From a virus: a DNA stretch of 64,000 bases. The stretch is from IMG/VR virus record IMGVR_UViG_3300009503_000002, one strand, 5' to 3'. Positions 1-64,000 of the stretch are shown one piece after another. How positions within the stretch are numbered: the first letter of the stretch is position 1; each line of letters begins with the position of its first letter. The notes under the pieces were generated by a model that searched no databases, had not been told where the DNA came from, and worked only from the letters and a program-made list of their open reading frames with translations. Made by a program: the position numbers and the translations under genes.

Positions 1-2
1 AA

Positions 3-356
3 TTGCAGGAATGGGCGCAGCAACTATCTGTGCTGTGGCAGGGGTTCTCGGATGTCGAGGCGGTCGCATCCAAGACGCCACGAATTGCGCTATCGGATTA
101 TATTCTCCAGATGCGCACGATTAGACGGGAGATAGCGGCTCTCGAAGCCGAAGCGCCAGAGTGCGCGCTGGAGGCTCAAGACGCGCTTGTAGTCGGCGTA
201 GACGCCACAATCGCGGCATATGAGGCGTTCCTGGCCGAGCGTCCAGATGCGGAAGTCCGCGAGCTAACACAGAAGGCGGTGGAGGCGCTGCAAACCGCTA
301 AGACGGAATTGGACAAACTTGTACCGCTTAAGTCCAGCTCAGACCAAGTCTTTTAG
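3..356 (+). CDS. hypothetical protein, 5' end outside window
   Basis: Frame open from the window edge to TAG 354-356. Ala/Glu-rich helical sequence, no motif recognised. Confidence 0.45.
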   Translation: MQEWAQQLSVLWQGFSDVEAVASKTPRIALSDYILQMRTIRREIAALEAEAPECALEAQDALVVGVDATIAAYEAFLAERPDAEVRELTQKAVEALQTAKTELDKLVPLKSSSDQVF

Positions 357-364
357 CACTGAAA

Positions 365-441
365 GGGGGCGGATGGTTCGATGTCCGAGGTAGGGCCGCA
401 GGGCTTTCGGGCACACGCGGGTTCGATTCCCGCCGCCTCCA
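365..441 (+). ncRNA. tRNA-like element resembling an isolated tmRNA tRNA-like domain (acceptor stem plus T-arm, no anticodon arm)
   Basis: GGGGGCG (365-371) pairs with CGCCTCC (434-440) to give a 7-bp acceptor stem with a G3:U70 wobble. GCGGG-TTCGATT-CCCGC (417-433) is a textbook T-arm. A441 is the discriminator and no CCA is encoded. The 45 nt in between do not fold into D and anticodon arms; they form one bulged hairpin, TGTCCGA/TCGG(GC)ACA closed by GGGCC-GCAG-GGCTT. Confidence 0.55.
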
Positions 442-470
442 ACTTTCTAGACCCCCTACACTCTCTTTTC

Positions 471-1385
471 TCATAGGAGCTTCGGCTCATTTGCTTTCCG
501 CCAGACTATTTCCACACGTGGCACTTTGGCCAGCATTCTGCCTGTGCCTTTCAAGTCATTCTTGCGAGTTGGGGCAGCTGCTTTGCAAAATGTCTTGATT
601 TCGCGACGCTCCCAACCTGCTTCTTCCAGAGGCTTGTAGACTGGATGGTCATATCCTGATAGAACAGCTGAGCCCTGAATTTGCAATAGGATTTCCACGA
701 GCTTCTGGTGGTGACCGATATCTGCTTCATGGTGGTACTTATTCGCATCCTTACGAGTTTCTGGAACATAAGGAGGGTCAATGTAAAAGACTGTCTGTGG
801 TGTATCCCAGTACTGAATCACCTCCAGGGCGTCTCTGCATTCAAGGTTCACCCGCGATAAGCGGTCATGCCATCTCCGCAAGAAAGTCTTTCGCGCGCGC
901 CATCTTAACGATGCCTGAGTGCTGGGAACTGTAAGTGCACGACTCCACCTCCCTGGTGCTACCTGATGCAAATCTGCTGAGATAGATTGGTTCGTAACAG
1001 TATAAAACGCCCAGGCTCTTTCGACAGGGTCCGCGCTTTCTAATAGCTCAATAGCCCTTTTGAACTCAGCGCGTGAGTATGGTGTCCAAAAAATTCGATG
1101 GCAAAACTGGTCAAAGGTCTCAGGGTTCTGTAAGACCCGAAAGACGTTTATTACTCGTTCATCCAAGTCATTAAGCACGACTATTGGATAAGTTTCTCGC
1201 AGGTGCCAGAAAATCGATGCTGCCCCACAGTACGGCTCTACATAGATTTTTCCAGGCGGGAGCAGAGGAATAATATGTTGTGCTAGATGGGTCTTTCCGC
1301 CGTAATAGTTGAATGGTTGCATAAACCTTTTGCTCCCTGGGTTATGCTCCAACCACCATTCCAGTTCGCCTGTGATAGTTGACAT
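471..1385 (-). CDS. DNA N6-adenine methyltransferase, D12/Dam class (copy 1)
   Basis: 304 aa. YYGGK near the N-terminus, EPYCGAASIF AdoMet-binding motif, FYIDPPYVPETRK with the DPPY catalytic motif. Confidence 0.85.
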   Translation of the reverse strand: MSTITGELEWWLEHNPGSKRFMQPFNYYGGKTHLAQHIIPLLPPGKIYVEPYCGAASIFWHLRETYPIVVLNDLDERVINVFRVLQNPETFDQFCHRIFWTPYSRAEFKRAIELLESADPVERAWAFYTVTNQSISADLHQVAPGRWSRALTVPSTQASLRWRARKTFLRRWHDRLSRVNLECRDALEVIQYWDTPQTVFYIDPPYVPETRKDANKYHHEADIGHHQKLVEILLQIQGSAVLSGYDHPVYKPLEEAGWERREIKTFCKAAAPTRKNDLKGTGRMLAKVPRVEIVWRKANEPKLL

Positions 1386-1413
1386 ATAAGCTCAACCTAA
1401 CCTATCTGTCCAT

Positions 1414-1442
1414 ATTTTACAACACCTGTAAGCCCTTGTCAA
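1414..1442 (-). promoter_or_regulatory. sigma70-type promoter for the minus-strand methyltransferase
   Basis: Read on the minus strand: TTGACA (1442-1437), 17 nt, TAAAAT (1419-1414), about 30 nt upstream of ATG 1385. Confidence 0.5.
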
Positions 1443-1470
1443 GAGTACTAACTTCTCTCAAAGAAATTGC

Positions 1471-1499
1471 TTGACAAATGGGGAGAGGCGTGATATGAT
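1471..1499 (+). promoter_or_regulatory. sigma70-type promoter, divergent partner of 1414-1442
   Basis: TTGACA (1471-1476), 17 nt, TATGAT (1494-1499), upstream of the gene starting at 1548. Confidence 0.55.
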
Positions 1500-1547
1500 A
1501 TTGCCAAACTCTGATTGAGGTATAGCCCAGAACGGAGGAAGTTAGCT

Positions 1548-1967
1548 ATGGCGGGTGAAGGACAAGGTGCCTTGTCAGGTCAAAAGGACTCGGTTTCAGG
1601 TCATCGACCAGTTATGCCGGGCTGGATAACAGTTAACCAGGCCGCTGCTTTAGTGGGCTATGTGCCAGCTTATATCCGCTTGCTAGCAAAGAAAGGCCGT
1701 ATCCCAGCCTACAAAGTGCAACATGATTGGTTGGTATACCAAGATGCGCTGGTTGCATATAAGGCACGAGTGCATGGTCAAAGTGAACCGAAGCGCTGGG
1801 TTACATTTCGAGTGAGTACTGAGATGTTAAAAGCTTTCAACGCGCTTGCAAAGAGCCTCAATTGTACCCGAAGCGAACTGCTGCGTAAGCTATTAGAAGC
1901 AGCGATTACTGACTCAGAGCTGAAAAGACTTCTTGACAACAGGTTGGGAGCTGAGATTGCACCATAA
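1548..1967 (+). CDS. DNA-binding protein with an excisionase/MerR-like HTH and a C-terminal ribbon-helix-helix (CopG-like) region
   Basis: ATG 1548 follows GGAGGA; the ORF track begins at TTG 1515. VNQAAALVGYVPAYIRLLAKKGRIPAYKV looks like an HTH. RWVTFRVSTEMLKAFNALAKSLNCTRSELLRKLLEAA looks like an RHH. Confidence 0.6.
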   Translation: MAGEGQGALSGQKDSVSGHRPVMPGWITVNQAAALVGYVPAYIRLLAKKGRIPAYKVQHDWLVYQDALVAYKARVHGQSEPKRWVTFRVSTEMLKAFNALAKSLNCTRSELLRKLLEAAITDSELKRLLDNRLGAEIAP

Positions 1968-2002
1968 GGTCAGATATCTATTTTAACTTGCAAAAACGAC
2001 AA

Positions 2003-2899
2003 ATGGCACGCCTACGTTCCCCTATCCACTGGCTAGGTGGCAAGACCCGCCTAGCATCCAAGATAGTAGAAATCATTGATGAGATTCCGCACCGAGTTTA
2101 CTGTGAACCCTTCGGTGGTGGTGCATCCGTCCTCCTCGCGAAGAGGCCTAGCAAGGTCGAGGTTTATAACGACATTGACAGCGGGCTAGTCAACTTTTTC
2201 CGTGTGCTAGCTGACCCAGTGCTTTTTGAGAGGTTCTACGAGCTGGTTTCGACATTCCCGTTCTCGCGTGAGCTGTACTCGGAGTACTTCGAGACATGGG
2301 CGGAACAGGAGGACCCTGCCATAATGGCAGCGCAATGGTTCTACATTGCGAGACAGTCATTTGGTGGAAAACTGAAAAGATATAATTGGGCAGTTTCTGT
2401 TAGAGTGAATCACTCATTACGTAGATGGCGACGGCCAATTGCCCAATTGCCTGAAATCCATCAACGTCTGCTGTCTGTCGCGATTGAACATGTAGACTGG
2501 CGGCATGCAATCGAGCTTTACGATTCAGACGAGACGTTGTTCTATTTAGACCCTCCCTATCTGCCTGAGACGAGGAAAGAAGGTCTCGGCGCTTCGTATG
2601 CTCATGAACTATCACGTGAAGACCATGAAGAACTACTGCAAATCCTGGCTTACAAGATTAAGGGCTCGTTTGCAATTAGTGGTTATGAGAATGAACTATA
2701 CGATAGTATTCTGCTTCCCATCGGTTGTAAGAAGTACAAATGGGAAATCACCTGTGATTTTACACCTCGAACTAGAAGCATGGGCACACGAGGCAGGAAG
2801 ATAGGGCAAATGCAAGAGCATAGACGCGCCGAATGTCTCTGGGTTCTTGGACGAGGAACTGGGCAGTTGAAGTTACCACTGGAGACAGTAGAGAGATGA
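2003..2899 (+). CDS. DNA N6-adenine methyltransferase, D12/Dam class (copy 2)
   Basis: WLGGK, EPFGGGASV and FYLDPPYLPETRK motifs; clearly paralogous to 471-1385. Start uncertain: ATG 2003 or TTG 1988, with no strong SD. Confidence 0.85.
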   Translation: MARLRSPIHWLGGKTRLASKIVEIIDEIPHRVYCEPFGGGASVLLAKRPSKVEVYNDIDSGLVNFFRVLADPVLFERFYELVSTFPFSRELYSEYFETWAEQEDPAIMAAQWFYIARQSFGGKLKRYNWAVSVRVNHSLRRWRRPIAQLPEIHQRLLSVAIEHVDWRHAIELYDSDETLFYLDPPYLPETRKEGLGASYAHELSREDHEELLQILAYKIKGSFAISGYENELYDSILLPIGCKKYKWEITCDFTPRTRSMGTRGRKIGQMQEHRRAECLWVLGRGTGQLKLPLETVER

Positions 2900-3504
2900 C
2901 TGGAGAAACCGAAGTAACCGTGGGAAGTCTGCTTAAGCTAGTTCAGGCTCTCACTGCCTGCTTCACGCTCAAGCAAGCGAAGCTAAATGAGATGGATAGA
3001 GCGACAGCATTCTATCTGCTTTTCCGTTTGATATTTGGTATGCAAGCTAAGATGGGCCAGGTTGAGGAGCTTACGAGGAGTTTGAGTATTCAACTGAGTG
3101 AGTTGCTAAACGGCTTAGTAGATTGCAGGGGTGGCATAGTTCATATCCTAACCTTTGACAGGCGACCTGCTGAAGCTTACAAGAAGCTGATAGAACAGGC
3201 GAAGGCTAATGGCTTAGGAAGCCTTGCGCAGGTTGACCAAGTGCACCTTGTCCTTTATCTATGGCGGAAGAAAGAGATACCGATTCTCGCAAACCTGCTG
3301 GCCCGAAGTGGCTTCCTGGATGAAGAACACCCGTTCTGGTGGCTAATGCAAGCATTCCTGGAAGTTGAGAGGATTTGCTCAGGCGCTAATCTGCTAGCAA
3401 CCGAACCAACCGCACTTGCTCAGTTCATCGCAAATAGGCGTGGTCTAGCGAAGGAGGCAAATAGGACAAACACCACGGGCTATGTCCAGGAGAAACTTAT
3501 TTGA
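2896..3504 (+). CDS. hypothetical protein
   Basis: ATG 2896 overlaps the methyltransferase stop (ATGA). About 200 aa, helical, no motif recognised. Confidence 0.55.
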   Translation: MTGETEVTVGSLLKLVQALTACFTLKQAKLNEMDRATAFYLLFRLIFGMQAKMGQVEELTRSLSIQLSELLNGLVDCRGGIVHILTFDRRPAEAYKKLIEQAKANGLGSLAQVDQVHLVLYLWRKKEIPILANLLARSGFLDEEHPFWWLMQAFLEVERICSGANLLATEPTALAQFIANRRGLAKEANRTNTTGYVQEKLI

Positions 3505-3523
3505 CTAGCTAGCGGGTTGAAGA

Positions 3524-3733
3524 ATGGATGAGACGTATTGGTTGTTCATTAAGCCACTCGATGATGTTTTGCCTGAACGGCTTATCAACCTCCGAGCGGT
3601 CAAATGCGTTACAATCACACCAGACGCAATCGTGATAGATGAGATTAGCCTACCTCTCAATCGGATAAAAATCGAGCTGCTTGAGGAGAGAGTTGTACCG
3701 GAAGTCCTTGCGAGGATACCAAACTCACAATGA
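3524..3733 (+). CDS. hypothetical small protein
   Basis: 69-aa ORF whose stop overlaps the next start (ATGA at 3730). Weak RBS. Confidence 0.4.
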   Translation: MDETYWLFIKPLDDVLPERLINLRAVKCVTITPDAIVIDEISLPLNRIKIELLEERVVPEVLARIPNSQ

Positions 3734-4299
3734 CAACCTTTCTTGTGTTTATCTGTATTGGGCTGGTCATTGCAGTTTCTATACTGGCAAGCAAACTTTC
3801 CGCCTTGAAGCGAGAGCTTTCCCTCTTCCAGCAAGCCGCTGAAGCGAAAGCAGAACAGCGCAGCCTGGAGCTCCTTGCGCAGTGGAAAGAGAGAGAACTT
3901 CAGGCCGTCCGTCAGGAGGCCAGCCTTCTCGCAACCTCCCGCGCTAAACAACTCGCCCAGGAATGGGTCTCCCGTATGGAACAACGGACCCGCCAAGATG
4001 CCATCAAACGCTCAGCCCACGTCGTCATGGGCAAAGTCACCGAACACCTCATGCCATTCCTCCCTGAGTTCCCCTATAACCCTAAAGACGCCCGCTTCCT
4101 CGGCAGCCCCGTCGACCTCATCGTCTTCAACGGCCTCTCCGACGGAAACCTCCAAGAAGTCATCTTCATCGAAGTCAAAACCGGAAACTCCGAACTCTCC
4201 ACCCGCGAACGACAACTCCGTAACATCATCCAACTCCGTAAGGTCAAATGGGCCGAAATCAGACGGAGTCCACCTGAGCCACCACACATAACTGAATAA
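3730..4299 (+). CDS. membrane-anchored endonuclease related to archaeal Holliday-junction resolvase (restriction-endonuclease fold)
   Basis: N-terminal TM helix (FLVFICIGLVIAVSILA), a coiled-coil, then GSPVDLIVFNG...VIFIEVKTG, which matches the D...E-x-K core of the Hjc-related secreted-endonuclease family. Confidence 0.65.
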   Translation: MTTFLVFICIGLVIAVSILASKLSALKRELSLFQQAAEAKAEQRSLELLAQWKERELQAVRQEASLLATSRAKQLAQEWVSRMEQRTRQDAIKRSAHVVMGKVTEHLMPFLPEFPYNPKDARFLGSPVDLIVFNGLSDGNLQEVIFIEVKTGNSELSTRERQLRNIIQLRKVKWAEIRRSPPEPPHITE

Positions 4300-4476
4300 G
4301 AGCCCGTACCCCTATCTAGCTCTAAACTACCCCGCCTGGTTTGCCCTGAACTGGTCTAGTGGCTGAGTGTTGAAATTGGGGTGTAGATAGGGTTGGGAGT
4401 TTCCCTATTACTGATTTTTTCTCCTTTCCGAAACTTTTCTCTTTTTTTAGTCAAAGGCTACACGAAAGCGCTGATA

Positions 4477-4536
4477 GCCGAACCGAGTGCCGAACCGAGT
4501 ACCGAACCGATAGCCGAACCGAGTGCCGAAAGCCGA
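4477..4536. repeat. 12-bp tandem repeat (GCCGAACCGAGT), about 4.5 copies
   Basis: Copies are GCCGAACCGAGT, GCCGAACCGAGT, ACCGAACCGATA, GCCGAACCGAGT and a partial GCCGAAAGCCGA, read directly. Confidence 0.9.
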
Positions 4537-4845
4537 TGTTGGCATGTGCGCGTGTGTGTGATTTTCGATGTTGGAGCGCATGTGCGCGTGCGTGTATGGC
4601 AAGTGTGCGCTGAGCGATTGGTGTGTGTTGTGTACTGATTGTGAGTGTGCGTGTTCGAGTGGCGAGTGCGTGTGCGTGGCGTATGCGCTGATTGCAGGTG
4701 TGCGTTCGCGTGGTGTGCGTGCTGACTTGTTGGTGTGTGTACGCGTGACGGTTTTTGTGAATTGGAGAGCGTGTGTGCGCGTGCGTGCGTGCGTGAGTAC
4801 CGATTGCCGATGTTGGTGTGCGTTTGGTGGTTTTACTACTGGTAG
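4537..4845 (+). repeat. GT-rich, strand-asymmetric low-complexity block with alternating purine-pyrimidine runs and internal sub-repeats
   Basis: The top strand is almost only G and T with some C, as GTGTGCGCGTGCGTG-type runs. Recurring units are CGATGTTGG...CATGTGCGCGTG (three times) and CTGATTG...GTGTGCG (about four times). There is no RBS, and the ORFs here translate to Cys/Val repeats. Confidence 0.8.
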
Positions 4846-4909
4846 GTGCTAGCGTGGTAGGTGTATAAAAATTGATACGTGATGTGACAAATTTGGTACG
4901 CTCTACCTA

Positions 4910-4938
4910 TTGACAAACTTGGAAAACTGTAGTAAAAC
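4910..4938 (+). promoter_or_regulatory. possible promoter (weak -10)
   Basis: TTGACA (4910-4915), 17 nt, TAAAAC (4933-4938), upstream of ATG 4967. Confidence 0.3.
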
Positions 4939-4966
4939 GTTGGTAAAACTTAGGGAGGAACGTGAG

Positions 4967-5323
4967 ATGGCTAAAAGAACTATCACGCTAAGAGGCATAC
5001 CATTCACACGCAAGGTTGGATGGAGAGGCGACGAAGTGCATGTCAAACCAACGAGTCCCACAGAGGGCGTCATCAGTTGGTCAAACTGCAAGAAGATGCC
5101 AGCAGGAACAAAGGTAAAACTCCCAGGATGGTATGAGATATATGATGAATATATATGGGACGAGCCGATTATCTTCAAGACGCAGGAAGTAACCGTCCGC
5201 GAGTTATTCTACCAGTTTCTGTTGTTGGAGTGGGACATTGCTGAGACACCTGTAAATCGTTTTGGGCAGACATTAGTGCCTCCAAAGGCTTTGAAGAGAC
5301 TTGAGGAGTTTGAGGAAGACTAA
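4967..5323 (+). CDS. small protein, member A of a four-gene paralog family (GTxVxLPxW motif)
   Basis: ATG 4967 follows GGGAGGA. Contains PAGTKVKLPGW, and its C-terminus resembles member C. Confidence 0.65.
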   Translation: MAKRTITLRGIPFTRKVGWRGDEVHVKPTSPTEGVISWSNCKKMPAGTKVKLPGWYEIYDEYIWDEPIIFKTQEVTVRELFYQFLLLEWDIAETPVNRFGQTLVPPKALKRLEEFEED

Positions 5324-5330
5324 AAGTGTT

Positions 5331-5381
5331 GCGCCAAAGCCGGTACTGGCTGTGTACCGGCGCGGCGCTTTTTCGTTTTTT
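5331..5381 (+). terminator. rho-independent terminator
   Basis: Hairpin GCGCC..GCCGGTAC-TGGCTGT-GTACCGGC..GGCGC followed by TTTTTCGTTTTTT. Confidence 0.6.
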
Positions 5382-5470
5382 CAATGCCCGTAAGGGCATT
5401 ACCGGTACGGCCAGAGCGCGGTAGCCGCGCCGGTAAAGATAGTAAAGGCCGCGCGAAAAGGAGGTTTGTG

Positions 5471-5998
5471 ATGCAAAGCATGGTGTTTTTGCGGGAGACC
5501 CCGTACAACCGTCATGGTTGCACGGGGAGAACAGTGGCAGTTAGGCCACTCACTGCCACTGTCGGAGTCGTAGTATGGGTGGGAGTGCCCTGCTACATCT
5601 GTGAAGAAAAGCAGGACGCACCCCCGATTCCACCAATCGGGACAATCGTAGAACTACCCGATTGGGGGGTAGTCAAGAGGTGCTGGGAGGGCGAGATAGA
5701 GGGAGAGGATGTTTTATGCTCACTAAATGGAGAGCAAGTACCCCTCTCCTCCATACTCACGAAGGAGCCCCTAACCTGGGCGACTGCCGCGCTAATGTGC
5801 GGCAAGTCGCACAACATGAGTCTCATCCGGAATGTGTTCCTTCCGGATGGAATCGAAGCCGGGCCGGACTGCACACTGGTCTGGCCTAGCAAATTGGTGG
5901 TAATCTACCGGGACCCACTGCGGGACCTGGTAGAAGATTTTATCTCACACAGAGTTGGGTTCGCCGCCCTGCGGCGAGCGTTGGAGGGGGTGTATTAG
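5471..5998 (+). CDS. small protein, member B of the GTxVxLPxW paralog family
   Basis: ATG 5471 follows AAAGGAGG. The ORF-track start at 5384 runs through a hairpin and was rejected. Contains PIGTIVELPDW, and its C-terminal IYRDPLRDLVEDFISH matches member D. Confidence 0.65.
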   Translation: MQSMVFLRETPYNRHGCTGRTVAVRPLTATVGVVVWVGVPCYICEEKQDAPPIPPIGTIVELPDWGVVKRCWEGEIEGEDVLCSLNGEQVPLSSILTKEPLTWATAALMCGKSHNMSLIRNVFLPDGIEAGPDCTLVWPSKLVVIYRDPLRDLVEDFISHRVGFAALRRALEGVY

Positions 5999-6067
5999 CC
6001 TTCATTTTTTCGCCCTAGCCGTTTGCCGGTGGGCGGCTAGGCATGATAGATAACACCGGTTGCTACC

Positions 6068-6104
6068 AGCGCGCTGGCCTAAACCAGCGCGCTTTTTATT
6101 TTGG
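6068..6104 (+). terminator. rho-independent terminator
   Basis: 10-bp stem AGCGCGCTGG/CCAGCGCGCT with loop CCTAAA, followed by TTTTTATTTT. Confidence 0.65.
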
Positions 6105-6157
6105 TAATGCCCGTTAGGGCACTAAAAAACAAACATATAAAAAGGAGGTATACGAAA

Positions 6158-6532
6158 ATGGCCATTATAACTCTCAAGTCTGGGCAGTGGCGTTATCACA
6201 GCACTGTGGTAATCATCGAGACCACGAGTGCTACAGAGGGGACTATGATAGGGGGCGCGACATGTTCGGGCGGCCTTGTTTGCACTGAAAAAAGTCCCAT
6301 TCCAGTTGGGACGCGCGTCCGCTTGCCAAATTGGGACAGCGTGTATGTCCCTGGCAAGCGAGGGTGGATGGAAAGCACAAAGGTCAGGTATAATGGTGGG
6401 CGAAAAATAACACTAAAAACGCTTCGCAAGTTGTCGCCGGTGTTAGACTGGTGGGTTGCCAGCGCCACTGTTGACCTGGCCGGCAACACATTGATTCAAG
6501 TAAATAGTTTGGAGCGCCTTGCCGGTGCGTAA
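6158..6532 (+). CDS. small protein, member C of the GTxVxLPxW paralog family
   Basis: ATG 6158 follows AAAAGGAGG. Contains PVGTRVRLPNW. Confidence 0.65.
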   Translation: MAIITLKSGQWRYHSTVVIIETTSATEGTMIGGATCSGGLVCTEKSPIPVGTRVRLPNWDSVYVPGKRGWMESTKVRYNGGRKITLKTLRKLSPVLDWWVASATVDLAGNTLIQVNSLERLAGA

Positions 6533-6579
6533 GTGCCGGCAAGAGACGCCCTTTTATTTTCTGAAAGGAGGTTACTGCG

Positions 6580-6648
6580 ATGGGTGAGGGAAAAAAAGTG
6601 TATATTGTCTATACGAGTCCTGTCCGCATGACGGTTACGGCTTGGTGA
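6580..6648 (+). CDS. possible 22-codon leader ORF coupled to member D
   Basis: ATG 6580 has a strong RBS (GAAAGGAGG). It contains an A7 run, and its TGA (6646-6648) overlaps GTG 6645 of the next ORF. Confidence 0.3.
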   Translation: MGEGKKVYIVYTSPVRMTVTAW

Positions 6649-7016
6649 TTTATATTGACGCACTAAGCCGTGATGTCGGTTACGTGATGGGAGGCGGCAG
6701 TTGCAGAGTTTGTTCAGATGGCCGCGCGCCGGTTTTGAATGGAACGATTGTGCAACTGCCGGACTGGGCAGATGTTTTGCGGGGGGAGTTTTGTCAGGAC
6801 CCGCGGACTGGGCGGGTGGTGCGGGTAACTGACCTTTCTGCAAAGGTGCGTCTGACCTGGGAGGTGGCGGTATACCGGTGTGGTGGAGGCACATTAGTAC
6901 GGCCACGTGATTTGCGGGTATTGTACCGTGATGCGTGGCGTGATTTTATAGACGATTACTTTGAGCATTGGGGTAGCAAACCGTGTCAAAGCGGTGGTAG
7001 GCGCAGGAAAAAGTGA
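6642..7016 (+). CDS. small protein, member D of the GTxVxLPxW paralog family
   Basis: Contains LNGTIVQLPDW and VLYRDAWRDFIDDYFEH. It has no SD of its own; the start (TTG 6642 or GTG 6645) is probably reached by coupling to the leader ORF. Confidence 0.55.
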   Translation: MVIYIDALSRDVGYVMGGGSCRVCSDGRAPVLNGTIVQLPDWADVLRGEFCQDPRTGRVVRVTDLSAKVRLTWEVAVYRCGGGTLVRPRDLRVLYRDAWRDFIDDYFEHWGSKPCQSGGRRRKK

Positions 7017-7048
7017 AAGATTTGGTGTATATAAAGGAGGATGTTGCG

Positions 7049-7270
7049 ATGCGCAAGCGGGAAGTTTGTAAAAAAGTGCGGGAATTGGATAGGGCGGGGG
7101 CAAGTGCTTTGGTGATATACCGGTGCTTGTTTCCGCGGGACAGTGTACCGGATTACCAACATATTTTGAAAGCCGGTACGCTGTATTATCAGTATGGTGG
7201 CGCTGACAGAGAGTTATGGCAAGATTTTGTTAGGCTTGCCGTGGAAGCGGGTTGGAAAGGAGGCCAGTGA
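7049..7270 (+). CDS. hypothetical small protein
   Basis: ATG 7049 lies 8 nt after AAAGGAGG. 73 aa. Confidence 0.5.
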   Translation: MRKREVCKKVRELDRAGASALVIYRCLFPRDSVPDYQHILKAGTLYYQYGGADRELWQDFVRLAVEAGWKGGQ

Positions 7271-7404
7271 TGCGTGACGATATGTTAGCGGGACTGATGC
7301 CGTTTGTTGGGTTTTTAGGGCTCATTATCTTTTTACTCATCCTGGTTGCAGCGGGTTGGTTGCAACCGGACTTAGGCTGGGTCTATCACTTACTTGGGAG
7401 GTAA
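7270..7404 (+). CDS. 44-aa single-pass membrane peptide
   Basis: ATG overlaps the preceding TGA. Hydrophobic core FVGFLGLIIFLLILVAAGW. Too short for the ORF track. Confidence 0.4.
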   Translation: MRDDMLAGLMPFVGFLGLIIFLLILVAAGWLQPDLGWVYHLLGR

Positions 7405-7407
7405 AAA

Positions 7408-8535
7408 ATGGAGCGCACTGTGGTTGTAAAACAGGCTATCGCCATAGCAGTGCAGGCCGATGTGCCGGTATTGCTATGGGGTGGGGTCGGCGAGGGAAAG
7501 TCCTCGTTTGCACGGCAATTGGCCGCGCAGTTAGGTTGGGGGATTGTTACGGTTGTCGGGCAACTGCGGCAACCGACAGACTTCCTCGGTATTCCTTTTC
7601 CTCAGGAGCTTCCTGGTGGCCGGCTTGGCACGGTATATGCCGTGCCGGACATTGTGCTGGAGTTGGAGCGGATTGCGGAGGCCGGCCAAGTCCCTCTACT
7701 GTTCCTAGATGAGATAACCTTCCAGGATGAGTTGTTGCAAGCCGCGATGTTTCGCCTTGTCCTGGAGCGGGTGGCCGGCAATTACCCGCTTCCAGCGGGG
7801 ACGCGTGTATTGGCCGCCGCGAACCCGCCAGGGGTTGGTGGGTCACGCGCGTTGTCGCCGCAATTGGCTAACCGGTTCTGCCACGTTGAGTGGCAATCGT
7901 CGGCTAGCGATTATATCAAGGCATTGCGGACGGGGCAATGGGAATTCCGGTTGCGTCTGTTGCCGGATGATTGGAAGGCGCGTATTCCGGAGGCCGCTGG
8001 CAAGATGGCGGACTTCCTGGAAGCGCAACCGGCGGAGGGCGCTGGGATAGGCGCGTACAAGCCGGAGGAGGGGTGCTGGGCGTTTCCGACTCCTCGGACG
8101 CGCGATATGGCGGTGCGCTTGCTCGCGGCTTGCGAGGCAGCGGGCGCGCCGTTAGCGGTACGCGATGTATTAGGCGAGGGTTGCGTAGGTGCGCATGAGT
8201 GGCAGCGTTTTGCGCAATTTTTGCGTCAACGAGGCCATAAGCCGCAAGATTACCTAAGCGGCAAGGCGCAATTGCCCCAAGATAGCCTATTGTTGCCGGA
8301 TGTCCTAAGTCGCATTGAGGCGCATGTGCGGGACAATCCGGAGAAAGATGTTTTTTTGGCGGCCTTGCGTCTGATTTCGCAGTTAGTGGAACATCCTGAC
8401 CTGGCCGTGCCGTTTGTGCGCAATGTTCGTGACGCCATACCTGACCAAGCGGCAATCGCGGCTTGGTTACGGGACGCGCCGGATGTTGCTGATTTGATTC
8501 GGCAGTTACTGCAGCGGACGGCGGGAGGTGACTAA
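7408..8535 (+). CDS. MoxR-like AAA+ ATPase (AAA_5/CbbQ-NorQ type)
   Basis: Walker A GGVGEGKS, Walker B LLFLDEITF, single AAA module with a helical C-terminal region. RBS GGGAGG. Confidence 0.85.
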   Translation: MERTVVVKQAIAIAVQADVPVLLWGGVGEGKSSFARQLAAQLGWGIVTVVGQLRQPTDFLGIPFPQELPGGRLGTVYAVPDIVLELERIAEAGQVPLLFLDEITFQDELLQAAMFRLVLERVAGNYPLPAGTRVLAAANPPGVGGSRALSPQLANRFCHVEWQSSASDYIKALRTGQWEFRLRLLPDDWKARIPEAAGKMADFLEAQPAEGAGIGAYKPEEGCWAFPTPRTRDMAVRLLAACEAAGAPLAVRDVLGEGCVGAHEWQRFAQFLRQRGHKPQDYLSGKAQLPQDSLLLPDVLSRIEAHVRDNPEKDVFLAALRLISQLVEHPDLAVPFVRNVRDAIPDQAAIAAWLRDAPDVADLIRQLLQRTAGGD

Positions 8536-9731
8536 TGGACGAGGCAATGGTAAAACTTCGGCAGGCAAAGGCCGTATTGCTTCGGACGGGCAATGCGGCC
8601 TGGTTGGAAAGATTGCTTGTGCCTGCTCCGCTGATTGAGAGCGACGCTTGCCCAACGCTGAGTGTGGATATGCATGGGCGGGTGTATTTCAATCGGGAGT
8701 ATGTGTTAGAGCGGAGTATGGGCGAATTAGTGGCCATTCTGTGCCACGAGATGGAGCACCTAAGGAGGCTACACTTTGCGCGTGCGCCATATGGCGCGCA
8801 AAGTGACGGCGGCGTTTTCCAGCGCTGGAACGTATGCGCTGATGCAGAGATAAACGATGATTTGGAGTTGTGGTTTCGGTACAGTCCGGACATTACGTTG
8901 CCAGCAGGCCGGATAACGCCACAAGGGTTAGGGCTTGCACCTGGCCTAACGGCGGAGGAGTATTTTAGACAATTGCCGGCGGGACAGACGCTGCCGGACT
9001 GTGGGACAGGTGGCTCGGCGAGTGACGGGGTGCAACGGGCTTGGGAGTTAGGCGCGCCGGATGAGGAGCACCCTGGCCTAACAGAGCGGGAGATTCGGGA
9101 AGTGGTCAAGGAAGCCGCTTCCAAAGTGCCTCCTGGGCGTCGAAGCGCGCAAGGCGCTGGCCGTGAAAGCCGCAGCGAGTTACGGCAATTTGGGGACGTT
9201 GACGACGCACGTTGGGTGCAATTGGTGGTAACAGAATTGCGCCGTGAGTTGCGGCTAGGGACAAGTAGGTATGACATGATGCGGCCCAACCGGCGCTTGA
9301 TGGGTGTTACGCGTGCTGTTTTGCCGGAGGTGGTACGGGACAGACGGCGCGCGTTGGTAATTGTTTTAGATGTTTCGGGCTCGATGTCTGAAAGCGAGCT
9401 CGCCATTGCCGAATCTATCGCAAAGCAAGCCGTAAACGATTATCGGGACGTTTGGTTTGTGGCTTGCGATGCGGATGTGAAAGCGAGCGTGAAAGTTACG
9501 CGGGGCGCTGATATTCGGCAATGGGCGATTGGCGGGGGTGGGACTAACCTAAACCCTGGCCTGGTGGAAGCGGTACGTTACCAACCTGATGTGGTATTGC
9601 TGATAACGGACGGCGATGTGGGTAAGCCGTATATCGAGAGCAATCCTGGCACGTATGACCTGATAGCGGTATTGACCAAGCCTGGTAGGGGGACTGCTCC
9701 CGATTGGGCAAAGCGCGTGATAAGGAGGTAA
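8535..9731 (+). CDS. zincin-like metallopeptidase domain fused to a von Willebrand A domain (DUF2201-type partner of MoxR ATPases)
   Basis: HEMEH (HExxH) in the N-terminal half. VIVLDVSGSMSE (MIDAS DxSxS) in the C-terminal half. Start overlaps the ATPase stop (TAATG). Confidence 0.85.
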   Translation: MDEAMVKLRQAKAVLLRTGNAAWLERLLVPAPLIESDACPTLSVDMHGRVYFNREYVLERSMGELVAILCHEMEHLRRLHFARAPYGAQSDGGVFQRWNVCADAEINDDLELWFRYSPDITLPAGRITPQGLGLAPGLTAEEYFRQLPAGQTLPDCGTGGSASDGVQRAWELGAPDEEHPGLTEREIREVVKEAASKVPPGRRSAQGAGRESRSELRQFGDVDDARWVQLVVTELRRELRLGTSRYDMMRPNRRLMGVTRAVLPEVVRDRRRALVIVLDVSGSMSESELAIAESIAKQAVNDYRDVWFVACDADVKASVKVTRGADIRQWAIGGGGTNLNPGLVEAVRYQPDVVLLITDGDVGKPYIESNPGTYDLIAVLTKPGRGTAPDWAKRVIRR

Positions 9732-9734
9732 AAC

Positions 9735-10358
9735 GTGAACAGATGGTGTGAGAGTTGCAAGATTGATAACTTCCTGGAATGCCCATTACTTTTGCTAGCG
9801 TCAAACAGTCCGGCGACTGTTTTATATACGCTCAATGACCGGTTGTGGGTTGAGCGGTTGGGTGATGATTGCCCACGCGGGCTTTGGCCAAGTAGAGAGT
9901 GGCGCACTGACTATCTCACAACGGTAGCGGTATCTATTGTGCTGCCATTATTGCAACCATGCCCCGATTGCCCCTTACCTGACAATTACGAATCGTTCTA
10001 TCAATCACGGGTAATGGCGATGTTGGACTTAGTGCGGGTGCATAAGTCTCCTGAGAGCATTGCGTTTGTGGGGTACTACGACCATGCGCTACAGATTACG
10101 GACTCGCTGGAATGGACGCCATATCATACTTGGGACAGTAAGCGGGTGTTTTGGCAATTGCACGGTGACCTGTGGCTTACGCCGGTTTGCATACCTGATT
10201 ATGCGCGCCGAATTCAGGTCAATGTTGACGCACGTGATGGAAGGGGTTGGGTTGAAGGTATAAAGTGGCAGTTTCGTGACCATGACCTACTGTGTGACTT
10301 GGTTATCGCGCGGGCGTATAGGAAGTTGCCGGACGAAGGTGTGATTTGGATGGTGTGA
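9735..10358 (+). CDS. Cys-rich paralog 1 of 5 (N-terminal CxxC..C, central CPxC)
   Basis: GTG start after AAGGAGG. Contains WCESCKIDNFLECP and QPCPDCP. Confidence 0.65.
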   Translation: MNRWCESCKIDNFLECPLLLLASNSPATVLYTLNDRLWVERLGDDCPRGLWPSREWRTDYLTTVAVSIVLPLLQPCPDCPLPDNYESFYQSRVMAMLDLVRVHKSPESIAFVGYYDHALQITDSLEWTPYHTWDSKRVFWQLHGDLWLTPVCIPDYARRIQVNVDARDGRGWVEGIKWQFRDHDLLCDLVIARAYRKLPDEGVIWMV

Positions 10359-10359
10359 G

Positions 10360-10995
10360 ATGGACGATTTATTTGACTTGCTAGATGATGGGTTTGGCAA
10401 CGAGGCACTGTGCGAGGGGTGTAAGGCAACGAGTCCTCTTGATTGTGCGCGGCTTGTGCTTTCACAACCGGTTGACCATTTGTGGAAGGAGATATACGCT
10501 GTTGACGATTATCTCAACAGTTTCACCCTGCGCCGCTGTGACGTGATGCGGGAGACGTGCAAAGTGCGGGTTGGCGATATTTTATGTCGTTTACGGCCTT
10601 GTCCGGATTGTTCCGTCTCGGATGGTGTTTCGGCTTTCCGGATTTCAGAGTTGCAGGCGCTGTTGGAGTTTTCGCGCTGGCAGAAAGGAGCGGCAAAGCC
10701 TGGCTTCCTTGACCATATGCTTGAGGTAACAGTGTCTATCAATTGGGATATAACTAACCTTTCGTTTTGGTATGTCAACATAAAGATAGAGTATAGGGTT
10801 TGCTGTAATGGGCGCACAAAGGAGGAAGGGCACACACTGGCAGGCCGGACAGGTATAGATGGGTTTCCGATTAGCCGCATTCAGAGGTATATGCAAAGTT
10901 TTCCGCAATTTCCTGGAAAACAGCGCTTCGTTGATATGGTAGTAGCGAAAGCAGAGGAGACGATTCCACCTGAGTTGTTGATACTATCTATTTAG
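10360..10995 (+). CDS. Cys-rich paralog 2 of 5
   Basis: Starts 1 nt after the previous stop. Contains LCEGCKATSPLDC and RPCPDCS. Confidence 0.65.
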   Translation: MDDLFDLLDDGFGNEALCEGCKATSPLDCARLVLSQPVDHLWKEIYAVDDYLNSFTLRRCDVMRETCKVRVGDILCRLRPCPDCSVSDGVSAFRISELQALLEFSRWQKGAAKPGFLDHMLEVTVSINWDITNLSFWYVNIKIEYRVCCNGRTKEEGHTLAGRTGIDGFPISRIQRYMQSFPQFPGKQRFVDMVVAKAEETIPPELLILSI

Positions 10996-11005
10996 GAGGT
11001 GTAAG

Positions 11006-11611
11006 ATGGCAATCTGTGATGGATGCAAAGCCGAGGAGGCGTTTGACTGTTCACTTTTGCAATTGGAGTCGAAGGGAACGTATCATCTGTCGGATATGAT
11101 TACATGTCGGGTCAACCGGCGCTGTCCCAAAGGTATTTTTCCGTCTGGGGTGCGTAAACTTGAGTTTCCGGCGCAGGCACTGATAAAAAGATTGCAACCG
11201 TGCCCTGTTTGCGGCGATATGGTGGCGGACAACCTAACGGAGTTTAGGTTGTCAACATTACAGATAGGGCTTGAGACGGCTAGGGCGCTGCCATTGCGCC
11301 TAGACCGCCATACGCCAGGGGTATTTGACCATGTGCTGATTGCGCAATCGTGCTTGCAATGGAGGCCGATTGGCTTACATGGCGGGCGGATGACAGCGTA
11401 TGTGTTGGATGGCTATATTCGGCTATGGCCGTTCTGCAGGGCGGACGTCCAAGTTCGCGTTGGCTTTTGGCTTACGTTTCAGGAGGGTTGGGAGAGGATA
11501 ATCAGGAAAGTGTACGACCATGCGCCGGCCTTCGCTGGGTTAGCGGTTCGGTTTGCCAAACAAGCGATGCAAGATATAGGCGATGCGGCAGTCCTGATTT
11601 ATGCGCTATAG
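11006..11611 (+). CDS. Cys-rich paralog 3 of 5
   Basis: The preceding TAG is embedded in TAGGAGG. Contains ICDGCKAEEAFDC and QPCPVCG. Confidence 0.65.
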   Translation: MAICDGCKAEEAFDCSLLQLESKGTYHLSDMITCRVNRRCPKGIFPSGVRKLEFPAQALIKRLQPCPVCGDMVADNLTEFRLSTLQIGLETARALPLRLDRHTPGVFDHVLIAQSCLQWRPIGLHGGRMTAYVLDGYIRLWPFCRADVQVRVGFWLTFQEGWERIIRKVYDHAPAFAGLAVRFAKQAMQDIGDAAVLIYAL

Positions 11612-11620
11612 GAGGCAAGT

Positions 11621-12121
11621 GTGTACTGTACAGTATGCTCAAAGCGCTGTCCTAGACCGACAGAGTTAGAGATAGGGGGCTTTTACAAGCAAGGCGCGAT
11701 GATTGCTTTCGGGTCATGTTGTTATGTTATCAAGCGCCGCTTGGTTCGGTGGGAGTATTTGACTGGCCTGTTTGTGAGGTGCGGGGCTTGCTTGGAGGCC
11801 GCTCAGAGGCCGCGCCTTTCGGCCTGGTTTGAGGATGCCCCGTTTAGGCCGCTGATTGATACGATTTATGGGCCGCGACAACGGGGTTATCTTTCCCACC
11901 GTTTTGAGTTTGAGATTCTTGAGAAAAGGCATGGGGCTTATTATTTATCGGCCAGACAGGTATGTACAGGCCGCACCTGGGAGTACATGTTTGGAGTGTC
12001 TGAGCCGCGACCGTTGGAGGTAGAGCGATTGCTGTTGGCCTATGACTGTCCTGAGTGGCTTGCTGAGGGGCTTGTCAAGCGATATTTTGACAGCGGAGAG
12101 CGTTTGATATGGCTTATCTAG
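11621..12121 (+). CDS. Cys-rich paralog 4 of 5
   Basis: GTG start after TAGGAGG. Contains YCTVCSKRCP and RCGACL. GYLSHRFEFEIL is shared with paralog 5. Confidence 0.6.
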   Translation: MYCTVCSKRCPRPTELEIGGFYKQGAMIAFGSCCYVIKRRLVRWEYLTGLFVRCGACLEAAQRPRLSAWFEDAPFRPLIDTIYGPRQRGYLSHRFEFEILEKRHGAYYLSARQVCTGRTWEYMFGVSEPRPLEVERLLLAYDCPEWLAEGLVKRYFDSGERLIWLI

Positions 12122-12130
12122 GAGGTTTCG

Positions 12131-12685
12131 ATGCGAAAAGAGTGTAAGGGGTGCAAGGATTTGCAATGTCCTGGCCTGCTATTGTTTTATGAGGCTAAGC
12201 AGTTGGAGAGCGGGTTAGTTGAGTGTACAGGCAACCTGTTTGTTGCCCCTAGCAATCGCTGTGCGTTGTTCAGCAAGGACGTCCTTAGACTTCCAGATGT
12301 TATGGCCAGGATTGAGCGGTGTCCCGATTGTGAACAGGCGATTGAGGCCGGCGATTTTTGGTGGGACGAAGCACCGTTTCCGACGTATATGGTGCAGATT
12401 CTCCAGCGTCCTGGTTGCCGTGGGTTTTATTCACACAGGTTTCAGATTTTGGTGGGCTGCTCAAGGGCTGAGTTTGACGGGCCAAATGGTCAGAGGATAA
12501 GTTGTGTGTTGCTTGAGGTGGTGTTCAGGCGGGTGTGCGATAGGCAGACAAAGGGTAGCCGGTTTGAGGTTTTACGGCTCGCTGAGCTGCCGCCGTTGCT
12601 CAAGCGGGAGTTTCCAGGGCCGCTGTACGAGTTGATATGTCAGAGGTGTTTAGACCGGCCTGAGTTGGCTATTGCGATGATTTAG
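12131..12685 (+). CDS. Cys-rich paralog 5 of 5
   Basis: Follows TAGGAGG. Contains ECKGCKDLQCP, RCPDCE and GFYSHRFQILV. Confidence 0.65.
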   Translation: MRKECKGCKDLQCPGLLLFYEAKQLESGLVECTGNLFVAPSNRCALFSKDVLRLPDVMARIERCPDCEQAIEAGDFWWDEAPFPTYMVQILQRPGCRGFYSHRFQILVGCSRAEFDGPNGQRISCVLLEVVFRRVCDRQTKGSRFEVLRLAELPPLLKREFPGPLYELICQRCLDRPELAIAMI

Positions 12686-12694
12686 GAGGCTAAG

Positions 12695-13558
12695 ATGGTA
12701 ATCGAACAGAGCGATGGGCGTTTCACAGTGATAGATGAGAGTGACCAAGAGGTGATTGTGTCTGACCTTAGGCTTGAGACGGGCGCTAGGCTCCTTGATA
12801 CGCTGGTGAATGCCCCGATTAGCGATTTGTACAGGCCGCGCGGCGAAGTGCGCAAGCGCCTGGTTGACTTGATAGTCCAGGAGCCGGTTGGGGTAGCCTG
12901 TACTAACTGGTTGGTCAGGGATGCGGTTTGTGAGGCCGGCCGTACACTTTTCACCTGTCCCTTTGTGGAGTTTAGGACGACTAGCACTGACCTTCTAACT
13001 GGGTCTGGAGTGAAGCTTGACCTCATCGGTGGCTGGGGCAAGTGTGTTACCGCCACCATTAGGGAAGACGTGCCTTGTATCAAGCGTAGCGTGCCATGTA
13101 ACACAATCCACAAGGGGTGGATACTGCCGCGCTCGCTTATCACCGTTCTGCTGAGCAGAACAGTTGCATGTCCAGCCTGTGCGCGGGCCACGAAGGGCTT
13201 TGAGCTCACGCCGCTTTTCCTAAAGGAGATTTTTGCAACACATTTTGCGTTTCCTTCGGGATTTCTCTCCGCGCCAGACCCTGAGCAGGCCAAGCAACTG
13301 GTTCTGGCGGTTCGGCACAAGATGCGGTTTACTCGTATTCGCATGATGGAAGCAGGCGGGCAACAACATATAGTGGGCAGGCTTACGCCGGCCTGTGGGC
13401 GTAAGTTGCCGGTCGGGAAGCCAATTCCCGTGGGCTGTCCAGGGCCAGGTGATTACTCCTACTACTGGGCAGCGGTAAGCCTACAACACTTGGAGAACAT
13501 ATCTCCTCTCGAAAAGGTTCTGCTGGATGAGGCTGGGCTTGGGATATTTATGGTGTAA
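12695..13558 (+). CDS. hypothetical protein, possibly a divergent sixth member of the array
   Basis: Has the same TAGGAGG junction and contains CPAC. Otherwise not clearly alignable by eye. Confidence 0.55.
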   Translation: MVIEQSDGRFTVIDESDQEVIVSDLRLETGARLLDTLVNAPISDLYRPRGEVRKRLVDLIVQEPVGVACTNWLVRDAVCEAGRTLFTCPFVEFRTTSTDLLTGSGVKLDLIGGWGKCVTATIREDVPCIKRSVPCNTIHKGWILPRSLITVLLSRTVACPACARATKGFELTPLFLKEIFATHFAFPSGFLSAPDPEQAKQLVLAVRHKMRFTRIRMMEAGGQQHIVGRLTPACGRKLPVGKPIPVGCPGPGDYSYYWAAVSLQHLENISPLEKVLLDEAGLGIFMV

Positions 13559-13577
13559 GGGCTGCGGTAGATATGTT

Positions 13578-14171
13578 TTACATTCCGCTTGATATGGGTT
13601 CGGCCAGGCTGCTCGCTGCGATTGCTCTGGTAGTGGATGCGGGCAAGAGTTTTCGCACCGCTTCCCTCAGGTCAGCCGCGAACGCTTCCCGCTTGTTGTC
13701 GGGCACATACTGGGCCGCGACCTGCCCGACTGCCTGTAGCACTAGACCTACTACTCCAACGTGGATGTACATATGCTTGGATGTCTCCAAGTCTTGTAGT
13801 CGCGTTGCCAGCTCCCCGATTGATTTTGCGAGGGTGGTGAGGTCGCGGTTCTCACCTTCCAGTGCCATCTCGAAAAAGCGCGAGCGAAGCACCGCCAGTT
13901 CGTATCGAAGGTTCATGAGCTCCTCATCATTCTGGAGCATGCGCATCACTAAGGCCCGTAACTGTGGGTCGAGCAAGTATATGAGGGGTGGGTATCTGCT
14001 TTCGCCGGCCAACACCTTCCCCTCGTGGAATTTGCAAGGGCCTACTCCTGGATGTTTCGTGCCCCAACCGGCGGGCTTGAGACATGGCTTTCCTACAAGG
14101 TTTTTGGCGCCACAGCGGGGCATGAAATCCCGTCTGAACCTAGTCTTTTCCCCTACGTCTTCCATTGCCAT
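13578..14171 (-). CDS. hypothetical protein with an N-terminal Cys/His cluster
   Basis: PRCGAKNLVGKPCLKPAGWGTKHPGVGPCKFHEG followed by a coiled-coil. Composition is far more protein-like than the overlapping + strand ORF 13573-14247. One of only two minus-strand genes. Confidence 0.55.
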   Translation of the reverse strand: MAMEDVGEKTRFRRDFMPRCGAKNLVGKPCLKPAGWGTKHPGVGPCKFHEGKVLAGESRYPPLIYLLDPQLRALVMRMLQNDEELMNLRYELAVLRSRFFEMALEGENRDLTTLAKSIGELATRLQDLETSKHMYIHVGVVGLVLQAVGQVAAQYVPDNKREAFAADLREAVRKLLPASTTRAIAASSLAEPISSGM

Positions 14172-14243
14172 CCCTAGTTTATCCCTCTACTATCCCGTGA
14201 TGATACCCTACATTACCCATTTCGTCAAGTTTGGGGAGGTAAT

Positions 14244-14780
14244 ATGAGGATTTATGTTCAGCGAGAGTTGCATATGGTGAGGGCTGGCATACGGGAGATG
14301 TTGCCGGAGCACAAGGTTGTGGATACGCCAGGACAGGCAGACGTGTTGGTGTTATCGGCTGAGGCTTATGTGCCACAGGAGAAGCCGACGCTTCTCTTTT
14401 GTGCTGGCAAGTTTCCGGCCTTGGTTGGCGCTGAAGTATGTGGAATTATCCAACCCACGACGACGGCTGAGGAACTTCGCTGTATGCTCAAGGGGAAGCT
14501 GGACCCAGCGCTTGCTCTGGCGAAGTCGCTGTCCGCTAGGATTGCGATGTTATGTAAAGTACAGGAATTGCTCACGCCGTCCGAAGTGGCGGTGCTGCGT
14601 GGCTTAGCAGGCGGGCTGTCCCTGAAGGAAATATCTGAGAAGTGCTATCTTTCGTACCAGACTGTTCGGCATGCGGTATCAACTGCCTGCCGCAAGTTAG
14701 GCTGTGCAAACTCAAACCAGCTTATCATCATTGCCGCGTCTGTTTTCCCTAGCGAGGCTTTTAATAAGGAGGGGTTGTGA
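14244..14780 (+). CDS. LuxR/GerE-family transcription regulator
   Basis: C-terminal LTPSEVAVLRGLAGGLSLKEISEKCYLSYQTVRHAVSTACRKLG is a typical LuxR HTH. The N-terminal part is receiver-like but short. RBS GGGGAGG. Confidence 0.75.
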   Translation: MRIYVQRELHMVRAGIREMLPEHKVVDTPGQADVLVLSAEAYVPQEKPTLLFCAGKFPALVGAEVCGIIQPTTTAEELRCMLKGKLDPALALAKSLSARIAMLCKVQELLTPSEVAVLRGLAGGLSLKEISEKCYLSYQTVRHAVSTACRKLGCANSNQLIIIAASVFPSEAFNKEGL

Positions 14781-15553
14781 GTTCTCAAGCCATTGTGAAC
14801 CAGAAAGCAGTTCTAGATGCTTTGCGGGTATTACTGCCGCAGCGAATCCCCGTGTTGCTTGTGGGCCCGCCAGGGACAGGGAAGACTTTGATTGGGCTGT
14901 ATGCTCTCTCGTGGGAAGGTGGCAGGGTGTTACGGGTTGACTGCGGCCAGACTACTCAGCTCAGTCCACACCATCTCTTTGGAAAGGCCGGCATACTCCT
15001 AGATGAGATTCACTGCCTCAAGACGCCAGAAGCTATCTACCCACTTCTGACAGAGAACAAGGTTACCATAATCGGAACAACGACAGATGAGGGCCTGTTA
15101 CCCGAAGCGCTTCGCTCCCGTTTTTTCACCCTCTGCATGCAACCATATACCCTTCAAGACCTCACTACGATTGCGATGAGTTATGGGCTAGACCGAACGA
15201 CTGCCGGCCTGGTTGCAGAGGCCAGCCGTGGGATTCCCCGTCGTGTGGTTCAGTTTGCCGTGCTTTTACGGTTCACCGTTCCTCACACCCGCGATACATT
15301 CTACAAGACACTGGCGAAGTTTGGCTGGCCGTTAGGCCTCAGCTACCGCGAGCTCACCTACTTGCGAACCGTTGCACGGAAGCCTACTTCCCTCTCCACC
15401 CTCTGTGGCATCCTCCAGGCCGGCCCGGAAACAGTTCGTTCCACTGAGGCGTTCCTCATCTCCGCCGGCCTCGTCGAAATCACCTCCCGTGGCCGCTCCA
15501 TCACACCCACTGGCCTCGCCATCCTCCAAGAGGCTGAACAAGTCACATCCTGA
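14777..15553 (+). CDS. RuvB-like AAA+ ATPase (short form)
   Basis: GPPGTGKT, ILLDEIH and an RSRF arginine finger. The C-terminal EAFLISAGLVEITSRGRSITPTGL matches RuvB domain III. GTGA overlap with the previous gene. Confidence 0.8.
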   Translation: MSSQAIVNQKAVLDALRVLLPQRIPVLLVGPPGTGKTLIGLYALSWEGGRVLRVDCGQTTQLSPHHLFGKAGILLDEIHCLKTPEAIYPLLTENKVTIIGTTTDEGLLPEALRSRFFTLCMQPYTLQDLTTIAMSYGLDRTTAGLVAEASRGIPRRVVQFAVLLRFTVPHTRDTFYKTLAKFGWPLGLSYRELTYLRTVARKPTSLSTLCGILQAGPETVRSTEAFLISAGLVEITSRGRSITPTGLAILQEAEQVTS

Positions 15554-15675
15554 GTATCGAGTGGAGTATCCATTTCGGCAACAGAATTCTCTTTGTCTCT
15601 TTTTGTTCTTGTGTTTGTCCTGCCAGGGTCTTTTTTGCTTTGCCTCAGTTCTTTCTCCCTACCTTGCATCCTAAC

Positions 15676-15704
15676 TTGACAAGCTCTGAGGATTGTGGTA
15701 CAAT
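15676..15704 (+). promoter_or_regulatory. strong sigma70-type promoter with extended -10
   Basis: TTGACA (15676-15681), 17 nt, TGgTACAAT (-10 hexamer 15699-15704). Confidence 0.55.
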
Positions 15705-15710
15705 GATTGT

Positions 15711-15770
15711 GGACAAGAGGATAAGTTGGTATATTTGTCTTTGCCCCGCCTGCCGCGGGGCTTTTGTTTT
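15711..15770 (+). ncRNA. candidate ~60-nt small RNA
   Basis: Bounded by the promoter above and the terminator at 15743-15770, with no RBS. The only ORF through it (15640-15876) runs across the terminator hairpin. Confidence 0.4.
15743..15770 (+). terminator. rho-independent terminator
   Basis: GCCCCGC-CTGCC-GCGGGGC followed by TTTTGTTTT. Confidence 0.6.
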
Positions 15771-15860
15771 GTCCCTCCCCCCACTCCCCTCCCCCACTCC
15801 TCTCAACGTCCTCTCTTCCCTATTCCGGCTATGGGTTACGGGCTCCGGACTTCTATATAA

Positions 15861-16255
15861 CACCATGGTACTATAATACCATGGTACCATGTTAACATGT
15901 ATACCATGATATATATATAGCGCCTTAAAACTTTAAAACACCTTTTAAAGGTTTTAAAACTTTTAAAGGTTTAAAACACTTCTCTTCATGGACTATAACA
16001 CCATGGTAATACACCATGGTACCATGGTAATACACCATGGTAATACACCATGGTAATATATATAGAGCGTTAAAAGTTTAAAAGCCCTTTTAAAGGTTTT
16101 AAAGGTTTAAAAGGTTTTAAAACACCCGAACACCATTTAAAACTTTTAAAGCCCTTTAAAGAGTTTTAAAAGTATATAGAACACCCCATACACCTTTTAA
16201 AGGTTTTAAAAACATCAACACCCAGACACCTTTTAAAGCTTTAAAAGGATTACGG
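15861..16255. repeat. iteron/AT-rich repeat region, putative replication origin (or partition/packaging site)
   Basis: Two modules, each with ACCATGGTA-core repeats, then a TATATATA tract, then many TTTAAA/CCTTTTAAAGG units. The second module has the 13-bp unit ACACCATGGTAAT in tandem 4-5 times (15998-16057). Non-coding, and sits between replication-type genes. Confidence 0.6.
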
Positions 16256-16328
16256 CACCCATACACCTATCACCTAACACCTTCCCTAATCTTGCAACAA
16301 ATGCGTACCCTACACAAACAGTTGTGCC

Positions 16329-16357
16329 TTTACATCCCGACACATCCAGAGTATAAT
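16329..16357 (+). promoter_or_regulatory. sigma70-type promoter of the replication/recombination module
   Basis: TTTACA (16329-16334), 17 nt, TATAAT (16352-16357). Confidence 0.6.
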
Positions 16358-16408
16358 CAGGGCGCAAAACAGGGCGTAGGGAAACGACCTAAAATGGAAA
16401 GGAGTACC

Positions 16409-16960
16409 ATGCTAGACGAATATTTCAAGAAACGACAGGAGTTCATCATCGGGCAAATCACAAACCTCTCCCTCACCGAGCAAGAGTACGGCCCTCGGAT
16501 TGTCGTAGAGATTACGCCAATCGGTGAAACCACCCCTACTCTCCTCTTCTTCTCTGCTTCCACACATCGCCGCTCGAAGTGGCAGCGCTGGCTTAGCATG
16601 ATGCGGAAACTCAACCCTAACATCAATTCCGCTAACGACCTCATCAAGCAAATCGTGAAGCTGGAGCTAATCGAGGAGACCTACAACGTAGAGGGAAATT
16701 CCCAGATTTCGGAATTCTGGGTGCCCCGCAAAATCTACACATCCGAAGCTGAGGCTCTTGCCGACAGCGATTTCGTGCCCGCTGGGGAACGGCTTGGCCT
16801 CCGTCCTACCGAAACTAAGGCCGCCCTCCCACCCGAAATCGTGATGGCTGCGAAAGCTCTCTACGCTAACCTCCATGATGTCAACGCCTTCCGCATCGTG
16901 GCTGGTCAGTCCTGGCCACAGTACAACGTAGAGGAACTAATCGCAGCAGCCACCAGCTAG
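16409..16960 (+). CDS. hypothetical protein
   Basis: ATG 16409 follows GGAAAGGAG. The ORF-track start at 16292 lies upstream of the promoter. Confidence 0.55.
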   Translation: MLDEYFKKRQEFIIGQITNLSLTEQEYGPRIVVEITPIGETTPTLLFFSASTHRRSKWQRWLSMMRKLNPNINSANDLIKQIVKLELIEETYNVEGNSQISEFWVPRKIYTSEAEALADSDFVPAGERLGLRPTETKAALPPEIVMAAKALYANLHDVNAFRIVAGQSWPQYNVEELIAAATS

Positions 16961-16992
16961 CCTTTGCACACCCGAAGCAGCTTCCTGGAACT

Positions 16993-17643
16993 ATGTACAT
17001 TCTTGACACCCGTGAGCCTAAGTCCGTCCATCAGGAGCTTTCAGAAGTCATGGGCGAAGCACCAGTCCGCCACTCCCTTACCGCAGGCGACATCTTGTTC
17101 CCCTCCGAGGGGCTTCTCATCGAGCGCAAAACTGTCCTTGACTTCGCCAGTTCACTAGCAGACGGACGGCTTACCGAGCAGTGTCGGAGCATCTCAAATC
17201 TCAATATCCGTTTCCCGGCCCTCTTAGTTCATGGAAGCCTGCTTCCTAACCGTGATGGGCTAGCAGTCCTCGATGGCCGCGTTTCAGGCTGGAACTTCTG
17301 GTCACTCCAGATGGCTTTGGTCTCAGTCCAGCTCGCAGGTTTGCTCGTCATCACCGTTCCACATTCCATCTGGCCAGAAGCCGTCAAATACCTATCCGAA
17401 TGGGCCCGAAAGTCTCAGCACCTCAAAGCCAAGCCCTTCGAGGCACATCTCTGGCAACAAGGCCCAGCACTTCAAATCCTCACCACCTTGACCGGAAGTT
17501 CCAGCCGCGCGAGCCAAGTCGCCCAGAACTACCCTAACCTCCTCCAAGCCATCAACGACTTCGAGAACTGGTCTAGCCTAAAAGGCATCGGCCCTCATAC
17601 GATGAACCGTATCACTTCCATCCTAAAGGAGCGGATAAGATGA
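16993..17643 (+). CDS. ERCC4/XPF-Mus81-type nuclease with a C-terminal helix-hairpin-helix
   Basis: GDILFPSEGLLIERKTVLDFASSLADGRLTEQ is the GD..ERK..D..S signature. LKGIGPHTMNRITSIL is an HhH. Confidence 0.75.
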   Translation: MYILDTREPKSVHQELSEVMGEAPVRHSLTAGDILFPSEGLLIERKTVLDFASSLADGRLTEQCRSISNLNIRFPALLVHGSLLPNRDGLAVLDGRVSGWNFWSLQMALVSVQLAGLLVITVPHSIWPEAVKYLSEWARKSQHLKAKPFEAHLWQQGPALQILTTLTGSSSRASQVAQNYPNLLQAINDFENWSSLKGIGPHTMNRITSILKERIR

Positions 17644-18710
17644 GAACTTATGATGATGTCTTTCCACCGGGGAGCGTCAGGCCGTATGGCTTGTTCCACG
17701 TCTGCGGACGCCCTGGTGTTGGCAAGTCAACGTTCTGTATCACCGTAGGCGTTTCGCCAGATAGGATTGCGGTTTTCGATTTTGAGAGTTCCTTATCTGG
17801 CGCTCACAGCGCCCTTCACTTCCGCGTCTATCACAACATGGTTGCCGAGTGGACGAAAGACCGTGGCCTCACTGCGCCGCAGCGGGAACTCTACGGCCAT
17901 ATGCTTCGTCTCATCAGCGACTTACCAGAGGGGATTGACTTAATCGTAGTAGATAACATCGAACCGCTAGAAAATGCCCTCGAAGACGCCGTTGAATCAA
18001 ACCCTGAGGCCTACGGCCTTACACAGAGCCAGCTAACTCTCATGAGTGCACTGAAGTGGGGCGCAATCAAACGGCTTTACGCAACACTCATCCAGTTTAT
18101 GTTAGCGAAAGCACCGCTTGTCGGTTTCACATCTCACCTGCGACAGGTCTGGGCGGGCAAGGCCCCTGTGCCAGGTCTCTTCCAGCCACGTGGAAAATCC
18201 GACTTGCTGGAAGCACAGACATTCCTTCGCTTATGGCTGCAGTTTCGACCCGAAGGCCCCGAACCTGCCGCGCTTGTGCTAAAATCCCGTTTGGCTAAGT
18301 ATCAAGTTCAGCCCGACGGCTCGGTAATCCCACAGCCCGTGCTTCCACGCCGTCTCCCTATCGCAACCTGGTCTAAAATCCGCGAATATTTCGAGCACCC
18401 AGCCGACCTTGCCCATCCAGCACCAGGCGAAGCGCTGAGTGAAGAGGAGATTAACTCCCTGCGCGGCACACTCTCGAAAGAGCAGCTTGACTTCGTTCGC
18501 GCAATCCTGAAGTCCAGCACCGTAGACGAAGAGGAAGCGTCAGTAGTCCCAACAGGGCCGAAACTTCCCGCTAACCCAGCCGAGTTCGTCATTCGGGTAA
18601 TGGAAGACTTTGGCCTGACACTTGAGACAGCGCTTGCTAAGCTCGGCAAGAAAATCACAGAGCTTGACCCTGCCCAGGATTACACTAAGCTACAAGCTAT
18701 CTTACAGTAA
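17640..18710 (+). CDS. RecA-fold P-loop ATPase (AAA_24/Sak4-like) with a C-terminal extension
   Basis: Walker A GRPGVGKST and Walker B LIVVDNIE. ATGA overlap with the nuclease gene. Confidence 0.6.
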   Translation: MRTYDDVFPPGSVRPYGLFHVCGRPGVGKSTFCITVGVSPDRIAVFDFESSLSGAHSALHFRVYHNMVAEWTKDRGLTAPQRELYGHMLRLISDLPEGIDLIVVDNIEPLENALEDAVESNPEAYGLTQSQLTLMSALKWGAIKRLYATLIQFMLAKAPLVGFTSHLRQVWAGKAPVPGLFQPRGKSDLLEAQTFLRLWLQFRPEGPEPAALVLKSRLAKYQVQPDGSVIPQPVLPRRLPIATWSKIREYFEHPADLAHPAPGEALSEEEINSLRGTLSKEQLDFVRAILKSSTVDEEEASVVPTGPKLPANPAEFVIRVMEDFGLTLETALAKLGKKITELDPAQDYTKLQAILQ

Positions 18711-18721
18711 GGAGGGCTCTT

Positions 18722-19075
18722 ATGAAACAACAACAGCGCCGTTTCATAGGGGCCTTCCTTCCACTAGATGTCTTTGAAGCTTTCGAGGGGACACGGGCTG
18801 AACGAGGCATCGCAACCCGCTCGGAGGCAGTTTTGGAGGCAATTGTCTTCTGGCTCACGATGAAACCACCTACAACAGGCATCCGCCGCACTATCGCTGA
18901 GGCAGTTCAACTCGTATCAACGGGCCGCGCAGCTAGAGCCGCTCTCGATGCCGCAATCTGGGAGTGGCGGATGTCCAAGAACGAGGAGTTGCTCGTTCGT
19001 ATCGTAGAGCTCGCTGCCCAGGTTAAAAAGGAACTTCCGCCTGATATCCAGGATTACCTTGCGTCCAAGAAATAA
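18722..19075 (+). CDS. hypothetical protein, possible ribbon-helix-helix N-terminus
   Basis: RBS AAGGAGG. FIGAFLPLDVFEAFEGTRAERGIATRSEAVLEAIVFWL is RHH-like. Confidence 0.5.
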   Translation: MKQQQRRFIGAFLPLDVFEAFEGTRAERGIATRSEAVLEAIVFWLTMKPPTTGIRRTIAEAVQLVSTGRAARAALDAAIWEWRMSKNEELLVRIVELAAQVKKELPPDIQDYLASKK

Positions 19076-19078
19076 GCC

Positions 19079-20605
19079 ATGCAATCACCAACCGACGTGG
19101 GACTTCCATTTGAGAAGTGGCGCCCAGGCCAGCAAGAGATGGTCTCAGCAGCCATCTCAAACCACAGCTTGCTGATTATCGAAGCGCCAACAGGCCTGGG
19201 GAAGTCCGCTAACCCCGGTGCAAGCGCATATTTCCAGCCGACTATCGTGATGGTAGCCACACGTGAGCTCCAACAGCAATACGCAAGTTCTTTCCACTTC
19301 CTTCCCATCGTCTGGGGCCAAGAACACTACGCTTGTATTCTACCATCCTTTGTGAGCTACTGGCGCGAGGCATACGGCGAGACTCCCACTCGCCTAGACT
19401 GTCCATATGAACGGCCTAGTGACTGTACACTTGCTGATGATTGCCCCTATGAAAAGGCTAAACACTTCGCCATGGAAAAGCAGCGCCTCGTCACAAATTA
19501 CGCCTATGCATTCTGGACTGAGTGGTGGCGTTCTATCTCCGAAATACCACCCCATTTGTACCTCGACGAAGCACATATGATACCGGACACAATTTGTGGA
19601 CTGTTGACATTTTCGATTCAGCTAAGTACAATTAGAAAGTACAAATTAGACGACCCACCCTTTCTGGCGGGCTCCAATCCCGATGTTGTTCACGATGCGG
19701 CCCGCTGGTGCGAAGAGGCCGCTTCTCAACTCGAACGTTGCCTAGAGAGCTGTTCTGAAAGAGAACAGAAGACAGTCAAGCGCCGTGTGCAATCCCTCTC
19801 TTTTCTCGCTGAACACTTGTCTGAAGCGGGTGAGGATGAGTGGTACATTTTATCTGGCATCTCCCACGACGGCTTCCAAGCCAAGCCCTGCGTTCTGCTC
19901 CCTGAGATTACCCGTCGGATTATGCCACCCGATTGGCCTACTGTCTTGATGTCTGCCACAATTGGAAATCCCCAAGCGCTCTTAGCCGAGCTTGGGTTTC
20001 CAGATGTTCCTTTTGAGTTCCGCACCTTCCCGCACCCTTTTGCACGGGAGTCACGGCCCGTCATCTTTATCAAGAACTCACCACCGCTCTCTAAACACTC
20101 CACACCGCGGGATTATGAGGCGCAGGCTTGGCTCATCCAACGCATTCTCCAGAACCATCCAGGTCAGCGCGGCATCATCCACACAGCATCTTGGTTTCAC
20201 GCTGAAGACCTAGCTAAACGCCTGTCCGTCCATTTCCCAAACCGTATCTTCCTTCCGCGTGGGGTTGACCGTGTAGAGGCAGTGGCAGAGTTCGTCAACC
20301 GCGGCCCAGACACAGTCGCCATCAGCCCATCCTGGTCGCACGGACTTGACCTTCACGATGACCTTGCCCGTTTCTCCATTATCGCAAAAGTCCCATTCCC
20401 CAACTTAGGAGACCCGATTGTCGCAACTAAGCTCAAGCGGTTAGGGCGTGCTTGGTACGACTGGCGCGCTGCCATCAGCATAGTTCAGGCCGCAGGCCGT
20501 ATCGTCCGCCACGAGCAGGACTGGGGCATCACGTATATCGTGGATGGCCACTGGCCACGTGTGAAACGTTTCGCACCACCCTGGTTTGAGGTGAATGAGA
20601 TATGA
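19079..20605 (+). CDS. DinG/XPD (Rad3)-family ATP-dependent DNA helicase
   Basis: EAPTGLGKS (Walker A), YLDEAHM (DEAH), four Cys in the Fe-S position (ACIL, LDCPY, SDCTL, DDCPY), and a C-terminal helicase domain ending QAAGRIVRH. Confidence 0.85.
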   Translation: MQSPTDVGLPFEKWRPGQQEMVSAAISNHSLLIIEAPTGLGKSANPGASAYFQPTIVMVATRELQQQYASSFHFLPIVWGQEHYACILPSFVSYWREAYGETPTRLDCPYERPSDCTLADDCPYEKAKHFAMEKQRLVTNYAYAFWTEWWRSISEIPPHLYLDEAHMIPDTICGLLTFSIQLSTIRKYKLDDPPFLAGSNPDVVHDAARWCEEAASQLERCLESCSEREQKTVKRRVQSLSFLAEHLSEAGEDEWYILSGISHDGFQAKPCVLLPEITRRIMPPDWPTVLMSATIGNPQALLAELGFPDVPFEFRTFPHPFARESRPVIFIKNSPPLSKHSTPRDYEAQAWLIQRILQNHPGQRGIIHTASWFHAEDLAKRLSVHFPNRIFLPRGVDRVEAVAEFVNRGPDTVAISPSWSHGLDLHDDLARFSIIAKVPFPNLGDPIVATKLKRLGRAWYDWRAAISIVQAAGRIVRHEQDWGITYIVDGHWPRVKRFAPPWFEVNEI

Positions 20606-20856
20606 GCAATGAAAACAGTCAGATTATCCAGGTCTTCAACTCTCTTGAGCGGTCTGTTCAAACCGAACTGCTCCGCACTATTTGGCGCAAGTCTGACCCA
20701 CGTCTCAAGCGCTTTCTGGAGAGCTTCGCAAACCAGTTCGCAGGGATGAGTGAGTTCGGAGCTCTTGAGTTACTTCTAAAAGTGACAGTTTACCTAGATG
20801 AGCTCGAAGGAGGCAACCATGCAGAAACCAGGACATGCCACGAAAGCACAGGTTAA
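20602..20856 (+). CDS. hypothetical small protein
   Basis: ATGA overlap with the helicase stop. 84 aa. Confidence 0.45.
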   Translation: MSNENSQIIQVFNSLERSVQTELLRTIWRKSDPRLKRFLESFANQFAGMSEFGALELLLKVTVYLDELEGGNHAETRTCHESTG

Positions 20857-21394
20857 GCAGGCCGTTAGGAAACAAGTGGAGCAGCTCTTAACTCCTCAAC
20901 AGGCTGCCCGCATGCTGGGTGTGTCAGTCCAACGCTTGATGCAGCTCGTGAACAACGGGACGCTGCATCCTATCAGGACACCAGGAGGTCATCGACGTTA
21001 CCTCTACTCTGAGATTAAGGACTTCTTCTCGAAGCTTGAGTTTCCAGTTGCGCTCTACATTCACGTCCAGCCTTATGCTCATGCTGACGAGGCTGAATTG
21101 GAAGCACTTAGGCAAGCAGCCGAGAGGTCCCGCCTCGTAGTCCGGGAGGTCATTGAGGAGAGCACATCCAACCTAGTGCTTCCCCTGCCTGAGCGCCCAG
21201 GCTTCCTTCAGCTCGTAAACCTAGCCTCGGAAAGGAAAATCCGTGGCTTTCTAGTGGACGCAGTCCCTTATATCAGCAACATGAGTGTTGTTCCATGGTT
21301 ATTAGTGCTTGCTCGACTTGGCTTAGTCTGCTTCGAAGTCCCACGTGGAACAGAAGTCGCAGTCCCATTTCCCTATCAGGAGATTGAATGGTGA
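20819..21394 (+). CDS. MerR/excisionase-type HTH fused to a degenerate serine-recombinase (resolvase) catalytic domain
   Basis: ATG 20819 follows GAAGGAGG. LTPQQAARMLGVSVQRLMQLVNNGTLHPIRTPGGHRRY matches the IS607-TnpA-type HTH. The following VALYIHVQPYAH...ERPGF...FLVDAVPYISN aligns to the resolvase fold, but the nucleophile Ser and the DRLxR motif are replaced. Confidence 0.6.
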   Translation: MQKPGHATKAQVKQAVRKQVEQLLTPQQAARMLGVSVQRLMQLVNNGTLHPIRTPGGHRRYLYSEIKDFFSKLEFPVALYIHVQPYAHADEAELEALRQAAERSRLVVREVIEESTSNLVLPLPERPGFLQLVNLASERKIRGFLVDAVPYISNMSVVPWLLVLARLGLVCFEVPRGTEVAVPFPYQEIEW

Positions 21395-22101
21395 ACACAG
21401 GACGTTACTACACCATAAACGGCCAGAAGTACCCTTCTGTAACAACTATTCTGAGCGTCCTAAACAAGCCATTCCTGTTAGAGTGGGCAGTAGCACAGGC
21501 GTTTGAGAAAATGACACAGGACCCGCAATTCACCGCCTCCCTTCTTCTCACACAGCCTCAAGCTCTCAAAAAGTTCTTTGGTTCAGCGGCAGATGAGGTT
21601 CGCGACGAGGCCGCCGAGGTAGGCCGCGGCTTTCATGAGGAAGCCGCCCATTCCCTTCAAACTGGCATCGAAACTGTTGCAGGCAATCGAGTTTCCCAAC
21701 TTCTATCAGAACTCTCCTTAACCCATACTTACAGTGAGGTAGTTGTCCATTCCCGAACTCACTCTTACGCTGGCACGCTGGACATCTTAGCTCTAGACCA
21801 GAAGGGCCAGCATGTGGTGATTGATATCAAAACAGGTCGCTCTGTCCACCTAGAGCATTTTCTCCAAGTTTCTGCTTACGCTTCCGCCGAGTTCCTGGCC
21901 GATACTTTTATGCCGCCTGTGGCATATGGCTTAATTTTCCACATCCGCGAGGCTAGCACAGTCTATCACGTCAACGTCCACGAGCTCTTTCCAACCTTCC
22001 TCGCGGCCCTAAACCTCTTTCGCTTCGCCGAAAGTTTCAAACCCAGTGCCTACAAAATCATCACAATCCAGCCACCTTCCCAATCGTCTGCCGATAAATA
22101 G
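21388..22101 (+). CDS. PD-(D/E)XK nuclease (RecB/Cas4-like exonuclease without a Cys cluster)
   Basis: YAGTLDILALDQKGQHVVIDIKTGRS...QVSAY carries the D...D/E-x-K...Q..Y signature. Confidence 0.7.
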   Translation: MVNTGRYYTINGQKYPSVTTILSVLNKPFLLEWAVAQAFEKMTQDPQFTASLLLTQPQALKKFFGSAADEVRDEAAEVGRGFHEEAAHSLQTGIETVAGNRVSQLLSELSLTHTYSEVVVHSRTHSYAGTLDILALDQKGQHVVIDIKTGRSVHLEHFLQVSAYASAEFLADTFMPPVAYGLIFHIREASTVYHVNVHELFPTFLAALNLFRFAESFKPSAYKIITIQPPSQSSADK

Positions 22102-22130
22102 TTGACAGTTCTACCAAATTAACTTATACT
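22102..22130 (+). promoter_or_regulatory. sigma70-type promoter of the late/packaging operon
   Basis: TTGACA (22102-22107), 17 nt, TATACT (22125-22130). ATG 22140 lies only 9 nt downstream. Confidence 0.5.
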
Positions 22131-22139
22131 CCCTATTCG

Positions 22140-23678
22140 ATGGAAGGGTTAGAGCTCGACAAGCTTGTAGAGCGGGAGCTGCGGCGTGGCATGCGGTCAA
22201 CCGTCATCAAGACGAACTTTAAACCGCTGGAGATTGCGCGCGCAGCATTCCCCTGGACATGGGCATCGTACCAGAAAGATATCCTCGTAACACTTCTCTC
22301 TTCTTCCTGGAACCGAATGGTCATCCTCGCACCACCTCGGCACCGGAAAACTTCCTGTGTAGCTCTCTGGGCAGCGCTTGAACTGGGCAAAAACCCACAC
22401 CAGCGGATTATGGTTGCGTCTCACACACGGGACTACTCAGCCCTGCTTCTCAACCAGATTGAGGAGATAATGAAAACGCCTATCTACCGTAGGACATTCG
22501 GTGATATCCTCCCTTCTCAGTGTTACGCTGGCCAGTCAGACCAGGGCGCTTCGTTGACTTCTTCGGTTGCCCGCTGGACGACATACGAGCGCCACTTACC
22601 CAACAGGCCCGTGCACATCAAAGACCCCTCGCTTCTAGCACTCTCGCCTGAGTCGGGGACGCCAGGCTTTGGAGCCGACATCATCATCTGCGATGACCTA
22701 GTGAGCCAGGCCAACTCTTCGTCCGAGACAAAACGTCGGAACTTAGAACACTGGTTCCGTGCGTCTCTCCTCAAGCGGCTGGAGCCAAACGGCAGGTGCG
22801 TGGTAGTCGGTGCCCGCTTCTACAAAGATGACCTCTACGGTGTTTTGCTCAAGGAAGGTTGGACTGCAAAAGTCTATCGTGCATCACCAGACGCCCCGCT
22901 CTGGCCAGAAGTATGGCCTGCAGAATCCCTCCGCCAGAAGCAGCTCGAAGACCCAATCTTCTACCCAGCCCAGTATCTGCAAGACCCACAGGAAGTTGGA
23001 AGTGGCGAGTTCGACCCATCCTGGTTTCAGTTCTATACACAACCACCGCCTGTTACCGAAATGTCAATCTTCGGAGGGATTGACCCTGCCATCACTGAGG
23101 GCACTGGCTCAAGTGTCGCATATGCAGTTGTTGGCAGGACAGCAAGCGGCCAGATTCTGCTTCTCGACCTTGCCCAAGAGAGCCTCCGAGGTTCCCAGCT
23201 TCTCAACATTGTAAATCTAATCCAGGATGCCTGGGCTCCTGTAGCCATCGCATTTGAATCGAACGGCCCGCAGCAGACAATCTTAGAGATGTTACAAGCA
23301 GACCCCAACCTTCGCCCTGGGACCAACCTAATCGGAGTCCCATCCCTCGTCTCGAAATACCTCAGGCTTACGAGCATTGCGGCATATGCTCGTTCGGGGA
23401 AGATACTGCTTCCTGCTACGTTCTCTCACAACGGCGAACTTATCCCGGCAGAGATTTCATCAACTCTCCTGGAAGCTTGGGCCCGTTTTCCAGGTGGTAA
23501 GCAAGACATACTAGATGCATTTGAGAAAGCTACTACGATGGCCTTACAGGGCCCGCTCCCTGCGATGTCAACCACTAGCATTCGCCAGAACCCCAGGCGA
23601 GGCCGTTCTGCAATGGGCAAGTCGTTCCCAAGGGTGTTCGACCATGTAAAGCCAAATGTCCTCTCTCCAGCAGATTGA
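22140..23678 (+). CDS. terminase large subunit
   Basis: 512 aa. N-terminal ATPase (LAPPRHRKTS P-loop-like, ADIIICDDL Walker B). C-terminal RNaseH-like nuclease (FGGIDPA..., AIAFESNG). Sits at the head of the structural module. Confidence 0.8.
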   Translation: MEGLELDKLVERELRRGMRSTVIKTNFKPLEIARAAFPWTWASYQKDILVTLLSSSWNRMVILAPPRHRKTSCVALWAALELGKNPHQRIMVASHTRDYSALLLNQIEEIMKTPIYRRTFGDILPSQCYAGQSDQGASLTSSVARWTTYERHLPNRPVHIKDPSLLALSPESGTPGFGADIIICDDLVSQANSSSETKRRNLEHWFRASLLKRLEPNGRCVVVGARFYKDDLYGVLLKEGWTAKVYRASPDAPLWPEVWPAESLRQKQLEDPIFYPAQYLQDPQEVGSGEFDPSWFQFYTQPPPVTEMSIFGGIDPAITEGTGSSVAYAVVGRTASGQILLLDLAQESLRGSQLLNIVNLIQDAWAPVAIAFESNGPQQTILEMLQADPNLRPGTNLIGVPSLVSKYLRLTSIAAYARSGKILLPATFSHNGELIPAEISSTLLEAWARFPGGKQDILDAFEKATTMALQGPLPAMSTTSIRQNPRRGRSAMGKSFPRVFDHVKPNVLSPAD

Positions 23679-23688
23679 AGGAGGCAAG

Positions 23689-24045
23689 ATGCGAAAACTA
23701 ATAGCACTGCTTAATAAACTTAGGGAGACACGAAGCCCAGTCTTCACCGAAATTGGGATAAAGCCAGGCGTTGCGGTGAAATTGCGGGATTTTGAGAGCA
23801 CGTTTGGCTCGTTCCGCATCTGGCTTGACTTACACAACGTTCACAGCGGCGATGAGTTCCTGCTCAAGGTTTATATCAGGCCAGCGCCAGGTTCTGAGCT
23901 TCTTCTCTTCGAGTCAACCTCAATCAAGGACACACCAGAGGAGTTAGTAGGTTTTTCGGTAGGGTCCTGCAGTGGCTTCCAGCTCGAACTTCAGATGGTC
24001 AGCGGACGTCCTCTCACAATCCCAATCTCAGTATACCCGCTGTAA
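23689..24045 (+). CDS. hypothetical protein
   Basis: ATG 23689 follows GAAGGAGG. 118 aa. Confidence 0.5.
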   Translation: MRKLIALLNKLRETRSPVFTEIGIKPGVAVKLRDFESTFGSFRIWLDLHNVHSGDEFLLKVYIRPAPGSELLLFESTSIKDTPEELVGFSVGSCSGFQLELQMVSGRPLTIPISVYPL

Positions 24046-24057
24046 AGGAGTGGAGAA

Positions 24058-25338
24058 ATGCCAGAGCTTTTCAGAGCAGAGACAAACGCGGGTTCCGATT
24101 CGGTATGGGTGCCAGTTGGTGGTGCAGCATCTGGACAAGCGGTTCTTGATGAGGCAACTCGGCAGGCTGCCAGGTCAGTCTCACGCGCGCTAGCCTCATC
24201 CTCCCCGTTCTACGCTAGGATTATAGACAGCATCCTAGATTCAGTCATCACGCCTGGCACCAATGCGAGACTCTTAGACGAGACGGTTGCTCCAGTCGAG
24301 CGAGCACTTACTTGGCTGTGGGAAGATGGGCCTTCAGCCCTTGCACCTAACGCGCGGAACCTGTTACGTACTCTTATCGTGGACGGCGAACTTATCCTCC
24401 AGCCTATTGTCAACCAAGCTGATGGCCGCCTTGCTCTCGACCTGCTTGACCCGGAGCGAATAATCGAAGTGACACCCGCGCCGGGTTTGTATAACGTCCA
24501 TTCCATCACTTACGATGATGGCGAAGCTACAAAACCTAAGCAGCTTAGGGTCATTCAGCGCGCGATGCTGAACATCTCTGACCTGTCTGGTGATATCTTC
24601 TATTTTCGCCTGTTCCCGGTTGGTTATACTGCCGGGACAGTTCGAGGCATCCCATTGCTCACGCCTTGTCTCGACCTTATTTCGGCTTTCACCGAGTTTG
24701 CTTATAAGCGTGTCTCAATCCTTACCAAATTAGCAACGTTCTATTGGGAAGTCGTGCTGGAAGGTGCGAGCCAGGAGAAGATTGACCTGTTCCTAGATTC
24801 GCCACAATCAGCGCCACCTGATGGCGGCCAGGTTTTCGCCCACAATGAGCGAGTAACGTGGAAACTTGTAGTTCCGGAACTTCGCGATATTTCCTCCGAG
24901 AGCGGCTTCTGGTTTGAGACCATCAGTGGTGTAACTGGCCTTACCCCAGAGTTTCTGGGCAAAACAAGCAGCCGAAACCTAACCTCCGAATCGCTCTACA
25001 CGTCTCTGCTCCACCTGAGCGCCCTCCAGTCGGAGTTCTTTTTCGTCTTTCGGACAATTACCCAGTACGCATTAGAAGTTGCATGTCGCCGTGCAGTAGG
25101 CCATCCGAAAGTCCCACGCTTCGAGATTATCTCAACAACGCCAGGAAGTAGGTCGCTCCAACGCGCAGCATCCTCAATCAACACACTCGCAAATGCCCTA
25201 AGCCGTGCAGTAGAAGCGAACCTAATCTCTGAGAAGGAGGCGCAGGAAGCGCTCCGTTCCTTACTGCTGACCTTCGGGTTAGGGGGAGAGGAAGAGAGAG
25301 CGCCGGTTACAGCAAGTATTGAACCGCTTGTGAGGTAA
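24058..25338 (+). CDS. putative portal protein
   Basis: 426 aa in the synteny position after the terminase. RBS AAGGAG. Called on size and position only. Confidence 0.55.
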   Translation: MPELFRAETNAGSDSVWVPVGGAASGQAVLDEATRQAARSVSRALASSSPFYARIIDSILDSVITPGTNARLLDETVAPVERALTWLWEDGPSALAPNARNLLRTLIVDGELILQPIVNQADGRLALDLLDPERIIEVTPAPGLYNVHSITYDDGEATKPKQLRVIQRAMLNISDLSGDIFYFRLFPVGYTAGTVRGIPLLTPCLDLISAFTEFAYKRVSILTKLATFYWEVVLEGASQEKIDLFLDSPQSAPPDGGQVFAHNERVTWKLVVPELRDISSESGFWFETISGVTGLTPEFLGKTSSRNLTSESLYTSLLHLSALQSEFFFVFRTITQYALEVACRRAVGHPKVPRFEIISTTPGSRSLQRAASSINTLANALSRAVEANLISEKEAQEALRSLLLTFGLGGEEERAPVTASIEPLVR

Positions 25339-25340
25339 CG

Positions 25341-28300
25341 ATGGTAACTTTGAAAGTCCCATTTGTTTCGGTTCAGTGGCCTGAGATAGCCGATGGCCTA
25401 ATCAGAGGGAAGTTTGACACAATCCTGAAGTCAAGAGATTTCATGCAGTTCGTGCAAAAGCCCATCTTTCTTGTCTCACCAATAGGTGTCCATGGAAAAG
25501 TATTGCTTTCGCGACCACATGAAATCTCAGTGCGAGAGGCTATCGAGCTCAAGTCCCGCCACGGCCTGAGTGAGGACATCATTCGACATCAATGGCCTGG
25601 TGCGCCCAAGCTATATGCTTTCACAGTTGTCATCATTGAGGCGTTCAAGGAACCATTGGCTGCTGAGCTTCCTATACCACTGCCAGCCTTTGGCGAGTCG
25701 GTCACATTCAAGAACAAGGCACCCTCTGATATCTCAGCGATTGCTGACCTTGAGACTTATGACCCTGACAAAGCGACGAGGCAGCAACGCCTCGATGACT
25801 GGCGCATTCTCATTGCCCATTATGCAAACCACCTAGCAGGCCGAAAGACTCCTTACCCGAAGGACTTAATCATCAAGAAGGCCATCGAGCTCGCCCAAGC
25901 TATGCGCGAAGACGGTGTGGTTTTCCATCCTGATACCATGACACCCGCAGGCCAGGACTTGTTCGAGAAGGTCTTGGCCAAATTACCAGACTTACCCCAC
26001 ACTCTGACCGACGAGGAACTCTCTACACCAATTGGAAACGTAAAACGTCTCTCACTTCAGCGCCTCAAAGCACTTCATCAGAACTTACATCTCACTTGGC
26101 AACAGAAGGAGAAAAGCGAAGAAGTTGCAAACCTTCACATTGCAGTCGTAGATGCTCTCCACTCCAAAGGGCAGAAAGTTGACTGCCCAGATGATGGGCT
26201 AGGAAAAGCGCTGCCTAGTTACCCTACAAAGACGAGTGTGGCTGACGAACCTGAGGTCACCTTCACTGCTTATGAGAATGCGGTGTCACTAATCGGCTCA
26301 ACTGTCTATGCACAGTTTGCTGATGTAGAACCTCATGATGTAGATATCCTGTTTCGTGACATCCCTTCAGAGCCGCTCGCCCACTATCTCGCATCTCACG
26401 TTGACCCTACACTGCCTGTACACATCTCACTCGAATCGACTGGCCCAAACTGGGATTACATTGGCTTAGGGGACTACGTGCTCTCAAACACCGAGCCAGA
26501 AGCACAAGTTGAGGATGCAGTCCTTAGGGGATTGCTTGACGTTAAACCATTTCTCGTCAAGCCTAGCTTCGTGACCACTTCTGATAACACCCTATTCGTG
26601 GACTCATTCCCAGCATCTGGCCTTGAGCTGAAGCTTAGTCGGTGGTTCAAGAAGCCTGTCCAGTTTCTTTTGGAGGGCGAGGAACCTGTCTTAGACTTGT
26701 GGTTCGTTCCACGGCGAAAGATTACCCTGAATTTCCTAGAGAATGATGACAAGTTTCGGCGCGCGTACTTCAACTTGTCACAGGAGATAAAAGCCAGCAT
26801 CAAGCCAGGAAAACCGTTCAGACCGTTAAAGGCCCAAGGCGGCTATCACATTGGAGAGTTCTACACCGTTGAAGACGCCATTACCTTTTGGGCAACGCCA
26901 GAACGGTTGCGTGAAGGGATTCTCGTCGAGCCAAAGGTAGATGGTATCCGCCTTGTCCTCCACAAGCAGGATGATAAAGTCTGGATTTTTACAGAGGATA
27001 AGCAGCGAGACCGTGCAGAAGTGCTACCTATGCTGGTCGAAGCCGCACGGAAGCTCAAGCATGATGTAGTCTTGGACATGGAGACAGTTGAATACGATGA
27101 CGAGGGCAACCCTATCCCACGCCATGAGATGGTAGAACTCGTTGTCTCAAAGTCACCACCCAAGCGTAAGCTGATTGCCTGGGTTCACGACTGCTTGTTC
27201 CTTGATGGGAAGGACTTATCTGGCCAACCAGCAATCGAACGCATCCGAACTGTTCATGAGTTGCTTAGCGAGGGAATCCTTCGTCCTATGCCGTTCCGTT
27301 TGGTGAGAACTGCTGATGACCTCAAGAGGGCGTTTGAGTGGGCTAGCACTTTCCGTGAAGGTGCCTCGGAAGGTGCAATGCTGAAAGAGGCAAACTCTCC
27401 TTACTCTGGCGAGCTCACACCAGCCTGGGCTAAAGTGAAGCTAGTTCGGGAAATCAAGGTTCAGGTGATTGGCATTCTGCGCAAAGCGATGCCCTGGCAT
27501 GAGAAGCCAGCGGGTGAGCTCAGAGGTACTGAGGCAATTCAGGCTTATAAGAGGCTAGCCCAGGACTCCGATACCTATTTAGTCAGAGGTGCAATCCTTG
27601 GGCCAGATGGGAAGCTAAAGCCCATTGAGGCTAAGCGTGAGCTCATGCCAGGAGACCTAGAGCTACGCTGGACTGGCTCGGAGTGGCGGGGCCTGGAGTG
27701 TCCGGAGATTTGGCAGATGGCACCAGGTTGGCCGCACCGTAAGCCTGGTGAGCTAGCATACGGGACTACATATGCATTGGCATTCCCTGAAGGGCCTCCT
27801 AAGTTCGGTGACATTGTTACAGTCCGCCCAATGGAGATGCAAATCTTCGAGTGGGGCGGTGAACAGCATGTTGCCTGGATGTTCCCCATTCTGCAAGAGG
27901 TGGACCCAACACGTCGGAAGCCCGACACCTGGGAAGATGTCCTACGGATTGTTGAGTTCACGAAAAAACGACACAAAGGCGTTCCAACCAAAGAGGAAGT
28001 TGGGATTTCTGAGGGTGTACGTGTTCCGCTTACCCGCGACGAAGCAAGGGTTGCTACTAAGAAGAAACTAGGCTATGACTGGTACGTAGTGAGGCAGCCG
28101 CCAAAGAAGACCGTTGACTTCGTGATGCAGCTGCACATCCGAGGAATTGTGACGCCTGATGGCGCACCATACTTGCGTAAGTTGCTCCAGACTGCAAAGA
28201 CGGATGAGGAGCGGAAGAAAATCTGGGCTGACTGGGGCCTCTGCACGCTCAGAATACCATTACCTGAGCTCTCGAAGAAGCTTCAGGAGCTGGATGACGA

Positions 28301-29000
28301 ACGGAAGGCGCTTAGCCTCACACAGTTTATTAGCCAAGACCCTAAAGAGGAAGGAGAGGTTTACTCCTACGGAAATTGTCACGTTGACCTGCGGCTGCGG
28401 CATCCGACTGAGGAGTTCCTAGTTGGCTGGACATGTGACATCGTCAAAATTGTGCTCCAACCACTTGATGAGATTGGGGCCTTTATCTTCCCGCTGCGTA
28501 ACAGAATACTCCAGAACCAGGAGGGAGACCAGTGGCTCTCTCAACAGAAGCTCAGCCAGCCTCTCGTCTGGCTTGAGATTGTCTCACCGCAGAAGAAGAA
28601 GTTTTGGCGGGAACCTGGTGAGGTAGGCGCAACAAGGAAAGCAGGCGCCTGTTTCGTCTTTGCAGCACGTGGACAAGCAGTGTATGGCGTTCAGAAGTCA
28701 GAACACTATCACGAGTACTTCCTTCGTTTCGATGAGTTTGGCGATGTAGAGCACCATCAAGCCAAGCTGCTTAATGGCCGTTGGGATTTCAAGTACATCG
28801 AAGGAGAGTATGAGAAGACCGGTGGTGATTGGTACTGGCAAGGTGCTCGGCCATGGAAAACACAGGTCCCATATATCCTGACGCATGACTTCGAGACGGA
28901 AGCTGCGAAGGAACGACGCGCAGGCCGCCAGTGGGAGTGGAACGCCAACACTATTTCTGCAACAGAGGTTCTGTTCGGAAAGCATTGGTGGGAAGGGTAG
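25341..29000 (+). CDS. 1219-aa multidomain protein: Pol-beta-type nucleotidyltransferase motif, ATP-dependent DNA ligase, and a LigD-type 3'-phosphoesterase-like C-terminus
   Basis: LIGSTVYAQFADVEPHDVDILF carries the GS...DxD nucleotidyltransferase motif. The ligase motifs are I EPKVDGIR (Lys codon 26934-26936), III VVLDMETV, IIIa WVHDCLFLDG, IV SEGAMLKE and V WAKVKL. The C-terminal FVMQLH...HVDLRL...HYHEYFLRF..LNGRWDF resembles the LigD phosphoesterase domain. Confidence 0.8.
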   Translation: MVTLKVPFVSVQWPEIADGLIRGKFDTILKSRDFMQFVQKPIFLVSPIGVHGKVLLSRPHEISVREAIELKSRHGLSEDIIRHQWPGAPKLYAFTVVIIEAFKEPLAAELPIPLPAFGESVTFKNKAPSDISAIADLETYDPDKATRQQRLDDWRILIAHYANHLAGRKTPYPKDLIIKKAIELAQAMREDGVVFHPDTMTPAGQDLFEKVLAKLPDLPHTLTDEELSTPIGNVKRLSLQRLKALHQNLHLTWQQKEKSEEVANLHIAVVDALHSKGQKVDCPDDGLGKALPSYPTKTSVADEPEVTFTAYENAVSLIGSTVYAQFADVEPHDVDILFRDIPSEPLAHYLASHVDPTLPVHISLESTGPNWDYIGLGDYVLSNTEPEAQVEDAVLRGLLDVKPFLVKPSFVTTSDNTLFVDSFPASGLELKLSRWFKKPVQFLLEGEEPVLDLWFVPRRKITLNFLENDDKFRRAYFNLSQEIKASIKPGKPFRPLKAQGGYHIGEFYTVEDAITFWATPERLREGILVEPKVDGIRLVLHKQDDKVWIFTEDKQRDRAEVLPMLVEAARKLKHDVVLDMETVEYDDEGNPIPRHEMVELVVSKSPPKRKLIAWVHDCLFLDGKDLSGQPAIERIRTVHELLSEGILRPMPFRLVRTADDLKRAFEWASTFREGASEGAMLKEANSPYSGELTPAWAKVKLVREIKVQVIGILRKAMPWHEKPAGELRGTEAIQAYKRLAQDSDTYLVRGAILGPDGKLKPIEAKRELMPGDLELRWTGSEWRGLECPEIWQMAPGWPHRKPGELAYGTTYALAFPEGPPKFGDIVTVRPMEMQIFEWGGEQHVAWMFPILQEVDPTRRKPDTWEDVLRIVEFTKKRHKGVPTKEEVGISEGVRVPLTRDEARVATKKKLGYDWYVVRQPPKKTVDFVMQLHIRGIVTPDGAPYLRKLLQTAKTDEERKKIWADWGLCTLRIPLPELSKKLQELDDERKALSLTQFISQDPKEEGEVYSYGNCHVDLRLRHPTEEFLVGWTCDIVKIVLQPLDEIGAFIFPLRNRILQNQEGDQWLSQQKLSQPLVWLEIVSPQKKKFWREPGEVGATRKAGACFVFAARGQAVYGVQKSEHYHEYFLRFDEFGDVEHHQAKLLNGRWDFKYIEGEYEKTGGDWYWQGARPWKTQVPYILTHDFETEAAKERRAGRQWEWNANTISATEVLFGKHWWEG

Positions 29001-29014
29001 TGAAGGTATTATAA

Positions 29015-29881
<867 letters not shown>

Positions 29882-29916
29882 TTGGCTTTGAGTCAGCTTG
29901 TAAAGGAGGAAAGGGA

Positions 29917-30306
29917 ATGTTGGAAGAGGTAAAGTGTGGGTTACAGATGTTAATCCCCCATGCAACTGATTCGTCAGTCGCAAAACCGACCCGCGTTCTG
30001 GCGAACATCGTAGCGCTTGCCCAAGAAGGCGGAAAGGTTGACGTTGGTGAAGCGTTCGCTGCCACCAATGCGCTCCTGGCCGCTGCACAAGCTGAAGCCC
30101 TGAGCAAGGAGGAAAAGAAAGCCCTAGTTGACCTCCTCAAAAAGCTTCTTCTGTACCTAGCAGGCCGTTATGAGTACTACTACCAGAAGTACGGCTATAA
30201 GTATGGGACTTATAAGAAGCCTGAGTATGGTAAGCCAGAATATGGTGAACCAGAGGAGAAGAAGGCAAAGGCTGAGGTTCGTTTAGCGATACCCCCCTGG
30301 AGATAA
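29917..30306 (+). CDS. hypothetical protein with a Tyr/Lys-rich C-terminus
   Basis: RBS AAAGGAGGAAAGGG. C-terminal YEYYYQKYGYKYGTYKKPEYGKPEYGEPEEKK. Ends just after a C7 run. Confidence 0.55.
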   Translation: MLEEVKCGLQMLIPHATDSSVAKPTRVLANIVALAQEGGKVDVGEAFAATNALLAAAQAEALSKEEKKALVDLLKKLLLYLAGRYEYYYQKYGYKYGTYKKPEYGKPEYGEPEEKKAKAEVRLAIPPWR

Positions 30307-30362
30307 CCGCTGACCTTCACGAGGCCACGGATGAGTCCGAAGGCCTTGAGTGGGATGTCAGG

Positions 30363-32309
30363 GTGATTGCTTCAGGTGAGACCGTTGATGGACGTGACTT
30401 CTATCCTCCCGACACTCTGCGGCGTGCGGCCGAGAAGTTCGACGGTGTTCAGTGCTTCACTGACCATCCCGATTCGGTGGTTGGTTCGGTGACGCGCTTA
30501 GCTGGTTGGCTCTCCGACCCGAAGCTTGTGGAGACAGATGGTCGTGTTGAGATTCACGAAGTCCTGCACGTCCTTGCCAGCTCAGAAGCAAGCGCTCTGC
30601 TGCGTGAAATTTACCAGCGGAACGCTCTTCACACAGTTGGCCTGTCTATCAATGCCCGTGGGCAAGTTCACTTTGAAAACCGGAACGGGCGAATGGTTCG
30701 AGTGATTGACGAAATCGAAGCGGTTGACTCAGTTGACATCGTCACCAAACCAAACGCTGGGGGTGCTATCCTCCGTCTGCGTGCAGCCGTTTCCGAAGCA
30801 GCCGATGCGCTAAGCGTGAATGTGTTTGACATTCAGCGCTTACAAGAGCTTCTAGCGAAATTAGAGGCCGAACTCAGCGAGCCTGCTGTAGAACCAGCTG
30901 TTGCGACGGAGGAAGCAGAAGTTGCAAAAGTTTCTAAGAAGGAGGAAGAAGTGGAAATAGAAGCTTTGAAGAAAGAGATTGAAGAGTTGAAGAAAGCCCT
31001 CACCGCTGAGCAGGCGCAGCGTGAGATTGAGGCTGCAATCAAGGAGGCGGCGTTGCCAGAGCCCCTTGAGAAATCTGCGCGTTCGCGGCTGCTGAATGTG
31101 ACAGATGTCCGCACAGCTCGTGCAATTCTGCAAGAGGTGAAAGATGCTTGGGCACTAGCGACTGAAGCGGCGAAGCTTAGCACGCCAACCTTGCATGCAG
31201 TGGAGCAACCGAAGCGGAAGATTCTCCGTTTGCAGGCAATGCTAGCGGGTGAGCCAATCGAGGGTGTCGAGCCGTACATTTCGCTTCGTGATGCGTACGG
31301 CGACATCACTGGGCGCAGCGATGTCTTTCGGATGGCCAACAATGAACTGGCTTCGGAGCTTATCCGCGCGAGCCAGGGCTTTGACTCGGCACGCATCCGT
31401 GAGACAATCGAGACCAGCGACTGGTCTTACGCTCTCGGCCAGGCAATCCACCGTGAGCTAATCCGCCAGTACAAGATGCCAGCCTATGACGAGTGGCGGT
31501 TGGTTTGCTCCCGCATTGGGGCAGTCCCGGATATGCGGACGCAGGACCGCCTGCGCTTCTCGTACTTCAACCTGCTGCCTGAGGTAGGCGAGAATGGCAC
31601 GTATCAGCCAGCCAGCGACCCGTCCGAGCAGCGGGCCTACTTCACACCGTCGAAGTACGGCATGCTGGTATCCTGGACTTGGGAGTCGGCACTGAATGAT
31701 GACCTGAACGCCCTGCGTGAGATTCCGCGGCGGCTAGCCCTGAGCGCAAAGGTCACGGTGTGGTACAACGTGCTGAGCATCTTCACTAGTGCAACACCGC
31801 CAACCTGCACGTATGATGGTGCTGCGCTCTTCAGTGCAGACCGTGGGAACCTGGTAACCGATGACCTGTCGGTAACTACCTTTGGCGAAGCCCGCGCTTG
31901 GATGCGTGAGATGACAGCCTACGGCTCGAACTACGCCTACCTTGGGGCATCGCCGAAGTACCTGCTGGTCCCACCTGAGAACGAGCGGATGGCCCGCACG
32001 CTGCGGAACTCGGAGTACCTGGTCGAAGGTAGCTCGCTCGTGGAGAACCCGTGGGCTGGGAGCTTCGAGATTATCGTGGTCCCATTCTGGTCGGACGAGG
32101 ATGCCTGGGCTGTAGTGGCTGACCCACAGAACATACCGACTATCGAGGTTGCCTTCCTGGGCGGACGTGAGGAACCTGAGCTCTTCACCGAAGCGCCGAA
32201 CACTGGTTCCGGCTTCACCGCTGACAAGGTGACCTACAAGATTCGGCATGTCTGGGGCTACTGCATCCTCGACCACCGCGGGATGTACAAGAGCACAGGT
32301 GCTTCCTAA
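30363..32309 (+). CDS. fused prohead protease-like N-domain, coiled-coil scaffold and major capsid protein
   Basis: The N-terminal WDVRVIASGETVDGRDFYPPDTLRRAAEKFDG is typical of phage head maturation protease/scaffold N-termini. A Glu/Lys-rich coiled-coil follows, then about 400 aa of capsid-like sequence. The frame is open, and protease-like sequence is present, from 30276, upstream of the GTG 30363 start. Confidence 0.7.
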   Translation: MIASGETVDGRDFYPPDTLRRAAEKFDGVQCFTDHPDSVVGSVTRLAGWLSDPKLVETDGRVEIHEVLHVLASSEASALLREIYQRNALHTVGLSINARGQVHFENRNGRMVRVIDEIEAVDSVDIVTKPNAGGAILRLRAAVSEAADALSVNVFDIQRLQELLAKLEAELSEPAVEPAVATEEAEVAKVSKKEEEVEIEALKKEIEELKKALTAEQAQREIEAAIKEAALPEPLEKSARSRLLNVTDVRTARAILQEVKDAWALATEAAKLSTPTLHAVEQPKRKILRLQAMLAGEPIEGVEPYISLRDAYGDITGRSDVFRMANNELASELIRASQGFDSARIRETIETSDWSYALGQAIHRELIRQYKMPAYDEWRLVCSRIGAVPDMRTQDRLRFSYFNLLPEVGENGTYQPASDPSEQRAYFTPSKYGMLVSWTWESALNDDLNALREIPRRLALSAKVTVWYNVLSIFTSATPPTCTYDGAALFSADRGNLVTDDLSVTTFGEARAWMREMTAYGSNYAYLGASPKYLLVPPENERMARTLRNSEYLVEGSSLVENPWAGSFEIIVVPFWSDEDAWAVVADPQNIPTIEVAFLGGREEPELFTEAPNTGSGFTADKVTYKIRHVWGYCILDHRGMYKSTGAS

Positions 32310-32325
32310 AGAAGGAGGTTCTTAG

Positions 32326-32706
32326 ATGATTGAGCTACATGATGTTCCAGGGACTCACGTCGAGCAAGTGCGGCTAGAGGCGTTCGCAACTACTGACCAT
32401 GGAACAGCAGCGGTTCTATGGGTTGCGCCCTTCAATTGTTACGTTGACAAAGTAGATTTCTACTTCGAAGGGACGGCATCACTCGGCCACGCGACGAACA
32501 CTTTTCAGTTCGTTGTCAGCGTCGGCACGGTCGCTGTTGGTACTGCAAGCTTCGGGACTCCAGCGCTGGCGTTCGGGAATGCCAAGTCTGTTGACATTGA
32601 CCAAACTCTAAGCGCTGGTGACCAGTTGCGTGTGACCTACGGCACCATTGGCACTGGGCTAGCAGCTCCAGAATCTCTAGTCGCTATCTACTACGAAGCT
32701 CGATAA
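32326..32706 (+). CDS. hypothetical beta-rich protein, possible head decoration protein
   Basis: RBS GAAGGAGG. 126 aa, directly after the capsid gene and followed by a terminator. Confidence 0.5.
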   Translation: MIELHDVPGTHVEQVRLEAFATTDHGTAAVLWVAPFNCYVDKVDFYFEGTASLGHATNTFQFVVSVGTVAVGTASFGTPALAFGNAKSVDIDQTLSAGDQLRVTYGTIGTGLAAPESLVAIYYEAR

Positions 32707-32721
32707 AAGGGGAAGCTAGGA

Positions 32722-32753
32722 GGGTATGGTGTAACCAAGCACCATACCCTTTT
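32722..32753 (+). terminator. rho-independent terminator
   Basis: GGGTATGGTG-TAACCAAG-CACCATACCC followed by TTTT. Confidence 0.65.
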
Positions 32754-32797
32754 GGAAAGAAAGTGCCATATAACTGTCAAGTTTGGAAAGGAGAAGT

Positions 32798-34057
32798 ATG
32801 CGAATCCTATTGGCTTCTAACTCATCCTGGTCACCTTCTGGGTATGGCGTTCAAGTGCGGAGTGTGGTTCCACGGCTACGAGATGCGGGCCATGACATTG
32901 CGGTCTCGGCATTCTGGGGTTTACAAGGCGGCATCATTGAGTATGATGGAGTTCGGCAGTACCCTGCCGGTTTTGCCCCCTATGGGAACGATGTGATTCC
33001 GCTTCATGCGCGAGACTTCCGGGCTGATATTGTGATTGCCCTGATTGACATATGGGTTTATGGGCCAGAGCTCTTTAAGCAGTGTCGGGTGGTGCCATGG
33101 TCGCCTGTTGACCACCACCCCGTGCCTGGCCCAGTCTTGGAACGATTTCAACGTTCGTTCCGGGTCTTTGCCTACTCGAAGTTCGCAGTTAGGGCATTGG
33201 AGGAGGTGGGGTTCACAAACGTTGATTACGTTCCGTTAGGCGTCGAGACAAATGAGTTCAAGCCGATGAACAAAGAGGAATGCAGACGGGAGTTCGGGAT
33301 TCCTAACGACCTCTTTGTCTTTGGGATGGTGGCAGCCAATCAGACGCAGTTTCCAACTCGTAAAGGGTTCGAGCGGGCGATGGCTGCATTTGCCAGCCTA
33401 AGGCGGAAATACCGCGATACTCTCCTTTATATACACTCCTACATCGGTACAGAACTAGGTGGCGTGCCACTGGCAAAGCTAGCAGAGGTATTCCAAATCC
33501 CAGACCATTGCATGTTCTCCAATCCTGACATTTGGCGTGTTGGCGGGTTAAGCAGGGACCAGCTAGCCAGGCTGTATAACTGTTTCGATGTCCTGATTGC
33601 ACCATCAAGTGCTGAGGGGTTCTGTATCCCATTGATTGAAGCCCAAGCGTGCGGCGTGCCCGTTATCACCTCGAACTTTACTTCCTGTCCAGAGCTTTGC
33701 GCTTCTGGATGGCTAGTCGAGCCTGCCACGCTTCTTATGACACCCATGCTCTCGTTTCAGGCTGCCGTTTCTATCAAGGAGCTTGAAGCAAGGATGCTCT
33801 TTGCAATCGAGAACCCCGGTATCCTTGCTGAGGAGAAGAGAAAAGCACGAGAGTTCGCCCTCAGTTACGACTGGGACAAAGTGATGGCTGAGTACTTCCT
33901 CCCCGCAATCTCAAATCTAGAGGCCAAAATTCGTGGGCCACAAAACTTGCTAGAATCTGTAGAATATGCTAAAGTAACAGCTGGAGGGCTAATTAGTGGC
34001 GGTCGAAATCAACAGCATAGTCGAGCTGGTCAAGGGGATGATACCGGAGCTACGTAA
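32798..34057 (+). CDS. GT-B fold glycosyltransferase, family 4-like
   Basis: MRILLASNSSWSPSGYG N-terminus and APSSAEGFCIPLIEAQACGVPVITSN (E-x7-E). ATG 32798 follows GGAAAGGAG. Confidence 0.85.
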   Translation: MRILLASNSSWSPSGYGVQVRSVVPRLRDAGHDIAVSAFWGLQGGIIEYDGVRQYPAGFAPYGNDVIPLHARDFRADIVIALIDIWVYGPELFKQCRVVPWSPVDHHPVPGPVLERFQRSFRVFAYSKFAVRALEEVGFTNVDYVPLGVETNEFKPMNKEECRREFGIPNDLFVFGMVAANQTQFPTRKGFERAMAAFASLRRKYRDTLLYIHSYIGTELGGVPLAKLAEVFQIPDHCMFSNPDIWRVGGLSRDQLARLYNCFDVLIAPSSAEGFCIPLIEAQACGVPVITSNFTSCPELCASGWLVEPATLLMTPMLSFQAAVSIKELEARMLFAIENPGILAEEKRKAREFALSYDWDKVMAEYFLPAISNLEAKIRGPQNLLESVEYAKVTAGGLISGGRNQQHSRAGQGDDTGAT

Positions 34058-34706
34058 CTCCGCTATCGGGACAGCATCTGACCTGAATATGGCGGGAAGT
34101 GCTGCTTTTGAGTGGCACTCCCGCTATAAGCCACGGCCAGCAGTCTGGCATGGGACAGCAGATGGAAGCGGGGTCTATTCGCTTCCCAGTGACCTCCTGA
34201 GCATCACGGCGGTCGAAAGCCCATGGGGTGAGAACCCGCCAGCGTACTTATCAAGAAGCGCATGGTACGTCCATGAAATCGGGAATGGAAGTGCGGAGCT
34301 GATGTTTAGCACTGACCCCGGCTCTGGTACGCACTTTGCAGTCCATTACTGGGCTGAGTGGACTCCCGCTACAGCACCAGAGCGGGATAAGTATAAGTTG
34401 GCTTACCTGGCAGCGGCCTGGCTGAGCCTTCGTCGTGCAACCCTTTCAGCTTCCAGCACTTCGTCTGTAATGGCTGCTGATACAACGAACTTCGTTGACC
34501 AGACTAGGCAATGGCTCTCGATTTTTGAGAAATTCGTCCTTCTATATGCAACGGTTACAGGGCTATCCGCTAAGGAGATTATGCAAGGTGCACCCGACCC
34601 GGCCTGCGGGCTTGGCCAGGTTCCGTATGCAAATTTGTACCAACGCATTTTCTGGAACGATGCGGGTGCGACGAGCGCCCTGAAGACCTGGAGGCTCAAT
34701 GAGTGA
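33996..34706 (+). CDS. hypothetical head-tail connector/neck protein
   Basis: Called on position. Start uncertain: GTG 33996 or ATG 34038. Confidence 0.45.
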   Translation: MAVEINSIVELVKGMIPELRNSAIGTASDLNMAGSAAFEWHSRYKPRPAVWHGTADGSGVYSLPSDLLSITAVESPWGENPPAYLSRSAWYVHEIGNGSAELMFSTDPGSGTHFAVHYWAEWTPATAPERDKYKLAYLAAAWLSLRRATLSASSTSSVMAADTTNFVDQTRQWLSIFEKFVLLYATVTGLSAKEIMQGAPDPACGLGQVPYANLYQRIFWNDAGATSALKTWRLNE

Positions 34707-35193
34707 CTACTCGACGCTCGCCAGTGCGATTAGCACAAAGCTTCGGTCGGTCTCAGGCTTTAGTGGACAAGTGTTCGCTTACATCCCGAATGTCTCACGG
34801 CTCGACGAGATAATCTCAGAGCTGACCACCAGCAGCAACAGGCTTGATGCTTGGTTTATCTCACGGACGGGAATGGTGACGCTGAGATATGGTGAGACAG
34901 GCGCGCGAATTACAACCCAGCACCGTGTCAAGAGACATTTATTTACGATTCGCGGGTATGTATCTGTCGCCGAGAGTGAGAGTGAAACGTCTTCTGAGGT
35001 TGACTTTCAGAGCCTATGCGATGAGATTGAGGGGACCTTCGCACCCAGTATGAGTTTAGGACAGGCCGATAATGTTTTTGTAAGTGGAGTGCGAATGACA
35101 ATCGGCTATGAAATGCTTGGTGGCATCCTTTGTCACCGTTGCCTGATTGAGCTCCAAATTGACGAGCGGCTCGCAACATCTTACCAGCTATGA
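34699..35193 (+). CDS. hypothetical head-tail joining protein
   Basis: Overlaps the previous stop. 164 aa. Called on position only. Confidence 0.45.
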   Translation: MSDYSTLASAISTKLRSVSGFSGQVFAYIPNVSRLDEIISELTTSSNRLDAWFISRTGMVTLRYGETGARITTQHRVKRHLFTIRGYVSVAESESETSSEVDFQSLCDEIEGTFAPSMSLGQADNVFVSGVRMTIGYEMLGGILCHRCLIELQIDERLATSYQL

Positions 35194-35408
35194 GGGATGA
35201 GATGAAAGTTTATAGGGTGAAAGACCAGACTGTTCAGCGATTCTATTTTGGAAACAGAGCAGTGAAAGTTATAAATGGTTGCTTACCCTCCAATGTGCCA
35301 AAACACATTTTGGATTACCTGCTCTCGATTGGTGCAGTGGAGGAAGAGACAGTTGAAGACTCAAGGAGTCAGATTAAGAAGGAGGAGAAATGGCAATTAG
35401 CGCACTAG
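35190..35408 (+). CDS. hypothetical small protein
   Basis: ATGA overlap. 72 aa. Confidence 0.4.
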   Translation: MRDEMKVYRVKDQTVQRFYFGNRAVKVINGCLPSNVPKHILDYLLSIGAVEEETVEDSRSQIKKEEKWQLAH

Positions 35409-36322
35409 CAAAAGTTGGGATAGGGTGGGAGACCGAGTGGGGCTCCCCTGCAGCACCAACAGTCGTGTTTCCGATTGATGACTGGTCACTGACGGGGCCG
35501 TACGAACAAATCCTCGATAATGCGAAGCGCGGTGTGCTAGCAGCAGACTTCGGGGCGTACCAGGGAGTTGGCCATGCAGAAGCAAGCCTAGAGGGGCCCG
35601 TGTTCCCTGACCTCTTTGGGTACGTCTTGCTTGCGGTATTCGGCCAGGGCAGCGTCTCAGGGACTGCAGCACCGTACACGCACACCTTCACTTTCTACGG
35701 AACGCCCCCATCGCTCTCTATCACTGAAGATAACGTAGTCCGACAGCATCAGGGTAGAGGGATGCTCGCTTCCGAGCTAAGCATGAGCTTCAACCCAACC
35801 GAGGGGCTTCTGAGCTACTCGGTATCGTTTACAGGGAAGCAGCTAGGCACAGTAAGCGAGTCGTTCCCCAGCGAATTGTACCTAGGGACCCCGATGTTTC
35901 GAGGCTGGCAGGGCTCGATTGACTTAGGCGGGACCTACTTCCCAGTCATCGAGGGCGACCTCACAATCTCACGCGAAGTCACGCTTCATTATACTCTGTC
36001 TAACTCGCAGTACCCCGGAACAGCCTATGTAGGCCCGCCTGTCGTCACTGGTTCGTTCACAATCGACTACACGAGCGGCGCCGACTATGACCGCTACAGG
36101 CTACATCAGCAAGGGTCAGTTGACCTACAGTTCATCATCAATGCAAATAAGAAGCTAACTATCACACTAGGGTCGGTCGACTTCAGTGAGGATGCTGTAG
36201 AGCTAGACAAGGGTGAAGCTTCGATTACCCTGGCATATTCTTGGCGTGCTTTGTACGTCTCGTCGCTCGGTGGTCCCGCAAAGGCAGTTCTAATTTGCGA
36301 CACCGCTGATTTTGGGCCGTAA
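35390..36322 (+). CDS. putative major tail (tube) protein
   Basis: RBS AAGGAGGAG. 310 aa. Lies upstream of the chaperone/tape-measure genes and is followed by a terminator, as expected for an abundant structural protein. Confidence 0.55.
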   Translation: MAISALAKVGIGWETEWGSPAAPTVVFPIDDWSLTGPYEQILDNAKRGVLAADFGAYQGVGHAEASLEGPVFPDLFGYVLLAVFGQGSVSGTAAPYTHTFTFYGTPPSLSITEDNVVRQHQGRGMLASELSMSFNPTEGLLSYSVSFTGKQLGTVSESFPSELYLGTPMFRGWQGSIDLGGTYFPVIEGDLTISREVTLHYTLSNSQYPGTAYVGPPVVTGSFTIDYTSGADYDRYRLHQQGSVDLQFIINANKKLTITLGSVDFSEDAVELDKGEASITLAYSWRALYVSSLGGPAKAVLICDTADFGP

Positions 36323-36337
36323 CTTAAGCTGATAAAG

Positions 36338-36368
36338 GGAGATGGGGGAAAATGACCCATCTCCTTTT
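36338..36368 (+). terminator. rho-independent terminator (probably partial)
   Basis: GGAGATGGG-GGAAAATGA-CCCATCTCC followed by TTTT. Confidence 0.6.
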
Positions 36369-36388
36369 CAAAGGAAACTGACAGTGCA

Positions 36389-36718
36389 GTGGCAGATATA
36401 ACCCGACAAGAGCTAGTTGCGCAGTTGAAAGAGCAAGGCCTCTCGGTAAGCGAGAGGACGCTTCGCTACTGGGAATCGTGTGGGCTTCTTTCAAAACCGT
36501 TTCGAGTGGGAAAGGCGGTTTACTACACACCTGACCAACAGACCAGGGCTTACTTTCTGGCCGTGACGAGGCCTAAACAGCTCAAAGTAGTCCGCTGGTC
36601 AACTGAGAACTTAGAGGCCTACTTACATGGAGACAACCTAATCTTACATTTCAGGAGAGGAGTGAAAAGCCGTGGGGGTTTGGGAAGAATATCTACAAGG
36701 AAAGCTGATAACGATTGA
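36389..36718 (+). CDS. MerR-family HTH protein
   Basis: ITRQELVAQLKEQGLSVSERTLRYWESCGLLSKPFRVGKAVYY matches the MerR HTH pattern. GTG start. Confidence 0.55.
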   Translation: MADITRQELVAQLKEQGLSVSERTLRYWESCGLLSKPFRVGKAVYYTPDQQTRAYFLAVTRPKQLKVVRWSTENLEAYLHGDNLILHFRRGVKSRGGLGRISTRKADND

Positions 36719-37073
36719 CCTGTCGGAAATTGGGCTTGACGGCTATTGGGTGAAAGCCAGAACTTCAGCCTCGATGAGCCCAGGACGGTTCAAGCGGCTG
36801 CTTGACCAGATTGACCAAAATGACCCGCTGGGGCAGCAGAAAGTCTCGATGCAAGAGTGGGTGGTGGACTGGAACCTTCCAGATGAGGATGGGAAACCAC
36901 TTCCTATCCCCAGGAAGAGCGATGCCTGGCTAGATATCGTGCCGATTGGGGTGGTCACGTTTATTATGCAGAAAATTAATGAGCGGGACCGAGGAGCACT
37001 TGAGGGAAACCCTCCGAAAACCAGCGAATCTTCGCCGCCCTCCGAGGGCACGGAGAAGGCCCAGACTGGCTAA
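36672..37073 (+). CDS. tail assembly chaperone (gpG-like)
   Basis: GTG follows GGAGAGGAG. Lies immediately before the tape measure region and contains an in-frame slippery heptamer. Confidence 0.65.
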   Translation: MGVWEEYLQGKLITIDLSEIGLDGYWVKARTSASMSPGRFKRLLDQIDQNDPLGQQKVSMQEWVVDWNLPDEDGKPLPIPRKSDAWLDIVPIGVVTFIMQKINERDRGALEGNPPKTSESSPPSEGTEKAQTG

Positions 37074-37273
37074 ACCTGGTTTTGCTCCAAATTCAGTATG
37101 GGTGGACGGAGAAGCAGATTGAGACGGAGTTCACGATGGAGAACCTCTCCAGGATAATTCGGGTGTTGAATATGAAACACAAAGTTGAGGAGTTGGAGGA
37201 GAAGCAGCGGAAAGCTCGCGCAAAAGCATCTTCAACACCCCATGTTGCACATCCGAGACGGCTGCATAGATGA
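36672..37273 (+). CDS. predicted frameshift product of the tail assembly chaperone (gpGT-like)
   Basis: Joins 36672-37010 to the -1 frame 37010-37273, which the ORF track shows as 37082-37273. Its stop overlaps the next ATG (37270). Confidence 0.5.
37004..37010 (+). promoter_or_regulatory. -1 programmed ribosomal frameshift site G_GGA_AAC
   Basis: The heptamer is in the correct X_XXY_YYZ phase of the 36672 frame. The -1 frame opens exactly at 37004 (TGA at 37001-37003) and stays open to 37273. Confidence 0.6.
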
Positions 37274-38175
37274 CAGAGGACGAGATTAAGAAGGCGTTTG
37301 AAGAGATTATACTAGACGCGTATAACCAGATGGGGCGTGTAGGACAGTCAGCGCTTGATGACTTCGCACGTCTAGAAGCAATTGGACAACGCGTGTCAAA
37401 GATGCCCGTCCTTCGGCTGCCAGTCAACTATGCTGGCCTTGGCGATGCGCTCAGGGTAGTAAACGCGATGTGCAAAACATCGCTTCTTCGTTCGTTTGCT
37501 TCTTCTCTTTCATATGCAACAGCAGCTGCCATGCTTCGGCTGGCGGGATATGCGTTCATGTCGGCTGTAGCACCGGCTGTTTCAATTGAGGTGAGCGAAG
37601 ATGCCTGGTCAGTTTTGCGCAAGTTAGGCGCACTGGCTGATTCAACCACAGGCGCTGACATGCGAGTACTGACCGAGGCCGCTATCCAGTTTCACATCCA
37701 AGCTTCCGACCTAATCGCTTCAATCTTTGCAGCAAGACTGCGCCAGGTCCCTGTATCAGCGCCAACTTATTCAGCTCCCATCACTAACACAGGCTACTTG
37801 GCTAGGTCAATTGCTGTCGCGGATGCAACTCCTCGTACAGTCCGTGCGGGCGTGGTAAGGTCATTCACAGTAGGCGTGAGCCGTTCTTTCGGCCCATTTG
37901 CATATGGTGGCGCACCAGCTCTGTATGGCAAAGTTCTGAACAAGCCACTTGGCACCAGCACAAAGTATGCCAAGATTCCATTTCGTAACATTCAGTTCTG
38001 GGCTAAACAACGCGGGATTCCAGAGAGTTCTGTCCCGGCAATCTATAAGAAACTAAAGACACGGGGCGTGTATGGCCGTGGTTGGGTTATGGCTGTCTTG
38101 GAGGAGACAGACTTCGGGGTGACAAATCGCCTCTTAGGGCGAGCGGTTCGTGATGCGATTTTAAAGGTGAAGTAA
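37270..38175 (+). CDS. hypothetical protein
   Basis: ATGA overlap. 301 aa. Lies between the chaperones and the tape measure. Confidence 0.5.
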   Translation: MTEDEIKKAFEEIILDAYNQMGRVGQSALDDFARLEAIGQRVSKMPVLRLPVNYAGLGDALRVVNAMCKTSLLRSFASSLSYATAAAMLRLAGYAFMSAVAPAVSIEVSEDAWSVLRKLGALADSTTGADMRVLTEAAIQFHIQASDLIASIFAARLRQVPVSAPTYSAPITNTGYLARSIAVADATPRTVRAGVVRSFTVGVSRSFGPFAYGGAPALYGKVLNKPLGTSTKYAKIPFRNIQFWAKQRGIPESSVPAIYKKLKTRGVYGRGWVMAVLEETDFGVTNRLLGRAVRDAILKVK

Positions 38176-41100
38176 TGCCTGATGAGACTGTTGGGTTTCA
38201 AGTTGAACTAAGCGCGACGGGCGGGGACCAGATACGGGCAATCCAGGAACAGCTCCGTTCGTTCCTAGACATGATTGGAAAGTCAGCCCGCAACGTTGCT
38301 CAGACGATTGTCCAGTCCCTATCCGGTATCGAGATGCCGACAGGCGGGATTGATATAGGCGCAGTTATCGGCCAGATGGGAGATGTGACAACCGCAACGT
38401 CAGAAGAGCTCCGACGGATGGCAGACGTTGCAAAGCAGACTGTAACCCAGATGCTTATCTCAACAGGTGCGATACCGGAGGGAACAGCTGCTGCAACAGT
38501 AGGCTGGGGCGACTTATCACAGGCAATCGCAACTTCCGAACCTCAAGTTACGCGTGTGGCAGGGCCTCTAGCTGAGCTTGGGAGGTTGCTGGAGAACCTC
38601 GCCAGCACCACTTCCACCGCTGCATCCACAATTCGAGAGGGTATTGCACCTGCAGCTACCGCTGCCACTTCTGCAGTTCAAACTGAAGCTGCCGCTGTTC
38701 AAGAGGCAGCTGAAGCAATGGCTGAGGTTCCAGTTTACGATTTCAACGTAGATTTGCTTGAGCTTTCCAACACGGCAGCCCTGACTGAAGCCGAAATTAG
38801 ACAGCTAGCATCCGCACTTGGAGTGCCGGTGGACGTTTTGAAGGCAAGCACTGGAGAACTTATCCAGTCGCTTGCCGAGCTGGCCACAGCACTTAAGGCG
38901 GGTGAAGGCGCGGCCCACGTAATGGGGATGTCCACAGAAGAGCTAAACGCTATCATCACAGCACTTGGCTATACTGGGAAGTTCACAGCAGACCAGTTCC
39001 GTGATTTCATCATCAAACAAATCGAGGCGAATGAAGCAAGTGGGCTTCTACAGCAGGGCTTAGTCTCCACAGTGAAGCTCCTCCAGCGTTCAGGGCGTGA
39101 GGCACAGCTTGCGGCAGCCCAGCAGGCCAGAGGCTTCCGTTCAACCGTTGCCCACAGTTATGAGACTTCCCGTGCTATCGATATTCTGAACTCCGCAACT
39201 CAGGGCCTAATGGTAGGCCTATCAGCCACACGGGGTTCTTTGCTCGGTGTCGCAATGGGTACCTATTTTATGAGGAGCGCGCTCTTGAAGGTCTGGATAC
39301 CCATGATGGGGGTGGGTATCGCGGTCGGGCTATTCTCAAGGGCGCTCAGCTTTCTCGGAAGCGTGCTTAAAGCCACCTGGGAACGTTTGCTCCAATTTGG
39401 CAAGTGGGTTGGGAATATCGCGATTTCAGCCCTTAAGAAGCTGGTAAGTTTTATCTGGAGTGGGGTGGTTCGAGCATTCGAGGCCATCCTTGAATATGCA
39501 GGCCGTGCTCTAGAGTTTCTGATACAGAAGCTTCAGAGTGCTGGCAATGCTGCGCAGTGGACGCTCCGGGTTTTCCAAAGCGCGAGTGGCACCTTACGCG
39601 AGAGTGCGGCAGCTTGGTTAGCAGCAGCTGATTGGGCGGTCCGCTATGGGTTCGCTATCGAGGATGTTAATAAGGCGCTGCTAGAGCTCTGGCGTGCGAG
39701 GATTCTGGACCAATATGGTGAAGCACTGAAGGCTGCAATTGCCCTCTCGAACGCTTGGAACATTAGCCTAGACGAAGCAGTCAGCACACTCGCGGACGCC
39801 ATTGGGACAACAGAAGGGAATGTCACCGCCCTTGAGGAATACGGTATCGTGCTCGACAGCCACATCAACTCCCTTGACTTCGCTGCGCGGCGAACAGCGG
39901 TTCTGGACGCAGTGATGGGGCGCTTCAGCGATTCTCTGGACGCCCGTGTCAAGACAGTCTCAGGGGCTTTGCAGCGCGTAAGTTCGGCAGCTGAGCTCTT
40001 CTGGCAGACCTTGCTAGAACCGATTGCCACAGGTCTAGTTGCACCTCTCATCAACGCGCTTGGAAATATTGTAGCATCGGTAGCTCAGTTCGTCAGGTAC
40101 TTATGGGCAGCGTCTGATGTAGGCCTCGCTTGGCAGAGGACTATGATGAGGTTTCAGCAGCTCCTGGCGACGTTTGCACCAGAGCTTGAGTTCATCGCGA
40201 CGGTGTTGAAGGCTGGTTTGGTGGTAGCATTCGAGCTTCTGCGCCGAGTTGTGGAAAGGGTTGTCGGTGCCCTCCAGCGGTTCTTCATGTGGGTCCGACA
40301 GATTCGTGTGGGTATCCAGACGCTTGCTGGCGGTGCGAAAGAGCTCTCCAATCGACTAGGTGCTTTAGCAGGGGACTTCAAGTCTCTGACCTTTCAAGAC
40401 CTGTTACAGGCCGCCAAGGACTTGTTCCTCAACCTGGTGCCGAATTTGGATTGGGTTATCACGACACTTGAGAAGTTCTGGGGCATGTTCAAGTGGCTCT
40501 TCACTGAGTTCTTCCTCCAGCCAATCCGAGCTTTCCTGCTGGGCATCGTCAATGGGTTCAACACTTTCGCTCCGCTTATCAAGGAGAAAGTGGATGACAT
40601 TGTGGCGCACTTTGAGAAGCTCCAGATTGCCCTCCAGCCACTTGCTGATGCCTTCGAACATGTGTTCGGAGCACTGGGCGCTATTGTAGGGGCGACACTC
40701 GGCACCGTTATAACAATTGCCCTTACCCTTGTGCAGTCATTGGTTCTAGCACTCACGGGTGAGTGGGACAAAATCCCACAGCTCTGGGAAGATACCTGGA
40801 AGAAAATTGGGCTGAACTGGGACACAGTCTGGGGAACATATGTTGCACCGCACCTGGAGGAGGCCAAGAAGAAGTTTCTGGAGTGGGTGGGCAACACATT
40901 TGGAGAAGAAGCACGGAAGAAGGTTGACAACTTCCTATCTATCACGCTTCCGAACTTTGCGAAAGACCTGCAGACGAAGCTTGCGGAGTTTTTTGGCTTC
41001 AAGGAAGACGGGACGATTGGCGAGACAATCGCAGGGATTGGGAAGGCAATCACAGACCTCGTTACGAACCTGCCAGACCTTGCTAAGCTAGAGAATGTAA

Positions 41101-43202
41101 AGAAGGTCATAGAAGACCTCAAAACCGCAGCGGAGAACACAAGCCGAGCGCTTGGGAACTTAAAGGATGCCTTTGCGCCGGTTGGAACGAATGCTGAGCA
41201 AGCTGAACCCAAGCTAAGTGGCCTGAAGCAGACAATTGATGACATCGCTTTCGCGATAGAACCACTGACGGGTTTGCTAAAAACACTCAGCATCAGCTTA
41301 CGAGTCCTCAGTGAAGTTTTTGGACATGTGAGCGCTTCTGGCAGTGGCACGAGAGCCATACTTGCCGATGTTATTCACACACTTCTTACACAAATCAGGG
41401 CCTTTGTGTCAAGCCTCATGGGAGGTTTAACTTCAGTTGTTGTGTTCTTTCGGGGAATTGCAGATGTTGTAAGAGGCATTGCCGAACTATACTTTCATTC
41501 GTTGACTTTTCTTCCTAGATTGATTATCGCAGCTATTCGCGATGGAATCCCAGGTGTTCTGGCTGAGTTCAAACACATTGAGGCCAACATCCTGCTCTCT
41601 GCTCTGAGAGTCGTGGAAGGGCTTGTAGAGATTCTAAAAGGCGGCATTTCTCTCCTTCTTACCACTGTTTGGTCATTTGTAACGAGGGTCGCAGGTCTTA
41701 TTGACCTGATAATTCCAACAGCACATTTGCAGGACCGCCTAGCTGAAGACCAAGACGCACTTACGGCTAGTTTCCAACAGATGTATGATGATTTCGAGAG
41801 ATGGGAGGGCAAACTAACCCAGGGTTGGTCAAATCTATTCGACAATCTAAGAAATAGGGTAGGCCTCGGCAGCCACGACATTGTGCAGGCTGGACAAGGC
41901 ATGGAGCAGGAGTTCGGACAGGTTCTCCTGCGAGCCGGTACAACTGCTACAACAAACTTCACAACCTCGTTTACTGTTCCGGACCGCTTCAAATATTACA
42001 ACTCTCAGATGCTGGAAGAGGCCACCGCGACATTTGGCCCAGGTGGAAGGTTTGAAAGCGTATTCCAGAATCTCCCGCAAGCAGCCCAGCCCTGCTATGC
42101 TACTTTCGACAGTCTTGCAAGGGATATCCAGGAGAACTCCACGGCTTCGTTTAGGGCATTCGATGCGGCGCTTGGGCCTGGCGGGGGGATTCCGTCTGTT
42201 GCAAGCCAGACGGATAAAACAACAAGCCAACCTGTTCGCGACGCTTTTACCAGCATGAAGAACTGGACAAATACCGCTGTCCAGAACGTTAGCGACTTCT
42301 TTAGTAGGACATTTGGAGCAGGCGGGCCAGTCCAGACAACCGCTGCTTCTGTTGCGGCCTCGATTTCAAACTTCTTCACGGTCTCAATTCCGAATGCCTT
42401 TAGGAGCATGCGGGACTCGGCTCAGAGCATTATCGAGCAAGTCAAGGTGAGCTTCACAGGTGTATTTGGTCCAGGTGGTGCCCTTGCCCTTATCACCTCT
42501 GCTGTCGGTGCAAATGTCTTACAGTTTCTCACGGATGCTATCACCGGTTTCCGTGACAACGTTTGGGTGCCGGTTGTGAACGGGCTTCGAGACGTGTTCA
42601 ATGGTGTCTTTGCTGCAGGTGGCGCAATGGCCTCTGCTGCCTCCAGCTTCGGCACAAATGTAACAGAGAAAATCAAGAACTTCATCTCCGGGATGAAGAC
42701 GAGGATTAATGAACTGGTTGGGGAAATCAGAACTAAGTGGGAGGAGGTCTTTGGGACGTCCAGAACAGCTGGTGCGCTTGAGGCAGCCTGGAATAGGTTG
42801 AAAGGGGCGCTGGAGAGCATCTGGTCGCTTATGAAAGGCCCGCTGGAAGCCTTGCGAGACCTCTTGAATAGAATCCGAAGCAATGTTGAGTGGATATTGA
42901 GCAACATTGGCCGAGTAACAGGGACACCAGTGCGGAACGTTCCGCCTGGCGCTCAAGAAGGTGGTATTTTCACTAGGCCACAAGTTAGGACAATTGCAGA
43001 AGCTGGCCCCGAAGCAGTTATCCCACTTGTGCATGGTGCCGTACCTGTACTATTACAGGGCAGTGGGCCAGGCACGACTATTCAGATTACAATCACTGGA
43101 AACACCTTCCTAAGTCCTGATGATGCAGAATACTTAGCAGATATTTTGTCGGAACGGATTGCCTCTCAGTTGAGGCGTAGAAGAGTTTTTGTGACAACAT
43201 AA
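38175..43202 (+). CDS. tail tape measure protein
   Basis: 1675 aa, Ala/Leu-rich and helical with hydrophobic segments, in the classic position. Confidence 0.85.
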   Translation: MPDETVGFQVELSATGGDQIRAIQEQLRSFLDMIGKSARNVAQTIVQSLSGIEMPTGGIDIGAVIGQMGDVTTATSEELRRMADVAKQTVTQMLISTGAIPEGTAAATVGWGDLSQAIATSEPQVTRVAGPLAELGRLLENLASTTSTAASTIREGIAPAATAATSAVQTEAAAVQEAAEAMAEVPVYDFNVDLLELSNTAALTEAEIRQLASALGVPVDVLKASTGELIQSLAELATALKAGEGAAHVMGMSTEELNAIITALGYTGKFTADQFRDFIIKQIEANEASGLLQQGLVSTVKLLQRSGREAQLAAAQQARGFRSTVAHSYETSRAIDILNSATQGLMVGLSATRGSLLGVAMGTYFMRSALLKVWIPMMGVGIAVGLFSRALSFLGSVLKATWERLLQFGKWVGNIAISALKKLVSFIWSGVVRAFEAILEYAGRALEFLIQKLQSAGNAAQWTLRVFQSASGTLRESAAAWLAAADWAVRYGFAIEDVNKALLELWRARILDQYGEALKAAIALSNAWNISLDEAVSTLADAIGTTEGNVTALEEYGIVLDSHINSLDFAARRTAVLDAVMGRFSDSLDARVKTVSGALQRVSSAAELFWQTLLEPIATGLVAPLINALGNIVASVAQFVRYLWAASDVGLAWQRTMMRFQQLLATFAPELEFIATVLKAGLVVAFELLRRVVERVVGALQRFFMWVRQIRVGIQTLAGGAKELSNRLGALAGDFKSLTFQDLLQAAKDLFLNLVPNLDWVITTLEKFWGMFKWLFTEFFLQPIRAFLLGIVNGFNTFAPLIKEKVDDIVAHFEKLQIALQPLADAFEHVFGALGAIVGATLGTVITIALTLVQSLVLALTGEWDKIPQLWEDTWKKIGLNWDTVWGTYVAPHLEEAKKKFLEWVGNTFGEEARKKVDNFLSITLPNFAKDLQTKLAEFFGFKEDGTIGETIAGIGKAITDLVTNLPDLAKLENVKKVIEDLKTAAENTSRALGNLKDAFAPVGTNAEQAEPKLSGLKQTIDDIAFAIEPLTGLLKTLSISLRVLSEVFGHVSASGSGTRAILADVIHTLLTQIRAFVSSLMGGLTSVVVFFRGIADVVRGIAELYFHSLTFLPRLIIAAIRDGIPGVLAEFKHIEANILLSALRVVEGLVEILKGGISLLLTTVWSFVTRVAGLIDLIIPTAHLQDRLAEDQDALTASFQQMYDDFERWEGKLTQGWSNLFDNLRNRVGLGSHDIVQAGQGMEQEFGQVLLRAGTTATTNFTTSFTVPDRFKYYNSQMLEEATATFGPGGRFESVFQNLPQAAQPCYATFDSLARDIQENSTASFRAFDAALGPGGGIPSVASQTDKTTSQPVRDAFTSMKNWTNTAVQNVSDFFSRTFGAGGPVQTTAASVAASISNFFTVSIPNAFRSMRDSAQSIIEQVKVSFTGVFGPGGALALITSAVGANVLQFLTDAITGFRDNVWVPVVNGLRDVFNGVFAAGGAMASAASSFGTNVTEKIKNFISGMKTRINELVGEIRTKWEEVFGTSRTAGALEAAWNRLKGALESIWSLMKGPLEALRDLLNRIRSNVEWILSNIGRVTGTPVRNVPPGAQEGGIFTRPQVRTIAEAGPEAVIPLVHGAVPVLLQGSGPGTTIQITITGNTFLSPDDAEYLADILSERIASQLRRRRVFVTT

Positions 43203-43214
43203 GGAGGTAAGAAG

Positions 43215-43625
43215 ATGGCTAATCAACTTTACCCTGCTGGTCGAAATGGGTTTCTAACTGGAAGCATCCACTGGGGCGGTGCCTCACCAGATACGTTTCG
43301 AGTATATCTGATTGATACAGCTGACTACACGTTCTCAACGTCTCATGATTACCTGAACGATGTCCCTAGTGCTGCACGCGTCGCCTATGCAACTCTGACG
43401 AATACATCAGCAACCGATGGTGTGGCGGACGCCGATGATGTAACATTTACAAGCGTGACGGGTGACCAAAGTGAGGCCCTCATCATCTGCAAGTGGACAG
43501 GCAATGAAGCAACCTCAAATCTGATTGCTTACATTGACACTGCCACTGGCCTGCCTGTTACACCGAACGGTGGGGATATCACTGTGACCTGGGATAACGG
43601 CTCGAACAAGATTTTTAAGTTATGA
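43215..43625 (+). CDS. hypothetical tail protein
   Basis: RBS AAGGAGG. 136 aa, beta-rich. Confidence 0.5.
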   Translation: MANQLYPAGRNGFLTGSIHWGGASPDTFRVYLIDTADYTFSTSHDYLNDVPSAARVAYATLTNTSATDGVADADDVTFTSVTGDQSEALIICKWTGNEATSNLIAYIDTATGLPVTPNGGDITVTWDNGSNKIFKL

Positions 43626-43663
43626 ACGGCTCCTCAGCCGAGGTGCCTAGAAAGGAGGGTTAG

Positions 43664-44149
43664 GTGGCTACCCGATGTGTCTTTACGCCACTCAGCGCTG
43701 AGTTCCCAACGTCGAACTTTCCTCAACTACTGCTAGTGAACCGACGACCTGTGCTAGCGTTCGATGCCAGTACTGACGAGACTGCCTACTGGACAGCAGT
43801 TGTGCCACAGGGTTTCACAGGGACACCAAGTGTCACTGTCTCATTCATCATGGCATCGGCCACGTCTGGCAATGTAGTCTTTCAAGCGGCCATCGAAGCG
43901 GTTACGTCTGGTGATGCTTTAGACCTTGACACAGCCACTTCATTTGATACCGCTAACTCAAGTGGGGCGGTTTCTGTGCCGACGACTGCTGGGTACATGA
44001 AGCAGTTTTCCATCACACTTATGACAAATGACAGCATGGCAGCTGCTGACTATTTCCGCTTATCACTGAACCGTGACGCGGATAATGCAAATGATACAGC
44101 GGCTGGTGACTGTTATGTGCTAGCAGTTGAGCTTCGCGATGGAGCGTAA
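43664..44149 (+). CDS. hypothetical tail protein
   Basis: GTG follows GAAAGGAGGG. 161 aa, beta-rich. Confidence 0.5.
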   Translation: MATRCVFTPLSAEFPTSNFPQLLLVNRRPVLAFDASTDETAYWTAVVPQGFTGTPSVTVSFIMASATSGNVVFQAAIEAVTSGDALDLDTATSFDTANSSGAVSVPTTAGYMKQFSITLMTNDSMAAADYFRLSLNRDADNANDTAAGDCYVLAVELRDGA

Positions 44150-46705
44150 ATGGCTGTACGATTTGACGCTGCTGCTGACAGACTACTGAGGACATCCGAC
44201 CTACCGAATGTCAACTCGGCCTATACAGTCATGGGTTGGGTGTATGTCTCATCTGACGTGTCTGACACCTGGGGCACCTTTGTTGCGCTCAATAACAACA
44301 ACTTAGCGAGTGTGGCTGATTATGTTCAGCTTCATCGTTCCGGAACTACGCGCACATGGGTATTGGGTGCCAGCAATGGTAGTTACTATGAGGAGGAAGG
44401 CAGCTCTTATTCCACCCTCACATGGTACCATGTGGCGATGGTTCGCGAGAGCACCACGTCACTGAAGTTATACGTCAATGGAAGCTTGATACTGACAAAC
44501 ACAAACAATGTGGGAAGCCGTGGAAGCGCCACTAGACTGGAGCTAGGAAATGCAACAACCGCCAATGATACACCGCTAAATGGGCGTGTGGCCTACCTCA
44601 AAGCCTGGACTGCTGCACTTTCTGAGGCTGAGATATTGGCCGAGGTGAACGCAATCCGCCCAGTCCGTGCTCTTAACCTATATGGCTTTTGGCCTGCTTT
44701 CCCAGGCAGCGGTGAGCGAATAGCTGATTACAGTGGGAACGGACGGAGCTGGACAGAGGGTGGCACACTGACTGATGAGGACCCGCCACCAGTTTCCTGG
44801 GGTGCTGGGCCGCTTATCTTTCTAATTGCGGGTGCTGCTGAAGCACAGGAGATTCTACCCAGCGGCATCCCAAGTGAAGAGGTCTTTGGCAGCCTAACGG
44901 TCGCATCCCTTCCACCCAATATCCAGCCCAGTGGGATTGCCTCAGAGGAGGCTTTTGGAACAGCAGCGCTTCGCCTCGAAATCAAGCCAACTGGCATTGA
45001 ATCTGGAGAGATATTTGGCACTCCATATATAGGTCTGCAAGTTATTTTGCCAACCGGTATTGCCTCAGCAGAAGCATTTGGCATGGCTGCCATTAGCCTT
45101 AGAATTATTCCACTAGGGATTGTGTCTGCAGAAGTATTTGGAACCCCTCAGCTTGCAGGGCATCAGAACATCTTGCCGACTGGGGTTGAAAGTGCAGTCG
45201 CGTTTGGAAGCCCCATTATCAGCGCTGGTGGGGCAGTTCTTGGAGTAGAAGGCATCCAATCTGCTTTGGCGTGGGGGTATGCAGTGGTCGAAACTGAACC
45301 TTTGTCACTTCTAGGAACAGATGGTGTGTATCTAGGCCATGCCGGAAGCGAGGTAGAATGGCTGAACTGTTGGGACTTGGCTAGTCTTCAAGACTTGTCC
45401 ATCTCAGACAGGCTAGGTGCAGGAAATGACTCGCTCTCTTTCACGATGCGAGTTCCACGAGGTTACACACAGACTAATGAACTTCCACTAAGCGGGCAGT
45501 TGGTCAAGGTCTCCATCGGCGATGCAAAGCTCTTCGAGGGTACAATTGGAAGTGTTGAGAACACATGGTTAGAGTCCGGCCCAACAGCGATACTCCTGAA
45601 ATGTTCTGGTAACTCTTATACCCATCTGCTTGACCGCCACTTGGTCGTGGCGACTCGCGAAGAAGAGCGAGCAGGTGTGAGGGTTCGAGCCATATTGAAG
45701 GAGTTCGCACCTGACTTCGCTGATGACCTGACTGGAATTACAGACGGCCCGATTATCCCACCACAGGACTATGACTACCAGACTGTTACCTCGGTTATCT
45801 CAAGCATTGCACGGATGATTGGGTATTTGTGGGACGTAACGTACGATAGAAAAGTTCTGCTTTTTGCGAACCTAGACGAGCCCGCGCCGATTCAGGAACT
45901 CAACTTGGACAGTTATACTGTTCCAGGCGACATTTCGATTTCAGTTGAACCGGTGCAGGCGAATGTTGTAATTATCAAGGATTTCTCTTCTAAGTCCCGG
46001 AATCCGCATTCTCACGAGATGACCGCGGATGGGCGGACTTCATTTTTCAAGCTACCGATGCCTCCATTTAGCATCGAGGATACTGAAGTTTACGTAAAGC
46101 CAGAGGGCGGGACCGATTGGGTTAAGAGGCTGCTGTTGGAGGACCCGCTAGATGGTTCACCTTCTTCTGTAACGGGAGTTCCGGGTGTGGCCTACCTATG
46201 CACATTCAACTGGGGTGTTAGGTTTCCAACATCTGATATGCCAGGCCCAGGCGATACCGTAAGAGTGGATTACCATCCTGAAATCCCTGACCGAGTTGTG
46301 GTTGTAATGGATGAGGATTCAATACGAGAGTGTGCGCGCCGTGAGTCCAGCGATGGCCGTCATGAGATGTACATGTCAGCCTCGGACTATAGGGTTTCAG
46401 ATGAACTTCCAATCCTACGTTTAGGCGAGATGATTTTAGCTAGAACAGCATGGCCTGTTATCAGTGGAAGCATGGTGCTTCGGACTCAGGATTACGGGGC
46501 TTGGAAGCCAGGTCAGTGGTTCACTATTTACTCAGCCGACCGAGACATTTACGATGTAAGGGCCTGGGTAAAGTCGAACTATACTACAAAGATGCCACAG
46601 CGAGTCTGGGTTACTGAAGTTACGCGGAAGTTCGAGGTTCATCCTGATGGGATTTGGGAATATGATGAAGTTCAGTTTACCTCGCAGCCGTGGGGGGAGA
46701 TTTAG
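44150..46705 (+). CDS. tail/baseplate protein with an N-terminal concanavalin/LamG-like domain, a tandem-repeat linker and a large C-terminal domain
   Basis: TWYHVAMVRE...LKLYVNGSL...LNGRVAYLKAW is LamG-like. Seven ~21-aa repeats follow, then about 480 aa. Confidence 0.65.
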   Translation: MAVRFDAAADRLLRTSDLPNVNSAYTVMGWVYVSSDVSDTWGTFVALNNNNLASVADYVQLHRSGTTRTWVLGASNGSYYEEEGSSYSTLTWYHVAMVRESTTSLKLYVNGSLILTNTNNVGSRGSATRLELGNATTANDTPLNGRVAYLKAWTAALSEAEILAEVNAIRPVRALNLYGFWPAFPGSGERIADYSGNGRSWTEGGTLTDEDPPPVSWGAGPLIFLIAGAAEAQEILPSGIPSEEVFGSLTVASLPPNIQPSGIASEEAFGTAALRLEIKPTGIESGEIFGTPYIGLQVILPTGIASAEAFGMAAISLRIIPLGIVSAEVFGTPQLAGHQNILPTGVESAVAFGSPIISAGGAVLGVEGIQSALAWGYAVVETEPLSLLGTDGVYLGHAGSEVEWLNCWDLASLQDLSISDRLGAGNDSLSFTMRVPRGYTQTNELPLSGQLVKVSIGDAKLFEGTIGSVENTWLESGPTAILLKCSGNSYTHLLDRHLVVATREEERAGVRVRAILKEFAPDFADDLTGITDGPIIPPQDYDYQTVTSVISSIARMIGYLWDVTYDRKVLLFANLDEPAPIQELNLDSYTVPGDISISVEPVQANVVIIKDFSSKSRNPHSHEMTADGRTSFFKLPMPPFSIEDTEVYVKPEGGTDWVKRLLLEDPLDGSPSSVTGVPGVAYLCTFNWGVRFPTSDMPGPGDTVRVDYHPEIPDRVVVVMDEDSIRECARRESSDGRHEMYMSASDYRVSDELPILRLGEMILARTAWPVISGSMVLRTQDYGAWKPGQWFTIYSADRDIYDVRAWVKSNYTTKMPQRVWVTEVTRKFEVHPDGIWEYDEVQFTSQPWGEI
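44852..45289 (+). repeat. in-frame tandem repeats, seven copies of about 21 codons (I.P.GI.S.E.FG)
   Basis: The copies read ILPSGIPSEEVFGS, IQPSGIASEEAFGT, IKPTGIESGEIFGT, ILPTGIASAEAFGM, IPLGIVSAEVFGT, ILPTGVESAVAFGS and VEGIQSALAWGY. Confidence 0.8.
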
Positions 46706-46706
46706 A

Positions 46707-47390
46707 ATGGTTGTGTTGGGTTCGATTGTCCGTAATGGAGTTGCATACCTTGCGAACTACTTTTGGCGCTGTGAACGGCTATGGAAAGCCCTTAATGGCG
46801 GCTTACATGTGATACTTCTGGAGGGCGATTCGACGGATGGAACTAAGCCATTTATGGAGGATGTCGATTATCCATGGCTCACTAAGCTTGAACTTAACTT
46901 AGGCAATGAGACATTTGGACATGTTGACCACCCTGCTAGGTGGCTTCGGATTTCAAAGTGTGCGAACAAAGTCCTGGAGGCGATACCCGCCTCAGCGGAA
47001 AAGTTCATCTGGGTTGAGACAGACATCATCTGGGCTGTTGATAGCATGGTAGATCTGCTTGATTGCGTAAGCGAGAAGGTTGCTGTGGCACCGATGATAT
47101 TGGCTTATGGAACGAATCGGTTCTATGATGTCTGGGGCTTCCGCGAGCTGAACGGTGCGTGCTTTTCCGCATTTCCTCCTTATTATAGGGGGTGGCCAGC
47201 TCAGGGCCTGTATGAAATCCAGTCGGCTGGTTCATGCATCGTGATGCCAGCGTGGGTTGCCAGAGCTGCGCGGTACCCAACCAATCCTGTAATCTGCGAC
47301 GGGATTGTTGGCTGGTGTCGAGACATTCGGCTAAATGGCGTGAAGCTGTTTCTGAAGCCAGATGTTACGTTCTACCATCCAAACGAGTGA
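46707..47390 (+). CDS. putative GT-A fold glycosyltransferase
   Basis: ATG 46707 follows GGGGGGAGA. VVLGSIVRNG strand, LLEGDSTDGT and WVETD (DxD-like). Confidence 0.5.
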   Translation: MVVLGSIVRNGVAYLANYFWRCERLWKALNGGLHVILLEGDSTDGTKPFMEDVDYPWLTKLELNLGNETFGHVDHPARWLRISKCANKVLEAIPASAEKFIWVETDIIWAVDSMVDLLDCVSEKVAVAPMILAYGTNRFYDVWGFRELNGACFSAFPPYYRGWPAQGLYEIQSAGSCIVMPAWVARAARYPTNPVICDGIVGWCRDIRLNGVKLFLKPDVTFYHPNE

Positions 47391-47393
47391 AAG

Positions 47394-48041
47394 ATGGCTA
47401 AGATAGTGGGGGTTGCGACAACTTGGAACGAGGCGAAGAGCATTGGACATTTAGTGCTGGGGTTTCGGCTAGCAGGCTGCCAGGATGTAATTATCGTGGA
47501 CAATTGCTCTACTGATGGCACTGCTGAGATAGCTGAACAACGGGGTGCCACTGTTATCGAAAAGCCTTGCACAATAAGTGAAGGGCTCATGACAGGTTGG
47601 AAACATGCAGTCCTGGCTGGTGCTGACTATGTGCTCCAGTGCGACGCAGGAGACAGCTTCGACCCGCTGGAAGGACAGAGTTTCGTTGGCCTGAAAGCTG
47701 ACCTTGTAGTTGGGATGCGGCTAATCTATGTTGGTCGTTCCTGGCGGCGCTTTGCATCTTTAATGTTCAGCCAAGCCTGTAACAGGCTAACTGGTTTTGC
47801 GGTAGCCGATTGGACGTCTGGTTTTCGCCTTTTCTCACGGGACTTGCTCATCAGCCTCTTAGGAAAGGACTTTCGCTACAGAGGGCACGTTTGGCAAGCA
47901 GAAGTTCTCTTGCGTGCTTTATACAGTGGTGCTATAGTAAAAGAGCAACCAGTCAGTTATATCGCTGGCAGAAGCAACATGCCATTGCGAGACTGGCTGG
48001 AGGCTTTGGGTTTCTTGGTGAGGCTAGGATGCAGAAGCTAA
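47394..48041 (+). CDS. family 2 glycosyltransferase
   Basis: VIIVDNCSTDGTAEIAEQRGATVI plus LQCDAGDSFDP. Confidence 0.8.
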   Translation: MAKIVGVATTWNEAKSIGHLVLGFRLAGCQDVIIVDNCSTDGTAEIAEQRGATVIEKPCTISEGLMTGWKHAVLAGADYVLQCDAGDSFDPLEGQSFVGLKADLVVGMRLIYVGRSWRRFASLMFSQACNRLTGFAVADWTSGFRLFSRDLLISLLGKDFRYRGHVWQAEVLLRALYSGAIVKEQPVSYIAGRSNMPLRDWLEALGFLVRLGCRS

Positions 48042-48898
48042 GAGTTAGCGGTTCGATTGATATTCGCAGCTTAGCGGCGAAGAATATTATTACGTCCGAA
48101 GGGCGTGATGCGCTTCTTACAGCAATCGCTGGTAATACATCCCCTGGTTGGGCGTATCTAGCGGTGGGGACTGGGTCAAGCACCCCAGGCTCAGCCCAGA
48201 CTGCGTTAGATTGCGAGCTCTACCGTGGGCCCTTCGTAGGTGGATGGGTCACCAATCCTGGAACAGCCAGGCTTGTAGCTGTGTTCACGGCTGGAGAAGC
48301 GAATGGGACTTGGTACGAGTTTGGGATTTTCAATGAGCCTGCTAAGCAATCGGTTCTCTCGGCATGTGATGGCACGGCGGGCTGGTCTTCAGACGGAACG
48401 CTTGTCTCGGAGACATCTTATGTGATGCAGGGCGCGGCAAGCTTGCGCTGTCAAATGCCAGCAGGCGGAAGTGTGGCATTTCAAGGTACTGCATTAGTTC
48501 CATCCACACCTGACATCAGCTCCGTTGTCTGGTCTGCTTCTGACAGGCTACAGTTTTGGTACCGTTCTTCGACAGATATCGGAACTGTGTGGGTTCGCGT
48601 TGGCAATAGCGGTTCAGCTTACTACCTTTTCCAATGGGTGCCAGGCTCGGCTAACACTTGGCACTTGTTCTCAGAGAAACTATCGAATGCTGGTACCGTA
48701 GTGGGCTATCCACTGATGCCGTTTCAGTACTTTCTACTATACCACAGCCCTCAGGCCTCTCCATTCAATGAGTATGTAGATTATATTTCGATATATGGTG
48801 AGAATGGTGAGATGATGACACGGGGAGTTTTTGGGACACCTGTCACGAAAGAGTGGCAGGAAGTTCTGAACGCTCACTATACAGTGGTGATTGAATGA
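48029..48898 (+). CDS. hypothetical tail fibre/receptor-binding protein
   Basis: ATG 48029; the ORF-track start at 47810 lies inside the glycosyltransferase gene. Beta-rich. Confidence 0.5.
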   Translation: MQKLRVSGSIDIRSLAAKNIITSEGRDALLTAIAGNTSPGWAYLAVGTGSSTPGSAQTALDCELYRGPFVGGWVTNPGTARLVAVFTAGEANGTWYEFGIFNEPAKQSVLSACDGTAGWSSDGTLVSETSYVMQGAASLRCQMPAGGSVAFQGTALVPSTPDISSVVWSASDRLQFWYRSSTDIGTVWVRVGNSGSAYYLFQWVPGSANTWHLFSEKLSNAGTVVGYPLMPFQYFLLYHSPQASPFNEYVDYISIYGENGEMMTRGVFGTPVTKEWQEVLNAHYTVVIE

Positions 48899-49119
48899 AG
48901 CTCTCAGATATGATAGCGGAGATTTGGGACAGGGCGCATCATGTCTTCCCGAAGTATGCGCCGAGAAAGCTTCTAACCTGGACTACTATGACAGAGTCAC
49001 GTGCGCTTCTTGGGACTGATGAGAGTGAGATTACAACTGTGCCATTTCCTGCTAAGTGGGCGGCTGATACTGGCAAGACCTCAGAGAATGTGAACTGGGG
49101 TGAAGGGGTCTGGTCATGA
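48895..49119 (+). CDS. hypothetical small protein
   Basis: ATGA overlap. 74 aa. Confidence 0.4.
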   Translation: MKLSDMIAEIWDRAHHVFPKYAPRKLLTWTTMTESRALLGTDESEITTVPFPAKWAADTGKTSENVNWGEGVWS

Positions 49120-49784
49120 CGGCACATTCAAGCCCTGTGAGTCCTGGCAATAACATCAAAGCCGATGACCTGGCGAACATCGAACTAGACATCACACAGT
49201 ACCATGACCACTCTGGAGGTGACAAAGGCAATGTCCTCAGTCCACTCTCTATCAGCAGTGGTGCTGTAAGCCTCTCCAGTTTTGTTGCCTATGAGCGAAC
49301 GGATTTCCTGCCTGCGATGGTCTATACTCAGAATGGCACTGTGTGCATGGGGGGGACGTTGAGCACTAGCTTTCTGTGGCCTTACATTCAGTTAGGGACG
49401 GCTGTTGGAACTGCAGCCTTACGAGTGGTCGCATATGCTATTTGGTCGCCGCCGTCCTATGCAACAACAGGGTCGGCTTTCGCGATAATCCGTTGGGGAA
49501 CAGCGACCGAGACGAATAAGGCTGTGAGCCTTTGTGGTACAGTTTATTCCCAGCTTGCTAACACCTCAGCTACCCCCGATGTTCTTACTTTTACAGGTGG
49601 TGGTGGAACAGTAGGCTCAGCAGCTGCTAATGAGGTTGTCCTCTATGGGACTTGCAACTTGGGAGCACTTTCAACATCGCGGGTCTATTTCCTAAGCTAC
49701 ACACGTAACCCTGGCGCTTACTCTGATACGTACCCAAGAACTCCGAACTTTTTAGGCTTTCTCATTCGGTATGGAGTGAAGTGA
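49116..49784 (+). CDS. hypothetical tail protein
   Basis: ATGA overlap. 222 aa, Gly/Ser/Thr-rich and beta-type. Confidence 0.5.
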   Translation: MTAHSSPVSPGNNIKADDLANIELDITQYHDHSGGDKGNVLSPLSISSGAVSLSSFVAYERTDFLPAMVYTQNGTVCMGGTLSTSFLWPYIQLGTAVGTAALRVVAYAIWSPPSYATTGSAFAIIRWGTATETNKAVSLCGTVYSQLANTSATPDVLTFTGGGGTVGSAAANEVVLYGTCNLGALSTSRVYFLSYTRNPGAYSDTYPRTPNFLGFLIRYGVK

Positions 49785-51724
49785 CAATGGCCCTCCGTTC
49801 AACTGTCGCATCAGGAAACTGGAGCAGTCCCTCAGTCTGGGCTGGCGGAACAGTCCCAGTTGCAGGCGACTCAGTGCTTATCAACGCCGAGCATGATGTG
49901 GTCTTCGACGTGAGCCAGCTTGGTTGGGGAAGTGGGCTTGGGACGGTAACGGTGAATGGGAAGCTCAGGTTTTCTAACTCCACCGCAACGTGTCTTTTCC
50001 TTGGTGGGCCAACCTATGCGGGTTCAATAGTCATCAATGGGACAGTCACAATCGGAGAGCCTGAAAGTCCCATCCCCTTTGGCCCTTCACCTTATTTTTA
50101 CTACGCGCAAGTTTACTCATACTGTCCAACTTCGCCTACGAACGCTACTCCACCTGTGACTATCTTCAACCTAGCATCAGATACAGCCTTGTTCTCAGCC
50201 TTCGGTTCAGCGGGTACGCCAATCTTTTGCACAACTGGCAGTGCACCAGCAGGGGCTGGCTCTATTACTCTGAACGCGCCGTATCTGGGGACCGTCGGAA
50301 GTGACTTCGGGCTTTACATCTCAGTCCTCTCAGGTGGAACACTTAGCTACCAATATATCACTGCAACTGGCTATAATCCAAGTACCCATGTCTTGAGCTT
50401 CACCCCCACTTTAAGCGGTAGTGTGCCACCTGGTGGCCTTTTGCTCCGTGCGACAATGCCTGTTTTAATCATGCCAGACGGGTCCGGTGGTGCAATCCCG
50501 TTCAACCGCATCCAGCCGAATCTCTCAGTAACTGGGGTACGGTTTGCTAATGTAAACTGGGGACTTTTCGCTAACTGTTATGGGACGGCAGGATGGTCGA
50601 ATTGGTACCCATTTGCAAGATATGGTGGAAGTTTTGATGCCTGCAGTTTGAATGCTAGCCTTAGCAGCGCAGACCGGTTCTTTTTCCGTGTGGGGAGCGT
50701 TTCGATTAGCAACTCTGCATTCGTAATTAGCGGTGCATCACACGATTTTATTAGTTACAGTTTCGACTGCTCACTCACTAACTGTGGGTTTATAGATATT
50801 GGATATGGGCCAGCTCTGATATCTGAGGCTCAAGATGTTTCAGTGGAAAATTGTATCGTAATGCTAGGTGGGCAGACAGCCCTATTCGAGAATTGCCACA
50901 ATAGCAAGGTCTGGGGTGGGACTGTGTGGGCTGATGTTCGAGGATACCAGCAGGTTTTCAGTAGATGTTCTGATTGCGCCGTTGGAAGTGCAGTCCTTCA
51001 GAACTTAGCAAGCAGCAGCGATAACATTCTAGCTTACTCCTGCACATTCACAGGTTCTGCGATACTTCAGCGGCCTGGGAACATTCGATTGGAAGAGTGC
51101 ACTTTCAACTGGAGCTCGCTCTATGATTTATCCAAGTTCCAATATCAGCTGAGCGGCTTGCTTCAGTCAGTTTGGATTAGGAACTCGACAGCTTCACCGG
51201 TTGGAACAGTCTCCATTACAGGCGGTGGAAGTGCGGTATTACAGGCCAGCCCGCCAGGTTCGGCAACTGTTGCTGGAGTTCCGGTGTTCAAGTTAATGGA
51301 GGGTCCCACAGTGGAGATTTCTGGCTTGCAGGCTCCAGTGGGCCTCTTGGCCAGGACTACGGTTCCGGGCTCAGGGCGCCTCGTCGCGCGGATGTATTTC
51401 TACCTTGACTGGGCGTCCTTAGACTCAACTCGCCTTGAGTACATCCCATGGTGTCGTGTATATAGCCTCTCAGGAGATGTGCTTGCCAATAGCAGTCCTG
51501 GCCCAACTAAGATGAACGACTGGGGTGTTAAAGCTTGGAACGTGGTGGATGTGTACTGGGAGAACCAGAGTGAGCTGTCAGAGGAAGTGATTGTGATGGT
51601 CGGCGTACGGAAGGTGAACAGTATTTTATACCAGACGTACGTGTCCTTGGCACTGTGGCTCGACAGTGAGCTGCCCGCCTCACTCCCGGTTGAGTACGAA
51701 ACGGAGGAGCTGAAGCCAGCATAA
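49781..51724 (+). CDS. beta-helix-type tail spike/fibre protein, paralog 1
   Basis: N-terminus ASGNWSSPSVWAGGTVPVAGDSVLINAEHDVVFD, then a long Gly/Ser/Asn/Cys-rich repetitive body typical of right-handed beta-helices. Confidence 0.6.
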   Translation: MTMALRSTVASGNWSSPSVWAGGTVPVAGDSVLINAEHDVVFDVSQLGWGSGLGTVTVNGKLRFSNSTATCLFLGGPTYAGSIVINGTVTIGEPESPIPFGPSPYFYYAQVYSYCPTSPTNATPPVTIFNLASDTALFSAFGSAGTPIFCTTGSAPAGAGSITLNAPYLGTVGSDFGLYISVLSGGTLSYQYITATGYNPSTHVLSFTPTLSGSVPPGGLLLRATMPVLIMPDGSGGAIPFNRIQPNLSVTGVRFANVNWGLFANCYGTAGWSNWYPFARYGGSFDACSLNASLSSADRFFFRVGSVSISNSAFVISGASHDFISYSFDCSLTNCGFIDIGYGPALISEAQDVSVENCIVMLGGQTALFENCHNSKVWGGTVWADVRGYQQVFSRCSDCAVGSAVLQNLASSSDNILAYSCTFTGSAILQRPGNIRLEECTFNWSSLYDLSKFQYQLSGLLQSVWIRNSTASPVGTVSITGGGSAVLQASPPGSATVAGVPVFKLMEGPTVEISGLQAPVGLLARTTVPGSGRLVARMYFYLDWASLDSTRLEYIPWCRVYSLSGDVLANSSPGPTKMNDWGVKAWNVVDVYWENQSELSEEVIVMVGVRKVNSILYQTYVSLALWLDSELPASLPVEYETEELKPA

Positions 51725-51725
51725 G

Positions 51726-54230
51726 ATGGCAACTAGAACAGCAGTTCAAAGTGGACTTTGGAGTTTAGCAAGCACCTGGGACACTGGTATTCCAGCAGCG
51801 GGCGATACAGTTATCATTCCATCTGGCATCACTGTTACACTGGATAAGTCGTATACGGGTTCCAACGCACTCTCGACAATTAATGTCACAGGCGGGACTT
51901 TATATTGCCCTGGCAACATTGCAAGCACGATTCAGCTCGAAGTCACAACCTACATTCATATTGAGGGCTCAGAAGTCTATGGGATTGGGGAAGTCATACT
52001 CGGAAGTGAGGATAATCCAGTTACCCTCAAGTCAGGTGCAGAACGAATTAAGTTTGTTGGCCTCTCTGAAACCTTGTTTCATCTGGGCCAAGAGGCGCAG
52101 GTGAAAGTTTATTGTGATATGTCAGTCCCTACGCTGATGAAGGCCACAACTCGTGCTGGCGCTGGAAGCACTACAGTTTGGGTTGACTCTGATTTTACAT
52201 TCGCTGCTGGGCAAAAGGTATTTATACCTTCCCATGGCGCCACACATACGCTCGCAAGTGGTTCTGGGAGTCGCGTCTTAGTTTTAGACCCACCATTATA
52301 CGACACTCTGGCACAGGGTGCTGATATCATCTTTCTGACGAAACCAGTCTTGCTTCGTTCTCAAGAAGGCGGGTTTGGCACACCATTTGGTTACGTCTTT
52401 GTCGCACCATCGTCCGCAAGGTATGAAATTGAGCTACATGGCGCAAAGCTTGAGGGAAAGGCCGCTTTCTATTCAACTGTGGCGGGGAGCAGAGATATTC
52501 TCTTTGACCGATGTTCACTTGAATCTGCAGTCCTCTGGGAGCTATCGGGTGAGGATGGCACTAGCATTAACAACTTCCGCATGAACGGGTGTGGGGTAAA
52601 GGACTGGGGTTTCTTTTACGGTATATTCTGTCAACTGTTGGACTGGACTACAGTTAACTCTTCCTGTTTTTACTCTGCTTCAACACTAACTCATCGATGC
52701 CGAAATATCTCGTTTAAAGACTGCTCTTTTTATTTCGATGCGCCACTTATTCGAGAGTCAAGCCGAATTCGTCTGGACGATTGCAGATTTGTCTTCCTTG
52801 ACCCTCTATATGACGGAGTTTATCCTGTGGTTAGTGAGAACTCCTTTGACTGTACGATTGACAATTTGGTGCTTGAGGGAGCACCTTCTAATGCGCTCCT
52901 CTTCCGTGCCTGCAACAGGATACGGGTGAATGGGAACATGGTGCCAAGCGGTGTACAAGTTCAGCAATGTCCCGTGTCAAGCCGCCTTGAGTTCACCGGC
53001 GGGAAGAGTTGGGATGAAAGCCACTGGACTAGCTCGGAGATGGCTACTTGTGCAGGTTCATCCGCTGTCTTCAAGTGGGTAAGGGGCGACGCTTGGGTTG
53101 AAGAGCTTACGACTGGTGGGAAAGTTATTTATCCATTCAGACAAGTCTTGTGGGAAACTGAGACCAAGCGAACTTATCAGAAGTTAGACTTGTTCCATCA
53201 TGAGACACAGGGTGTAGAGAGGTCGTTTGCATTTGATGCTGTAACACCACACGATTTTCTTGCGACTGTCGTAAGTTTAGCATGTACCACTACAGCGCCA
53301 TCATCGGGACCGACCCTCAAAGTGGTGGATGAGATTGAGCATTGGTTTTCAGGCCATGGAACAACTCTCCTACAGTTAACATGCGATGCAGTACCCATGG
53401 GTATTTCGACAGCTGAAGGGACTGGCTCGCTGGCTGCCATCAAGCGGTACCATGCCGCTCTTACCCCTGGAAGCCCGGCACACGTTGTTCTGGAGCGTTT
53501 CGGCCTACAAGACAAGCCGTTACATGTTGAGGCGGTTAGCTTAGAAGATGTGATGAGAGCCAACCAACAGGTTCGTTTACGGAGCCTGGTCGTTTCACCA
53601 CTCGGTCATCTACACACTGGCCTTGAGCATGATGGGACGCAGCTCTCTTTGGTTCCGTCAAGCCTACCTCGTTCGAAGAGACAGATGCTTCGCAAGTCCG
53701 TCTTTGTACCCGTGGTTGGAGGCATCTCATCAGATGGAAGCCTATTGAACTTTGAGGAGTTTTTAGGCTTTGGCATTCGTGTCCCCAATACTAAGAAGAA
53801 GTTTGCAATAGTGGGTGCATGCGCAGTACCAAAAGAGATGACATCTGGGCTTGCACCTATGTCTGTTGAAGTAATCATGTTGGGAACTAGTCTAGATGGA
53901 TTTTGGTATGGAGAGCGGCAGGCATATTCGGTTGAGGTTGCATTTGCTAAGATGCCAACTAAGGGACTAACAACCCACCTCTCATCCGAGACGCTCGTCC
54001 GAAACAGCTACGAGAGCTTCTGGAATTATTCGTGTTTTGGATATGAGACGATATTTCCACGGAGCGAAGCGCTTGCTGCTTTTTCAAAGGAAGGTATAGT
54101 AAGCAGCATCACGGAAGAGGATATCCTGTTTGTAATCTTGTACTTACACAAGAACGAAGAGCCTCGCAGTTATACAGCAGGAGGCCTCGACTTAGTTCAG
54201 GGGTTTATTGTGCACTTTTGGGGAACGTAG
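51726..54230 (+). CDS. beta-helix-type tail spike/fibre protein, paralog 2
   Basis: N-terminus QSGLWSLASTWDTGIPAAGDTVIIPSGITVTLD is homologous to the previous gene. Confidence 0.6.
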   Translation: MATRTAVQSGLWSLASTWDTGIPAAGDTVIIPSGITVTLDKSYTGSNALSTINVTGGTLYCPGNIASTIQLEVTTYIHIEGSEVYGIGEVILGSEDNPVTLKSGAERIKFVGLSETLFHLGQEAQVKVYCDMSVPTLMKATTRAGAGSTTVWVDSDFTFAAGQKVFIPSHGATHTLASGSGSRVLVLDPPLYDTLAQGADIIFLTKPVLLRSQEGGFGTPFGYVFVAPSSARYEIELHGAKLEGKAAFYSTVAGSRDILFDRCSLESAVLWELSGEDGTSINNFRMNGCGVKDWGFFYGIFCQLLDWTTVNSSCFYSASTLTHRCRNISFKDCSFYFDAPLIRESSRIRLDDCRFVFLDPLYDGVYPVVSENSFDCTIDNLVLEGAPSNALLFRACNRIRVNGNMVPSGVQVQQCPVSSRLEFTGGKSWDESHWTSSEMATCAGSSAVFKWVRGDAWVEELTTGGKVIYPFRQVLWETETKRTYQKLDLFHHETQGVERSFAFDAVTPHDFLATVVSLACTTTAPSSGPTLKVVDEIEHWFSGHGTTLLQLTCDAVPMGISTAEGTGSLAAIKRYHAALTPGSPAHVVLERFGLQDKPLHVEAVSLEDVMRANQQVRLRSLVVSPLGHLHTGLEHDGTQLSLVPSSLPRSKRQMLRKSVFVPVVGGISSDGSLLNFEEFLGFGIRVPNTKKKFAIVGACAVPKEMTSGLAPMSVEVIMLGTSLDGFWYGERQAYSVEVAFAKMPTKGLTTHLSSETLVRNSYESFWNYSCFGYETIFPRSEALAAFSKEGIVSSITEEDILFVILYLHKNEEPRSYTAGGLDLVQGFIVHFWGT

Positions 54231-54231
54231 G

Positions 54232-54897
54232 ATGACAGTTCAAGCTGGTTCGCCTGCAGTTCCATCTGACTATAACGACCTTCTCGATTTAGTGGATGAG
54301 CACTTCCATTCCGGAAGCGCGATGTTAGATGGTGTGACATTGTCAGATGCCTCGCTTTCGCTCGGTTGCATTGTTCCCGCAAATGTTAGCTCTACCCAGC
54401 GGCGCTTTTTCCTGCCTCCTATGTGCACGACCAGCGGCTGGAGTGTGAGGAGTGGGCGGCTGTGCTGCAAGGTAGGCAAGCCAACGTCAAGTGACGTCCG
54501 GCTTCTATACTGGCTCGCACCAATACCGGTCGAATTAGATGTTAGCAGTGGTGTTATCTTATCAACACGTCTGTTCTTTATCTGTGACCCACCGACGGGA
54601 AGCGGTGAGGTTGGGATTGATTTCCGCTTTTTCGAGAGACGTCATCGGGACTACGCCTCTCCTACTATTCTGAGGTCACAAGTGATTACCCATACGCCCA
54701 GGCTTGGCGAGAACATGATTGAGGTAAGTAGCCCAGCAGTCTGGACACTCGATTCTTTTCAAAGCACTCCCAATCCATACGAGCAAGGACAGTTTCGGTT
54801 CCTCCACTTCTATGTAACCAGGTCGTACAAGGTTGACACTTTCGAAGGAGTCATATATATTGTTGGACTGGAAGTGATTTATCAGGTAACATTCTAA
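54232..54897 (+). CDS. hypothetical tail protein
   Basis: ATG 54232 immediately follows the previous stop. 221 aa. Confidence 0.5.
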   Translation: MTVQAGSPAVPSDYNDLLDLVDEHFHSGSAMLDGVTLSDASLSLGCIVPANVSSTQRRFFLPPMCTTSGWSVRSGRLCCKVGKPTSSDVRLLYWLAPIPVELDVSSGVILSTRLFFICDPPTGSGEVGIDFRFFERRHRDYASPTILRSQVITHTPRLGENMIEVSSPAVWTLDSFQSTPNPYEQGQFRFLHFYVTRSYKVDTFEGVIYIVGLEVIYQVTF

Positions 54898-54911
54898 AGC
54901 AGGGAAGCGTA

Positions 54912-56333
54912 ATGGAACGCTATAATGCTCCGAGTGTGATGGTAGGAACCTCGTCTGAGATACCAGCGAGCGGCATTTATGGGCAGCTGTTCATCACTAC
55001 TGATACGAAGCAGACTTTTATGTGGAACGGTTCTGCCTGGACACTCGTCCTGCCAGTTTCAACTGCAGCTCGTGGGACGTTCACTGAGCTAGAGGACTGC
55101 CCATCATCCTATGTTGAGCAAAGCGGCAATCTCCTGCGGGTAAATGCCAATGAGAATGGACTGGAGTTCACAGATACTGAGACGCTAGCGGGGTCACTGG
55201 CTGGCTACTTTACAGATAGCGAACAGTTTAGTGCTGAGCGAGATCCATTTGCCTTGTTTATTCAACCATATGGCTTGACAAGTGGAACGATGCTGTGGGC
55301 CTATAGCGGGTTTGGCGTTGCTTTTTGGGGCGATGTCCGGTCTTCTATTCTGGGTCTGACCGCAGCCTCATGGAACCGAACAAACTGGGCTTTCACGCCG
55401 TACCGTGGCCCGTTTGGGGACTTCACTGGCGTCTCAACCTATCTATCTTCCGATGACAGTGGCCACTTTCGCGCTGGCGGATGGCACTGGTTGGTGTATG
55501 GCTGGGTATCTGTGGACAGAGCGCAGTCAGGTCAAGTTGTCTGTCGGCGTCAATGGCCTACGTACCACTCATGGGGGATAGAGTATCTTGCCTCAACACG
55601 GAAGTTCAGATGGGGTATATCAGAGACGGGAAATAGCGGGACGTCATTTGTTAATGTAGATACGGATGAAGTCCAGCCAGGCCGTTTTTACTTTGTAGCG
55701 GGATACTTCAATCCTGGTACAGATATTCGGATTTACTGGGCTAGCGCTGCCGAGTCATCACTCCATAGCAGAACGCAAGCAACAACATTTAATAGCCTGT
55801 ATGCTGGGACCGTGAAATTTGGTATCGGTGCCGGTTTTGATGATACAGGAAATCCTGCAAGTTACCTCTGTGGTAGGATTGGCCCGTTCGCAGGATGGGG
55901 AAATGTGCTTCCTGAAGAGGTAGAGACATTCCTCTCGACTGTTTTTGAGCGCACGAAGGATTTTTTCCGTCAGACGGGCTATAAGTATTACGCACTCACA
56001 ACACCTCTGACGAGTACCGATTGGGACGGCGATGCAAAGGCTGTTGGGACTTATACAATCTACCCACGACACTTTGGCTACCCTGCAAATGCAAGAGCCA
56101 TTGAGTTGCTGGTTCGGGCCACTTGGAGCGCGGCGGCTGATGGAAATTACCTCTTAACGAAGTCAGTTAGCACAGTTTCGAATGCAAACTCTGCAGTACG
56201 GGCAATGGTAGCCAACACTCCGACCGAACGAGTTTTCAAAGTTCCTCTTTGGCACGATGGTTCATTTCAGGTAATCGTAGCTGGAGCCGGTACGACTTCC
56301 ACATACCTATATGTGACAGGCTATTATAAGTGA
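54912..56333 (+). CDS. tail fibre protein with a C-terminal domain duplicated in the next gene
   Basis: 473 aa. The C-terminal segment PLTSTDWDGDAKAVGTYTI...VAGAGTTSTYLYVTGYY is shared with 56347-56718. Confidence 0.55.
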   Translation: MERYNAPSVMVGTSSEIPASGIYGQLFITTDTKQTFMWNGSAWTLVLPVSTAARGTFTELEDCPSSYVEQSGNLLRVNANENGLEFTDTETLAGSLAGYFTDSEQFSAERDPFALFIQPYGLTSGTMLWAYSGFGVAFWGDVRSSILGLTAASWNRTNWAFTPYRGPFGDFTGVSTYLSSDDSGHFRAGGWHWLVYGWVSVDRAQSGQVVCRRQWPTYHSWGIEYLASTRKFRWGISETGNSGTSFVNVDTDEVQPGRFYFVAGYFNPGTDIRIYWASAAESSLHSRTQATTFNSLYAGTVKFGIGAGFDDTGNPASYLCGRIGPFAGWGNVLPEEVETFLSTVFERTKDFFRQTGYKYYALTTPLTSTDWDGDAKAVGTYTIYPRHFGYPANARAIELLVRATWSAAADGNYLLTKSVSTVSNANSAVRAMVANTPTERVFKVPLWHDGSFQVIVAGAGTTSTYLYVTGYYK

Positions 56334-56346
56334 GAGCGATGGAAGA

Positions 56347-56718
56347 ATGGCTGCAAGACTCTTTCCGCTGGTCAATCCGCTAACGCACACCGACTGGGAT
56401 GGTGACGCGAAGTCAGTCGGGACGTACACAATCACACCAACCATGTTTGGTTATCCGACGGATGCAGTTGCGGTCTGTATCACGTTGAGTGCAAAGTGGA
56501 CTTCAGCAAACACGAACTATATTGTGTACGCTCGACCTGCAGGGTCTTCTGGTACGGGTCATATTCGGGTGACATCCATGGTTGCAAACATTACCAACGA
56601 CACTGGCGGTGATGTTGCGCTCGACAGTAACGCGAGCTTTGAGATAGTAGTAGCAGGTGCAGCGACGAGTAGTACGTATTTACAAGTGACAGGTTATTAT
56701 TTAGAAACGGAGGTTTGA
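56347..56718 (+). CDS. stand-alone copy of the fibre C-terminal domain
   Basis: PLTHTDWDGDAKSVGTYTI...VAGAATSSTYLQVTGYY. Confidence 0.55.
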   Translation: MAARLFPLVNPLTHTDWDGDAKSVGTYTITPTMFGYPTDAVAVCITLSAKWTSANTNYIVYARPAGSSGTGHIRVTSMVANITNDTGGDVALDSNASFEIVVAGAATSSTYLQVTGYYLETEV

Positions 56719-56719
56719 G

Positions 56720-59104
56720 ATGAGAGTCTTGTCAGAATCGTTTGAGAGTGGGCAGTGGACGCATCGCTGTTATCGGTTTACAGAGGGAAAGTCTGCTGAG
56801 CAGCTTGAGCTGGGAAATATCTTTGCACCAGATGGATGGGCGTTCTGGTTTTTCTCCAAGCCTGGAGAGCTTGACCAGCCTGAGGCGCGCTACTGTTGGG
56901 TATCGGCTGACCCGCGGCGCGTTCACTCTGGGAGCGGCGCTTTTATGTGGTTCTGGTTCTACCGCAAAGGGATTGCAGGCCTATGGAAAGTTTTAGATAT
57001 TACACCTGGACAGATTGTAAAAGTGAGCGCCTGGGCGCATGCCTGGAGCAATGGATATGCGGGCGGGCCAGCGAACGACGACCCGTTCTGGAGCGAATGG
57101 GCAGGTCGGAAGGTTGTTGCGATTGCAGAGCAGGATATTCCAGCACTGAATGGTGATGCTCAGAACGATGCCGCGGGCAATATTCTGTTCGATGTGGGGA
57201 TTGACCCCACGGGTGGGACCGACCCGCGCTCAGATAAGATTGTCTGGAGCACGGCATATGCCATCTACAATGGCTATTGTCAGCAGCTAGTTACCGAGGC
57301 TACCGCGCAGTCTAATAAAGTGACCGTATTTCTGCGTAGCCGTGTGAAGTGGCCGTTCAAGCACAACGATTGCTACTGGGATGATGTGGTAGTTGAAGCT
57401 GAGACGCCACCGCCATCACCTTCGCCGCGTGGCGCTCCGCGGATTGACTATGTGCGGACGTATCATGTTATCCCGCAGGATGCCTCATTGGAGCGGGCGA
57501 CCGAAATCTTCCGTAAATGCTGGCAAGAGAGCAGAGCGACAGTCGGCGGCAGCTATGATGATGCGGGCATCGGCGACCTGAGCGTGCGCAATGCAGTCCT
57601 GTGGGATATTCCAGCGGAACGCAGACAGGAGTTTCTAGATTGGTATCGGAAGCACTATCCCGGTGTCAACGTGCGGTTCGAGGGGGCTGGCAGCGTTGAG
57701 CCTAAGCCTGCAACGGATGAAGTCTTACTAAGCCAGTGCGACCCCTTGTGGGCCAGCAGACGGTTTGGCGGGCCTGACTGTACGCTCACGATTGGGCAGG
57801 CGGGCTGTTTTATCACCTGCCTCGCGATGGCGCAGCGCTATCTGAAGATAAAACTGGACGCGACGCCCATAACGGTGGATGAAACGCTGGGGCCGAGCGG
57901 CTACACGGGATGTCGAGCGCTATGGTCAGCAATCAATGCCAGGCTAGGAATTTTCATCAGCAGCGGCACTGAGCAAGATGTTCGGAACGCATTGACGACT
58001 GGCAAATGCGCATTAGCGGAAGTCGCGCCGCAGACATATGAGCACTTCGTAATGGTGACGCGCTATGAGAATGGGCGCTATTGGATGTACGACCCGTGGA
58101 AAAACATCGCGGGCTGGCTTGACGAGCATTATCCTGGGGTGGATAGCTGGAGGATCCTCGCGCCAAACCCTAGTACAGCGCCGTCAGGTGGGCAATTGCG
58201 ACGCCTGCTGACGGCGCATGCGCAGACATGGATTGGTGGGCTGTCTGACTTCCTCTACACCCACCGCCCAGTGGGGTTCAAGCGGGTGACAGGATGCGAG
58301 GATATTATCACAGCGCAGGTACTCAATCCGGGGATGGTTTGCGTATACCGACCAGAAGGGAATTGGGCAACGCCTCAAGAGAGGGTGCGGGCCAATCTCG
58401 ATACGCTCAGACGCGTTTGTGATGAGCTGGAGAAGCGCAACCTCCCGTTAGTGTTCGGCAAGCGATTCTGGATGGAAGGGCCCAACGAAGTATATGGGAC
58501 GGACAGAGCAGACAACCTCCGTTGGCGGGATTGGGAGTTGCAGTTTGTGAGAGAATTGGCAGCTGCCGAGCCGCGTGTTGGAGCTTGCGTCTTCTGTGCG
58601 GCAGTGGGCAATCCGCCCGAAGACCAGTGGAAAGACTTGGCGCCGCTGGCGCAGGTTGTGCAAGAGAACGGTGGACTTTTCGGTTATCATGGGTATTTTG
58701 CCGCCAACCCGACGTGGTGTAGTTTAGATGACTTTGAGACGCATGGCCGCTGGCTAGAGTTTCGCTGGATGCAGATTGACGATGCGCTGCGAAGCTACGG
58801 CGCGACGGTACGCTGGTTTCTAGGCGAGTGTGGAGCGGTAGGAGGGAAACCCGTGACGGGTGGCTATAATCTGCTGCCGAACGATGGTTGGCGGTCGAAA
58901 GAGTGCCTCAATGGGGACTGGGCAAAGTATCTGCAATATCTGGAGCGGTTTTTAGAGCGCTGCATTGCCTGGAATACGACACATGAGGATAGGCTGGTAG
59001 GGGCGGCGCTGTTCACGGTTGGAGAGGCATTTGTGGGCTGGGATAGTTTCAAACTATGGGGCAACGAGCTTCAACAGATAGGAGAGATGATGAAGTCCAA
59101 ATGA
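56720..59104 (+). CDS. multidomain cell-wall hydrolase (putative endolysin): papain-like Cys peptidase plus TIM-barrel glycoside-hydrolase-like domain
   Basis: SQCDPLWASRRFGG...IGQAGCFITCLAMA with the later EHFVMV..YDPW gives a C39/CHAP-like Cys-His arrangement. The C-terminal MEGPNEV and FLGECG resemble clan GH-A acid/base and nucleophile motifs. Confidence 0.65.
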   Translation: MRVLSESFESGQWTHRCYRFTEGKSAEQLELGNIFAPDGWAFWFFSKPGELDQPEARYCWVSADPRRVHSGSGAFMWFWFYRKGIAGLWKVLDITPGQIVKVSAWAHAWSNGYAGGPANDDPFWSEWAGRKVVAIAEQDIPALNGDAQNDAAGNILFDVGIDPTGGTDPRSDKIVWSTAYAIYNGYCQQLVTEATAQSNKVTVFLRSRVKWPFKHNDCYWDDVVVEAETPPPSPSPRGAPRIDYVRTYHVIPQDASLERATEIFRKCWQESRATVGGSYDDAGIGDLSVRNAVLWDIPAERRQEFLDWYRKHYPGVNVRFEGAGSVEPKPATDEVLLSQCDPLWASRRFGGPDCTLTIGQAGCFITCLAMAQRYLKIKLDATPITVDETLGPSGYTGCRALWSAINARLGIFISSGTEQDVRNALTTGKCALAEVAPQTYEHFVMVTRYENGRYWMYDPWKNIAGWLDEHYPGVDSWRILAPNPSTAPSGGQLRRLLTAHAQTWIGGLSDFLYTHRPVGFKRVTGCEDIITAQVLNPGMVCVYRPEGNWATPQERVRANLDTLRRVCDELEKRNLPLVFGKRFWMEGPNEVYGTDRADNLRWRDWELQFVRELAAAEPRVGACVFCAAVGNPPEDQWKDLAPLAQVVQENGGLFGYHGYFAANPTWCSLDDFETHGRWLEFRWMQIDDALRSYGATVRWFLGECGAVGGKPVTGGYNLLPNDGWRSKECLNGDWAKYLQYLERFLERCIAWNTTHEDRLVGAALFTVGEAFVGWDSFKLWGNELQQIGEMMKSK

Positions 59105-59382
59105 CGCCAGATGGGTTGGAAGGAACAGACGATAGAATAGCCCTTGCGATTGTCGTGACGAAGCTAGACCAATTGTCAAGCGACTTGCATAGCTGGCGTG
59201 CTGAGACGCGCGAGCAGATGAGACAAATCTGCCAGCAAATCGAGCAGCACGATGCCCGTTTGCGAGACTTGGAACGTCAACATGAGGCAATGAAGGTTCG
59301 TGTTGGCGGCTGGGCCGGGATCCAGACGGCGCTATCAGCTGTCCTGAGCGCAATAGCAGCGTGGATTGGGTATAGGAATTGA
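59101..59382 (+). CDS. coiled-coil protein with a C-terminal TM helix (lysis accessory or holin-like)
   Basis: ATGA overlap. C-terminal GWAGIQTALSAVLSAIAAWIGY. Confidence 0.5.
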   Translation: MTPDGLEGTDDRIALAIVVTKLDQLSSDLHSWRAETREQMRQICQQIEQHDARLRDLERQHEAMKVRVGGWAGIQTALSAVLSAIAAWIGYRN

Positions 59383-60206
59383 CGAAGCGGCGGCGAACGG
59401 TCATACTCGCATTGGCGGATACCCATGCGGGTTATCGGTTGGGCTTGATGAACCCCGACATCATACTGCCCGCCGATGATACAGGCGAGCCGATACGCCC
59501 TATCGTGACGGAGTTTCAGAAGTGGTTGTGGGGGTGCTACGTAGAGGATATGCAGGCGGTGCGCGAGTTTGCGGGGCGCGACCGCCTTTTGATTGTTCAC
59601 GTGGGAGACATATGTCAGGGCAACCGCGTCTCCCATGCATTGGTTACGCCACGGCTTTCTGACCAGGTGGAGATTGCGGTTGGGAATACGAAGCAGTGGC
59701 CACGCGCCGAGCGGATATTTCTCGTGATTGGTACTGATCCGCATGAGCTAGACGAGATGGGCACGCTGGTCAATCTGGTTGCGGCGAGAATTAGGAATGC
59801 GGAAGTTGTATCGCACCTGTTATTGGATATAGAGGGCTGTCTAGTAGACATCGCCCATCACGGGCCGCAGTCGGGCATTCGATTTTGGACACGCGGGAAT
59901 GTTGCACGCCTCTACGCGCAGAGCGTGATTATGAATGAAGTGGGGCGGGGGTGCGCACCCCCTCGCATTCTCCTGCGCGCACATTATCACAATCCCGTGC
60001 ACGAGACGGTTAGGGTAGGACAATATATGTGCGATATGATTAGCCTACCATCTTATAGCGGGATGTCTCCATATGGGCGAAAGATGATGCAAAGCGCGCA
60101 CTTGTTGGGTGTAGGATGTCTTGCCTTCGAGGTCATTAATGGGGAGGTGGGGCGTTGGCTGGAACGGACGCACTGGCTAGACCTGCGGATACAGCGGAAG
60201 GTATAG
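59379..60206 (+). CDS. calcineurin-like metallophosphoesterase
   Basis: LALADTHAG (DxH), VHVGDICQGN (GD) and LLRAHYHNP (GH/H). TTG start uncertain. Confidence 0.65.
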   Translation: MTKRRRTVILALADTHAGYRLGLMNPDIILPADDTGEPIRPIVTEFQKWLWGCYVEDMQAVREFAGRDRLLIVHVGDICQGNRVSHALVTPRLSDQVEIAVGNTKQWPRAERIFLVIGTDPHELDEMGTLVNLVAARIRNAEVVSHLLLDIEGCLVDIAHHGPQSGIRFWTRGNVARLYAQSVIMNEVGRGCAPPRILLRAHYHNPVHETVRVGQYMCDMISLPSYSGMSPYGRKMMQSAHLLGVGCLAFEVINGEVGRWLERTHWLDLRIQRKV

Positions 60207-60445
60207 ATAGGCAGAAGATTATCGAAGAGCTATCTGCGGTAGGGCTGGGAGATACATTAGCCCCTGAACTTGCGTCAGATGAGTTTACAATTTATGATGT
60301 CATGCGGCAGCTCAAGCTGAAAAGGCGACGCGCCGAAGCGCTCGTGGCGAAATGGTGTGTAGCTGGGCGGATACTTGAGGTAGGTTATCGCTATCGGCCT
60401 GAGACAGGCCGGATAGTGCGGGCGTATAAAAAGTCAGGAGATTAG
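60155..60445 (+). CDS. hypothetical protein
   Basis: ORF with a non-ATG start that overlaps the previous gene. Weak support. Confidence 0.3.
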   Translation: MAGTDALARPADTAEGIDRQKIIEELSAVGLGDTLAPELASDEFTIYDVMRQLKLKRRRAEALVAKWCVAGRILEVGYRYRPETGRIVRAYKKSGD

Positions 60446-60561
60446 AATAGAGATGGGCGCTATGTCCGAGGCGGACGGATTATCAAGCCGTCTTAGCGCG
60501 TTATCAAACCGTTTCTGCGGATTTGTTTCAAGTTTTACAGTGTATGATACGGGAGGTTGAG

Positions 60562-60753
60562 ATGGAGACCAAGAAGTGGTGGGAAAGCAAGATTGTATGG
60601 TTGGGCATCATCGAGACGCTGATAGGAGTATTGCAAATCGTTCAGCAACAGATTGAGGTAGGGTCGCTGAATGGCGCCGGTGTTGTCAACATACTAATCG
60701 GCGCCTTGACAATCATTATGCGTGTCTGGTTTACGAACAAGGTTATTAGTTAG
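60562..60753 (+). CDS. two-TM small membrane protein, holin-like
   Basis: ATG 60562 follows GGGAGG. TM1 IVWLGIIETLIGVLQIV and TM2 AGVVNILIGALTIIMRVWF. Confidence 0.5.
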   Translation: METKKWWESKIVWLGIIETLIGVLQIVQQQIEVGSLNGAGVVNILIGALTIIMRVWFTNKVIS

Positions 60754-60865
60754 CGTTTGAGGGACTCCCAACAAAAGAGAGCCGCTGCGCTTTCGAGCTT
60801 GCCAAAACTGCCACCTCACTGTCACTTTTTTCTACATTTGTGCCACCGCCTGCAGCAGTTGTGCA

Positions 60866-60893
60866 TTGACTGCCGAGGAAAGGCTAGTATAAT
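60866..60893 (+). promoter_or_regulatory. sigma70-type promoter of the small-gene (early) block
   Basis: TTGACT (60866-60871), 16 nt, TATAAT (60888-60893). Confidence 0.55.
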
Positions 60894-60925
60894 GTGAGCA
60901 AAATTATAGCAGAGGAGTGCTAAAA

Positions 60926-61237
60926 ATGAACTGGGAAGAATTAACAAAAGAAGACCAAGAGGTTTATGAGGCAGTGCGGGAGTTTGACAGGAAGTGGAGC
61001 CCTAGTCTCATGAAGCTGATAGAACGGGGTGATGCTAATCAGCTACGGGAAGCATTAGTTTGGCTCGTGACGAGGCTTCTAGTTGATTCGACCGAATGGT
61101 GGGCATTCATTGTGGCTGGGTTGTTGTATACCAACCATGGCGGGCGACTTCTGAATTTAGACGATTTCCAACGCATCAGTTACAAACTGGCACCGCCTGA
61201 AGTCTTAGTGCCCGCTGAGGAGGAGGTGTTTGCATGA
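60926..61237 (+). CDS. hypothetical protein
   Basis: ATG 60926 follows AGAGGAG. 103 aa. Confidence 0.5.
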   Translation: MNWEELTKEDQEVYEAVREFDRKWSPSLMKLIERGDANQLREALVWLVTRLLVDSTEWWAFIVAGLLYTNHGGRLLNLDDFQRISYKLAPPEVLVPAEEEVFA

Positions 61238-61488
61238 AGCTGATATTCGATAGTGCTGCATTTCAGACGAGGAGGCCTTTAGATGAGGCACAGGAAAGTC
61301 AAGGGATTGCCTTTTTGGTGATGAAATACGGCACCCCGAAGTGGGCTGGTCTGTTGGTGAAGCTCCCACTAAATGAAGTTGACCTTGAGGAAGTTCAGAA
61401 CGAACTTGCTGAGCTCCTGGATTCTGCAACGGGGATGGTATATGTCAAGAAATCCAAAAGTCATAGAAGCCGAGAAAAGGTCGCTTGA
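61234..61488 (+). CDS. hypothetical protein
   Basis: ATGA overlap. 84 aa. Confidence 0.4.
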   Translation: MKLIFDSAAFQTRRPLDEAQESQGIAFLVMKYGTPKWAGLLVKLPLNEVDLEEVQNELAELLDSATGMVYVKKSKSHRSREKVA

Positions 61489-61738
61489 AGTGATGTACGT
61501 GGCCAGCTCTGTCCTAAAGGCAGCCAAAGGGCTGCCTTGTACGCGGGAGCAGCTTGAGCGGTTGAGTGAATTAGCGGGCGGAGCCGCTGACCATATCGCA
61601 AAATGGGCGTATGGGAGGCCAGCTCAATCACTCTCGATGGCTGAGATGGGAGCATTGATTTTATGGTTTGAACAGGAGCCGCCTGATGTAAGATGCCTAG
61701 TCCTGAGCGAGGCCGAGAACCAAGAGATACCCTTCTAA
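61442..61738 (+). CDS. hypothetical protein
   Basis: ATG 61442 within the ORF-track frame 61373-61738. Overlaps the previous gene. Confidence 0.4.
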   Translation: MSRNPKVIEAEKRSLEVMYVASSVLKAAKGLPCTREQLERLSELAGGAADHIAKWAYGRPAQSLSMAEMGALILWFEQEPPDVRCLVLSEAENQEIPF

Positions 61739-62202
61739 CGCGACATGGTTTTCACAGAAGCACACTGGGACGGGCGCTTGTTTGGAAGGAAGTCAAGTTT
61801 TTGGGAATACCTCTGAAGACATTAGCAGGCATTTTCTGGCAGACTAACGGTTTTAAGCGAAGGCACACTTGCCGTGGTTGTGGATACATAGAGGTCTGTA
61901 GAAAACAAGTTGCGCAAGGGAATTATGCTGGTTGTGAAGTTCCGTTAATCGGAGAGCTCTTTTGGGAGCAGAAACAAAGGTTGAAGGAGAATGCTTTGAT
62001 GCGAGGGAAAAGAGAACAAATCAATGTGGTCAAGATAGTCTGTTCTGTCTGTGGTAATGAGCTGAAGGTAGAGAGCCGGGAGTTCGAAGAAGGTGTGTTT
62101 CAGGCAGAAGTAAGCCCCTGTCAGAACTGCATGACAAACCGCTTGAAGGCGGTTCTGCATCTCCTGGCTACTACGAAGTCATCTGATGGGAAGCAGAAAT
62201 GA
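61693..62202 (+). CDS. Cys-containing protein whose C-terminal ~70 aa is a zinc-ribbon paralog of 62951-63202
   Basis: VKIVCSVCGNELKVE...EVSPCQNC. Start uncertain: the alternative ATG 61999 has the RBS GAAGGAGA. Confidence 0.4.
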   Translation: MPSPERGREPRDTLLTRHGFHRSTLGRALVWKEVKFLGIPLKTLAGIFWQTNGFKRRHTCRGCGYIEVCRKQVAQGNYAGCEVPLIGELFWEQKQRLKENALMRGKREQINVVKIVCSVCGNELKVESREFEEGVFQAEVSPCQNCMTNRLKAVLHLLATTKSSDGKQK

Positions 62203-62303
62203 TGATGTGGGTCATGTACACTATCCTAGTATTAGGGTTTCTGCTCATCTCATGGGCGCATATGTGGGATGCTTGATTCTTGACGATATAGCAGAGGTGT
62301 GCT

Positions 62304-62732
62304 ATGGTAGAGGTGCAAAGTGCTTGGGTAGGTAAGGCTGCTCATCGCTTTGCCTCCTTTCCAAAGCAGGCTGAGTTTGGGACGCGCCAGATAAGGCGTC
62401 AGGTAGGGGCTGGCCGCGCGGGTTGCGCAAATTGCGGAGTAGAGTGCCCCAAGTTCCCAACTCAGCCTGCTTTTTCCTATCATCTACCGCCCGGAGGTTT
62501 TGTTCAGATGCGTTGTTATGTGTGCAACCAGAAGCTGAAGTGGACTGAACGTGGATGGGTTCATTCAAACGGCAGCGGGAAGCTGACCGAGTGTCTTAGG
62601 TGCGGGTGGTGCGGTGCACTCTCTGCATTAGCCGATGAGTGCCCTAGATGTCATGCGGTTGGCTTCCTCAAGACACATTCGCCTGTGCCAGTGCCGGACA
62701 ACACAAATGGAGGGATAAAACATGGAAACTAA
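62304..62732 (+). CDS. Cys-rich (multi-CxxC) protein
   Basis: CANCGVEC, CYVCNQ, CLRCGWCG and CPRCH. Confidence 0.5.
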   Translation: MVEVQSAWVGKAAHRFASFPKQAEFGTRQIRRQVGAGRAGCANCGVECPKFPTQPAFSYHLPPGGFVQMRCYVCNQKLKWTERGWVHSNGSGKLTECLRCGWCGALSALADECPRCHAVGFLKTHSPVPVPDNTNGGIKHGN

Positions 62733-62937
62733 AGAACTAGACCAGACAGCACGGAGTGCACGTAAGATAATTAGCGAGCTGATAGAAGAGCTAGAAGGTT
62801 GTTTAGATGCTGAGGGTTGGCGTGCAGATTCAAGGGGACAGATTAGATTTGTAGTCCGCCGCATTCTAGAGTACAGCCAGGACTTGACTGACCTGTTGCC
62901 AGACCTAGATTGGTTGGCCTATGAGAGCGTCTTTTAA
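62722..62937 (+). CDS. hypothetical small protein
   Basis: 71 aa. Overlaps the previous stop. Confidence 0.45.
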   Translation: METKELDQTARSARKIISELIEELEGCLDAEGWRADSRGQIRFVVRRILEYSQDLTDLLPDLDWLAYESVF

Positions 62938-62950
62938 AGGAGGGGTTACA

Positions 62951-63202
62951 ATGGCAGAACCAAAGCTGCATGAAGTGGGTGACCTAGTGAATGAGTTACT
63001 GAAGAAGAACAAGATGAGGTTAGTTGACGTGGTTAAAGCAGTATGTGCTGACTGTGGCAGTGAGCTGGAGATTGAGAAGCAAGAACTTAAAGATGGCATT
63101 CTGACGGTTGAGGTAGGCTCTTGTCGAAAGTGTGTTTCAGGCGGCTTCAAGTTGGCACTCGAATCAATACTTGCCGCCTTAGCATTCGGCAGCAAGAAGT
63201 GA
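62951..63202 (+). CDS. small zinc-ribbon protein, paralog of the 61693-62202 C-terminus
   Basis: ATG 62951 follows AAAGGAGGGG. VKAVCADCGSELEIE...EVGSCRKC. Confidence 0.5.
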   Translation: MAEPKLHEVGDLVNELLKKNKMRLVDVVKAVCADCGSELEIEKQELKDGILTVEVGSCRKCVSGGFKLALESILAALAFGSKK

Positions 63203-63222
63203 CTTTATAAAGGAGGAACACA

Positions 63223-63324
63223 ATGTCTAAGACGCAGCGGTTCTCGAAGGTGATAGAGTACCTAGATGGACGTAGTGATGTGAGCGCGCGAATGATTTAC
63301 AGGGAAATACTTATGCTAGAGTAG
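63223..63324 (+). CDS. possible 33-aa peptide
   Basis: ATG 63223 follows AAAGGAGGAA. Below the ORF-track length cutoff. Confidence 0.3.
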   Translation: MSKTQRFSKVIEYLDGRSDVSARMIYREILMLE

Positions 63325-63344
63325 CAAGAAAGGGACAGATAGCG

Positions 63345-63716
63345 ATGAAGGTCTTTATTCCTGATTGCACACTTGCTTGGGATGAAAAAACAAAAGGCCT
63401 TCCGGTTTACATAATAGACCAGGAGGGCAACATTCTAGGCCATTTTGAAGCACAGGAAGACCCGCTAACGGTAGAACTGCCGGAAGAGACTTGGCGTCTT
63501 CTTTGGTTCTACCGCTCAAGGTTCCCTGGGTCCAGAGAAGTTTTCCTTTTTCGTCCAGAGAATGGGCTTCCGAAGGATGCTAGCGTTCACTATGGGAACT
63601 TCCCAGAGGAAATTCGGGCTATTATCCCCGGCGAGGCTGGAAAGATGACTATTCGGTTTCTTCATCCCGAATGGGAGGGGCCGAATCCGCTGCTGGATTA
63701 TGAGATGATTGGCTAA
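63345..63716 (+). CDS. hypothetical protein
   Basis: 123-aa ORF with an ATG start. Confidence 0.5.
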   Translation: MKVFIPDCTLAWDEKTKGLPVYIIDQEGNILGHFEAQEDPLTVELPEETWRLLWFYRSRFPGSREVFLFRPENGLPKDASVHYGNFPEEIRAIIPGEAGKMTIRFLHPEWEGPNPLLDYEMIG

Positions 63717-63740
63717 AAGTGTTCACGCCAGGAGGTTGCA

Positions 63741-64000
63741 ATGCAGAAAGGACAGACGACATCGAGTGACTGGATTTTATTGGCATTGGCAATAGCGGGG
63801 GCAGTATTAGTCGTGGCATTCTGTACACGGTGCGCGCCGCTCACGGAAGCTGCAGCTGTACCGCTGCCGATTGTACAGGCGCAGGAAGCTATCTCGGCGC
63901 CCAGCTTGCCGCTAGACGTGAACGCACCGCTTATCTGGCGTGACCATGCGTTGGAGCGCCACGGGTGGGATGCTGTCAGGGCTCGCGAGGCAGTGCGAAA
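63741..64000 (+). CDS. hypothetical membrane-anchored protein, 3' end outside window
   Basis: ATG 63741 follows AGGAGG. TM helix WILLALAIAGAVLVVAF. The frame is still open at the window edge. Confidence 0.45.
   Translation, partial: MQKGQTTSSDWILLALAIAGAVLVVAFCTRCAPLTEAAAVPLPIVQAQEAISAPSLPLDVNAPLIWRDHALERHGWDAVRAREAVR

Follow-up and report, generated by a model that had tools for sequence, protein, structure and literature searches.

A siphovirus operon with a MoxR-type ATPase, a zincin–vWA partner and a tandem array of cysteine-rich paralogs

An uncultured siphovirus of ~64.6 kb carries one polycistronic operon in which a MoxR-type ATPase gene and the gene of its metallopeptidase–vWA partner are followed by a tandem array of genes for cysteine-rich proteins. 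The novelty lies in this downstream array; the ATPase/vWA pair is already known and, judged by sequence, is the same two-gene module as gp24/gp25 of phage N4 and the MoxR plus metallopeptidase–vWA pair of jumbo phages. The earlier note had proposed the whole unit as a candidate undescribed phage system, which holds for the array, without relatives, and fails for the pair, described as N4 gp24/gp25, as PHROG families 1297 and 1314 and in jumbo phages. In the reading that we tentatively prefer, at a probability a little under even, the pair forms a core and the cysteine-rich proteins (C1–C6) are its alternative partners, either adaptors or clients, most likely for host takeover or defence evasion.

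The operon is a block of ten genes on the + strand, spanning positions 7049–13558 of the window, the whole 64,000-nt stretch of viral DNA that was analysed (IMG/VR record IMGVR_UViG_3300009503_000002):

7049–7270, +, 73-aa protein, first gene of the block, also called by the pipeline; Shine-Dalgarno (SD) sequence GGAGG at 7036–7040, 8 nt before the ATG at 7049
7270–7404, +, 44-aa peptide with one predicted transmembrane helix (aa 12–31, FVGFLGLIIFLLILVAAGWL), from the translation and its hydrophobic run
7408–8535, +, 375-aa AAA+ ATPase of the MoxR/AAA_5 clade (phrog_1297, motifs)
8535–9731, +, 398-aa zincin-like metallopeptidase (DUF2201_N) fused to a vWA/MIDAS domain (DUF2201) (Pfam, phrog_1314)
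9735–10358, +, C1, Cys-rich paralog, 207 aa; CESC...C16...C46...CPDC; C-terminus VIWMV; leave-one-out HMM E 9.8e-13
10360–10995, +, C2, Cys-rich paralog, 211 aa; CEGC...CPDC; C-terminus LILSI; leave-one-out HMM E 3.9e-16
11006–11611, +, C3, Cys-rich paralog, 201 aa; CDGC...CPVC; C-terminus LIYAL; leave-one-out HMM E 2.5e-9
11621–12121, +, C4, Cys-rich paralog, 166 aa; CTVC...CGAC; C-terminus LIWLI; joins the family via C5
12131–12685, +, C5, Cys-rich paralog, 184 aa, 13 Cys; CKGC...CPDC...CQRC; C-terminus AIAMI; leave-one-out HMM E 0.0099
12695–13558, +, C6, possible sixth member, 287 aa; CPAC, first CxxC absent; C-terminus GIFMV; TAGGAGG junction with a 9-nt gap

Neighbouring genes overlap by at most 1 nt and lie no more than 10 nt apart, in line with the overlaps or gaps of 12 nt or less first described. 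The stop of the 73-aa gene overlaps the start of the transmembrane peptide gene, and the gaps from that peptide to C6 are, in gene order, +3, −1, +3, +1, +10, +9, +9 and +9 nt. A GGAGG ribosome-binding site was found at eight of the nine junctions, including the 3-nt gap between the transmembrane peptide and the ATPase, the exception being C1–C2 with GGATGG; at four of the five C–C junctions the TAG stop is embedded in TAGGAGG. The same genes were called by independent gene callers in three data sources. Nine coupled + strand genes had been counted originally; their tight junctions, order and strand stand, and the gene at 7049–7270 brings the number to ten. Its 73-aa product had no match in Pfam, PHROG, PADLOC or NCBIfam, and the HMM built for the U family encoded upstream did not retrieve it. 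Scanning predicted neither a promoter nor a terminator in the interval between the vWA gene and C1, and within the array it gave weak consensus matches only, in numbers similar to those for shuffled sequence. The genes just upstream of the block are spaced by more than 100 nt, unlike the tight block itself, and hairpin terminators precede it at 5349–5366 and 6068–6093.

The virus encodes a 1675-aa tape-measure protein. The block adjoins replication and regulatory genes (methylases, a GerE regulator, RuvB-like, ERCC4 and helicase genes), and the terminase lies 8.5 kb downstream; this position within the non-structural arm of the siphovirus genome bears out the earlier assignment to its accessory, not structural, part. 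Equally tight packing is common among the structural and replication genes of the window, and the spacing of the block is not unique.

The ATPase contains Walker A (GGVGEGKS, aa 25–32, nt 7480–7503), Walker B (LLFLDEI, aa 97–103, nt 7696–7716), sensor-1 (AAANP, nt 7813–7827) and LANRF arginine (nt 7864–7878) motifs. It matched phrog_1297 'ATPase' with an E value of 2.6e-36 over aa 7–340, while Pfam AAA_5 was hit by the N-terminus only, with 21.0 bits, just below the 22-bit cut-off. A phmmer search of PDB retrieved the AAA domains of Midasin (E 1.7e-7) and, weakly, NorQ, and tblastn found 267 phage records, some annotated as 'MoxR ATPase' in rV5-like phages. The partner carries HEMEHLRRLH (nt 8745–8774; HEMEH is aa 71–75), the MIDAS motif DVSGS (aa 279–283, nt 9369–9383), GGGGT (nt 9531–9545) and TDGD (nt 9606–9617). 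It passed the cut-offs of PF13203 (49.1 bits against 23.2) and PF09967 (52.3 against 26.4) and matched phrog_1314 over its full length (E 8e-37); the label 'HNH endonuclease' of the latter family is a misnomer. All invariant residues of a 13-sequence alignment (H71, H75, H80, D103, N107, D109, D279, S281, S283, T337 and D359) are kept, and both DUF2201_N and DUF2201 domains were present in 131 homologues. The clean Walker motifs of a MoxR-type AAA+ protein and the HEMEH plus MIDAS DxSxS motifs of a DUF2201-type partner, as read earlier, were found intact, the former accompanied by sensor-1 and arginine motifs within the MoxR/AAA_5 clade and the latter as HExxHxxxxH with the MIDAS residues and both Pfam cut-offs passed. 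The profile searches that the earlier note had suggested matched the pair (phrog_1297, phrog_1314 and Pfam DUF2201) and left the array without a library match.

The N4 genes gp24 (P-loop ATPase) and gp25 (vWFA) of Schitoviridae are core genes of N4-like phages (PMC4193335). As here, the ATPase gene is followed by an adjacent metallopeptidase–vWA gene on the same strand, and the pair stands among non-structural genes (middle genes in N4). Profiles of the N4 pair families, PHROG 1297 and 1314, matched our pair over their full length (E ~1e-36), and tblastn against the N4-like relatives Pokken, Piffle, RiverRider and ZC03 gave 23% identity with E values down to 3e-11. However, N4-like phages are podoviruses and have no Cys-rich array downstream; Pokken has an 85-aa ORF and a dCTP deaminase there. 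Jumbo phages of group 2.2 likewise encode a MoxR ATPase and a vWA protein with an N-terminal zincin, described as chaperone and co-chaperone (Iyer et al. 2021, PMC7824862), with a proposed role in virion assembly and processing. The PA5oct group gave direct tblastn matches, but in PA5oct the two genes are ~3 kb apart with other genes between them, and no paralog array is present. Phage Bas54 (Vequintavirinae) also encodes a MoxR ATPase, bas54_0063, whose distant likeness to ours is confined to the AAA+ core. The partner reported for it is an uncharacterised gene with no established vWA identity, unlike the zincin–vWA partner here.

The closest relatives of the vWA protein, with 30–33% identity over >90% of the length, were found in AAA_5–DUF2201 operons of Streptomyces, other Actinobacteria and metagenomic bacteria. 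These have the same gene order and overlapping start and stop codons, and adjoin LRR and ankyrin-repeat genes upstream or, at other loci, a translationally overlapping downstream third gene of 261–317 aa. Such partners are single repeat proteins, not Cys-rich paralog arrays; the one third gene translated (L008) encodes a Trp-rich repeat protein without Cys. The vWA–MoxR–VMAP ternary conflict systems (Kaur et al. 2020, PMC7159879) likewise build on a MoxR–vWA core, in their case with a third component that diversifies, and sometimes include peptidase domains. However, they are cellular defence systems of multicellular bacteria, whereas our pair is phage-encoded; a metallopeptidase as effector or fused to the vWA is rare there, in contrast to the fusion here, and no VMAP-like or effector-domain protein was found here in the libraries searched.

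C1–C5 are demonstrable paralogs by pairwise comparison. Shuffle z scores were 24 for C1–C2 and C2–C3 and 23 for C1–C3, all above 22. C5 scored 8.9 against C2, 5.7 against C1 and 7.9 against C4, with which it shares the stretch WFEDAPF...RGYLSHRF (WWDEAPF...RGFYSHRF in C5). C4 is linked to C5 only (z 7.9) and was not recovered by its leave-one-out HMM. For C6, which has an extra N-terminal segment of ~70 aa, no pairwise or profile comparison with the other members was significant (best z 2.1, hhalign E 0.047, missed by the leave-one-out HMM), although it aligns at five Cys, one Gly and the terminal Ile. Its membership is possible and unproven, being suggested by the Cys pattern, the C-terminal tail and position. 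The "five, possibly six" paralogs of the earlier note is therefore an apt count, five being linked by z scores and the sixth by motif and position only.

Cysteine makes up 3.5–7.1% of C1–C6, against 0.0–2.5% in most other sampled proteins of the window; higher values, 2.7–4.0%, were reached by the GerE regulator, the 73-aa protein, U2 and U4. Overall identity among the six is 16–30%. Their alignment has seven invariant columns, five of them Cys, and a sixth Cys is kept in five members. Six of the seven columns fall within the first ~115 residues, and the signature of the N-terminal half is CxxC...C...C...CPxC followed by G[FY]xxH. The C-terminal halves are highly variable, indel-rich and alignable only with many gaps, up to a conserved hydrophobic tail, I-[WYFLA]-x-[VIL]. 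Since CxxC...C...C...CPxC is common to them, the C proteins probably bind metal.

A word-indexed profile search of 5.8 billion cluster representatives of ~15 billion proteins returned only C1–C6 themselves, and when 1.84 billion representatives were searched exhaustively with HMMER profiles, just two tandem-repeat artefacts were added. A word-indexed search with the single C6 sequence returned C6 alone. The C proteins had no match in Pfam, PHROG, PADLOC, NCBIfam or PDB; their structure models were poor (pLDDT 61 and 53) and gave neither a PDB or BFVD match nor a confident fold. Three samples yielded one contig each; across the 2.35 kb compared (C1–C4) these are 100% identical, and so provide no independent replication of the array.

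The link between array and pair is unproven, operon structure in a single genome being the sole tie. The 70 other viral loci encoding this vWA contained no homologous or analogous array, and a Cys-rich gene directly downstream occurred in 11 of 63, not enriched over the 13% background (P 0.34). Just upstream of the block lies a second family of four paralogs, U1–U4, unrelated to C1–C6, widely spaced and accompanied by terminators; because of it, paralog expansion may be a general habit of this phage.

The C proteins could be small zinc-binding proteins of the early or middle phase that act on their own, for example as regulators, inhibitors of host proteins or decoys against defence, and are merely co-transcribed with the pair without a functional or physical link to it, an explanation that we regard as possible at clearly less than an even chance. 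It accommodates the varied neighbours of the pair in other phages, unrelated to the C family, and the lack of enrichment of Cys-rich genes downstream; tandem paralogs outside any ATPase system (U1–U4), dense packing genome-wide and small CxxC proteins at ~13% of ORFs in comparable viral loci likewise fit. However, the array sits inside the tight block of the pair with conserved stop-in-SD junctions, whereas the U family is widely spaced and has terminators, and variable partner genes are indeed recruited next to homologous pairs in cells. A still more drastic doubt, that some or all C genes are ORFs arising by chance in skewed, G-rich DNA or that antisense ORFs are the true genes, could draw on long antisense ORFs at 7916–9406 and 12682–13344 and on the lack of homologues of the C proteins anywhere searched, but is scarcely credible: all six starts are preceded by an SD-like site (five GGAGG, GGATGG for C2), with TAGGAGG at four of five C–C junctions, the three gene-calling pipelines agree, the antisense ORFs have no family matches, and non-coding DNA would not retain the highly significant mutual similarity of C1–C5 with its conserved Cys.

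It is unlikely that the pair is a chaperone–protease of virion assembly or maturation, with the C proteins as assembly clients or unrelated. This role was proposed for the same domain architecture in jumbo phages (PMC7824862, which also cites the MoxR–vWA tail-assembly precedent of the archaeal virus ATV); PMC7159879 too lists an archaeal phage-tail assembly system of this type, and the record of the PA5oct ATPase bears the note 'ESI-MS/MS'. On the contrary, the block lies among replication and regulatory genes, 8.5 kb upstream of the terminase, and N4 gp24/gp25 were reported as middle, not late, genes (PMC4193335). For the Bas54 MoxR gene, a specific requirement was described against the predicted defence system DS-28 alone; this suggests that the phage can do without the gene on the K-12 laboratory host, and speaks against a general assembly role. 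An auxiliary metabolic, CobS/CobT-like cobalt chelatase module is very improbable: a weak match of the ATPase to phrog_249 'porphyrin biosynthesis' (E 3.3e-4, 21 bits) covers only the P-loop region, aa 12–49, whereas its best family is phrog_1297 and not a CobS family, and the partner, with its HExxH zincin domain, scores above the curated DUF2201_N and DUF2201 cut-offs and hits no CobT-type or NCBIfam chelatase family in Pfam and NCBIfam. The DUF2201 zincin–vWA partner and phrog_1297 ATPase effectively refute this identity.

If the pair is a core with the C proteins as alternative partners, its vWA MIDAS site would grip a target protein, by analogy with Midasin, CbbQ/O, NorQ/D and RavA/ViaA; the ATPase ring would remodel the gripped target, as in other MoxR–vWA systems, and the fused zincin could additionally cut it. 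Five to six C proteins would be produced in step with the pair, either as adaptors steering the machine to different host proteins or as its clients. Host takeover or defence evasion in the early to middle phase of infection would be the likeliest purpose. An anti-defence role is plausible because one phage MoxR ATPase, that of Bas54, was reported in a preprint to be necessary to overcome DS-28, a single system (bioRxiv 10.1101/2025.11.20.689424). The rV5-like MoxR ATPases, the subfamily of the Bas54 enzyme, are ~30% identical to the ATPase described here over aa 22–231 (tblastn).

The block of plus-strand genes had been described in the earlier note as nine tightly joined genes. The gene order and the close junctions were retained on reanalysis, and the count rose to ten with the addition of a first gene, the start of which is the ATG at 7049, with an SD sequence at 7036-7040, and not the GTG at 7013. 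The block consists of the following genes:

7049-7270, + strand, 73-aa protein, first gene of the block
7270-7404, + strand, 44-aa single-TM peptide
7408-8535, + strand, MoxR-type AAA+ ATPase
8535-9731, + strand, zincin-vWA protein (DUF2201)
9735-13558, + strand, six Cys-rich genes, C1-C6

Neighbouring genes of the block overlap by at most 1 nt or are at most 10 nt apart, and the stop codon of the ATPase gene overlaps the start of the vWA gene by 1 nt (ATGA). The motif GGAGG stands 5-9 nt before the start codon at eight of the nine junctions, C1-C2 having GGATGG only, and of the five junctions between C genes, four have a TAG stop codon that opens the sequence TAGGAGG. Dense gene packing is frequent elsewhere in this genome too, and tight packing alone is weak evidence for a functional unit. 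The block is closed by a gene convergent with C6 (13578-14171, - strand) across a 19-nt spacer, the only gene in this region to be encoded on the minus strand. Its 197-aa product carries the N-terminal cysteine/HxG motif CGAKN..GKPC...GPCKFHEG and has no Pfam or PHROG match.

The translated ATPase contains Walker A (GGVGEGKS, aa 25-32) and Walker B (LLFLDEI, aa 97-103) motifs, as well as sensor-1 (AAANP, aa 136-140) and an Arg motif (LANRF, aa 153-157), all within the AAA+ core. With these motifs intact and a vWA/MIDAS gene adjoining, its original designation as a MoxR-type AAA+ protein holds. The protein matched phrog_1297 over its full length (E 2.6e-36, aa 7-340), and the Pfam AAA_5 profile gave 21.0 bits, 1 bit under the 22-bit cut-off, over aa 20-51 only. 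Among PDB structures, the AAA domains of Midasin were matched with E-values of 1.7e-7 and, over aa 9-202, 2.5e-6, and the match to NorQ was weak (E 0.16). A tblastn search yielded 267 phage records, including rV5-like genes annotated as 'MoxR ATPase' (E about 1e-10), PA5oct, phage G, AR9, RaK2, and the N4-like KPP21. Assignment to the MoxR / AAA_5 clade is well supported by these sequence comparisons, though the score is below the Pfam gathering threshold.

The partner protein contains, from N to C terminus, PF13203 (DUF2201_N; 49.1 bits versus a cut-off of 23.2, aa 8-164) and PF09967 (DUF2201 vWA; 52.3 bits versus a cut-off of 26.4, aa 274-395), and corresponds to the COG 'predicted metal-dependent peptidase'. 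It carries the zincin and MIDAS residues H71, E72, H75, H80, D279, S281, S283, T337, and D359, which, together with both Pfam scores, agrees with the proposal of a DUF2201-type protein combining HExxH and MIDAS sites. An alignment with 12 homologues, Pokken included, showed the HExxHxxxxH motif, a D/E-rich EINDD segment, and the MIDAS residues; the phage protein has all of these, and the nine zincin and MIDAS residues listed are invariant across the 13 sequences with the exception of E72. Since all motif residues are present, both the zincin and the vWA domains look functional. The closest relatives are cellular proteins, about 30-33% identical, mostly of Streptomyces and other Actinobacteria, and their genes always adjoin an AAA_5 gene. 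A full-length match to phrog_1314 was also found (E 8.1e-37, aa 2-389). The label of this family in PHROGs v4, 'HNH endonuclease', is a misnomer because its members are zincin-vWA proteins. Mis-annotation of the family as 'HNH endonuclease' or 'homing endonuclease' is widespread in GenBank phage records, for example, in RefSeq copies of Pokken, Piffle, RiverRider, ZC03, and PA5oct relatives.

The ATPase and the zincin-vWA protein together represent an already known phage module. The 14 core genes of N4-like phages include gene 24 of N4, listed as 'unknown', and that of gp25 (vWFA), both reported as middle transcripts (PMC4193335). In Pokken, the gp24-like and metallopeptidase genes adjoin in the same order as here, and the pair shares with the N4 gp24/gp25 type the adjacency of the two genes and the full-length matches to phrog_1297 and phrog_1314. 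For phage MoxR modules, two functions have been proposed, neither with a mechanism. Iyer et al. proposed a role in virion assembly and processing by analogy with the tail system of ATV (PMC7824862), and in a 2025 preprint the Vequintavirinae phage Bas54 is reported to depend specifically on its MoxR ATPase for overcoming DS-28, a predicted defence system of E. coli CFE311 (10.1101/2025.11.20.689424). Searches with PADLOC models gave 12-14-bit P-loop matches for the ATPase only and none for the other nine proteins of the block, and the pair matched no NCBIfam equivalog. The third protein of vWA-MoxR-VMAP systems, defined by VMAP-C and N-terminal effector domains, is likely absent here, as judged from the lack of any Pfam, PADLOC, NCBIfam, or PHROGs match for the C proteins and the two upstream small proteins. 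What is new is the orphan paralog array appended to the pair. The novelty claimed for the candidate system applies to the Cys-rich array and not to the pair, known from N4 gp24/gp25 and jumbo phages; overall, the observation behind the earlier note was confirmed, and its interpretation was supported in part only.

Three members of the array, C1, C2, and C3, are unmistakable paralogs, with local-alignment z scores of 23-24 versus shuffled sequences and leave-one-out HMM E-values of 1e-9 to 4e-16; the alternative that the C genes are not real genes is essentially excluded. C5 joins the family via C2 (z 8.9) and C1 (z 5.7), and C4 joins via C5 (z 7.9), both having the motifs WxxxAPF and RG[YF]xSHRF. 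For C6, comparison with the other members gave nothing significant (z at most 2.1; hhalign E of 0.047, little better than the 0.15 of an unrelated control); it aligns by five Cys, one Gly, and the terminal Ile only, while its junction architecture and C-terminal tail are common to the array. The initial count of 'five, possibly six' paralogs is therefore appropriate, C1-C5 being linked by z scores and C6 by motif, tail, and junction only.

The common pattern of the array is CxxC(K)-x(3-8)-C-x(~22-30)-C-x(~19-29)-C[PG]xC, followed by G[FY]xxH about 30 residues on and a C-terminal I-[WYFLA]-x-[VIL]. The N-terminal CxxC is present in five of the six members and CPxC/CGxC in all six, with two further invariant Cys. 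Six of the seven invariant columns lie within the first ~115 residues, and the C-terminal halves are rich in indels. Cysteine accounts for 3.5-7.1% of residues in C1-C6 versus mostly 0.0-2.5% in the other proteins sampled. Conservation of these cysteines at 16-30% identity in a cytoplasmic protein points to probable metal binding.

No homologues of the C proteins were found elsewhere. A word-index profile search of 5.8 billion clusters returned self matches only, and an exhaustive HMMER search of 1.84 billion representatives found, beyond the six members, just P0127 and P0128, both tandem-repeat artefacts. C6 as a single query retrieved only itself, and C2 had no tblastn match in 50,697 phage records. 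Neither the C proteins, whole or as halves, nor the upstream small proteins matched Pfam, PHROGs, PADLOC, or NCBIfam. No zinc-ribbon or treble-clef profile was assigned to the C proteins, the best being Lar and Zn_Ribbon_Prim (E about 0.8), and a PDB profile search with the family gave TniQ as the best match (E 0.57). AlphaFold models built with the six-sequence alignment had pLDDT values of 61 for C1 and 53 for C3. Both models predict a small beta module at the N terminus, a helix, a sheet of four to five strands, and helices at the C terminus. A Foldseek search with the better model, that of C1, gave no match (best E 1.2 in PDB and 0.13 in BFVD).

A second tandem paralog family is encoded upstream of the block:

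4910-5323, + strand, U1
5384-5998, + strand, U2
6101-6532, + strand, U3
6642-7016, + strand, U4

These proteins recognize each other in leave-one-out HMM searches (E 1e-10 to 2e-16), have the common motif C..C...P.GT.V.LPDW, and match nothing in Pfam or PHROGs. Unlike the C array, the genes upstream of the block are separated by spacers of >100 nt, and two of them end in good hairpin terminators (5349-5366 and 6068-6093). A relationship between the U and C families was rejected (hhalign probability 0.05%), as was the view of the 73-aa first gene as a truncated U paralog, since the U1-U4 HMM fails to recover it.

In the earlier note, the array was proposed to be a variable third component of the ATPase-vWA pair. 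The sole evidence for this link is adjacency in one uncultured genome. We surveyed the neighbourhoods of related genes with a vWA-family profile, which detected an encoded relative at 164 places on viral contigs of IMG/VR; the best 80 of these represented 78 distinct loci, 70 of them with an intact vWA ORF. A homologue of the ATPase gene was directly upstream of the vWA gene in 21 of these 70 loci and within four genes upstream in most others. An HMM search of the ORFs found no homologue of the C family in the 78 loci (best E 0.1), and no comparable tandem array was present in the 70 loci with an intact vWA ORF (from the best 80 of the 164 places). The arrangement is therefore unique to this genome and does not belong to a wider phage theme. 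A Cys-rich CxxC gene lay immediately downstream of the vWA gene in 11 of the 63 dereplicated loci versus 13% of all other ORFs (Fisher P 0.34), so a Cys-rich neighbour is not a general trait of viral DUF2201 loci. The paralogy of U1-U4 also counts against the link, because it means that tandem expansion occurs here without involvement of the ATPase.

Two considerations are in favour of the link. The C array is coupled far more tightly than the U family. The variable partners of the cellular pairs also count for it: cellular AAA_5 + DUF2201 loci keep variable partner genes, either LRR and ankyrin-repeat proteins upstream (Streptomyces-type loci L005, 2124-6815, and L007, 3152-6081) or an overlapping downstream gene for a protein of 261-317 aa (loci L006, 9149-10102; L008, 8356-9171; and L009, 8284-9069). 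The overlapping downstream genes had no Pfam match; the one translated, from L008, encodes a Trp-rich helical-repeat protein. The combination of AAA_5, DUF2201, and a partner gene looks like an undescribed three-component cellular system.

Three surveyed viral loci were considered as analogous arrays and rejected. In L064, the candidates are endonuclease-VII-like genes beside a recombinase. In L023 (IMGVR_UViG_3300010938_000039, 5260-9272), two paralogous E2-like proteins with an HPH..G..C motif and very Cys-rich tails (CECCPNC...CCI.C..YPC.C) are encoded at most about 2 kb downstream of the pair, and JAB/MPN-like and E1/ThiF-like proteins come after them; these motif readings suggest a phage ubiquitin-like conjugation cassette beside the pair. 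In L027 (IMGVR_UViG_3300046788_000307, 7966-9232), overlapping ORFs of 70-100 aa directly downstream of the vWA gene consist of (ASY)n-type repeats, each starting with MMVA(T/I)LA and ending with RLRGG, and represent a DNA repeat array translated in phase.

Encoded in the operon are a MoxR ATPase and a zincin-vWA partner, both apparently active, together with five to six Cys-rich paralogs, presumably co-expressed. Judging from the established biology of MoxR-vWA systems (Midasin-Rsa4/Ytm1, CbbQ/O, NorQ/D, RavA/ViaA), the MIDAS site of the vWA domain would bind a target protein, the ATPase ring would then remodel it, and the fused zincin could cleave it. We tentatively favour, at somewhat less than even chances, the reading that the C proteins serve this machine as alternative partners and help the phage, early to midway through infection, to take over the host or evade its defences. 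Adaptors would be likelier than clients, in which case one half, constant and metal-binding, would dock and the other, variable, would serve for recognition. It is improbable that the more specific form of this proposal is correct as a whole, namely, that with these paralogs the phage supplies an ATP-driven MoxR-vWA-zincin machine with a panel of interchangeable specificity subunits, which would dock by the conserved metal-binding N-terminal half and the hydrophobic C-terminal tail, the divergent C-terminal half delivering different host immune or housekeeping proteins for unfolding and cleavage.

The main rival is only slightly less probable than the favoured reading: the C proteins could be unrelated small zinc proteins that merely share a transcript with the pair, as the frequent dense packing and the independent expansion of the U family would allow, the far tighter coupling of the C array speaking for a link. 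A virion-assembly role of the pair fits the literature, but the genomic position fits it less well, and we consider it unlikely. Identity of the pair with CobS/CobT is essentially excluded: the sole support was a 21-bit P-loop match to phrog_249, full-length similarity to CobS/CobT was not found, the partner is a DUF2201 protein with a zincin domain, and there was no chelatase family among the NCBIfam matches of the pair. The possibility that the pair is of this type had been raised at the outset as one that would undermine the proposal.

The pair is part of the N4-like core gene set and has related genes in rV5-like and jumbo phages, and viral contigs of IMG/VR carry the vWA gene at 164 places, yet no mechanism is known. 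If the array is a true set of partners, its members are candidate substrates or adaptors and would provide a handle on what this widespread module does. If the panel reading is true, the system would be an anti-defence protease that is multiplexed and programmed by adaptors, a type not described from phages so far. If the array is not linked to the pair, it amounts to no more than a family of orphan genes in one uncultured phage, and a reminder that adjacency within an operon is weak evidence where phage genes are densely packed. Since only metagenomes have yielded this phage, the practical value is limited at present.

The window represents nearly the whole of a 64.6-kb metagenomic contig (ENA ERZ27247228, k141_1616640), pieces of which are also present in two Logan assemblies. 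The three contigs, from three source samples (ERZ27247228, SRR6049666, and SRR5248875), were 100% identical over the 2.35 kb compared and are therefore silent on diversification. The genome is that of a tailed phage with siphovirus-type genes:

22140-23678, large terminase
30363-32309, protease/major-capsid fusion
38175-43202, tape-measure protein, 1675 aa

Relatives were not detected at the nucleotide level when the region was compared with 50,697 phage records by blastn, nor were close phage relatives found in IMG/VR by scans anchored on the vWA protein and on an AAA_24 protein; the best match of the terminase (TerL) was 28% identical. The GC skew of the plus strand is 0.17-0.24 at 6001-14000 and 58001-64000, about 0.03-0.1 elsewhere, and negative at 14-26 kb. 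The strong skew accounts for long spurious antisense ORFs, such as 7916-9406 (496 aa) and 12682-13344 (220 aa), which had no family matches.

Several other genes were noted in the genome. An HTH_17 gene near its left end is flanked by two genes for D12-class DNA adenine methyltransferases (471-1385, - strand, and about 2003-2899, + strand), these Pfam assignments being taken from the contig gene table. Directly after the block (14244-15553, + strand), a GerE/LuxR-type regulator, which also weakly matches sigma-70 region 4 and a phage sigma-factor, overlaps a RuvB-like AAA+/winged-helix protein by 4 nt, and this gene couple may be a phage-encoded transcription switch. A 1219-aa protein (25341-29000, + strand) is encoded between the terminase/portal region and the capsid genes and matches phrog_114, 'ATP-dependent DNA ligase', at aa 523-888 (E 4.7e-17); both the place and the size are unusual for a ligase-like domain. 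A glycosyltransferase gene (32783-34057, + strand; phrog_2170, E 4e-35) lies inside the structural module, just past the capsid gene.

Follow-up and report, generated by a model that had tools for sequence, protein, structure and literature searches.

A tandem array of five, and probably six, cysteine-rich orphan paralogs lies downstream of a MoxR-type ATPase and VWA/zincin gene pair in a hot-spring phage contig

A siphovirus-like phage contig from Yellowstone's Obsidian Pool, a spring that is hot and largely anoxic, was found to carry an array of tandem genes, p1 to p5, whose products are, as judged by alignment and profile comparison, true paralogs forming one protein family. The pattern of similarity shows that the array arose by serial tandem duplication. 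A further gene, p6, probably represents a sixth member that has degenerated. No relatives of the family were detected in the collections searched, which makes it an orphan. As a tentative best guess, its members may be metal-scaffolded binding modules that act as clients or adaptors of the MoxR-VWA/zincin chaperone encoded immediately upstream.

The window, meaning the whole 64,000-nt stretch analysed here, had been annotated initially with five tandem ORFs of 166-211 aa in 9735-12685, and all five exist on the + strand. p1 (9735-10358; 207 aa, pI 5.2) uses a GTG start at 9735 and ends in the tail DEGVIWMV. p2 (10360-10995; 211 aa, pI 5.2) begins 1 nt past the p1 stop and has an acidic 14-residue N-terminal extension, MDDLFDLLDDGFGN. 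p3 (11006-11611; 201 aa, pI 8.6) is followed by p4 (11621-12121; 166 aa, pI 8.7), which has a GTG start and represents the minimal version of the family. p5 (12131-12685; 184 aa) contains 13 Cys, bridges both sub-groups and has a single His, the conserved H102. The count of five is right for the clear members, but the probable sixth, p6 (12695-13558, + strand; 287 aa with a 75-residue N-terminal extension), lies beyond the range that had been noted. The products of p1 and p2 are acidic, p5 is neutral, and p3, p4 and p6 are mildly basic. All six genes are co-oriented with gaps of at most 10 nt between neighbours, and independent gene callers made the same calls for p1-p5 on four other assemblies.

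The N-terminal CxxC with a third Cys was found in p1-p5, as annotated, and so was the second CxxC (PCPDCP, PCPDCS, PCPVCG, RCGACL, RCPDCE), at a distance of 48-68 residues. The blocks said to mark the sub-groups were also recovered: YDHAL/LDHML/FDHVL in p1-p3, and GYLSHRFEFEIL/GFYSHRFQILV in p4-p5. The four-Cys signature is thus present, but its size had been understated, because the conserved set comprises seven Cys and one His. These eight collinear candidate metal ligands are C5, C8, C16, C46, C76, C79, H117 and C152 (p1 numbering), with the Cys spacing CxxC-x(3-7)-C-x(22-30)-C-x(19-29)-CxxC. Invariant columns across p1-p5 are nearly all Cys or His, the others being F88, G113 and I204. The array proteins contain 3.5-7.1% Cys, compared with 1.24% in the remaining proteome.

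Pairwise identity among the paralogs is 16-31%. Smith-Waterman z values (1000 shuffles) were 21-27 within p1-p3, 8.4 for p4-p5, 8.4 for p2-p5 and 6.0 for p1-p5. When an HMM of each sub-group was compared with 805 window ORFs, the best non-self match was in each case a collinear member of the other sub-group (E 0.005 and 2.7e-4, the latter for p2 as the best match of the p4-p5 HMM). Global hhalign of sub-group against sub-group gave P 1.6e-4. The Cys positions are collinear and homologous in the alignment. No further copies were found elsewhere in the window by HMM.

The sixth gene product retains equivalents of C5, C16, C46, C76 and C79, the 'LTPxC' motif (C152) and the C-terminal tail, and lacks C8 and H117. 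Its alignment to the family is collinear, and its HMM score was exceeded by just 15 of 2000 shuffles; by hhalign or HMMER alone, p6 did not reach significance. The tail common to p1-p6 reads acidic-x-x-I-hydrophobic-x-[VIL]-COOH, and among 398 window ORFs the C-terminal pattern x-I-hydrophobic-x-[VIL] occurs in these six alone. Such invariance points to one partner common to all six proteins more than to a separate partner for each.

The initial annotation had proposed tandem duplication followed by divergence outside the metal-binding residues, and this description fits: the closest relatives are neighbours (p1, p2 and p3; p4 and p5), and the invariant columns are almost entirely Cys and His. 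Nei-Gojobori counts show saturation at synonymous sites when paralogs are compared (pS 0.69-0.80), which leaves dN/dS undefined. The array is identical across four independent assemblies, in which the sole SNP, at 7992, falls within the ATPase gene. The rapid divergence, the diversifying selection and the specificity or decoy role that had been put forward found no support in the tests available, and the data are explained just as well by duplicates of old date in which ordinary purifying selection has acted on a scaffold held by metal.

Four TAGGAGG junctions are present as annotated, but they lie at p2/p3, p3/p4, p4/p5 and p5/p6, so that p1/p2, which reads TGAgATG, is not among them. At 10993-10999 the p2 stop overlaps the p3 Shine-Dalgarno, with a 6-nt spacer to ATG. 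The p3 stop likewise overlaps the p4 Shine-Dalgarno at 11609-11615, with a 5-nt spacer to GTG, and the same overlap with a 5-nt spacer is seen for p4/p5 (12119-12125) and p5/p6 (12683-12689), all on the + strand. The geometry at all four is thus TAGGAGG-N5/6-start. Across the whole window TAGGAGG is not enriched (8 observed vs 6.7 expected), and Shine-Dalgarno sites adjoining stop codons are common throughout this genome, so it is only the clustering and the identical geometry within the array that stand out. At the upstream end, the p1 Shine-Dalgarno, read from the sequence as AAGGAGG (9722-9728, + strand), lies inside the VWA gene, in its final codons. It is separated from the p1 GTG by the stop codon of that gene, TAA (9729-9731), and the GTG starts 3 nt past this stop.

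The eight ligands are, on their conservation in the alignment, sufficient for two metal sites. They are predicted to form two tetrahedral metal sites, most likely for zinc, one of which would include a CPxC knuckle of the rubredoxin/zinc-ribbon type. As in zinc ribbons and rubredoxin, the array proteins have two CxxC knuckles, the second being P-C-P-(D/V)-C-(G/P/S), and both knuckles (C5/C8 and C76/C79) are invariant in p1-p5, p6 being the member without C8. The array proteins depart from those folds in that 48-68 residues separate the two knuckles, a stretch that contains two further conserved Cys, while another His and Cys follow the second knuckle. No zinc-ribbon profile in Pfam matched the array. 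Two other candidate classes were rejected. The proteins resemble WhiB/HNH-type phage proteins in being small, Cys-rich and phage-encoded, with at least four conserved Cys and a 'DH' dipeptide in p1-p3, but the order and spacing of the Cys differ from those of WhiB, and p4-p5 have SH instead of DH. No HNH family matched at E up to 1, and neither an Asn nor a second His is conserved. Wbl proteins have the spacing C-x(14-22)-C-x2-C-x5-C and ferredoxins CxxCxxCxxxCP; the spacing in the array is wrong for either 4Fe-4S class, and no Whib or Fer4 Pfam match was found.

AlphaFold2 models were built for p1 and p4 from the five-sequence alignment. The p1 model had a mean pLDDT of 61 and a pTM of 0.57, with residues 113-207 modelled as a beta-meander plus helices at block-mean pLDDT 61-87. 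For p4 (pLDDT 51), the C-terminal domain was predicted to consist of three strands, two helices and, last, a further strand made of LIWLI. The N-terminal module was modelled poorly, most of it at pLDDT below 50. Foldseek searches with the predicted models against PDB (twice) and BFVD (once) gave nothing at E up to 1e-3. For p1, the best matches to COMM-domain ring proteins (COMM/COMMD) had E 0.59-3.6, a probability of up to 0.12 and a TM-score of up to 0.4, and none was among the top 50 for p4; because this weak, recurrent lead was not seen again with the p4 model, it was dropped.

An HMM profile of the five paralogs, searched against 1.84 billion representative proteins, found the five alone, and a word-index protein search with p3 and p6 returned self-matches only. 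The profile had no match among PDB sequences at E up to 10. Pfam, PHROGs and NCBIfam (E up to 1) and PADLOC (E up to 0.1), the last with its defence-related profiles, assigned no family to p1-p6, apart from two chance-level PHROG matches (p3, E 0.21; p6, E 0.013). A match to a known structural or replication family, which would have told against the initial proposal, was not obtained in Pfam, PHROGs, NCBIfam, PDB or the 1.84-billion profile search. The array region had no blastn match in 50,697 phage records, and scans of viral contigs that took the VWA gene, the helicase or the family alignment as anchor yielded no homolog or no usable pattern. Orthologous arrays were absent from the searched collections, and literature searches on DUF2201, on MoxR/vWA in phages and on tandem zinc paralogs in phages turned up background but nothing that describes the family.

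The gene pair upstream of the array consists of a MoxR-type AAA+ ATPase (7408-8535, + strand), with intact Walker A (GGVGEGKS) and Walker B (LLFLDE) motifs, and a VWA/zincin protein of DUF2201_N plus DUF2201 type (8535-9731, + strand), in which a zincin-like metallopeptidase with the motif HEMEH is joined to a VWA domain whose MIDAS motif, DVSGS, is intact. At 8535 the stop of the ATPase gene overlaps the start of the VWA gene. The ATPase matched phrog_1297 'ATPase' (E 2.6e-36) and, weakly, Pfam AAA_5 and Sigma54_activat, its own AAA_5 score of 21.0 being slightly below the cutoff of 22. It showed 35% identity over the full length (E 2e-45) to a bacterial bpMoxR/AAA_5 protein that adjoins a DUF2201 gene and itself matches PF20030 bpMoxR, AAA_5 and AAA_3. 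Identity to the N4 gp24-like NTPase of phage Pokken was 22% (E 5e-11). The VWA/zincin protein matched PF13203 (E 8e-13), PF09967 (E 7.9e-14) and phrog_1314 (E 8e-37), and its closest relatives, at about 30-33% identity, are mainly actinobacterial.

It has been proposed that a vWA captures a peptide of its partner, that MoxR remodels this partner, and that phage MoxR plus metallopeptidase-vWA pairs function as chaperone and co-chaperone (Kaur et al. 2020, PMC7159879; Iyer et al. 2021, PMC7824862). The present locus resembles the MoxR-vWA ternary systems (PMC7159879) in its adjoining genes for a MoxR-type ATPase and a MIDAS vWA, and in the non-enzymatic, fast-diverging partner genes that come next in the same operon. 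It differs in that VMAP, iSTAND, FtsH and beta-propeller components are absent and the third slot is taken by six orphan Cys-rich paralogs. The array was not filed as a member of these systems because p1-p6 have no Pfam, NCBIfam, PHROG or PADLOC match, although it may work in a similar way. As in the gp24/gp25-like pairs of jumbo and N4-like phages (PMC7824862), the vWA is fused to an N-terminal zincin; the array itself is absent from two phages with the ATPase-VWA pair, N4-like Pokken and PA5oct-like jumbo phage vB_Pa-PAC2. Bacterial MoxR-DUF2201 operons (Streptomyces and metagenome contigs) encode a homologous ATPase and VWA/zincin (30-35% identity), and co-oriented, non-enzymatic, often duplicated neighbours were seen in six of seven sampled bacterial contigs. 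These neighbours encode an LRR protein with one or two ankyrin proteins (a tandem ankyrin pair in one contig), two pentapeptide-repeat proteins (a tandem pair in one contig), or unannotated proteins. Such binding-type partners recall the array but are unrelated to it in sequence and fold type and lack its C-terminal tail, and Cys-rich genes like those of the array were found at none of the other MoxR-DUF2201 loci sampled, which came from seven bacterial contigs and two phages.

Neither a catalytic signature nor a known domain was detected in the array proteins in Pfam, PHROGs, NCBIfam, PADLOC or PDB sequences. The metal sites would brace an N-terminal module ahead of a C-terminal domain of beta-sheet plus helices. 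Metal would fix the scaffold and leave the surfaces to drift or diversify (pI from 5.2 to 8.7), which makes the array products most likely non-enzymatic binding modules. With low confidence, the paralogs may be alternative clients or adaptors that cooperate with the two proteins encoded upstream. Their conserved acidic-hydrophobic C-terminal tail would be engaged by the MIDAS site of the VWA domain or by the peptidase, and the paralog so bound would be remodelled or released by the MoxR ATPase. Adjacency, the p1 Shine-Dalgarno inside the VWA gene, the lack of a strong terminator-like hairpin between 6093 and 13558, the intact ATPase, zincin and VWA motifs, the closeness of the pair to bacterial MoxR-DUF2201 modules with their binding-type neighbours, and the published models support this link. 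Against it, gene adjacency and translational coupling are usual in this compact genome whatever the function, Pokken and vB_Pa-PAC2 have the pair but nothing comparable to the array, and the N-terminal module is poorly modelled. An unrelated family of four paralogs also lies upstream of the ATPase gene, and this part of the genome may be no more than a place where accessory genes accumulate. A more specific version, which we regard as unlikely, is that the six Cys-rich proteins are the dedicated client/adaptor set of a new phage-borne type of MoxR-vWA multi-component system, in which the tail E-x-x-I-hydrophobic-x-[VIL]-COOH would be a docking or cleavage signal and the cargo would have grown in number by gene duplication, with the tail and the two metal sites kept fixed.

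About equally likely as chaperone clients or adaptors, and just as tentative, are host-directed binders that act independently of the chaperone, a reading in line with the specificity or decoy family initially proposed. Each paralog would be an accessory protein of the early or middle phase that blocks or redirects a different host factor in takeover or counter-defence, and the duplication would have been driven by an arms race. The array sits in the early/replication part of the genome beside other duplicated small genes, surface and charge diverge on a fixed scaffold, enzymatic motifs are lacking, and a lack of homologs in the searched collections is typical of fast-evolving accessory genes. 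However, the saturated dS and the array without polymorphism, the lack of a defence-related profile match and the single invariant tail, with the shared partner that it suggests, speak against it. The tail could instead serve for packing if the paralogs were subunits of one hetero-oligomer, made in fixed proportions through stop/start coupling. The same coupling geometry at four junctions, the 1-nt gap at p1/p2, the conservation of a hydrophobic stretch at the C-terminus, for which the p4 model shows a beta-strand, and the mixture of acidic and basic members are consistent with such an assembly. Coupled junctions are common in this genome, however, and the weak COMM-domain matches obtained with p1 (E at least 0.59) did not recur with p4; we consider this assembly quite unlikely.

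The metal sites themselves bear on two further readings. Zinc-finger regulators that bind nucleic acid and act on phage or host transcription or replication would be consistent with the Cys-rich N-terminal module with CPxC knuckles, with the LuxR-type HTH protein gene and the replication/recombination genes near the array, and with the mildly basic p3, p4 and p6. This is nevertheless very unlikely, given the acidic pI of p1 and p2 (5.2) and the neutral one of p5, the lack of a match to any DNA-binding zinc-finger, HNH or primase-type profile in Pfam, PHROGs or NCBIfam, and the lack of repeated operator-like DNA nearby. Equally doubtful is an iron-sulfur cluster in place of zinc, which would make the proteins redox or cluster carriers serviced by the MoxR-VWA pair and could be combined with the other readings. 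The CxxC-x(3-7)-C-P stretch and another C-P recall the Cys-Pro ends of ferredoxin-type motifs, the source is hot and largely anoxic, and several MoxR-VWA systems serve metal-centre enzymes (CoxD/E, NorQ/D, RavA-ViaA). On the other side, Fer4 and other Fe-S Pfam families gave no match, the canonical CxxCxxCxxxCP spacing is missing, and the combination of CPxC knuckles with His as a ligand is found more typically in structural zinc sites.

To our knowledge, neither a role nor any substrate has yet been established for the MoxR plus VWA/zincin pair (N4 gp24/gp25-like), although it is widespread in phages. If the array does consist of substrates or adaptors, it would offer six related partners from a thermostable source, tractable for studying how the machine recognizes them. 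Even without a chaperone link, it is a clean case of a lineage-restricted scaffold, predicted to be metal-braced, that was multiplied six-fold in a virus, and it would be useful for studying the origin and divergence of orphan phage families. Its significance is limited in that just one phage genome is known to encode the family, and neither tandem arrays of paralogs nor small proteins rich in Cys are a rarity among viruses of thermophiles.

The transcription unit comprising the ATPase gene, the VWA gene and the array is likely bounded upstream by a strong terminator-like hairpin at 6068-6093 (+ strand; 10 pairs, 8 of them G-C, with a T-run). Between 6093 and 13558 the + strand contains no strong hairpin of this kind, the candidates being weak ones of 5-6 pairs, and the next strong hairpin is at 15743-15761. 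No Rfam match was found in 5000-16500, and DNA repeats around the array are short remnants only, such as PCPxC codons. Directly upstream of the ATPase gene lies an unrelated family of four paralogs.

Five ORFs, p1 (9735-10358, 207 aa, GTG start), p2 (10360-10995, 211 aa), p3 (11006-11611, 201 aa), p4 (11621-12121, 166 aa, GTG start) and p5 (12131-12685, 184 aa), follow one another on the plus strand. Gene calling in four public assemblies of this contig had yielded identical ORFs. The initial annotation described them as tandem paralogs, which was borne out by Smith-Waterman, HMM and hhalign comparisons, and every motif it quoted was found in the translations. Smith-Waterman z-scores against 1000 composition-preserving shuffles were 23.7 (p1-p2), 26.6 (p1-p3), 21.3 (p2-p3), 8.4 (p4-p5), 8.4 (p2-p5) and 6.0 (p1-p5); therefore, all five proteins are connected, with p5 as the bridge. 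Among 805 six-frame ORFs of the window, the top non-self match of the p1-p3 HMM was p5 (E 0.005) and the top match of the p4-p5 HMM was p2 (E 2.7e-4), both collinear. Global hhalign of one sub-group (p1, p2, p3) against the other (p4, p5) gave P = 1.6e-4 with all ligand positions aligned. The likeness among p1-p5 exceeds chance. The closest relatives among p1-p5 were physical neighbours, the pattern that would be expected from serial tandem duplication.

A sixth ORF, p6 (12695-13558, plus strand, 287 aa), comes next after p5 via a TAGGAGG junction; all neighbouring ORFs of the array are co-oriented and separated by 10 nt or less. The comparison of p6 with the family by hhalign or HMMER alone fell below significance, and its profile score was equalled by 15 of 2000 shuffles. 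p6 is collinear at the equivalents of C5, C16, C46, C76 and C79 (p1 numbering, as below), at G113 and at I204, its 'LTPAC' matches 'LTPVC' of p1 in the C152 region, and only C8 and H117 of the conserved ligands are missing. Despite the weak HMMER and hhalign results, the shuffle score, the collinear alignment and the C-terminal end GIFMV indicate that p6 is probably a degenerate family member with a 75-residue N-terminal extension. The tail x-I-hydrophobic-x-[V/I/L]-COOH was found in the six array ORFs and in no other among 398 window ORFs of at least 60 aa. The ends read DEGVIWMV, PELLILSI, DAAVLIYAL, GERLIWLI, PELAIAMI and EAGLGIFMV, with Glu or Asp usually preceding the tail.

The junctions had been described as a conserved TAGGAGG motif. 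This held for p2/p3, p3/p4, p4/p5 and p5/p6, where the geometry is identical: the stop TAG overlaps GGAGG, with a 5-6 nt spacer to the start codon. The p1/p2 junction (TGAgATG) lacks the motif, and at the VWA/p1 junction AAGGAGG lies within the final VWA codons. With 8 occurrences of TAGGAGG in the window and 6.7 expected, the motif is not enriched window-wide. Elsewhere in the phage genome, Shine-Dalgarno sites next to a stop codon (TAAGGAGG, TGAAGGAGG) are common, and the array junctions are thus ordinary translational-coupling signals. Their uniformity would fit inheritance along with the duplicated unit.

The Cys positions of the proposed four-Cys signature are conserved, but the alignments of p1-p5 define a larger set, seven Cys and one His (C5, C8, C16, C46, C76, C79, C152 and H117). 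F88, G113 and I204 are also invariant, and the sole His of p5 is the conserved one. Eight candidate ligands is the number that two tetrahedral metal sites need. The second knuckle reads P-C-P-(D/V)-C, a form classic for rubredoxins and zinc ribbons, and Cys content is 3.5-7.1% in the array proteins vs 1.24% in the remaining predicted proteome. We infer two structural metal sites, probably for zinc, and a non-enzymatic binding role; the paralog surfaces would be divergent (pI 5.2-8.7). Only p2 has an acidic-hydrophobic extension at its N-terminus (MDDLFDLLDDGFGN, window 10360-10401), which we liken to SSB tails and similar short acidic docking peptides.

A full HMMER search of 1.84 billion representative proteins with the five-member profile returned p1-p5 alone, word-index protein searches with p3 and p6 gave self-matches only, and no significant match to the array proteins came from Pfam, PHROGs, NCBIfam, PADLOC or PDB sequences. 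By these searches the protein family is new, that is, without detectable relatives, and known from one phage. AlphaFold2 models built from the five-row alignment reached pLDDT 61 and pTM 0.57 for p1 and pLDDT 51 for p4, the C-terminal half being better modelled. This half is predicted to form a three-to-five-strand antiparallel sheet followed by two or three helices, and the p4 tail was modelled as a final strand. Foldseek against PDB and BFVD gave no match at E 1e-3 or better; a weak recurrent lead to the COMM domain with the p1 model was absent with the p4 model.

The proportion of synonymous differences between paralogs was 0.69-0.80; this saturation means that dN/dS is not computable between them. 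No orthologous array was found in the collections searched. The array was identical in four assemblies: those of JGI and Logan were identical to the window, and over 19.7 kb the ENA assembly differed only at 7992 (G to T, in the ATPase gene). These results speak neither for nor against the rapid divergence under diversifying selection that the initial annotation proposed.

Directly upstream of the array lie a MoxR-type AAA+ ATPase gene (7408-8535) and a DUF2201-type gene combining a zincin (HEMEH) and a VWA domain (MIDAS DVSGS; 8535-9731), both on the plus strand. Judged from its motifs, this pair is apparently active. The terminator scan found a strong terminator-like hairpin at 6068-6093 (plus strand), and between 6093 and the array end at 13558 it lists weak hairpins only. 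The nearest relatives of the pair are modules from bacteria, chiefly actinobacteria, at 30-35% identity, compared with about 23% identity to N4-like phages. The pair, but not the array, occurs in N4-like Pokken and in the PA5oct-like jumbo phage vB_Pa-PAC2. Co-oriented non-enzymatic neighbours were present in six of seven sampled bacterial MoxR-DUF2201 contigs: an LRR protein and one or two ankyrin-repeat proteins upstream (L008, 2124-9543; L010, 1667-7158), two tandem pentapeptide-repeat paralogs downstream (L009, 6825-10917) and unannotated neighbours (L005, L006, L011). Variable binding-type partners may be general among MoxR-DUF2201 modules, a trait so far little described, and the array with its ATPase-VWA pair is possibly a variant MoxR-vWA multi-component module.

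The sequences present a six-gene tandem array, p6 being only a probable member; the orphan family that it represents has eight candidate ligands conserved and a C-terminal tail in common. In the published model, vWA captures a partner-protein peptide and MoxR remodels the partner (PMC7159879, PMC7824862). The mechanism that we tentatively prefer follows this proposal: the upstream chaperone/co-chaperone would have the paralogs as its alternative clients or adaptors, and the C-terminal tail would be the recognition feature for the MoxR-VWA-zincin machine. About as likely, possible though short of probable, is that they act as independent host-directed binders. That they are subunits of a hetero-oligomeric complex seems rather unlikely, and a role as nucleic-acid-binding regulators we consider improbable. 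It is similarly improbable that the conserved Cys set binds iron-sulfur instead of zinc, a reading that concerns the metal only and could be combined with any of the others. Small accessory proteins that are duplicated in tandem and predicted to be braced by metal are, as a kind, already familiar in viruses of thermophiles.

The window covers nearly all of a 64.6-kb contig that was recovered in identical form from more than one Yellowstone assembly: the metagenome Ga0078972 comes from Yellowstone (PMC8986864), and SRR6049666 from Obsidian Pool (PMC10762115). The genome encodes a large terminase, portal, protease-capsid fusion, tail tube and 1675-aa tape measure, and is therefore that of a siphovirus-like phage. 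The array lies in its early/replication part, near genes for Dam-type methylases, a Holliday-junction endonuclease, a LuxR-type regulator, a RuvB-like ATPase, an ERCC4 nuclease and a DinG-like helicase. A minus-strand gene convergent on the array end (13578-14171, N-terminus CGAKNLVGKPCLKPAGWGTKHPGVGPCKFHEG) weakly matched an NCBIfam HGGxSTG domain (E 0.035).

Other duplicated genes were observed. Just upstream of the ATPase gene, at 4910-7016 (plus strand), lies a second tandem paralog family unrelated to the array. Its four ORFs (4910-5323, 5384/5471-5998, 6101/6158-6532 and 6642-7016), none with a Pfam match, carry the block GT.V.LP.W (AGTKVKLPGWYEIY, IGTIVELPDWGVV, VGTRVRLPNWDSVY, NGTIVQLPDWADVL), and two of the four have in common a C-terminal L.V.YRD..RD motif. 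Small proteins at 61693-62202 and 62921-63202 (plus strand) have a common zinc-ribbon-like block (VCSVCGNELKVESREFEEGVFQAEVSPCQNC vs VCADCGSELEIEKQELKDGILTVEVGSCRKC) and, on this likeness, make up the third family of duplicated Cys-rich proteins in the genome. A 142-aa ORF at 62304-62732 (plus strand) has 10 Cys and four CxxC motifs, the first of which (GCANCGVECPKF, CxxC-x3-CP) resembles the p4/p5 N-terminal motif; the array HMMs did not detect this ORF. GC skew is positive at 1-14 kb and 26-64 kb and negative at about 14-26 kb, with genes on the plus strand throughout, and the first switch falls just past the array end. In the structural module, the portal gene is closely followed by that of a 1219-aa protein (25341-29000, plus strand) with an ATP-dependent DNA ligase domain (PF01068, E 7e-19); for a ligase, both the location and the size are unusual.

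Follow-up and report, generated by a model that had tools for sequence, protein, structure and literature searches.

An ATP-Dependent DNA Ligase Joined to a Divergent LigD Phosphoesterase-Like Domain in a Multidomain Protein of a Phage Head Operon

A gene in the head operon of an uncultivated phage encodes a single polypeptide that combines an ATP-dependent DNA ligase with a divergent relative of the 3'-phosphoesterase (PE) domain of LigD. It lies in the window, the 64,000-nucleotide stretch of viral DNA analyzed here (IMG/VR record IMGVR_UViG_3300009503_000002). Going beyond the preliminary description of this DNA, sequence comparison places the protein in a large, domain-shuffled "polyvalent" family of uncultivated phages, so that it is not an orphan. 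We propose, with about an even chance of being right, that it is a late-operon, head-associated enzyme that would be packaged and injected and would heal and seal breaks in phage DNA.

Gene position and head operon

The open reading frame given in the preliminary description was confirmed, and the identical 1,219-residue protein is encoded in two assemblies. Assemblies of this genome also include two that are circular permutations of each other. The gene and its neighbors are as follows.

22140..23678, + strand: terminase large subunit (TerL), first gene of the head operon (phrog_38, E=5e-71)
24058..25338, + strand: probable portal protein, 426 aa (after TerL; weak Phage_portal_2 match)
25341..29000, + strand: ligase-containing multidomain protein, 1219 aa, ATG start
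29018..29881, + strand: N6/N4 DNA methyltransferase (PF01555, E=8e-70), 17 nt 3' of the ligase gene
29917..32309, + strand: prohead protease/major capsid protein fusion gene (phrog_4523, phrog_133, PF25209)

A promoter-like site (22102-22130) stands at the start of TerL and of the head operon, and two weak + strand promoter consensus matches (24437-24464 and 24681-24696) fall within the portal frame. On the + strand, neither promoter-like nor terminator-like sites occur inside the ligase gene, which starts after a gap of only 2 nt from the portal stop codon. The protease/capsid fusion gene is broken by a 1-nt indel in the window and forms one 797-aa frame in the ENA assembly. Because the Phage_portal_2 match of the 426-aa frame is weak (E=6e-4) and the best PDB match of a profile built from it and its homologues reaches only E=0.004, we hold its identification as a portal protein with moderate rather than strong confidence; that profile did match portal proteins exclusively, and a homologue of the frame adjoins TerL in another locus of the family (L021).

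The multidomain protein

Sequence searches and AlphaFold2 (AF2) models divide the protein into the following parts.

25341..25715, + strand: predicted ASCH (PUA-like beta-barrel) domain, residues ~1-125 (AF2 and Foldseek)
25728..26225, + strand: conserved helical module B, residues ~130-295, with a DDWRI..AHY motif (AF2 helices)
26238..26510, + strand: candidate minimal Pol-beta-type nucleotidyltransferase-like module, residues ~300-390 (conserved motif)
26787..27485, + strand: ATP-dependent DNA ligase adenylyltransferase domain, residues ~483-715 (PF01068)
27486..28010, + strand: presumed OB domain with large insertions, residues ~716-890 (assigned by position)
28023..28970, + strand: divergent LigD-type 3'-phosphoesterase (PE)-like domain, residues ~895-1210 (transitive homology)
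28146..28370, + strand: mainly helical insertion of about 75-78 residues, residues 936-1010 (AF2; relatives without it)

The predicted ATP-dependent DNA ligase is solidly identified. PF01068 matched with an E value of 7.3e-19 and 68.7 bits against a curated cut-off of 26.2, and the family profile searched against the PDB retrieved 43 ligases in all, with 2cfm as the best (E=1.1e-30); NCBIfam ligase models also matched, up to E=1.5e-22, yet below their curated cut-offs. By these comparisons the domain is nearer to Lig1 and archaeal ligases (E=1e-30) than to the LIG domain of LigD (1vs0, E=9e-15). All of the motif strings quoted in the preliminary description are present, and the ligase motifs follow in order: motif I KVDG, with the lysine K532 encoded at 26934-26936, as had been reported; motif III LDMETV (residues 578-583); motif IIIa FLDG (in VHDCLFLDG, within residues 615-623); motif IV EGAMLK (in SEGAMLK, within residues 676-682); and motif V WAKVK (residues 696-700). 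These ligase motifs are invariant across relatives. With the Pfam cut-off passed and the columns of the quoted motifs invariant or nearly so in relatives, a chance origin of the motifs can be ruled out. The profile check proposed in the preliminary description was borne out for the adenylation domain. PF04679 did not match the presumed OB region; the phrog_114 ligase match extends to residue 888. This module is conserved among relatives and contains a motif-VI-like string, WMFP..DPTRRKPD, and it was assigned by position because the profile of the region alone finds nothing in the PDB.

Three strings in the C-terminal tail, FVMQLH (927-932), HVDLRL (1014-1019), and LNGRWDF (1144-1150), had been taken to resemble the LigD PE. 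The homology holds, reached through relatives that lack the insertion, while direct profile matches fail. No Pfam or NCBIfam model matched the C terminus of the window protein at E<=10, and a direct search of PDB sequences also failed; PF13298 was absent from 22 long-form relatives and appeared in four insert-free relatives only, below threshold (16.9 to 22.3 bits versus a gathering cut-off of 31.1). The insertion, which splits the first (beta1-beta2) hairpin of the PE-like domain, is missing from 17 relatives, and these read H-x-R-G-x-S-x-H-x-D-x-R. When alignments were compared with hhalign, the long-form alignment containing the window protein (A1) matched the insert-free alignment (A3) at E=3e-34, and A3 matched 86 genuine PE proteins with a probability of 97.1% (E=7.7e-11, 112 columns); A1 compared directly with genuine PE proteins gave no significant match, and neither did the controls. 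Against PDB sequences, the A3 profile retrieved PE-type chains only (3p43 and 3p4h at E<1e-3; 5dmp, taken as PE-like from its printed sequence, at E=0.28). We conclude that the tail is, as judged from these alignments, a real but remote homologue of the LigD PE that becomes visible only through intermediate relatives.

The active site of this domain is partly altered. In PaePE, His42, His48, and Asp50 bind Mn, Arg52 is also essential, and His84 and Tyr88 are needed for both esterase activities (PMC3300020). H932, H1014, D1016, and R1018, the counterparts of the Mn-binding residues and of Arg52, are invariant in long and insert-free forms, whereas His84 and Tyr88 are replaced throughout the family by Q1073 and W1077 (QPxxW instead of HPxxY). 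With these two of the six essential residues replaced by Gln and Trp, the chemistry of the PE-like domain may differ or be lost, and its catalytic activity is at most presumed. AF2 models the tail with high confidence (pLDDT 92) as a beta-rich domain whose strand order is compatible with an eight-stranded PE barrel; Foldseek searches with this model retrieved no PE from either the PDB (best E=0.54) or BFVD (best E=0.04), with TM<0.15.

At the other end of the protein, where a MuF/gp7-like N terminus had been suggested, the predictions place an ASCH domain followed by a helical module instead. MuF (PF04233) gave no match at E<=1 in the window protein and none at E<=1e-3 in 31 relatives. The AF2 model (pLDDT >88 over residues 1 to 120 and ~72 at 121 to 140) has an ASCH fold: its closest PDB match in Foldseek was ZmASCH (5y6b/5guq, E=1.5e-5, probability 1.0), followed by TTHA0113 (2dp9, TMt 0.68), EF3133, and EOLA1, and no Pfam model matched the region by sequence. 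The helices of module B are confidently modeled and recur among relatives, at times in another order; the module had no Pfam match and no Foldseek match attributable to it (only ASCH-domain proteins at E<=0.02).

The Pol-beta-type nucleotidyltransferase proposed in the preliminary description stands as a family-conserved motif and remains weak as a profile or fold. The GS..DxD string, LIGSTVYAQFADVEPHDVDILF (residues 317-338), includes G319-S320 (26295-26300), D333 (26337-26339), and D335 (26343-26345), which are invariant, and a nearly invariant D378, a pattern that fits hG[GS]-x9-13-DxD plus a later carboxylate; the G, D, D, R, and GP of the module are invariant in 25 relatives. NTP_transf_2 gave sub-threshold matches in 6 of these 25 (best E=1.1e-3) and Polbeta in 2, with neither matching the window's own segment. 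A profile search of the PDB returned nothing significant, and Foldseek matches to MntA were weak (probability 0.33 to 0.54) and fell on a region of low AF2 confidence. We therefore treat the identity of this module as a weak assignment and its catalytic activity as presumptive.

Relatives and synteny

Matches to the window protein at E<=1e-30 comprise 148 cluster representatives. In a collection of phage genomes, matches were confined to the ligase domain, and the family was not found in cultured phages. Fusion partners in the relatives include Dam and Dcm methyltransferases, metallo-beta-lactamase, NUDIX, and UDG; the methyltransferases are part of the same polypeptide there and a separate gene in the window. 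An XkdF-type prohead protease occupies the extreme C terminus in 37 of the 150 best relatives, usually directly after the PE; in two loci of the family (L009 and L011) the stretch retrieved holds no other called gene with a protease Pfam match. The window protein has neither this domain nor a MuF domain.

The position of the gene is also conserved. The slot after the portal gene, already pointed out in the preliminary description, is occupied by a family gene directly 3' of the portal not only in the window but also in L004, L005, L007, L008, and L021, five other loci, and a few genes later in L002, L009, and L011; in each locus that reaches upstream to a portal gene, the family gene follows it. 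This slot is kept even though the portals of these phages can barely be aligned with one another.

Proposed function and alternatives

In the function that we propose, the protein would be produced alongside the portal and capsid proteins, built into the procapsid, and carried into the cell with the genome. Its domains run in order from the ASCH nucleic-acid-binding barrel through the helical and nucleotidyltransferase-like modules to the Lig1/archaeal-type ligase and the divergent PE. The PE-like domain would turn blocked 3' ends (3'-phosphate or 3'-ribonucleotide) into 3'-OH, and the ligase, adenylylated on K532, would close nicks or rejoin cohesive breaks, so that an incoming genome cut by host nucleases would be resealed, or its ends closed, ahead of phage gene expression. 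Restriction cuts leave 3'-OH ends that require no PE, which counts against this reading and makes the natural substrate conjectural. The fusion partners are DNA-protecting or DNA-repair enzymes, which we count in its favor, together with the close coupling of the gene to the portal gene in the operon. Support for packaging and co-injection, which we infer, is circumstantial and comes from the synteny and from the prohead protease fusions of the relatives, with no such fusion in the window protein. Fusion to a portal, MuF, or capsid-processing serine peptidase has been read as a sign of head packaging and injection (PMC9503650).

Less probably, the protein is instead a late-expressed cytoplasmic repair enzyme that is never packaged and that clears nicks, gaps, and damaged ends from concatemers before or during packaging, or finishes recombination-dependent replication. 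Nicks impair packaging, and the ligase gene appears to be co-transcribed with TerL and the portal gene in a genome that also carries recombination genes (AAA_24, a PD-(D/E)XK exonuclease, ERCC4, a Holliday-junction resolvase, and a RuvB-like protein); the precomputed Pfam matches of the window's called genes include neither a DNA polymerase nor a second ligase. The window protein has no known capsid-targeting domain, and the free-standing methyltransferase gene in the same operon indicates that nonstructural genes can reside there, which counts against a head-associated enzyme. An unpackaged enzyme would nevertheless leave three things unexplained: the fusion of one relative in four, on the N-terminal side, to a prohead protease domain; domain shuffling in the family of the kind typical of polyvalent effectors that are injected; and the retention of the post-portal slot despite the divergence of the portals.

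An enzyme, packaged or early acting, that circularizes linear virion DNA regardless of nuclease damage, by NHEJ-like joining or cos sealing, would make sense of ligase, PE-like, and nucleotidyltransferase-like modules that mimic the LigD tool kit and of linear ends exposed upon entry; in mycobacteriophages Omega and Corndog, a phage-encoded Ku reportedly works with the LigD of the host, which would be a parallel. We consider it unlikely: the permuted assemblies fit headful packaging with terminal redundancy, in which circles form via recombination and not by joining of ends, the precomputed Pfam matches of the called genes that cover the window include no Ku-like gene, and the ligase lies closer to Lig1 and archaeal enzymes than to LigD LIG. 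Repair of RNA ends, with the ASCH domain binding RNA, the PE-like domain removing a 3'-phosphate or 2',3'-cyclic phosphate, and broken tRNA or mRNA sealed by the ligase as by T4 Pnk/Rnl1, seems very improbable. ZmASCH, the closest structural match of the N terminus, is reportedly a single-stranded-RNA ribonuclease. PE enzymes do act on 3'-ribonucleotide ends (PMC3300020). Against this, the ligase is a member of the family of ATP-dependent DNA ligases and of none of the Rnl families, RNA_ligase (PF09414) and mRNA_cap_enzyme gave marginal matches in just 2 of 31 relatives, the protein has no 5'-kinase module, and the partners include DNA methyltransferases and UDG. Since the nearest enzymes to this ligase are DNA ligases of the Lig1/archaeal type, we do not favor the T4 analogy, which the preliminary description had raised.

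Comparison with known systems

Like LigD (POL, PE, and LIG), the window protein holds end-healing and end-sealing modules in one polypeptide. It differs in that Pfam found neither an AEP-type POL nor a Ku in it, in 31 relatives, or in the precomputed matches of the window's called genes, its ligase is Lig1/archaeal-like with the PE C-terminal to it, and its gene sits in a phage head operon. Stand-alone archaeal PE enzymes (PaePE, 3N9B; CkoPE, 3P43; MbaPE, 3P4H) are homologous to its tail by way of the insert-free relatives, with the metal-binding triad and Arg kept; the window domain departs from genuine PE in the two substitutions, the hairpin insert, and extra N- and C-terminal barrel elements, and it escapes both PF13298 and Foldseek.

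The ligases of T4, T7, and PhiKMV (gp17) are likewise phage ATP-dependent DNA ligases, able to rejoin phage DNA at double-strand breaks that nucleases have made, but they are single-function enzymes without end-healing, ASCH, or nucleotidyltransferase modules. Their genes are among early or DNA-metabolism genes, and the ligases are not known to be virion associated. PhiKMV gp17 serves as a counter-defence, and the use of a ligase to survive cutting by restriction and CRISPR systems provides a precedent for the function proposed here (bioRxiv 10.64898/2026.09.21.753257). P1 DarB and T4 Alt and internal proteins share the concept of a head-carried enzyme acting on or for incoming DNA before phage expression, with other chemistry (methyltransferase/helicase or ADP-ribosyltransferase) and with packaging established experimentally, whereas that of the window protein is inferred.

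MuF proteins such as SPP1 gp7 and Mu gp30 carry C-terminal effector domains, and the window gene shares their slot directly 3' of the portal, but PF04233 is lacking; further ties to Mu are the Portal_Mu-type portal of L008 and a gpT-like match in the window capsid protein. With polyvalent proteins, as described by Iyer et al. 2017 (PMC5512222), the family has in common large size, multiple domains that are shuffled, duplicated, or swapped, genes near portal and capsid genes, methyltransferase and NUDIX partners, and a predicted logic of packaging followed by injection. The anchor in many relatives is the C-terminal XkdF-type prohead protease rather than MuF, and the window protein has portal adjacency only. 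That article uses "ligase" three times, including a passage on RNA ligases and an entry in the reference list, and does not contain "LigD," "ASCH," or "XkdF." If it is packaged, the window protein, with a real DNA ligase and a distant relative of the LigD end-cleaning domain, may be a candidate virion-borne DNA-repair enzyme.

Results

The 1219-codon ORF at 25341-29000 (+) is uninterrupted in the window and starts 2 nt past the stop codon of a 426-amino-acid (aa) ORF. The strings that a preliminary description had quoted from it were all recovered in place, and the motif I lysine is K532 (codon 26934-26936). By sequence comparison, the 426-aa ORF is a probable portal protein: it gave a weak Phage_portal_2 match (E = 6e-4), a profile of the ORF and its homologues retrieved nothing but portal proteins from the PDB (best E = 0.004), and its pairwise match to a Portal_Mu protein with Pfam support was marginal (E = 0.02). 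Its homologues carry no Pfam labels. The genes flanking this pair are as follows.

Upstream of the 426-aa ORF: large terminase (phrog_38, E = 5e-71)
29018-29881, +: N6/N4 DNA methyltransferase, downstream of and adjoining the ligase gene (PF01555, E = 8e-70)
Downstream of the methyltransferase: prohead-protease/major-capsid fusion gene (Mu gpT-like and Phage_capsid_4 matches)
After the fusion gene: glycosyltransferase, tail tube protein, then a 1675-aa ORF in the tape-measure position

With terminase and probable portal genes upstream and protease-capsid and tail genes downstream, the ligase gene lies within the head operon, in the slot expected for the genes of Mu gp30 and SPP1 gp7.

At 30280-30310, the window and the ENA assembly of the same phage differ by a 1-nt indel (GAGGTTCG versus GAGGTTTCG). 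In the window, the indel divides the prohead-protease/major-capsid gene into ORFs of 129 aa (29917-30306) and 648 aa (30363-32309); the gene is a single 797-aa ORF in the ENA contig and encodes 716 to 790 aa in related phages. Sequencing error, strain variation, and a slippery site are all possible causes of the indel. The 38-nt gap directly 5' of the terminase gene contains a near-consensus promoter of the sigma-70-like kind (TTGACA-17-TATACT, 11/12, 22102-22130); the total of sigma-70-like sites in the region was not above the shuffled-sequence count.

Judged from its sequence, the window protein unambiguously contains an ATP-dependent DNA ligase domain, and the HMM searches bore out the earlier proposal on this point. 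PF01068 matched residues 524-700 (E = 7.3e-19; 68.7 bits against a cut-off of 26.2), and phrog_114, "ATP-dependent DNA ligase," matched residues 523-888. Several NCBIfam ligase models also matched (best E = 1.5e-22), every one under its curated family cut-off. A profile built from eleven family members retrieved 43 ligases from the PDB, with Pyrococcus furiosus ligase at the top (E = 1.1e-30) and human LIG1 next; the ligase domain of Mycobacterium tuberculosis LigD reached only E = 9e-15. Ligase motifs I, III, IIIa, IV, and V are invariant across the family. The putative OB region that follows is conserved and contains a WMFP...DPTRRKPD string, and a profile of this OB/motif VI region had no match in the PDB.

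The C terminus had been likened to the 3'-phosphoesterase (PE) domain of LigD. None of the direct searches proposed for that claim succeeded, and it stands through homology to relatives of a shorter form. When the protein was scanned as N-terminal, middle, and C-terminal pieces, neither Pfam nor NCBIfam gave a match for the C terminus at E <= 10, LigD_N was absent from a per-member Pfam scan of 22 long-form segments, and the long-form C-terminal profile (22 relatives) matched no PDB sequence. The AlphaFold model of the domain is confident (pLDDT 92.2, pTM 0.89); Foldseek found no structural neighbour for it in the PDB or BFVD. The link to PE runs through 17 of the 150 best relatives, in which the module is without the approximately 78 residues between FVMQLH-IRG and HVDLRL of the window protein. 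These insert-free relatives carry the motif fVlQxHfRGkSvHxDlR..LvGWT. In three of eight insert-free segments, PF13298 (LigD_N) was the sole Pfam match, at sub-threshold values (E = 3.4e-4 to 7.4e-3), and it also matched a fourth protein, P0084. Searched against the PDB, the insert-free profile retrieved PE-type chains only (3p43, E = 4.2e-4; 3p4h, 3ta5, and 3ta7, E = 7.7e-4); its match to 5dmp, in whose printed sequence the PE motifs are visible, was nonsignificant (E = 0.28).

We then used hhalign for comparisons with genuine stand-alone PE proteins, of which 120 were retrieved, all with PF13298. The insert-free module aligned to PE over 112 columns (probability 97.1%, E = 7.7e-11), and the long form, including the window protein, aligned to the insert-free form (probability 99.9%, E = 3e-34). 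The long form compared directly with PE was not significant, and neither were three unrelated control alignments. These alignments indicate that the resemblance to LigD PE is real homology. H932, H1014, and D1016 align to the Mn ligands His42, His48, and Asp50 of the Pseudomonas PE, and R1018 aligns to Arg52; all four are invariant. His84 and Tyr88 are reported to be important in both esterase activities (PMC3300020), and their places are taken by Q1073 and W1077, which are both invariant. R934, G935, and E1125 are likewise invariant in the family, and H1124 is nearly so. The domain falls below the curated family threshold, and two of the six catalytic residues compared differ. Given the transitive homology, the retained Mn ligands and arginine, and the replaced His84 and Tyr88, we interpret it as a divergent branch of the PE superfamily, PE-like and probably a metal-dependent phosphoesterase. 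A bona fide LigD was ruled out, as the Pfam matches of the protein, of 31 relatives, and of the called genes covering the window include neither a POL domain nor Ku.

A search for a MuF/gp7-like N terminus had been proposed; neither the window protein nor any of 31 relatives has a MuF domain. The N-terminal half was modelled with AlphaFold from 22 sequences, with high confidence for residues 1-290 and poor confidence beyond. Foldseek assigned residues ~1-125 an ASCH (PUA-like) fold (ZmASCH, E = 1.5e-5, probability 1.0), with further matches to TTHA0113 (TMt 0.68), EF3133, and EOLA1. Residues ~130-295 form a conserved helical module for which no matches were found. The GS...DxD motif (G319-S320, D333, D335), previously described as Pol-beta type, lies within a module of ~90 residues in which G, D, D, R, and GP do not vary among 25 relatives. 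Sub-threshold matches to NTP_transf_2 occurred in 6 of these 25 (best E = 1.1e-3), 2 matched Polbeta, and Foldseek gave low-probability matches to the minimal nucleotidyltransferase MntA. The window's own segment matched neither NTP_transf_2 nor Polbeta, and the module profile found nothing significant in the PDB; a Pol-beta-type fold is no more than plausible.

A word-indexed homologue search returned one relative, and a peptide-pattern scan of viral contigs returned none. Exhaustive HMMER searching recovered 1515 cluster representatives at E <= 1e-3 (541 at E <= 1e-10 and 148 at E <= 1e-30), which overturned the view of the window protein as an orphan; the weaker matches probably include ordinary ligases. 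Full-length relatives at 50-52% identity were among the matches. These, with the presence of an identical ORF in two assemblies, ruled out a fusion of two genes or a miscalled ORF. A back-translated single-motif scan of 185,579 species genomes, a narrow test of cellular genomes, gave one match, in a Lachnospiraceae MAG and without a family ORF, which is a chance match. In the GenBank phage-genome collection, no cultured phage had more than the ligase domain.

Seven modules were mapped in the family (ASCH, helical B, nucleotidyltransferase-like, ligase, OB, PE-like, and further partners). They occur in different combinations and orders, and also in duplicate, in proteins as long as 2643 residues. 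Among 31 relatives, the partners identified by Pfam were an XkdF-type prohead protease (15), a Dam-class methyltransferase (13), a metallo-beta-lactamase (11), and, more rarely, NUDIX (4), Dcm methyltransferase (2), and UDG (1); inteins also occur. Such shuffling is the signature of polyvalent proteins (Iyer et al. 2017). That paper (PMC5512222) uses "ligase" three times, in one passage for RNA ligases, and never mentions LigD, ASCH, or XkdF.

Individual relatives vary further. Contig L010 (1029-3786) has two overlapping ORFs instead of one, with the ligase domain in the first (309 aa) and the OB-plus-PE-like part in the other (P0038, 622 aa); this is a frameshift or else a natural split. The metallo-beta-lactamase domain, which precedes ASCH in 11 relatives, among them P0112 (L008, 2834-6118), faintly matches the anti-Pycsar Apyc1 family of cyclic-nucleotide phosphodiesterases. 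A weak remnant of the domain persists in P0003, the full-length relative closest to the window protein, which has itself lost the domain.

A ligase-family gene lies immediately 3' of the portal gene in the window and in related contigs L004, L005, L007, L008 (whose portal has Portal_Mu and Phage_portal matches), and L021, and a few genes 3' of it in L002, L009, and L011. An XkdF-like protease domain is present in 37 of the 150 best relatives; it is the final domain in all 37, mostly directly after the PE-like module. In L009 and L011, the fusion gene sits just 5' of two genes in scaffold and capsid positions, and no other called gene in the retrieved stretch had a protease Pfam match. In HK97-type assembly, the prohead protease works only inside the procapsid; a large N-terminal cargo fused to an XkdF-type protease is therefore probably co-encapsidated. 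A published study argues likewise for the packaging of NUDIX and other domains that are joined to portal, MuF, or capsid-processing peptidase (PMC9503650). The window protein itself lacks a protease domain, since in this phage the protease is part of a fusion with the capsid protein, and it shows no recognisable targeting signal; its packaging is predicted by homology to the fused relatives. L009 (3423-7217) and L011 (3398-7033), whose ligase proteins carry the XkdF protease, also encode a second giant protein (1211-1264 aa) directly after the portal, with only faint HipA_C and weak LepB_N (kinase-like) matches, which may be further head cargo.

A second independent assembly (L012/L013; JGI 3300005573 Ga0078972_1002281, 64,580 bp) represents the same genome with another start point. 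The genes of the two window ends are contiguous in it, so the genome is complete at ~64.6 kb and shows either circular permutation or terminal redundancy. Three DNA methyltransferases are encoded: two of the Dam class, both MethyltransfD12, near the left end (471-1385, -, and 1988-2899, +) and the N6/N4 enzyme of the head operon (29018-29881, +). Glycosyltransferase genes of the GT4 and GT2 families (32783-34057 and 47394-48041) lie among capsid and tail genes, and the GT4 gene keeps its place in L004. An ATPase (phrog_1297) followed by a DUF2201/DUF2201_N putative metallopeptidase protein occupies 7408-9731; the PHROGs label of the DUF2201 gene, "HNH endonuclease," conflicts with Pfam. GC skew is negative at 14001-26000 (12 kb) and positive elsewhere, despite essentially all genes being on the + strand.

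Discussion

We put at about even the chances that the window protein is a head-associated end-healing and end-sealing enzyme acting on the phage's own DNA at entry. The predicted PE-like activity would convert blocked 3' ends to 3'-OH ends, which the ligase would then seal; the nucleotidyltransferase-like activity is likewise a prediction. A recent preprint shows that a phage ligase on its own can give tolerance to EcoRI and Cas12a cuts (bioRxiv 10.64898/2026.09.21.753257). A wider and distinctly more tentative proposal is that the family is a new class of capsid-delivered DNA-repair cargo, with heads preloaded with a ligase and a retooled LigD-type PE, accompanied by ASCH and nucleotidyltransferase accessories and often tethered to the prohead protease, that would rejoin restriction, CRISPR, or other nuclease cuts in the injected genome ahead of all phage gene expression.

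The chief rival to action at entry is an unpackaged enzyme, made late, that mends concatemeric DNA so that it can be packaged, a possible reading but one that we hold to be rather doubtful. Genome circularisation as the only role is less likely, because the two assemblies, of 64,600 and 64,580 bp, are circular permutations that fit headful packaging with terminal redundancy and because no Ku gene was seen in the precomputed Pfam matches for the called genes covering the window. RNA repair is unlikely in view of the kind of ligase and of fusion partners that act on DNA.

Phage ATP-dependent ligases, the PE superfamily, ASCH domains, and polyvalent proteins are each already known. In the literature searched, including the polyvalent-protein paper (Iyer et al. 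2017), we found no description of this domain combination or the retooled PE active site, nor of ligase and PE recurrently fused to a prohead protease or of the conserved position in the head operon. Even without packaging, the family adds a DNA ligase to the polyvalent-protein domain catalogue and gives the LigD phosphoesterase superfamily a further branch, in which the metal site is kept and two catalytic residues are changed, a ready structure-function question. The C-terminal prohead-protease fusions suggest a natural route for loading foreign enzymes into capsids.

Phage DNA is known to be protected early in infection by DNA modification, by injected inhibitors (Ocr and DarB-type proteins), and by nucleus-like shelters. 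If the enzyme is capsid carried and active, repair would join these means of shielding DNA in the first minutes of infection, and the tolerance of CRISPR and restriction cuts that has lately been reported to depend on ligase would be tied to expression-independent delivery. Capsid-delivered repair, if true, would be a general, sequence-independent counter-defence.
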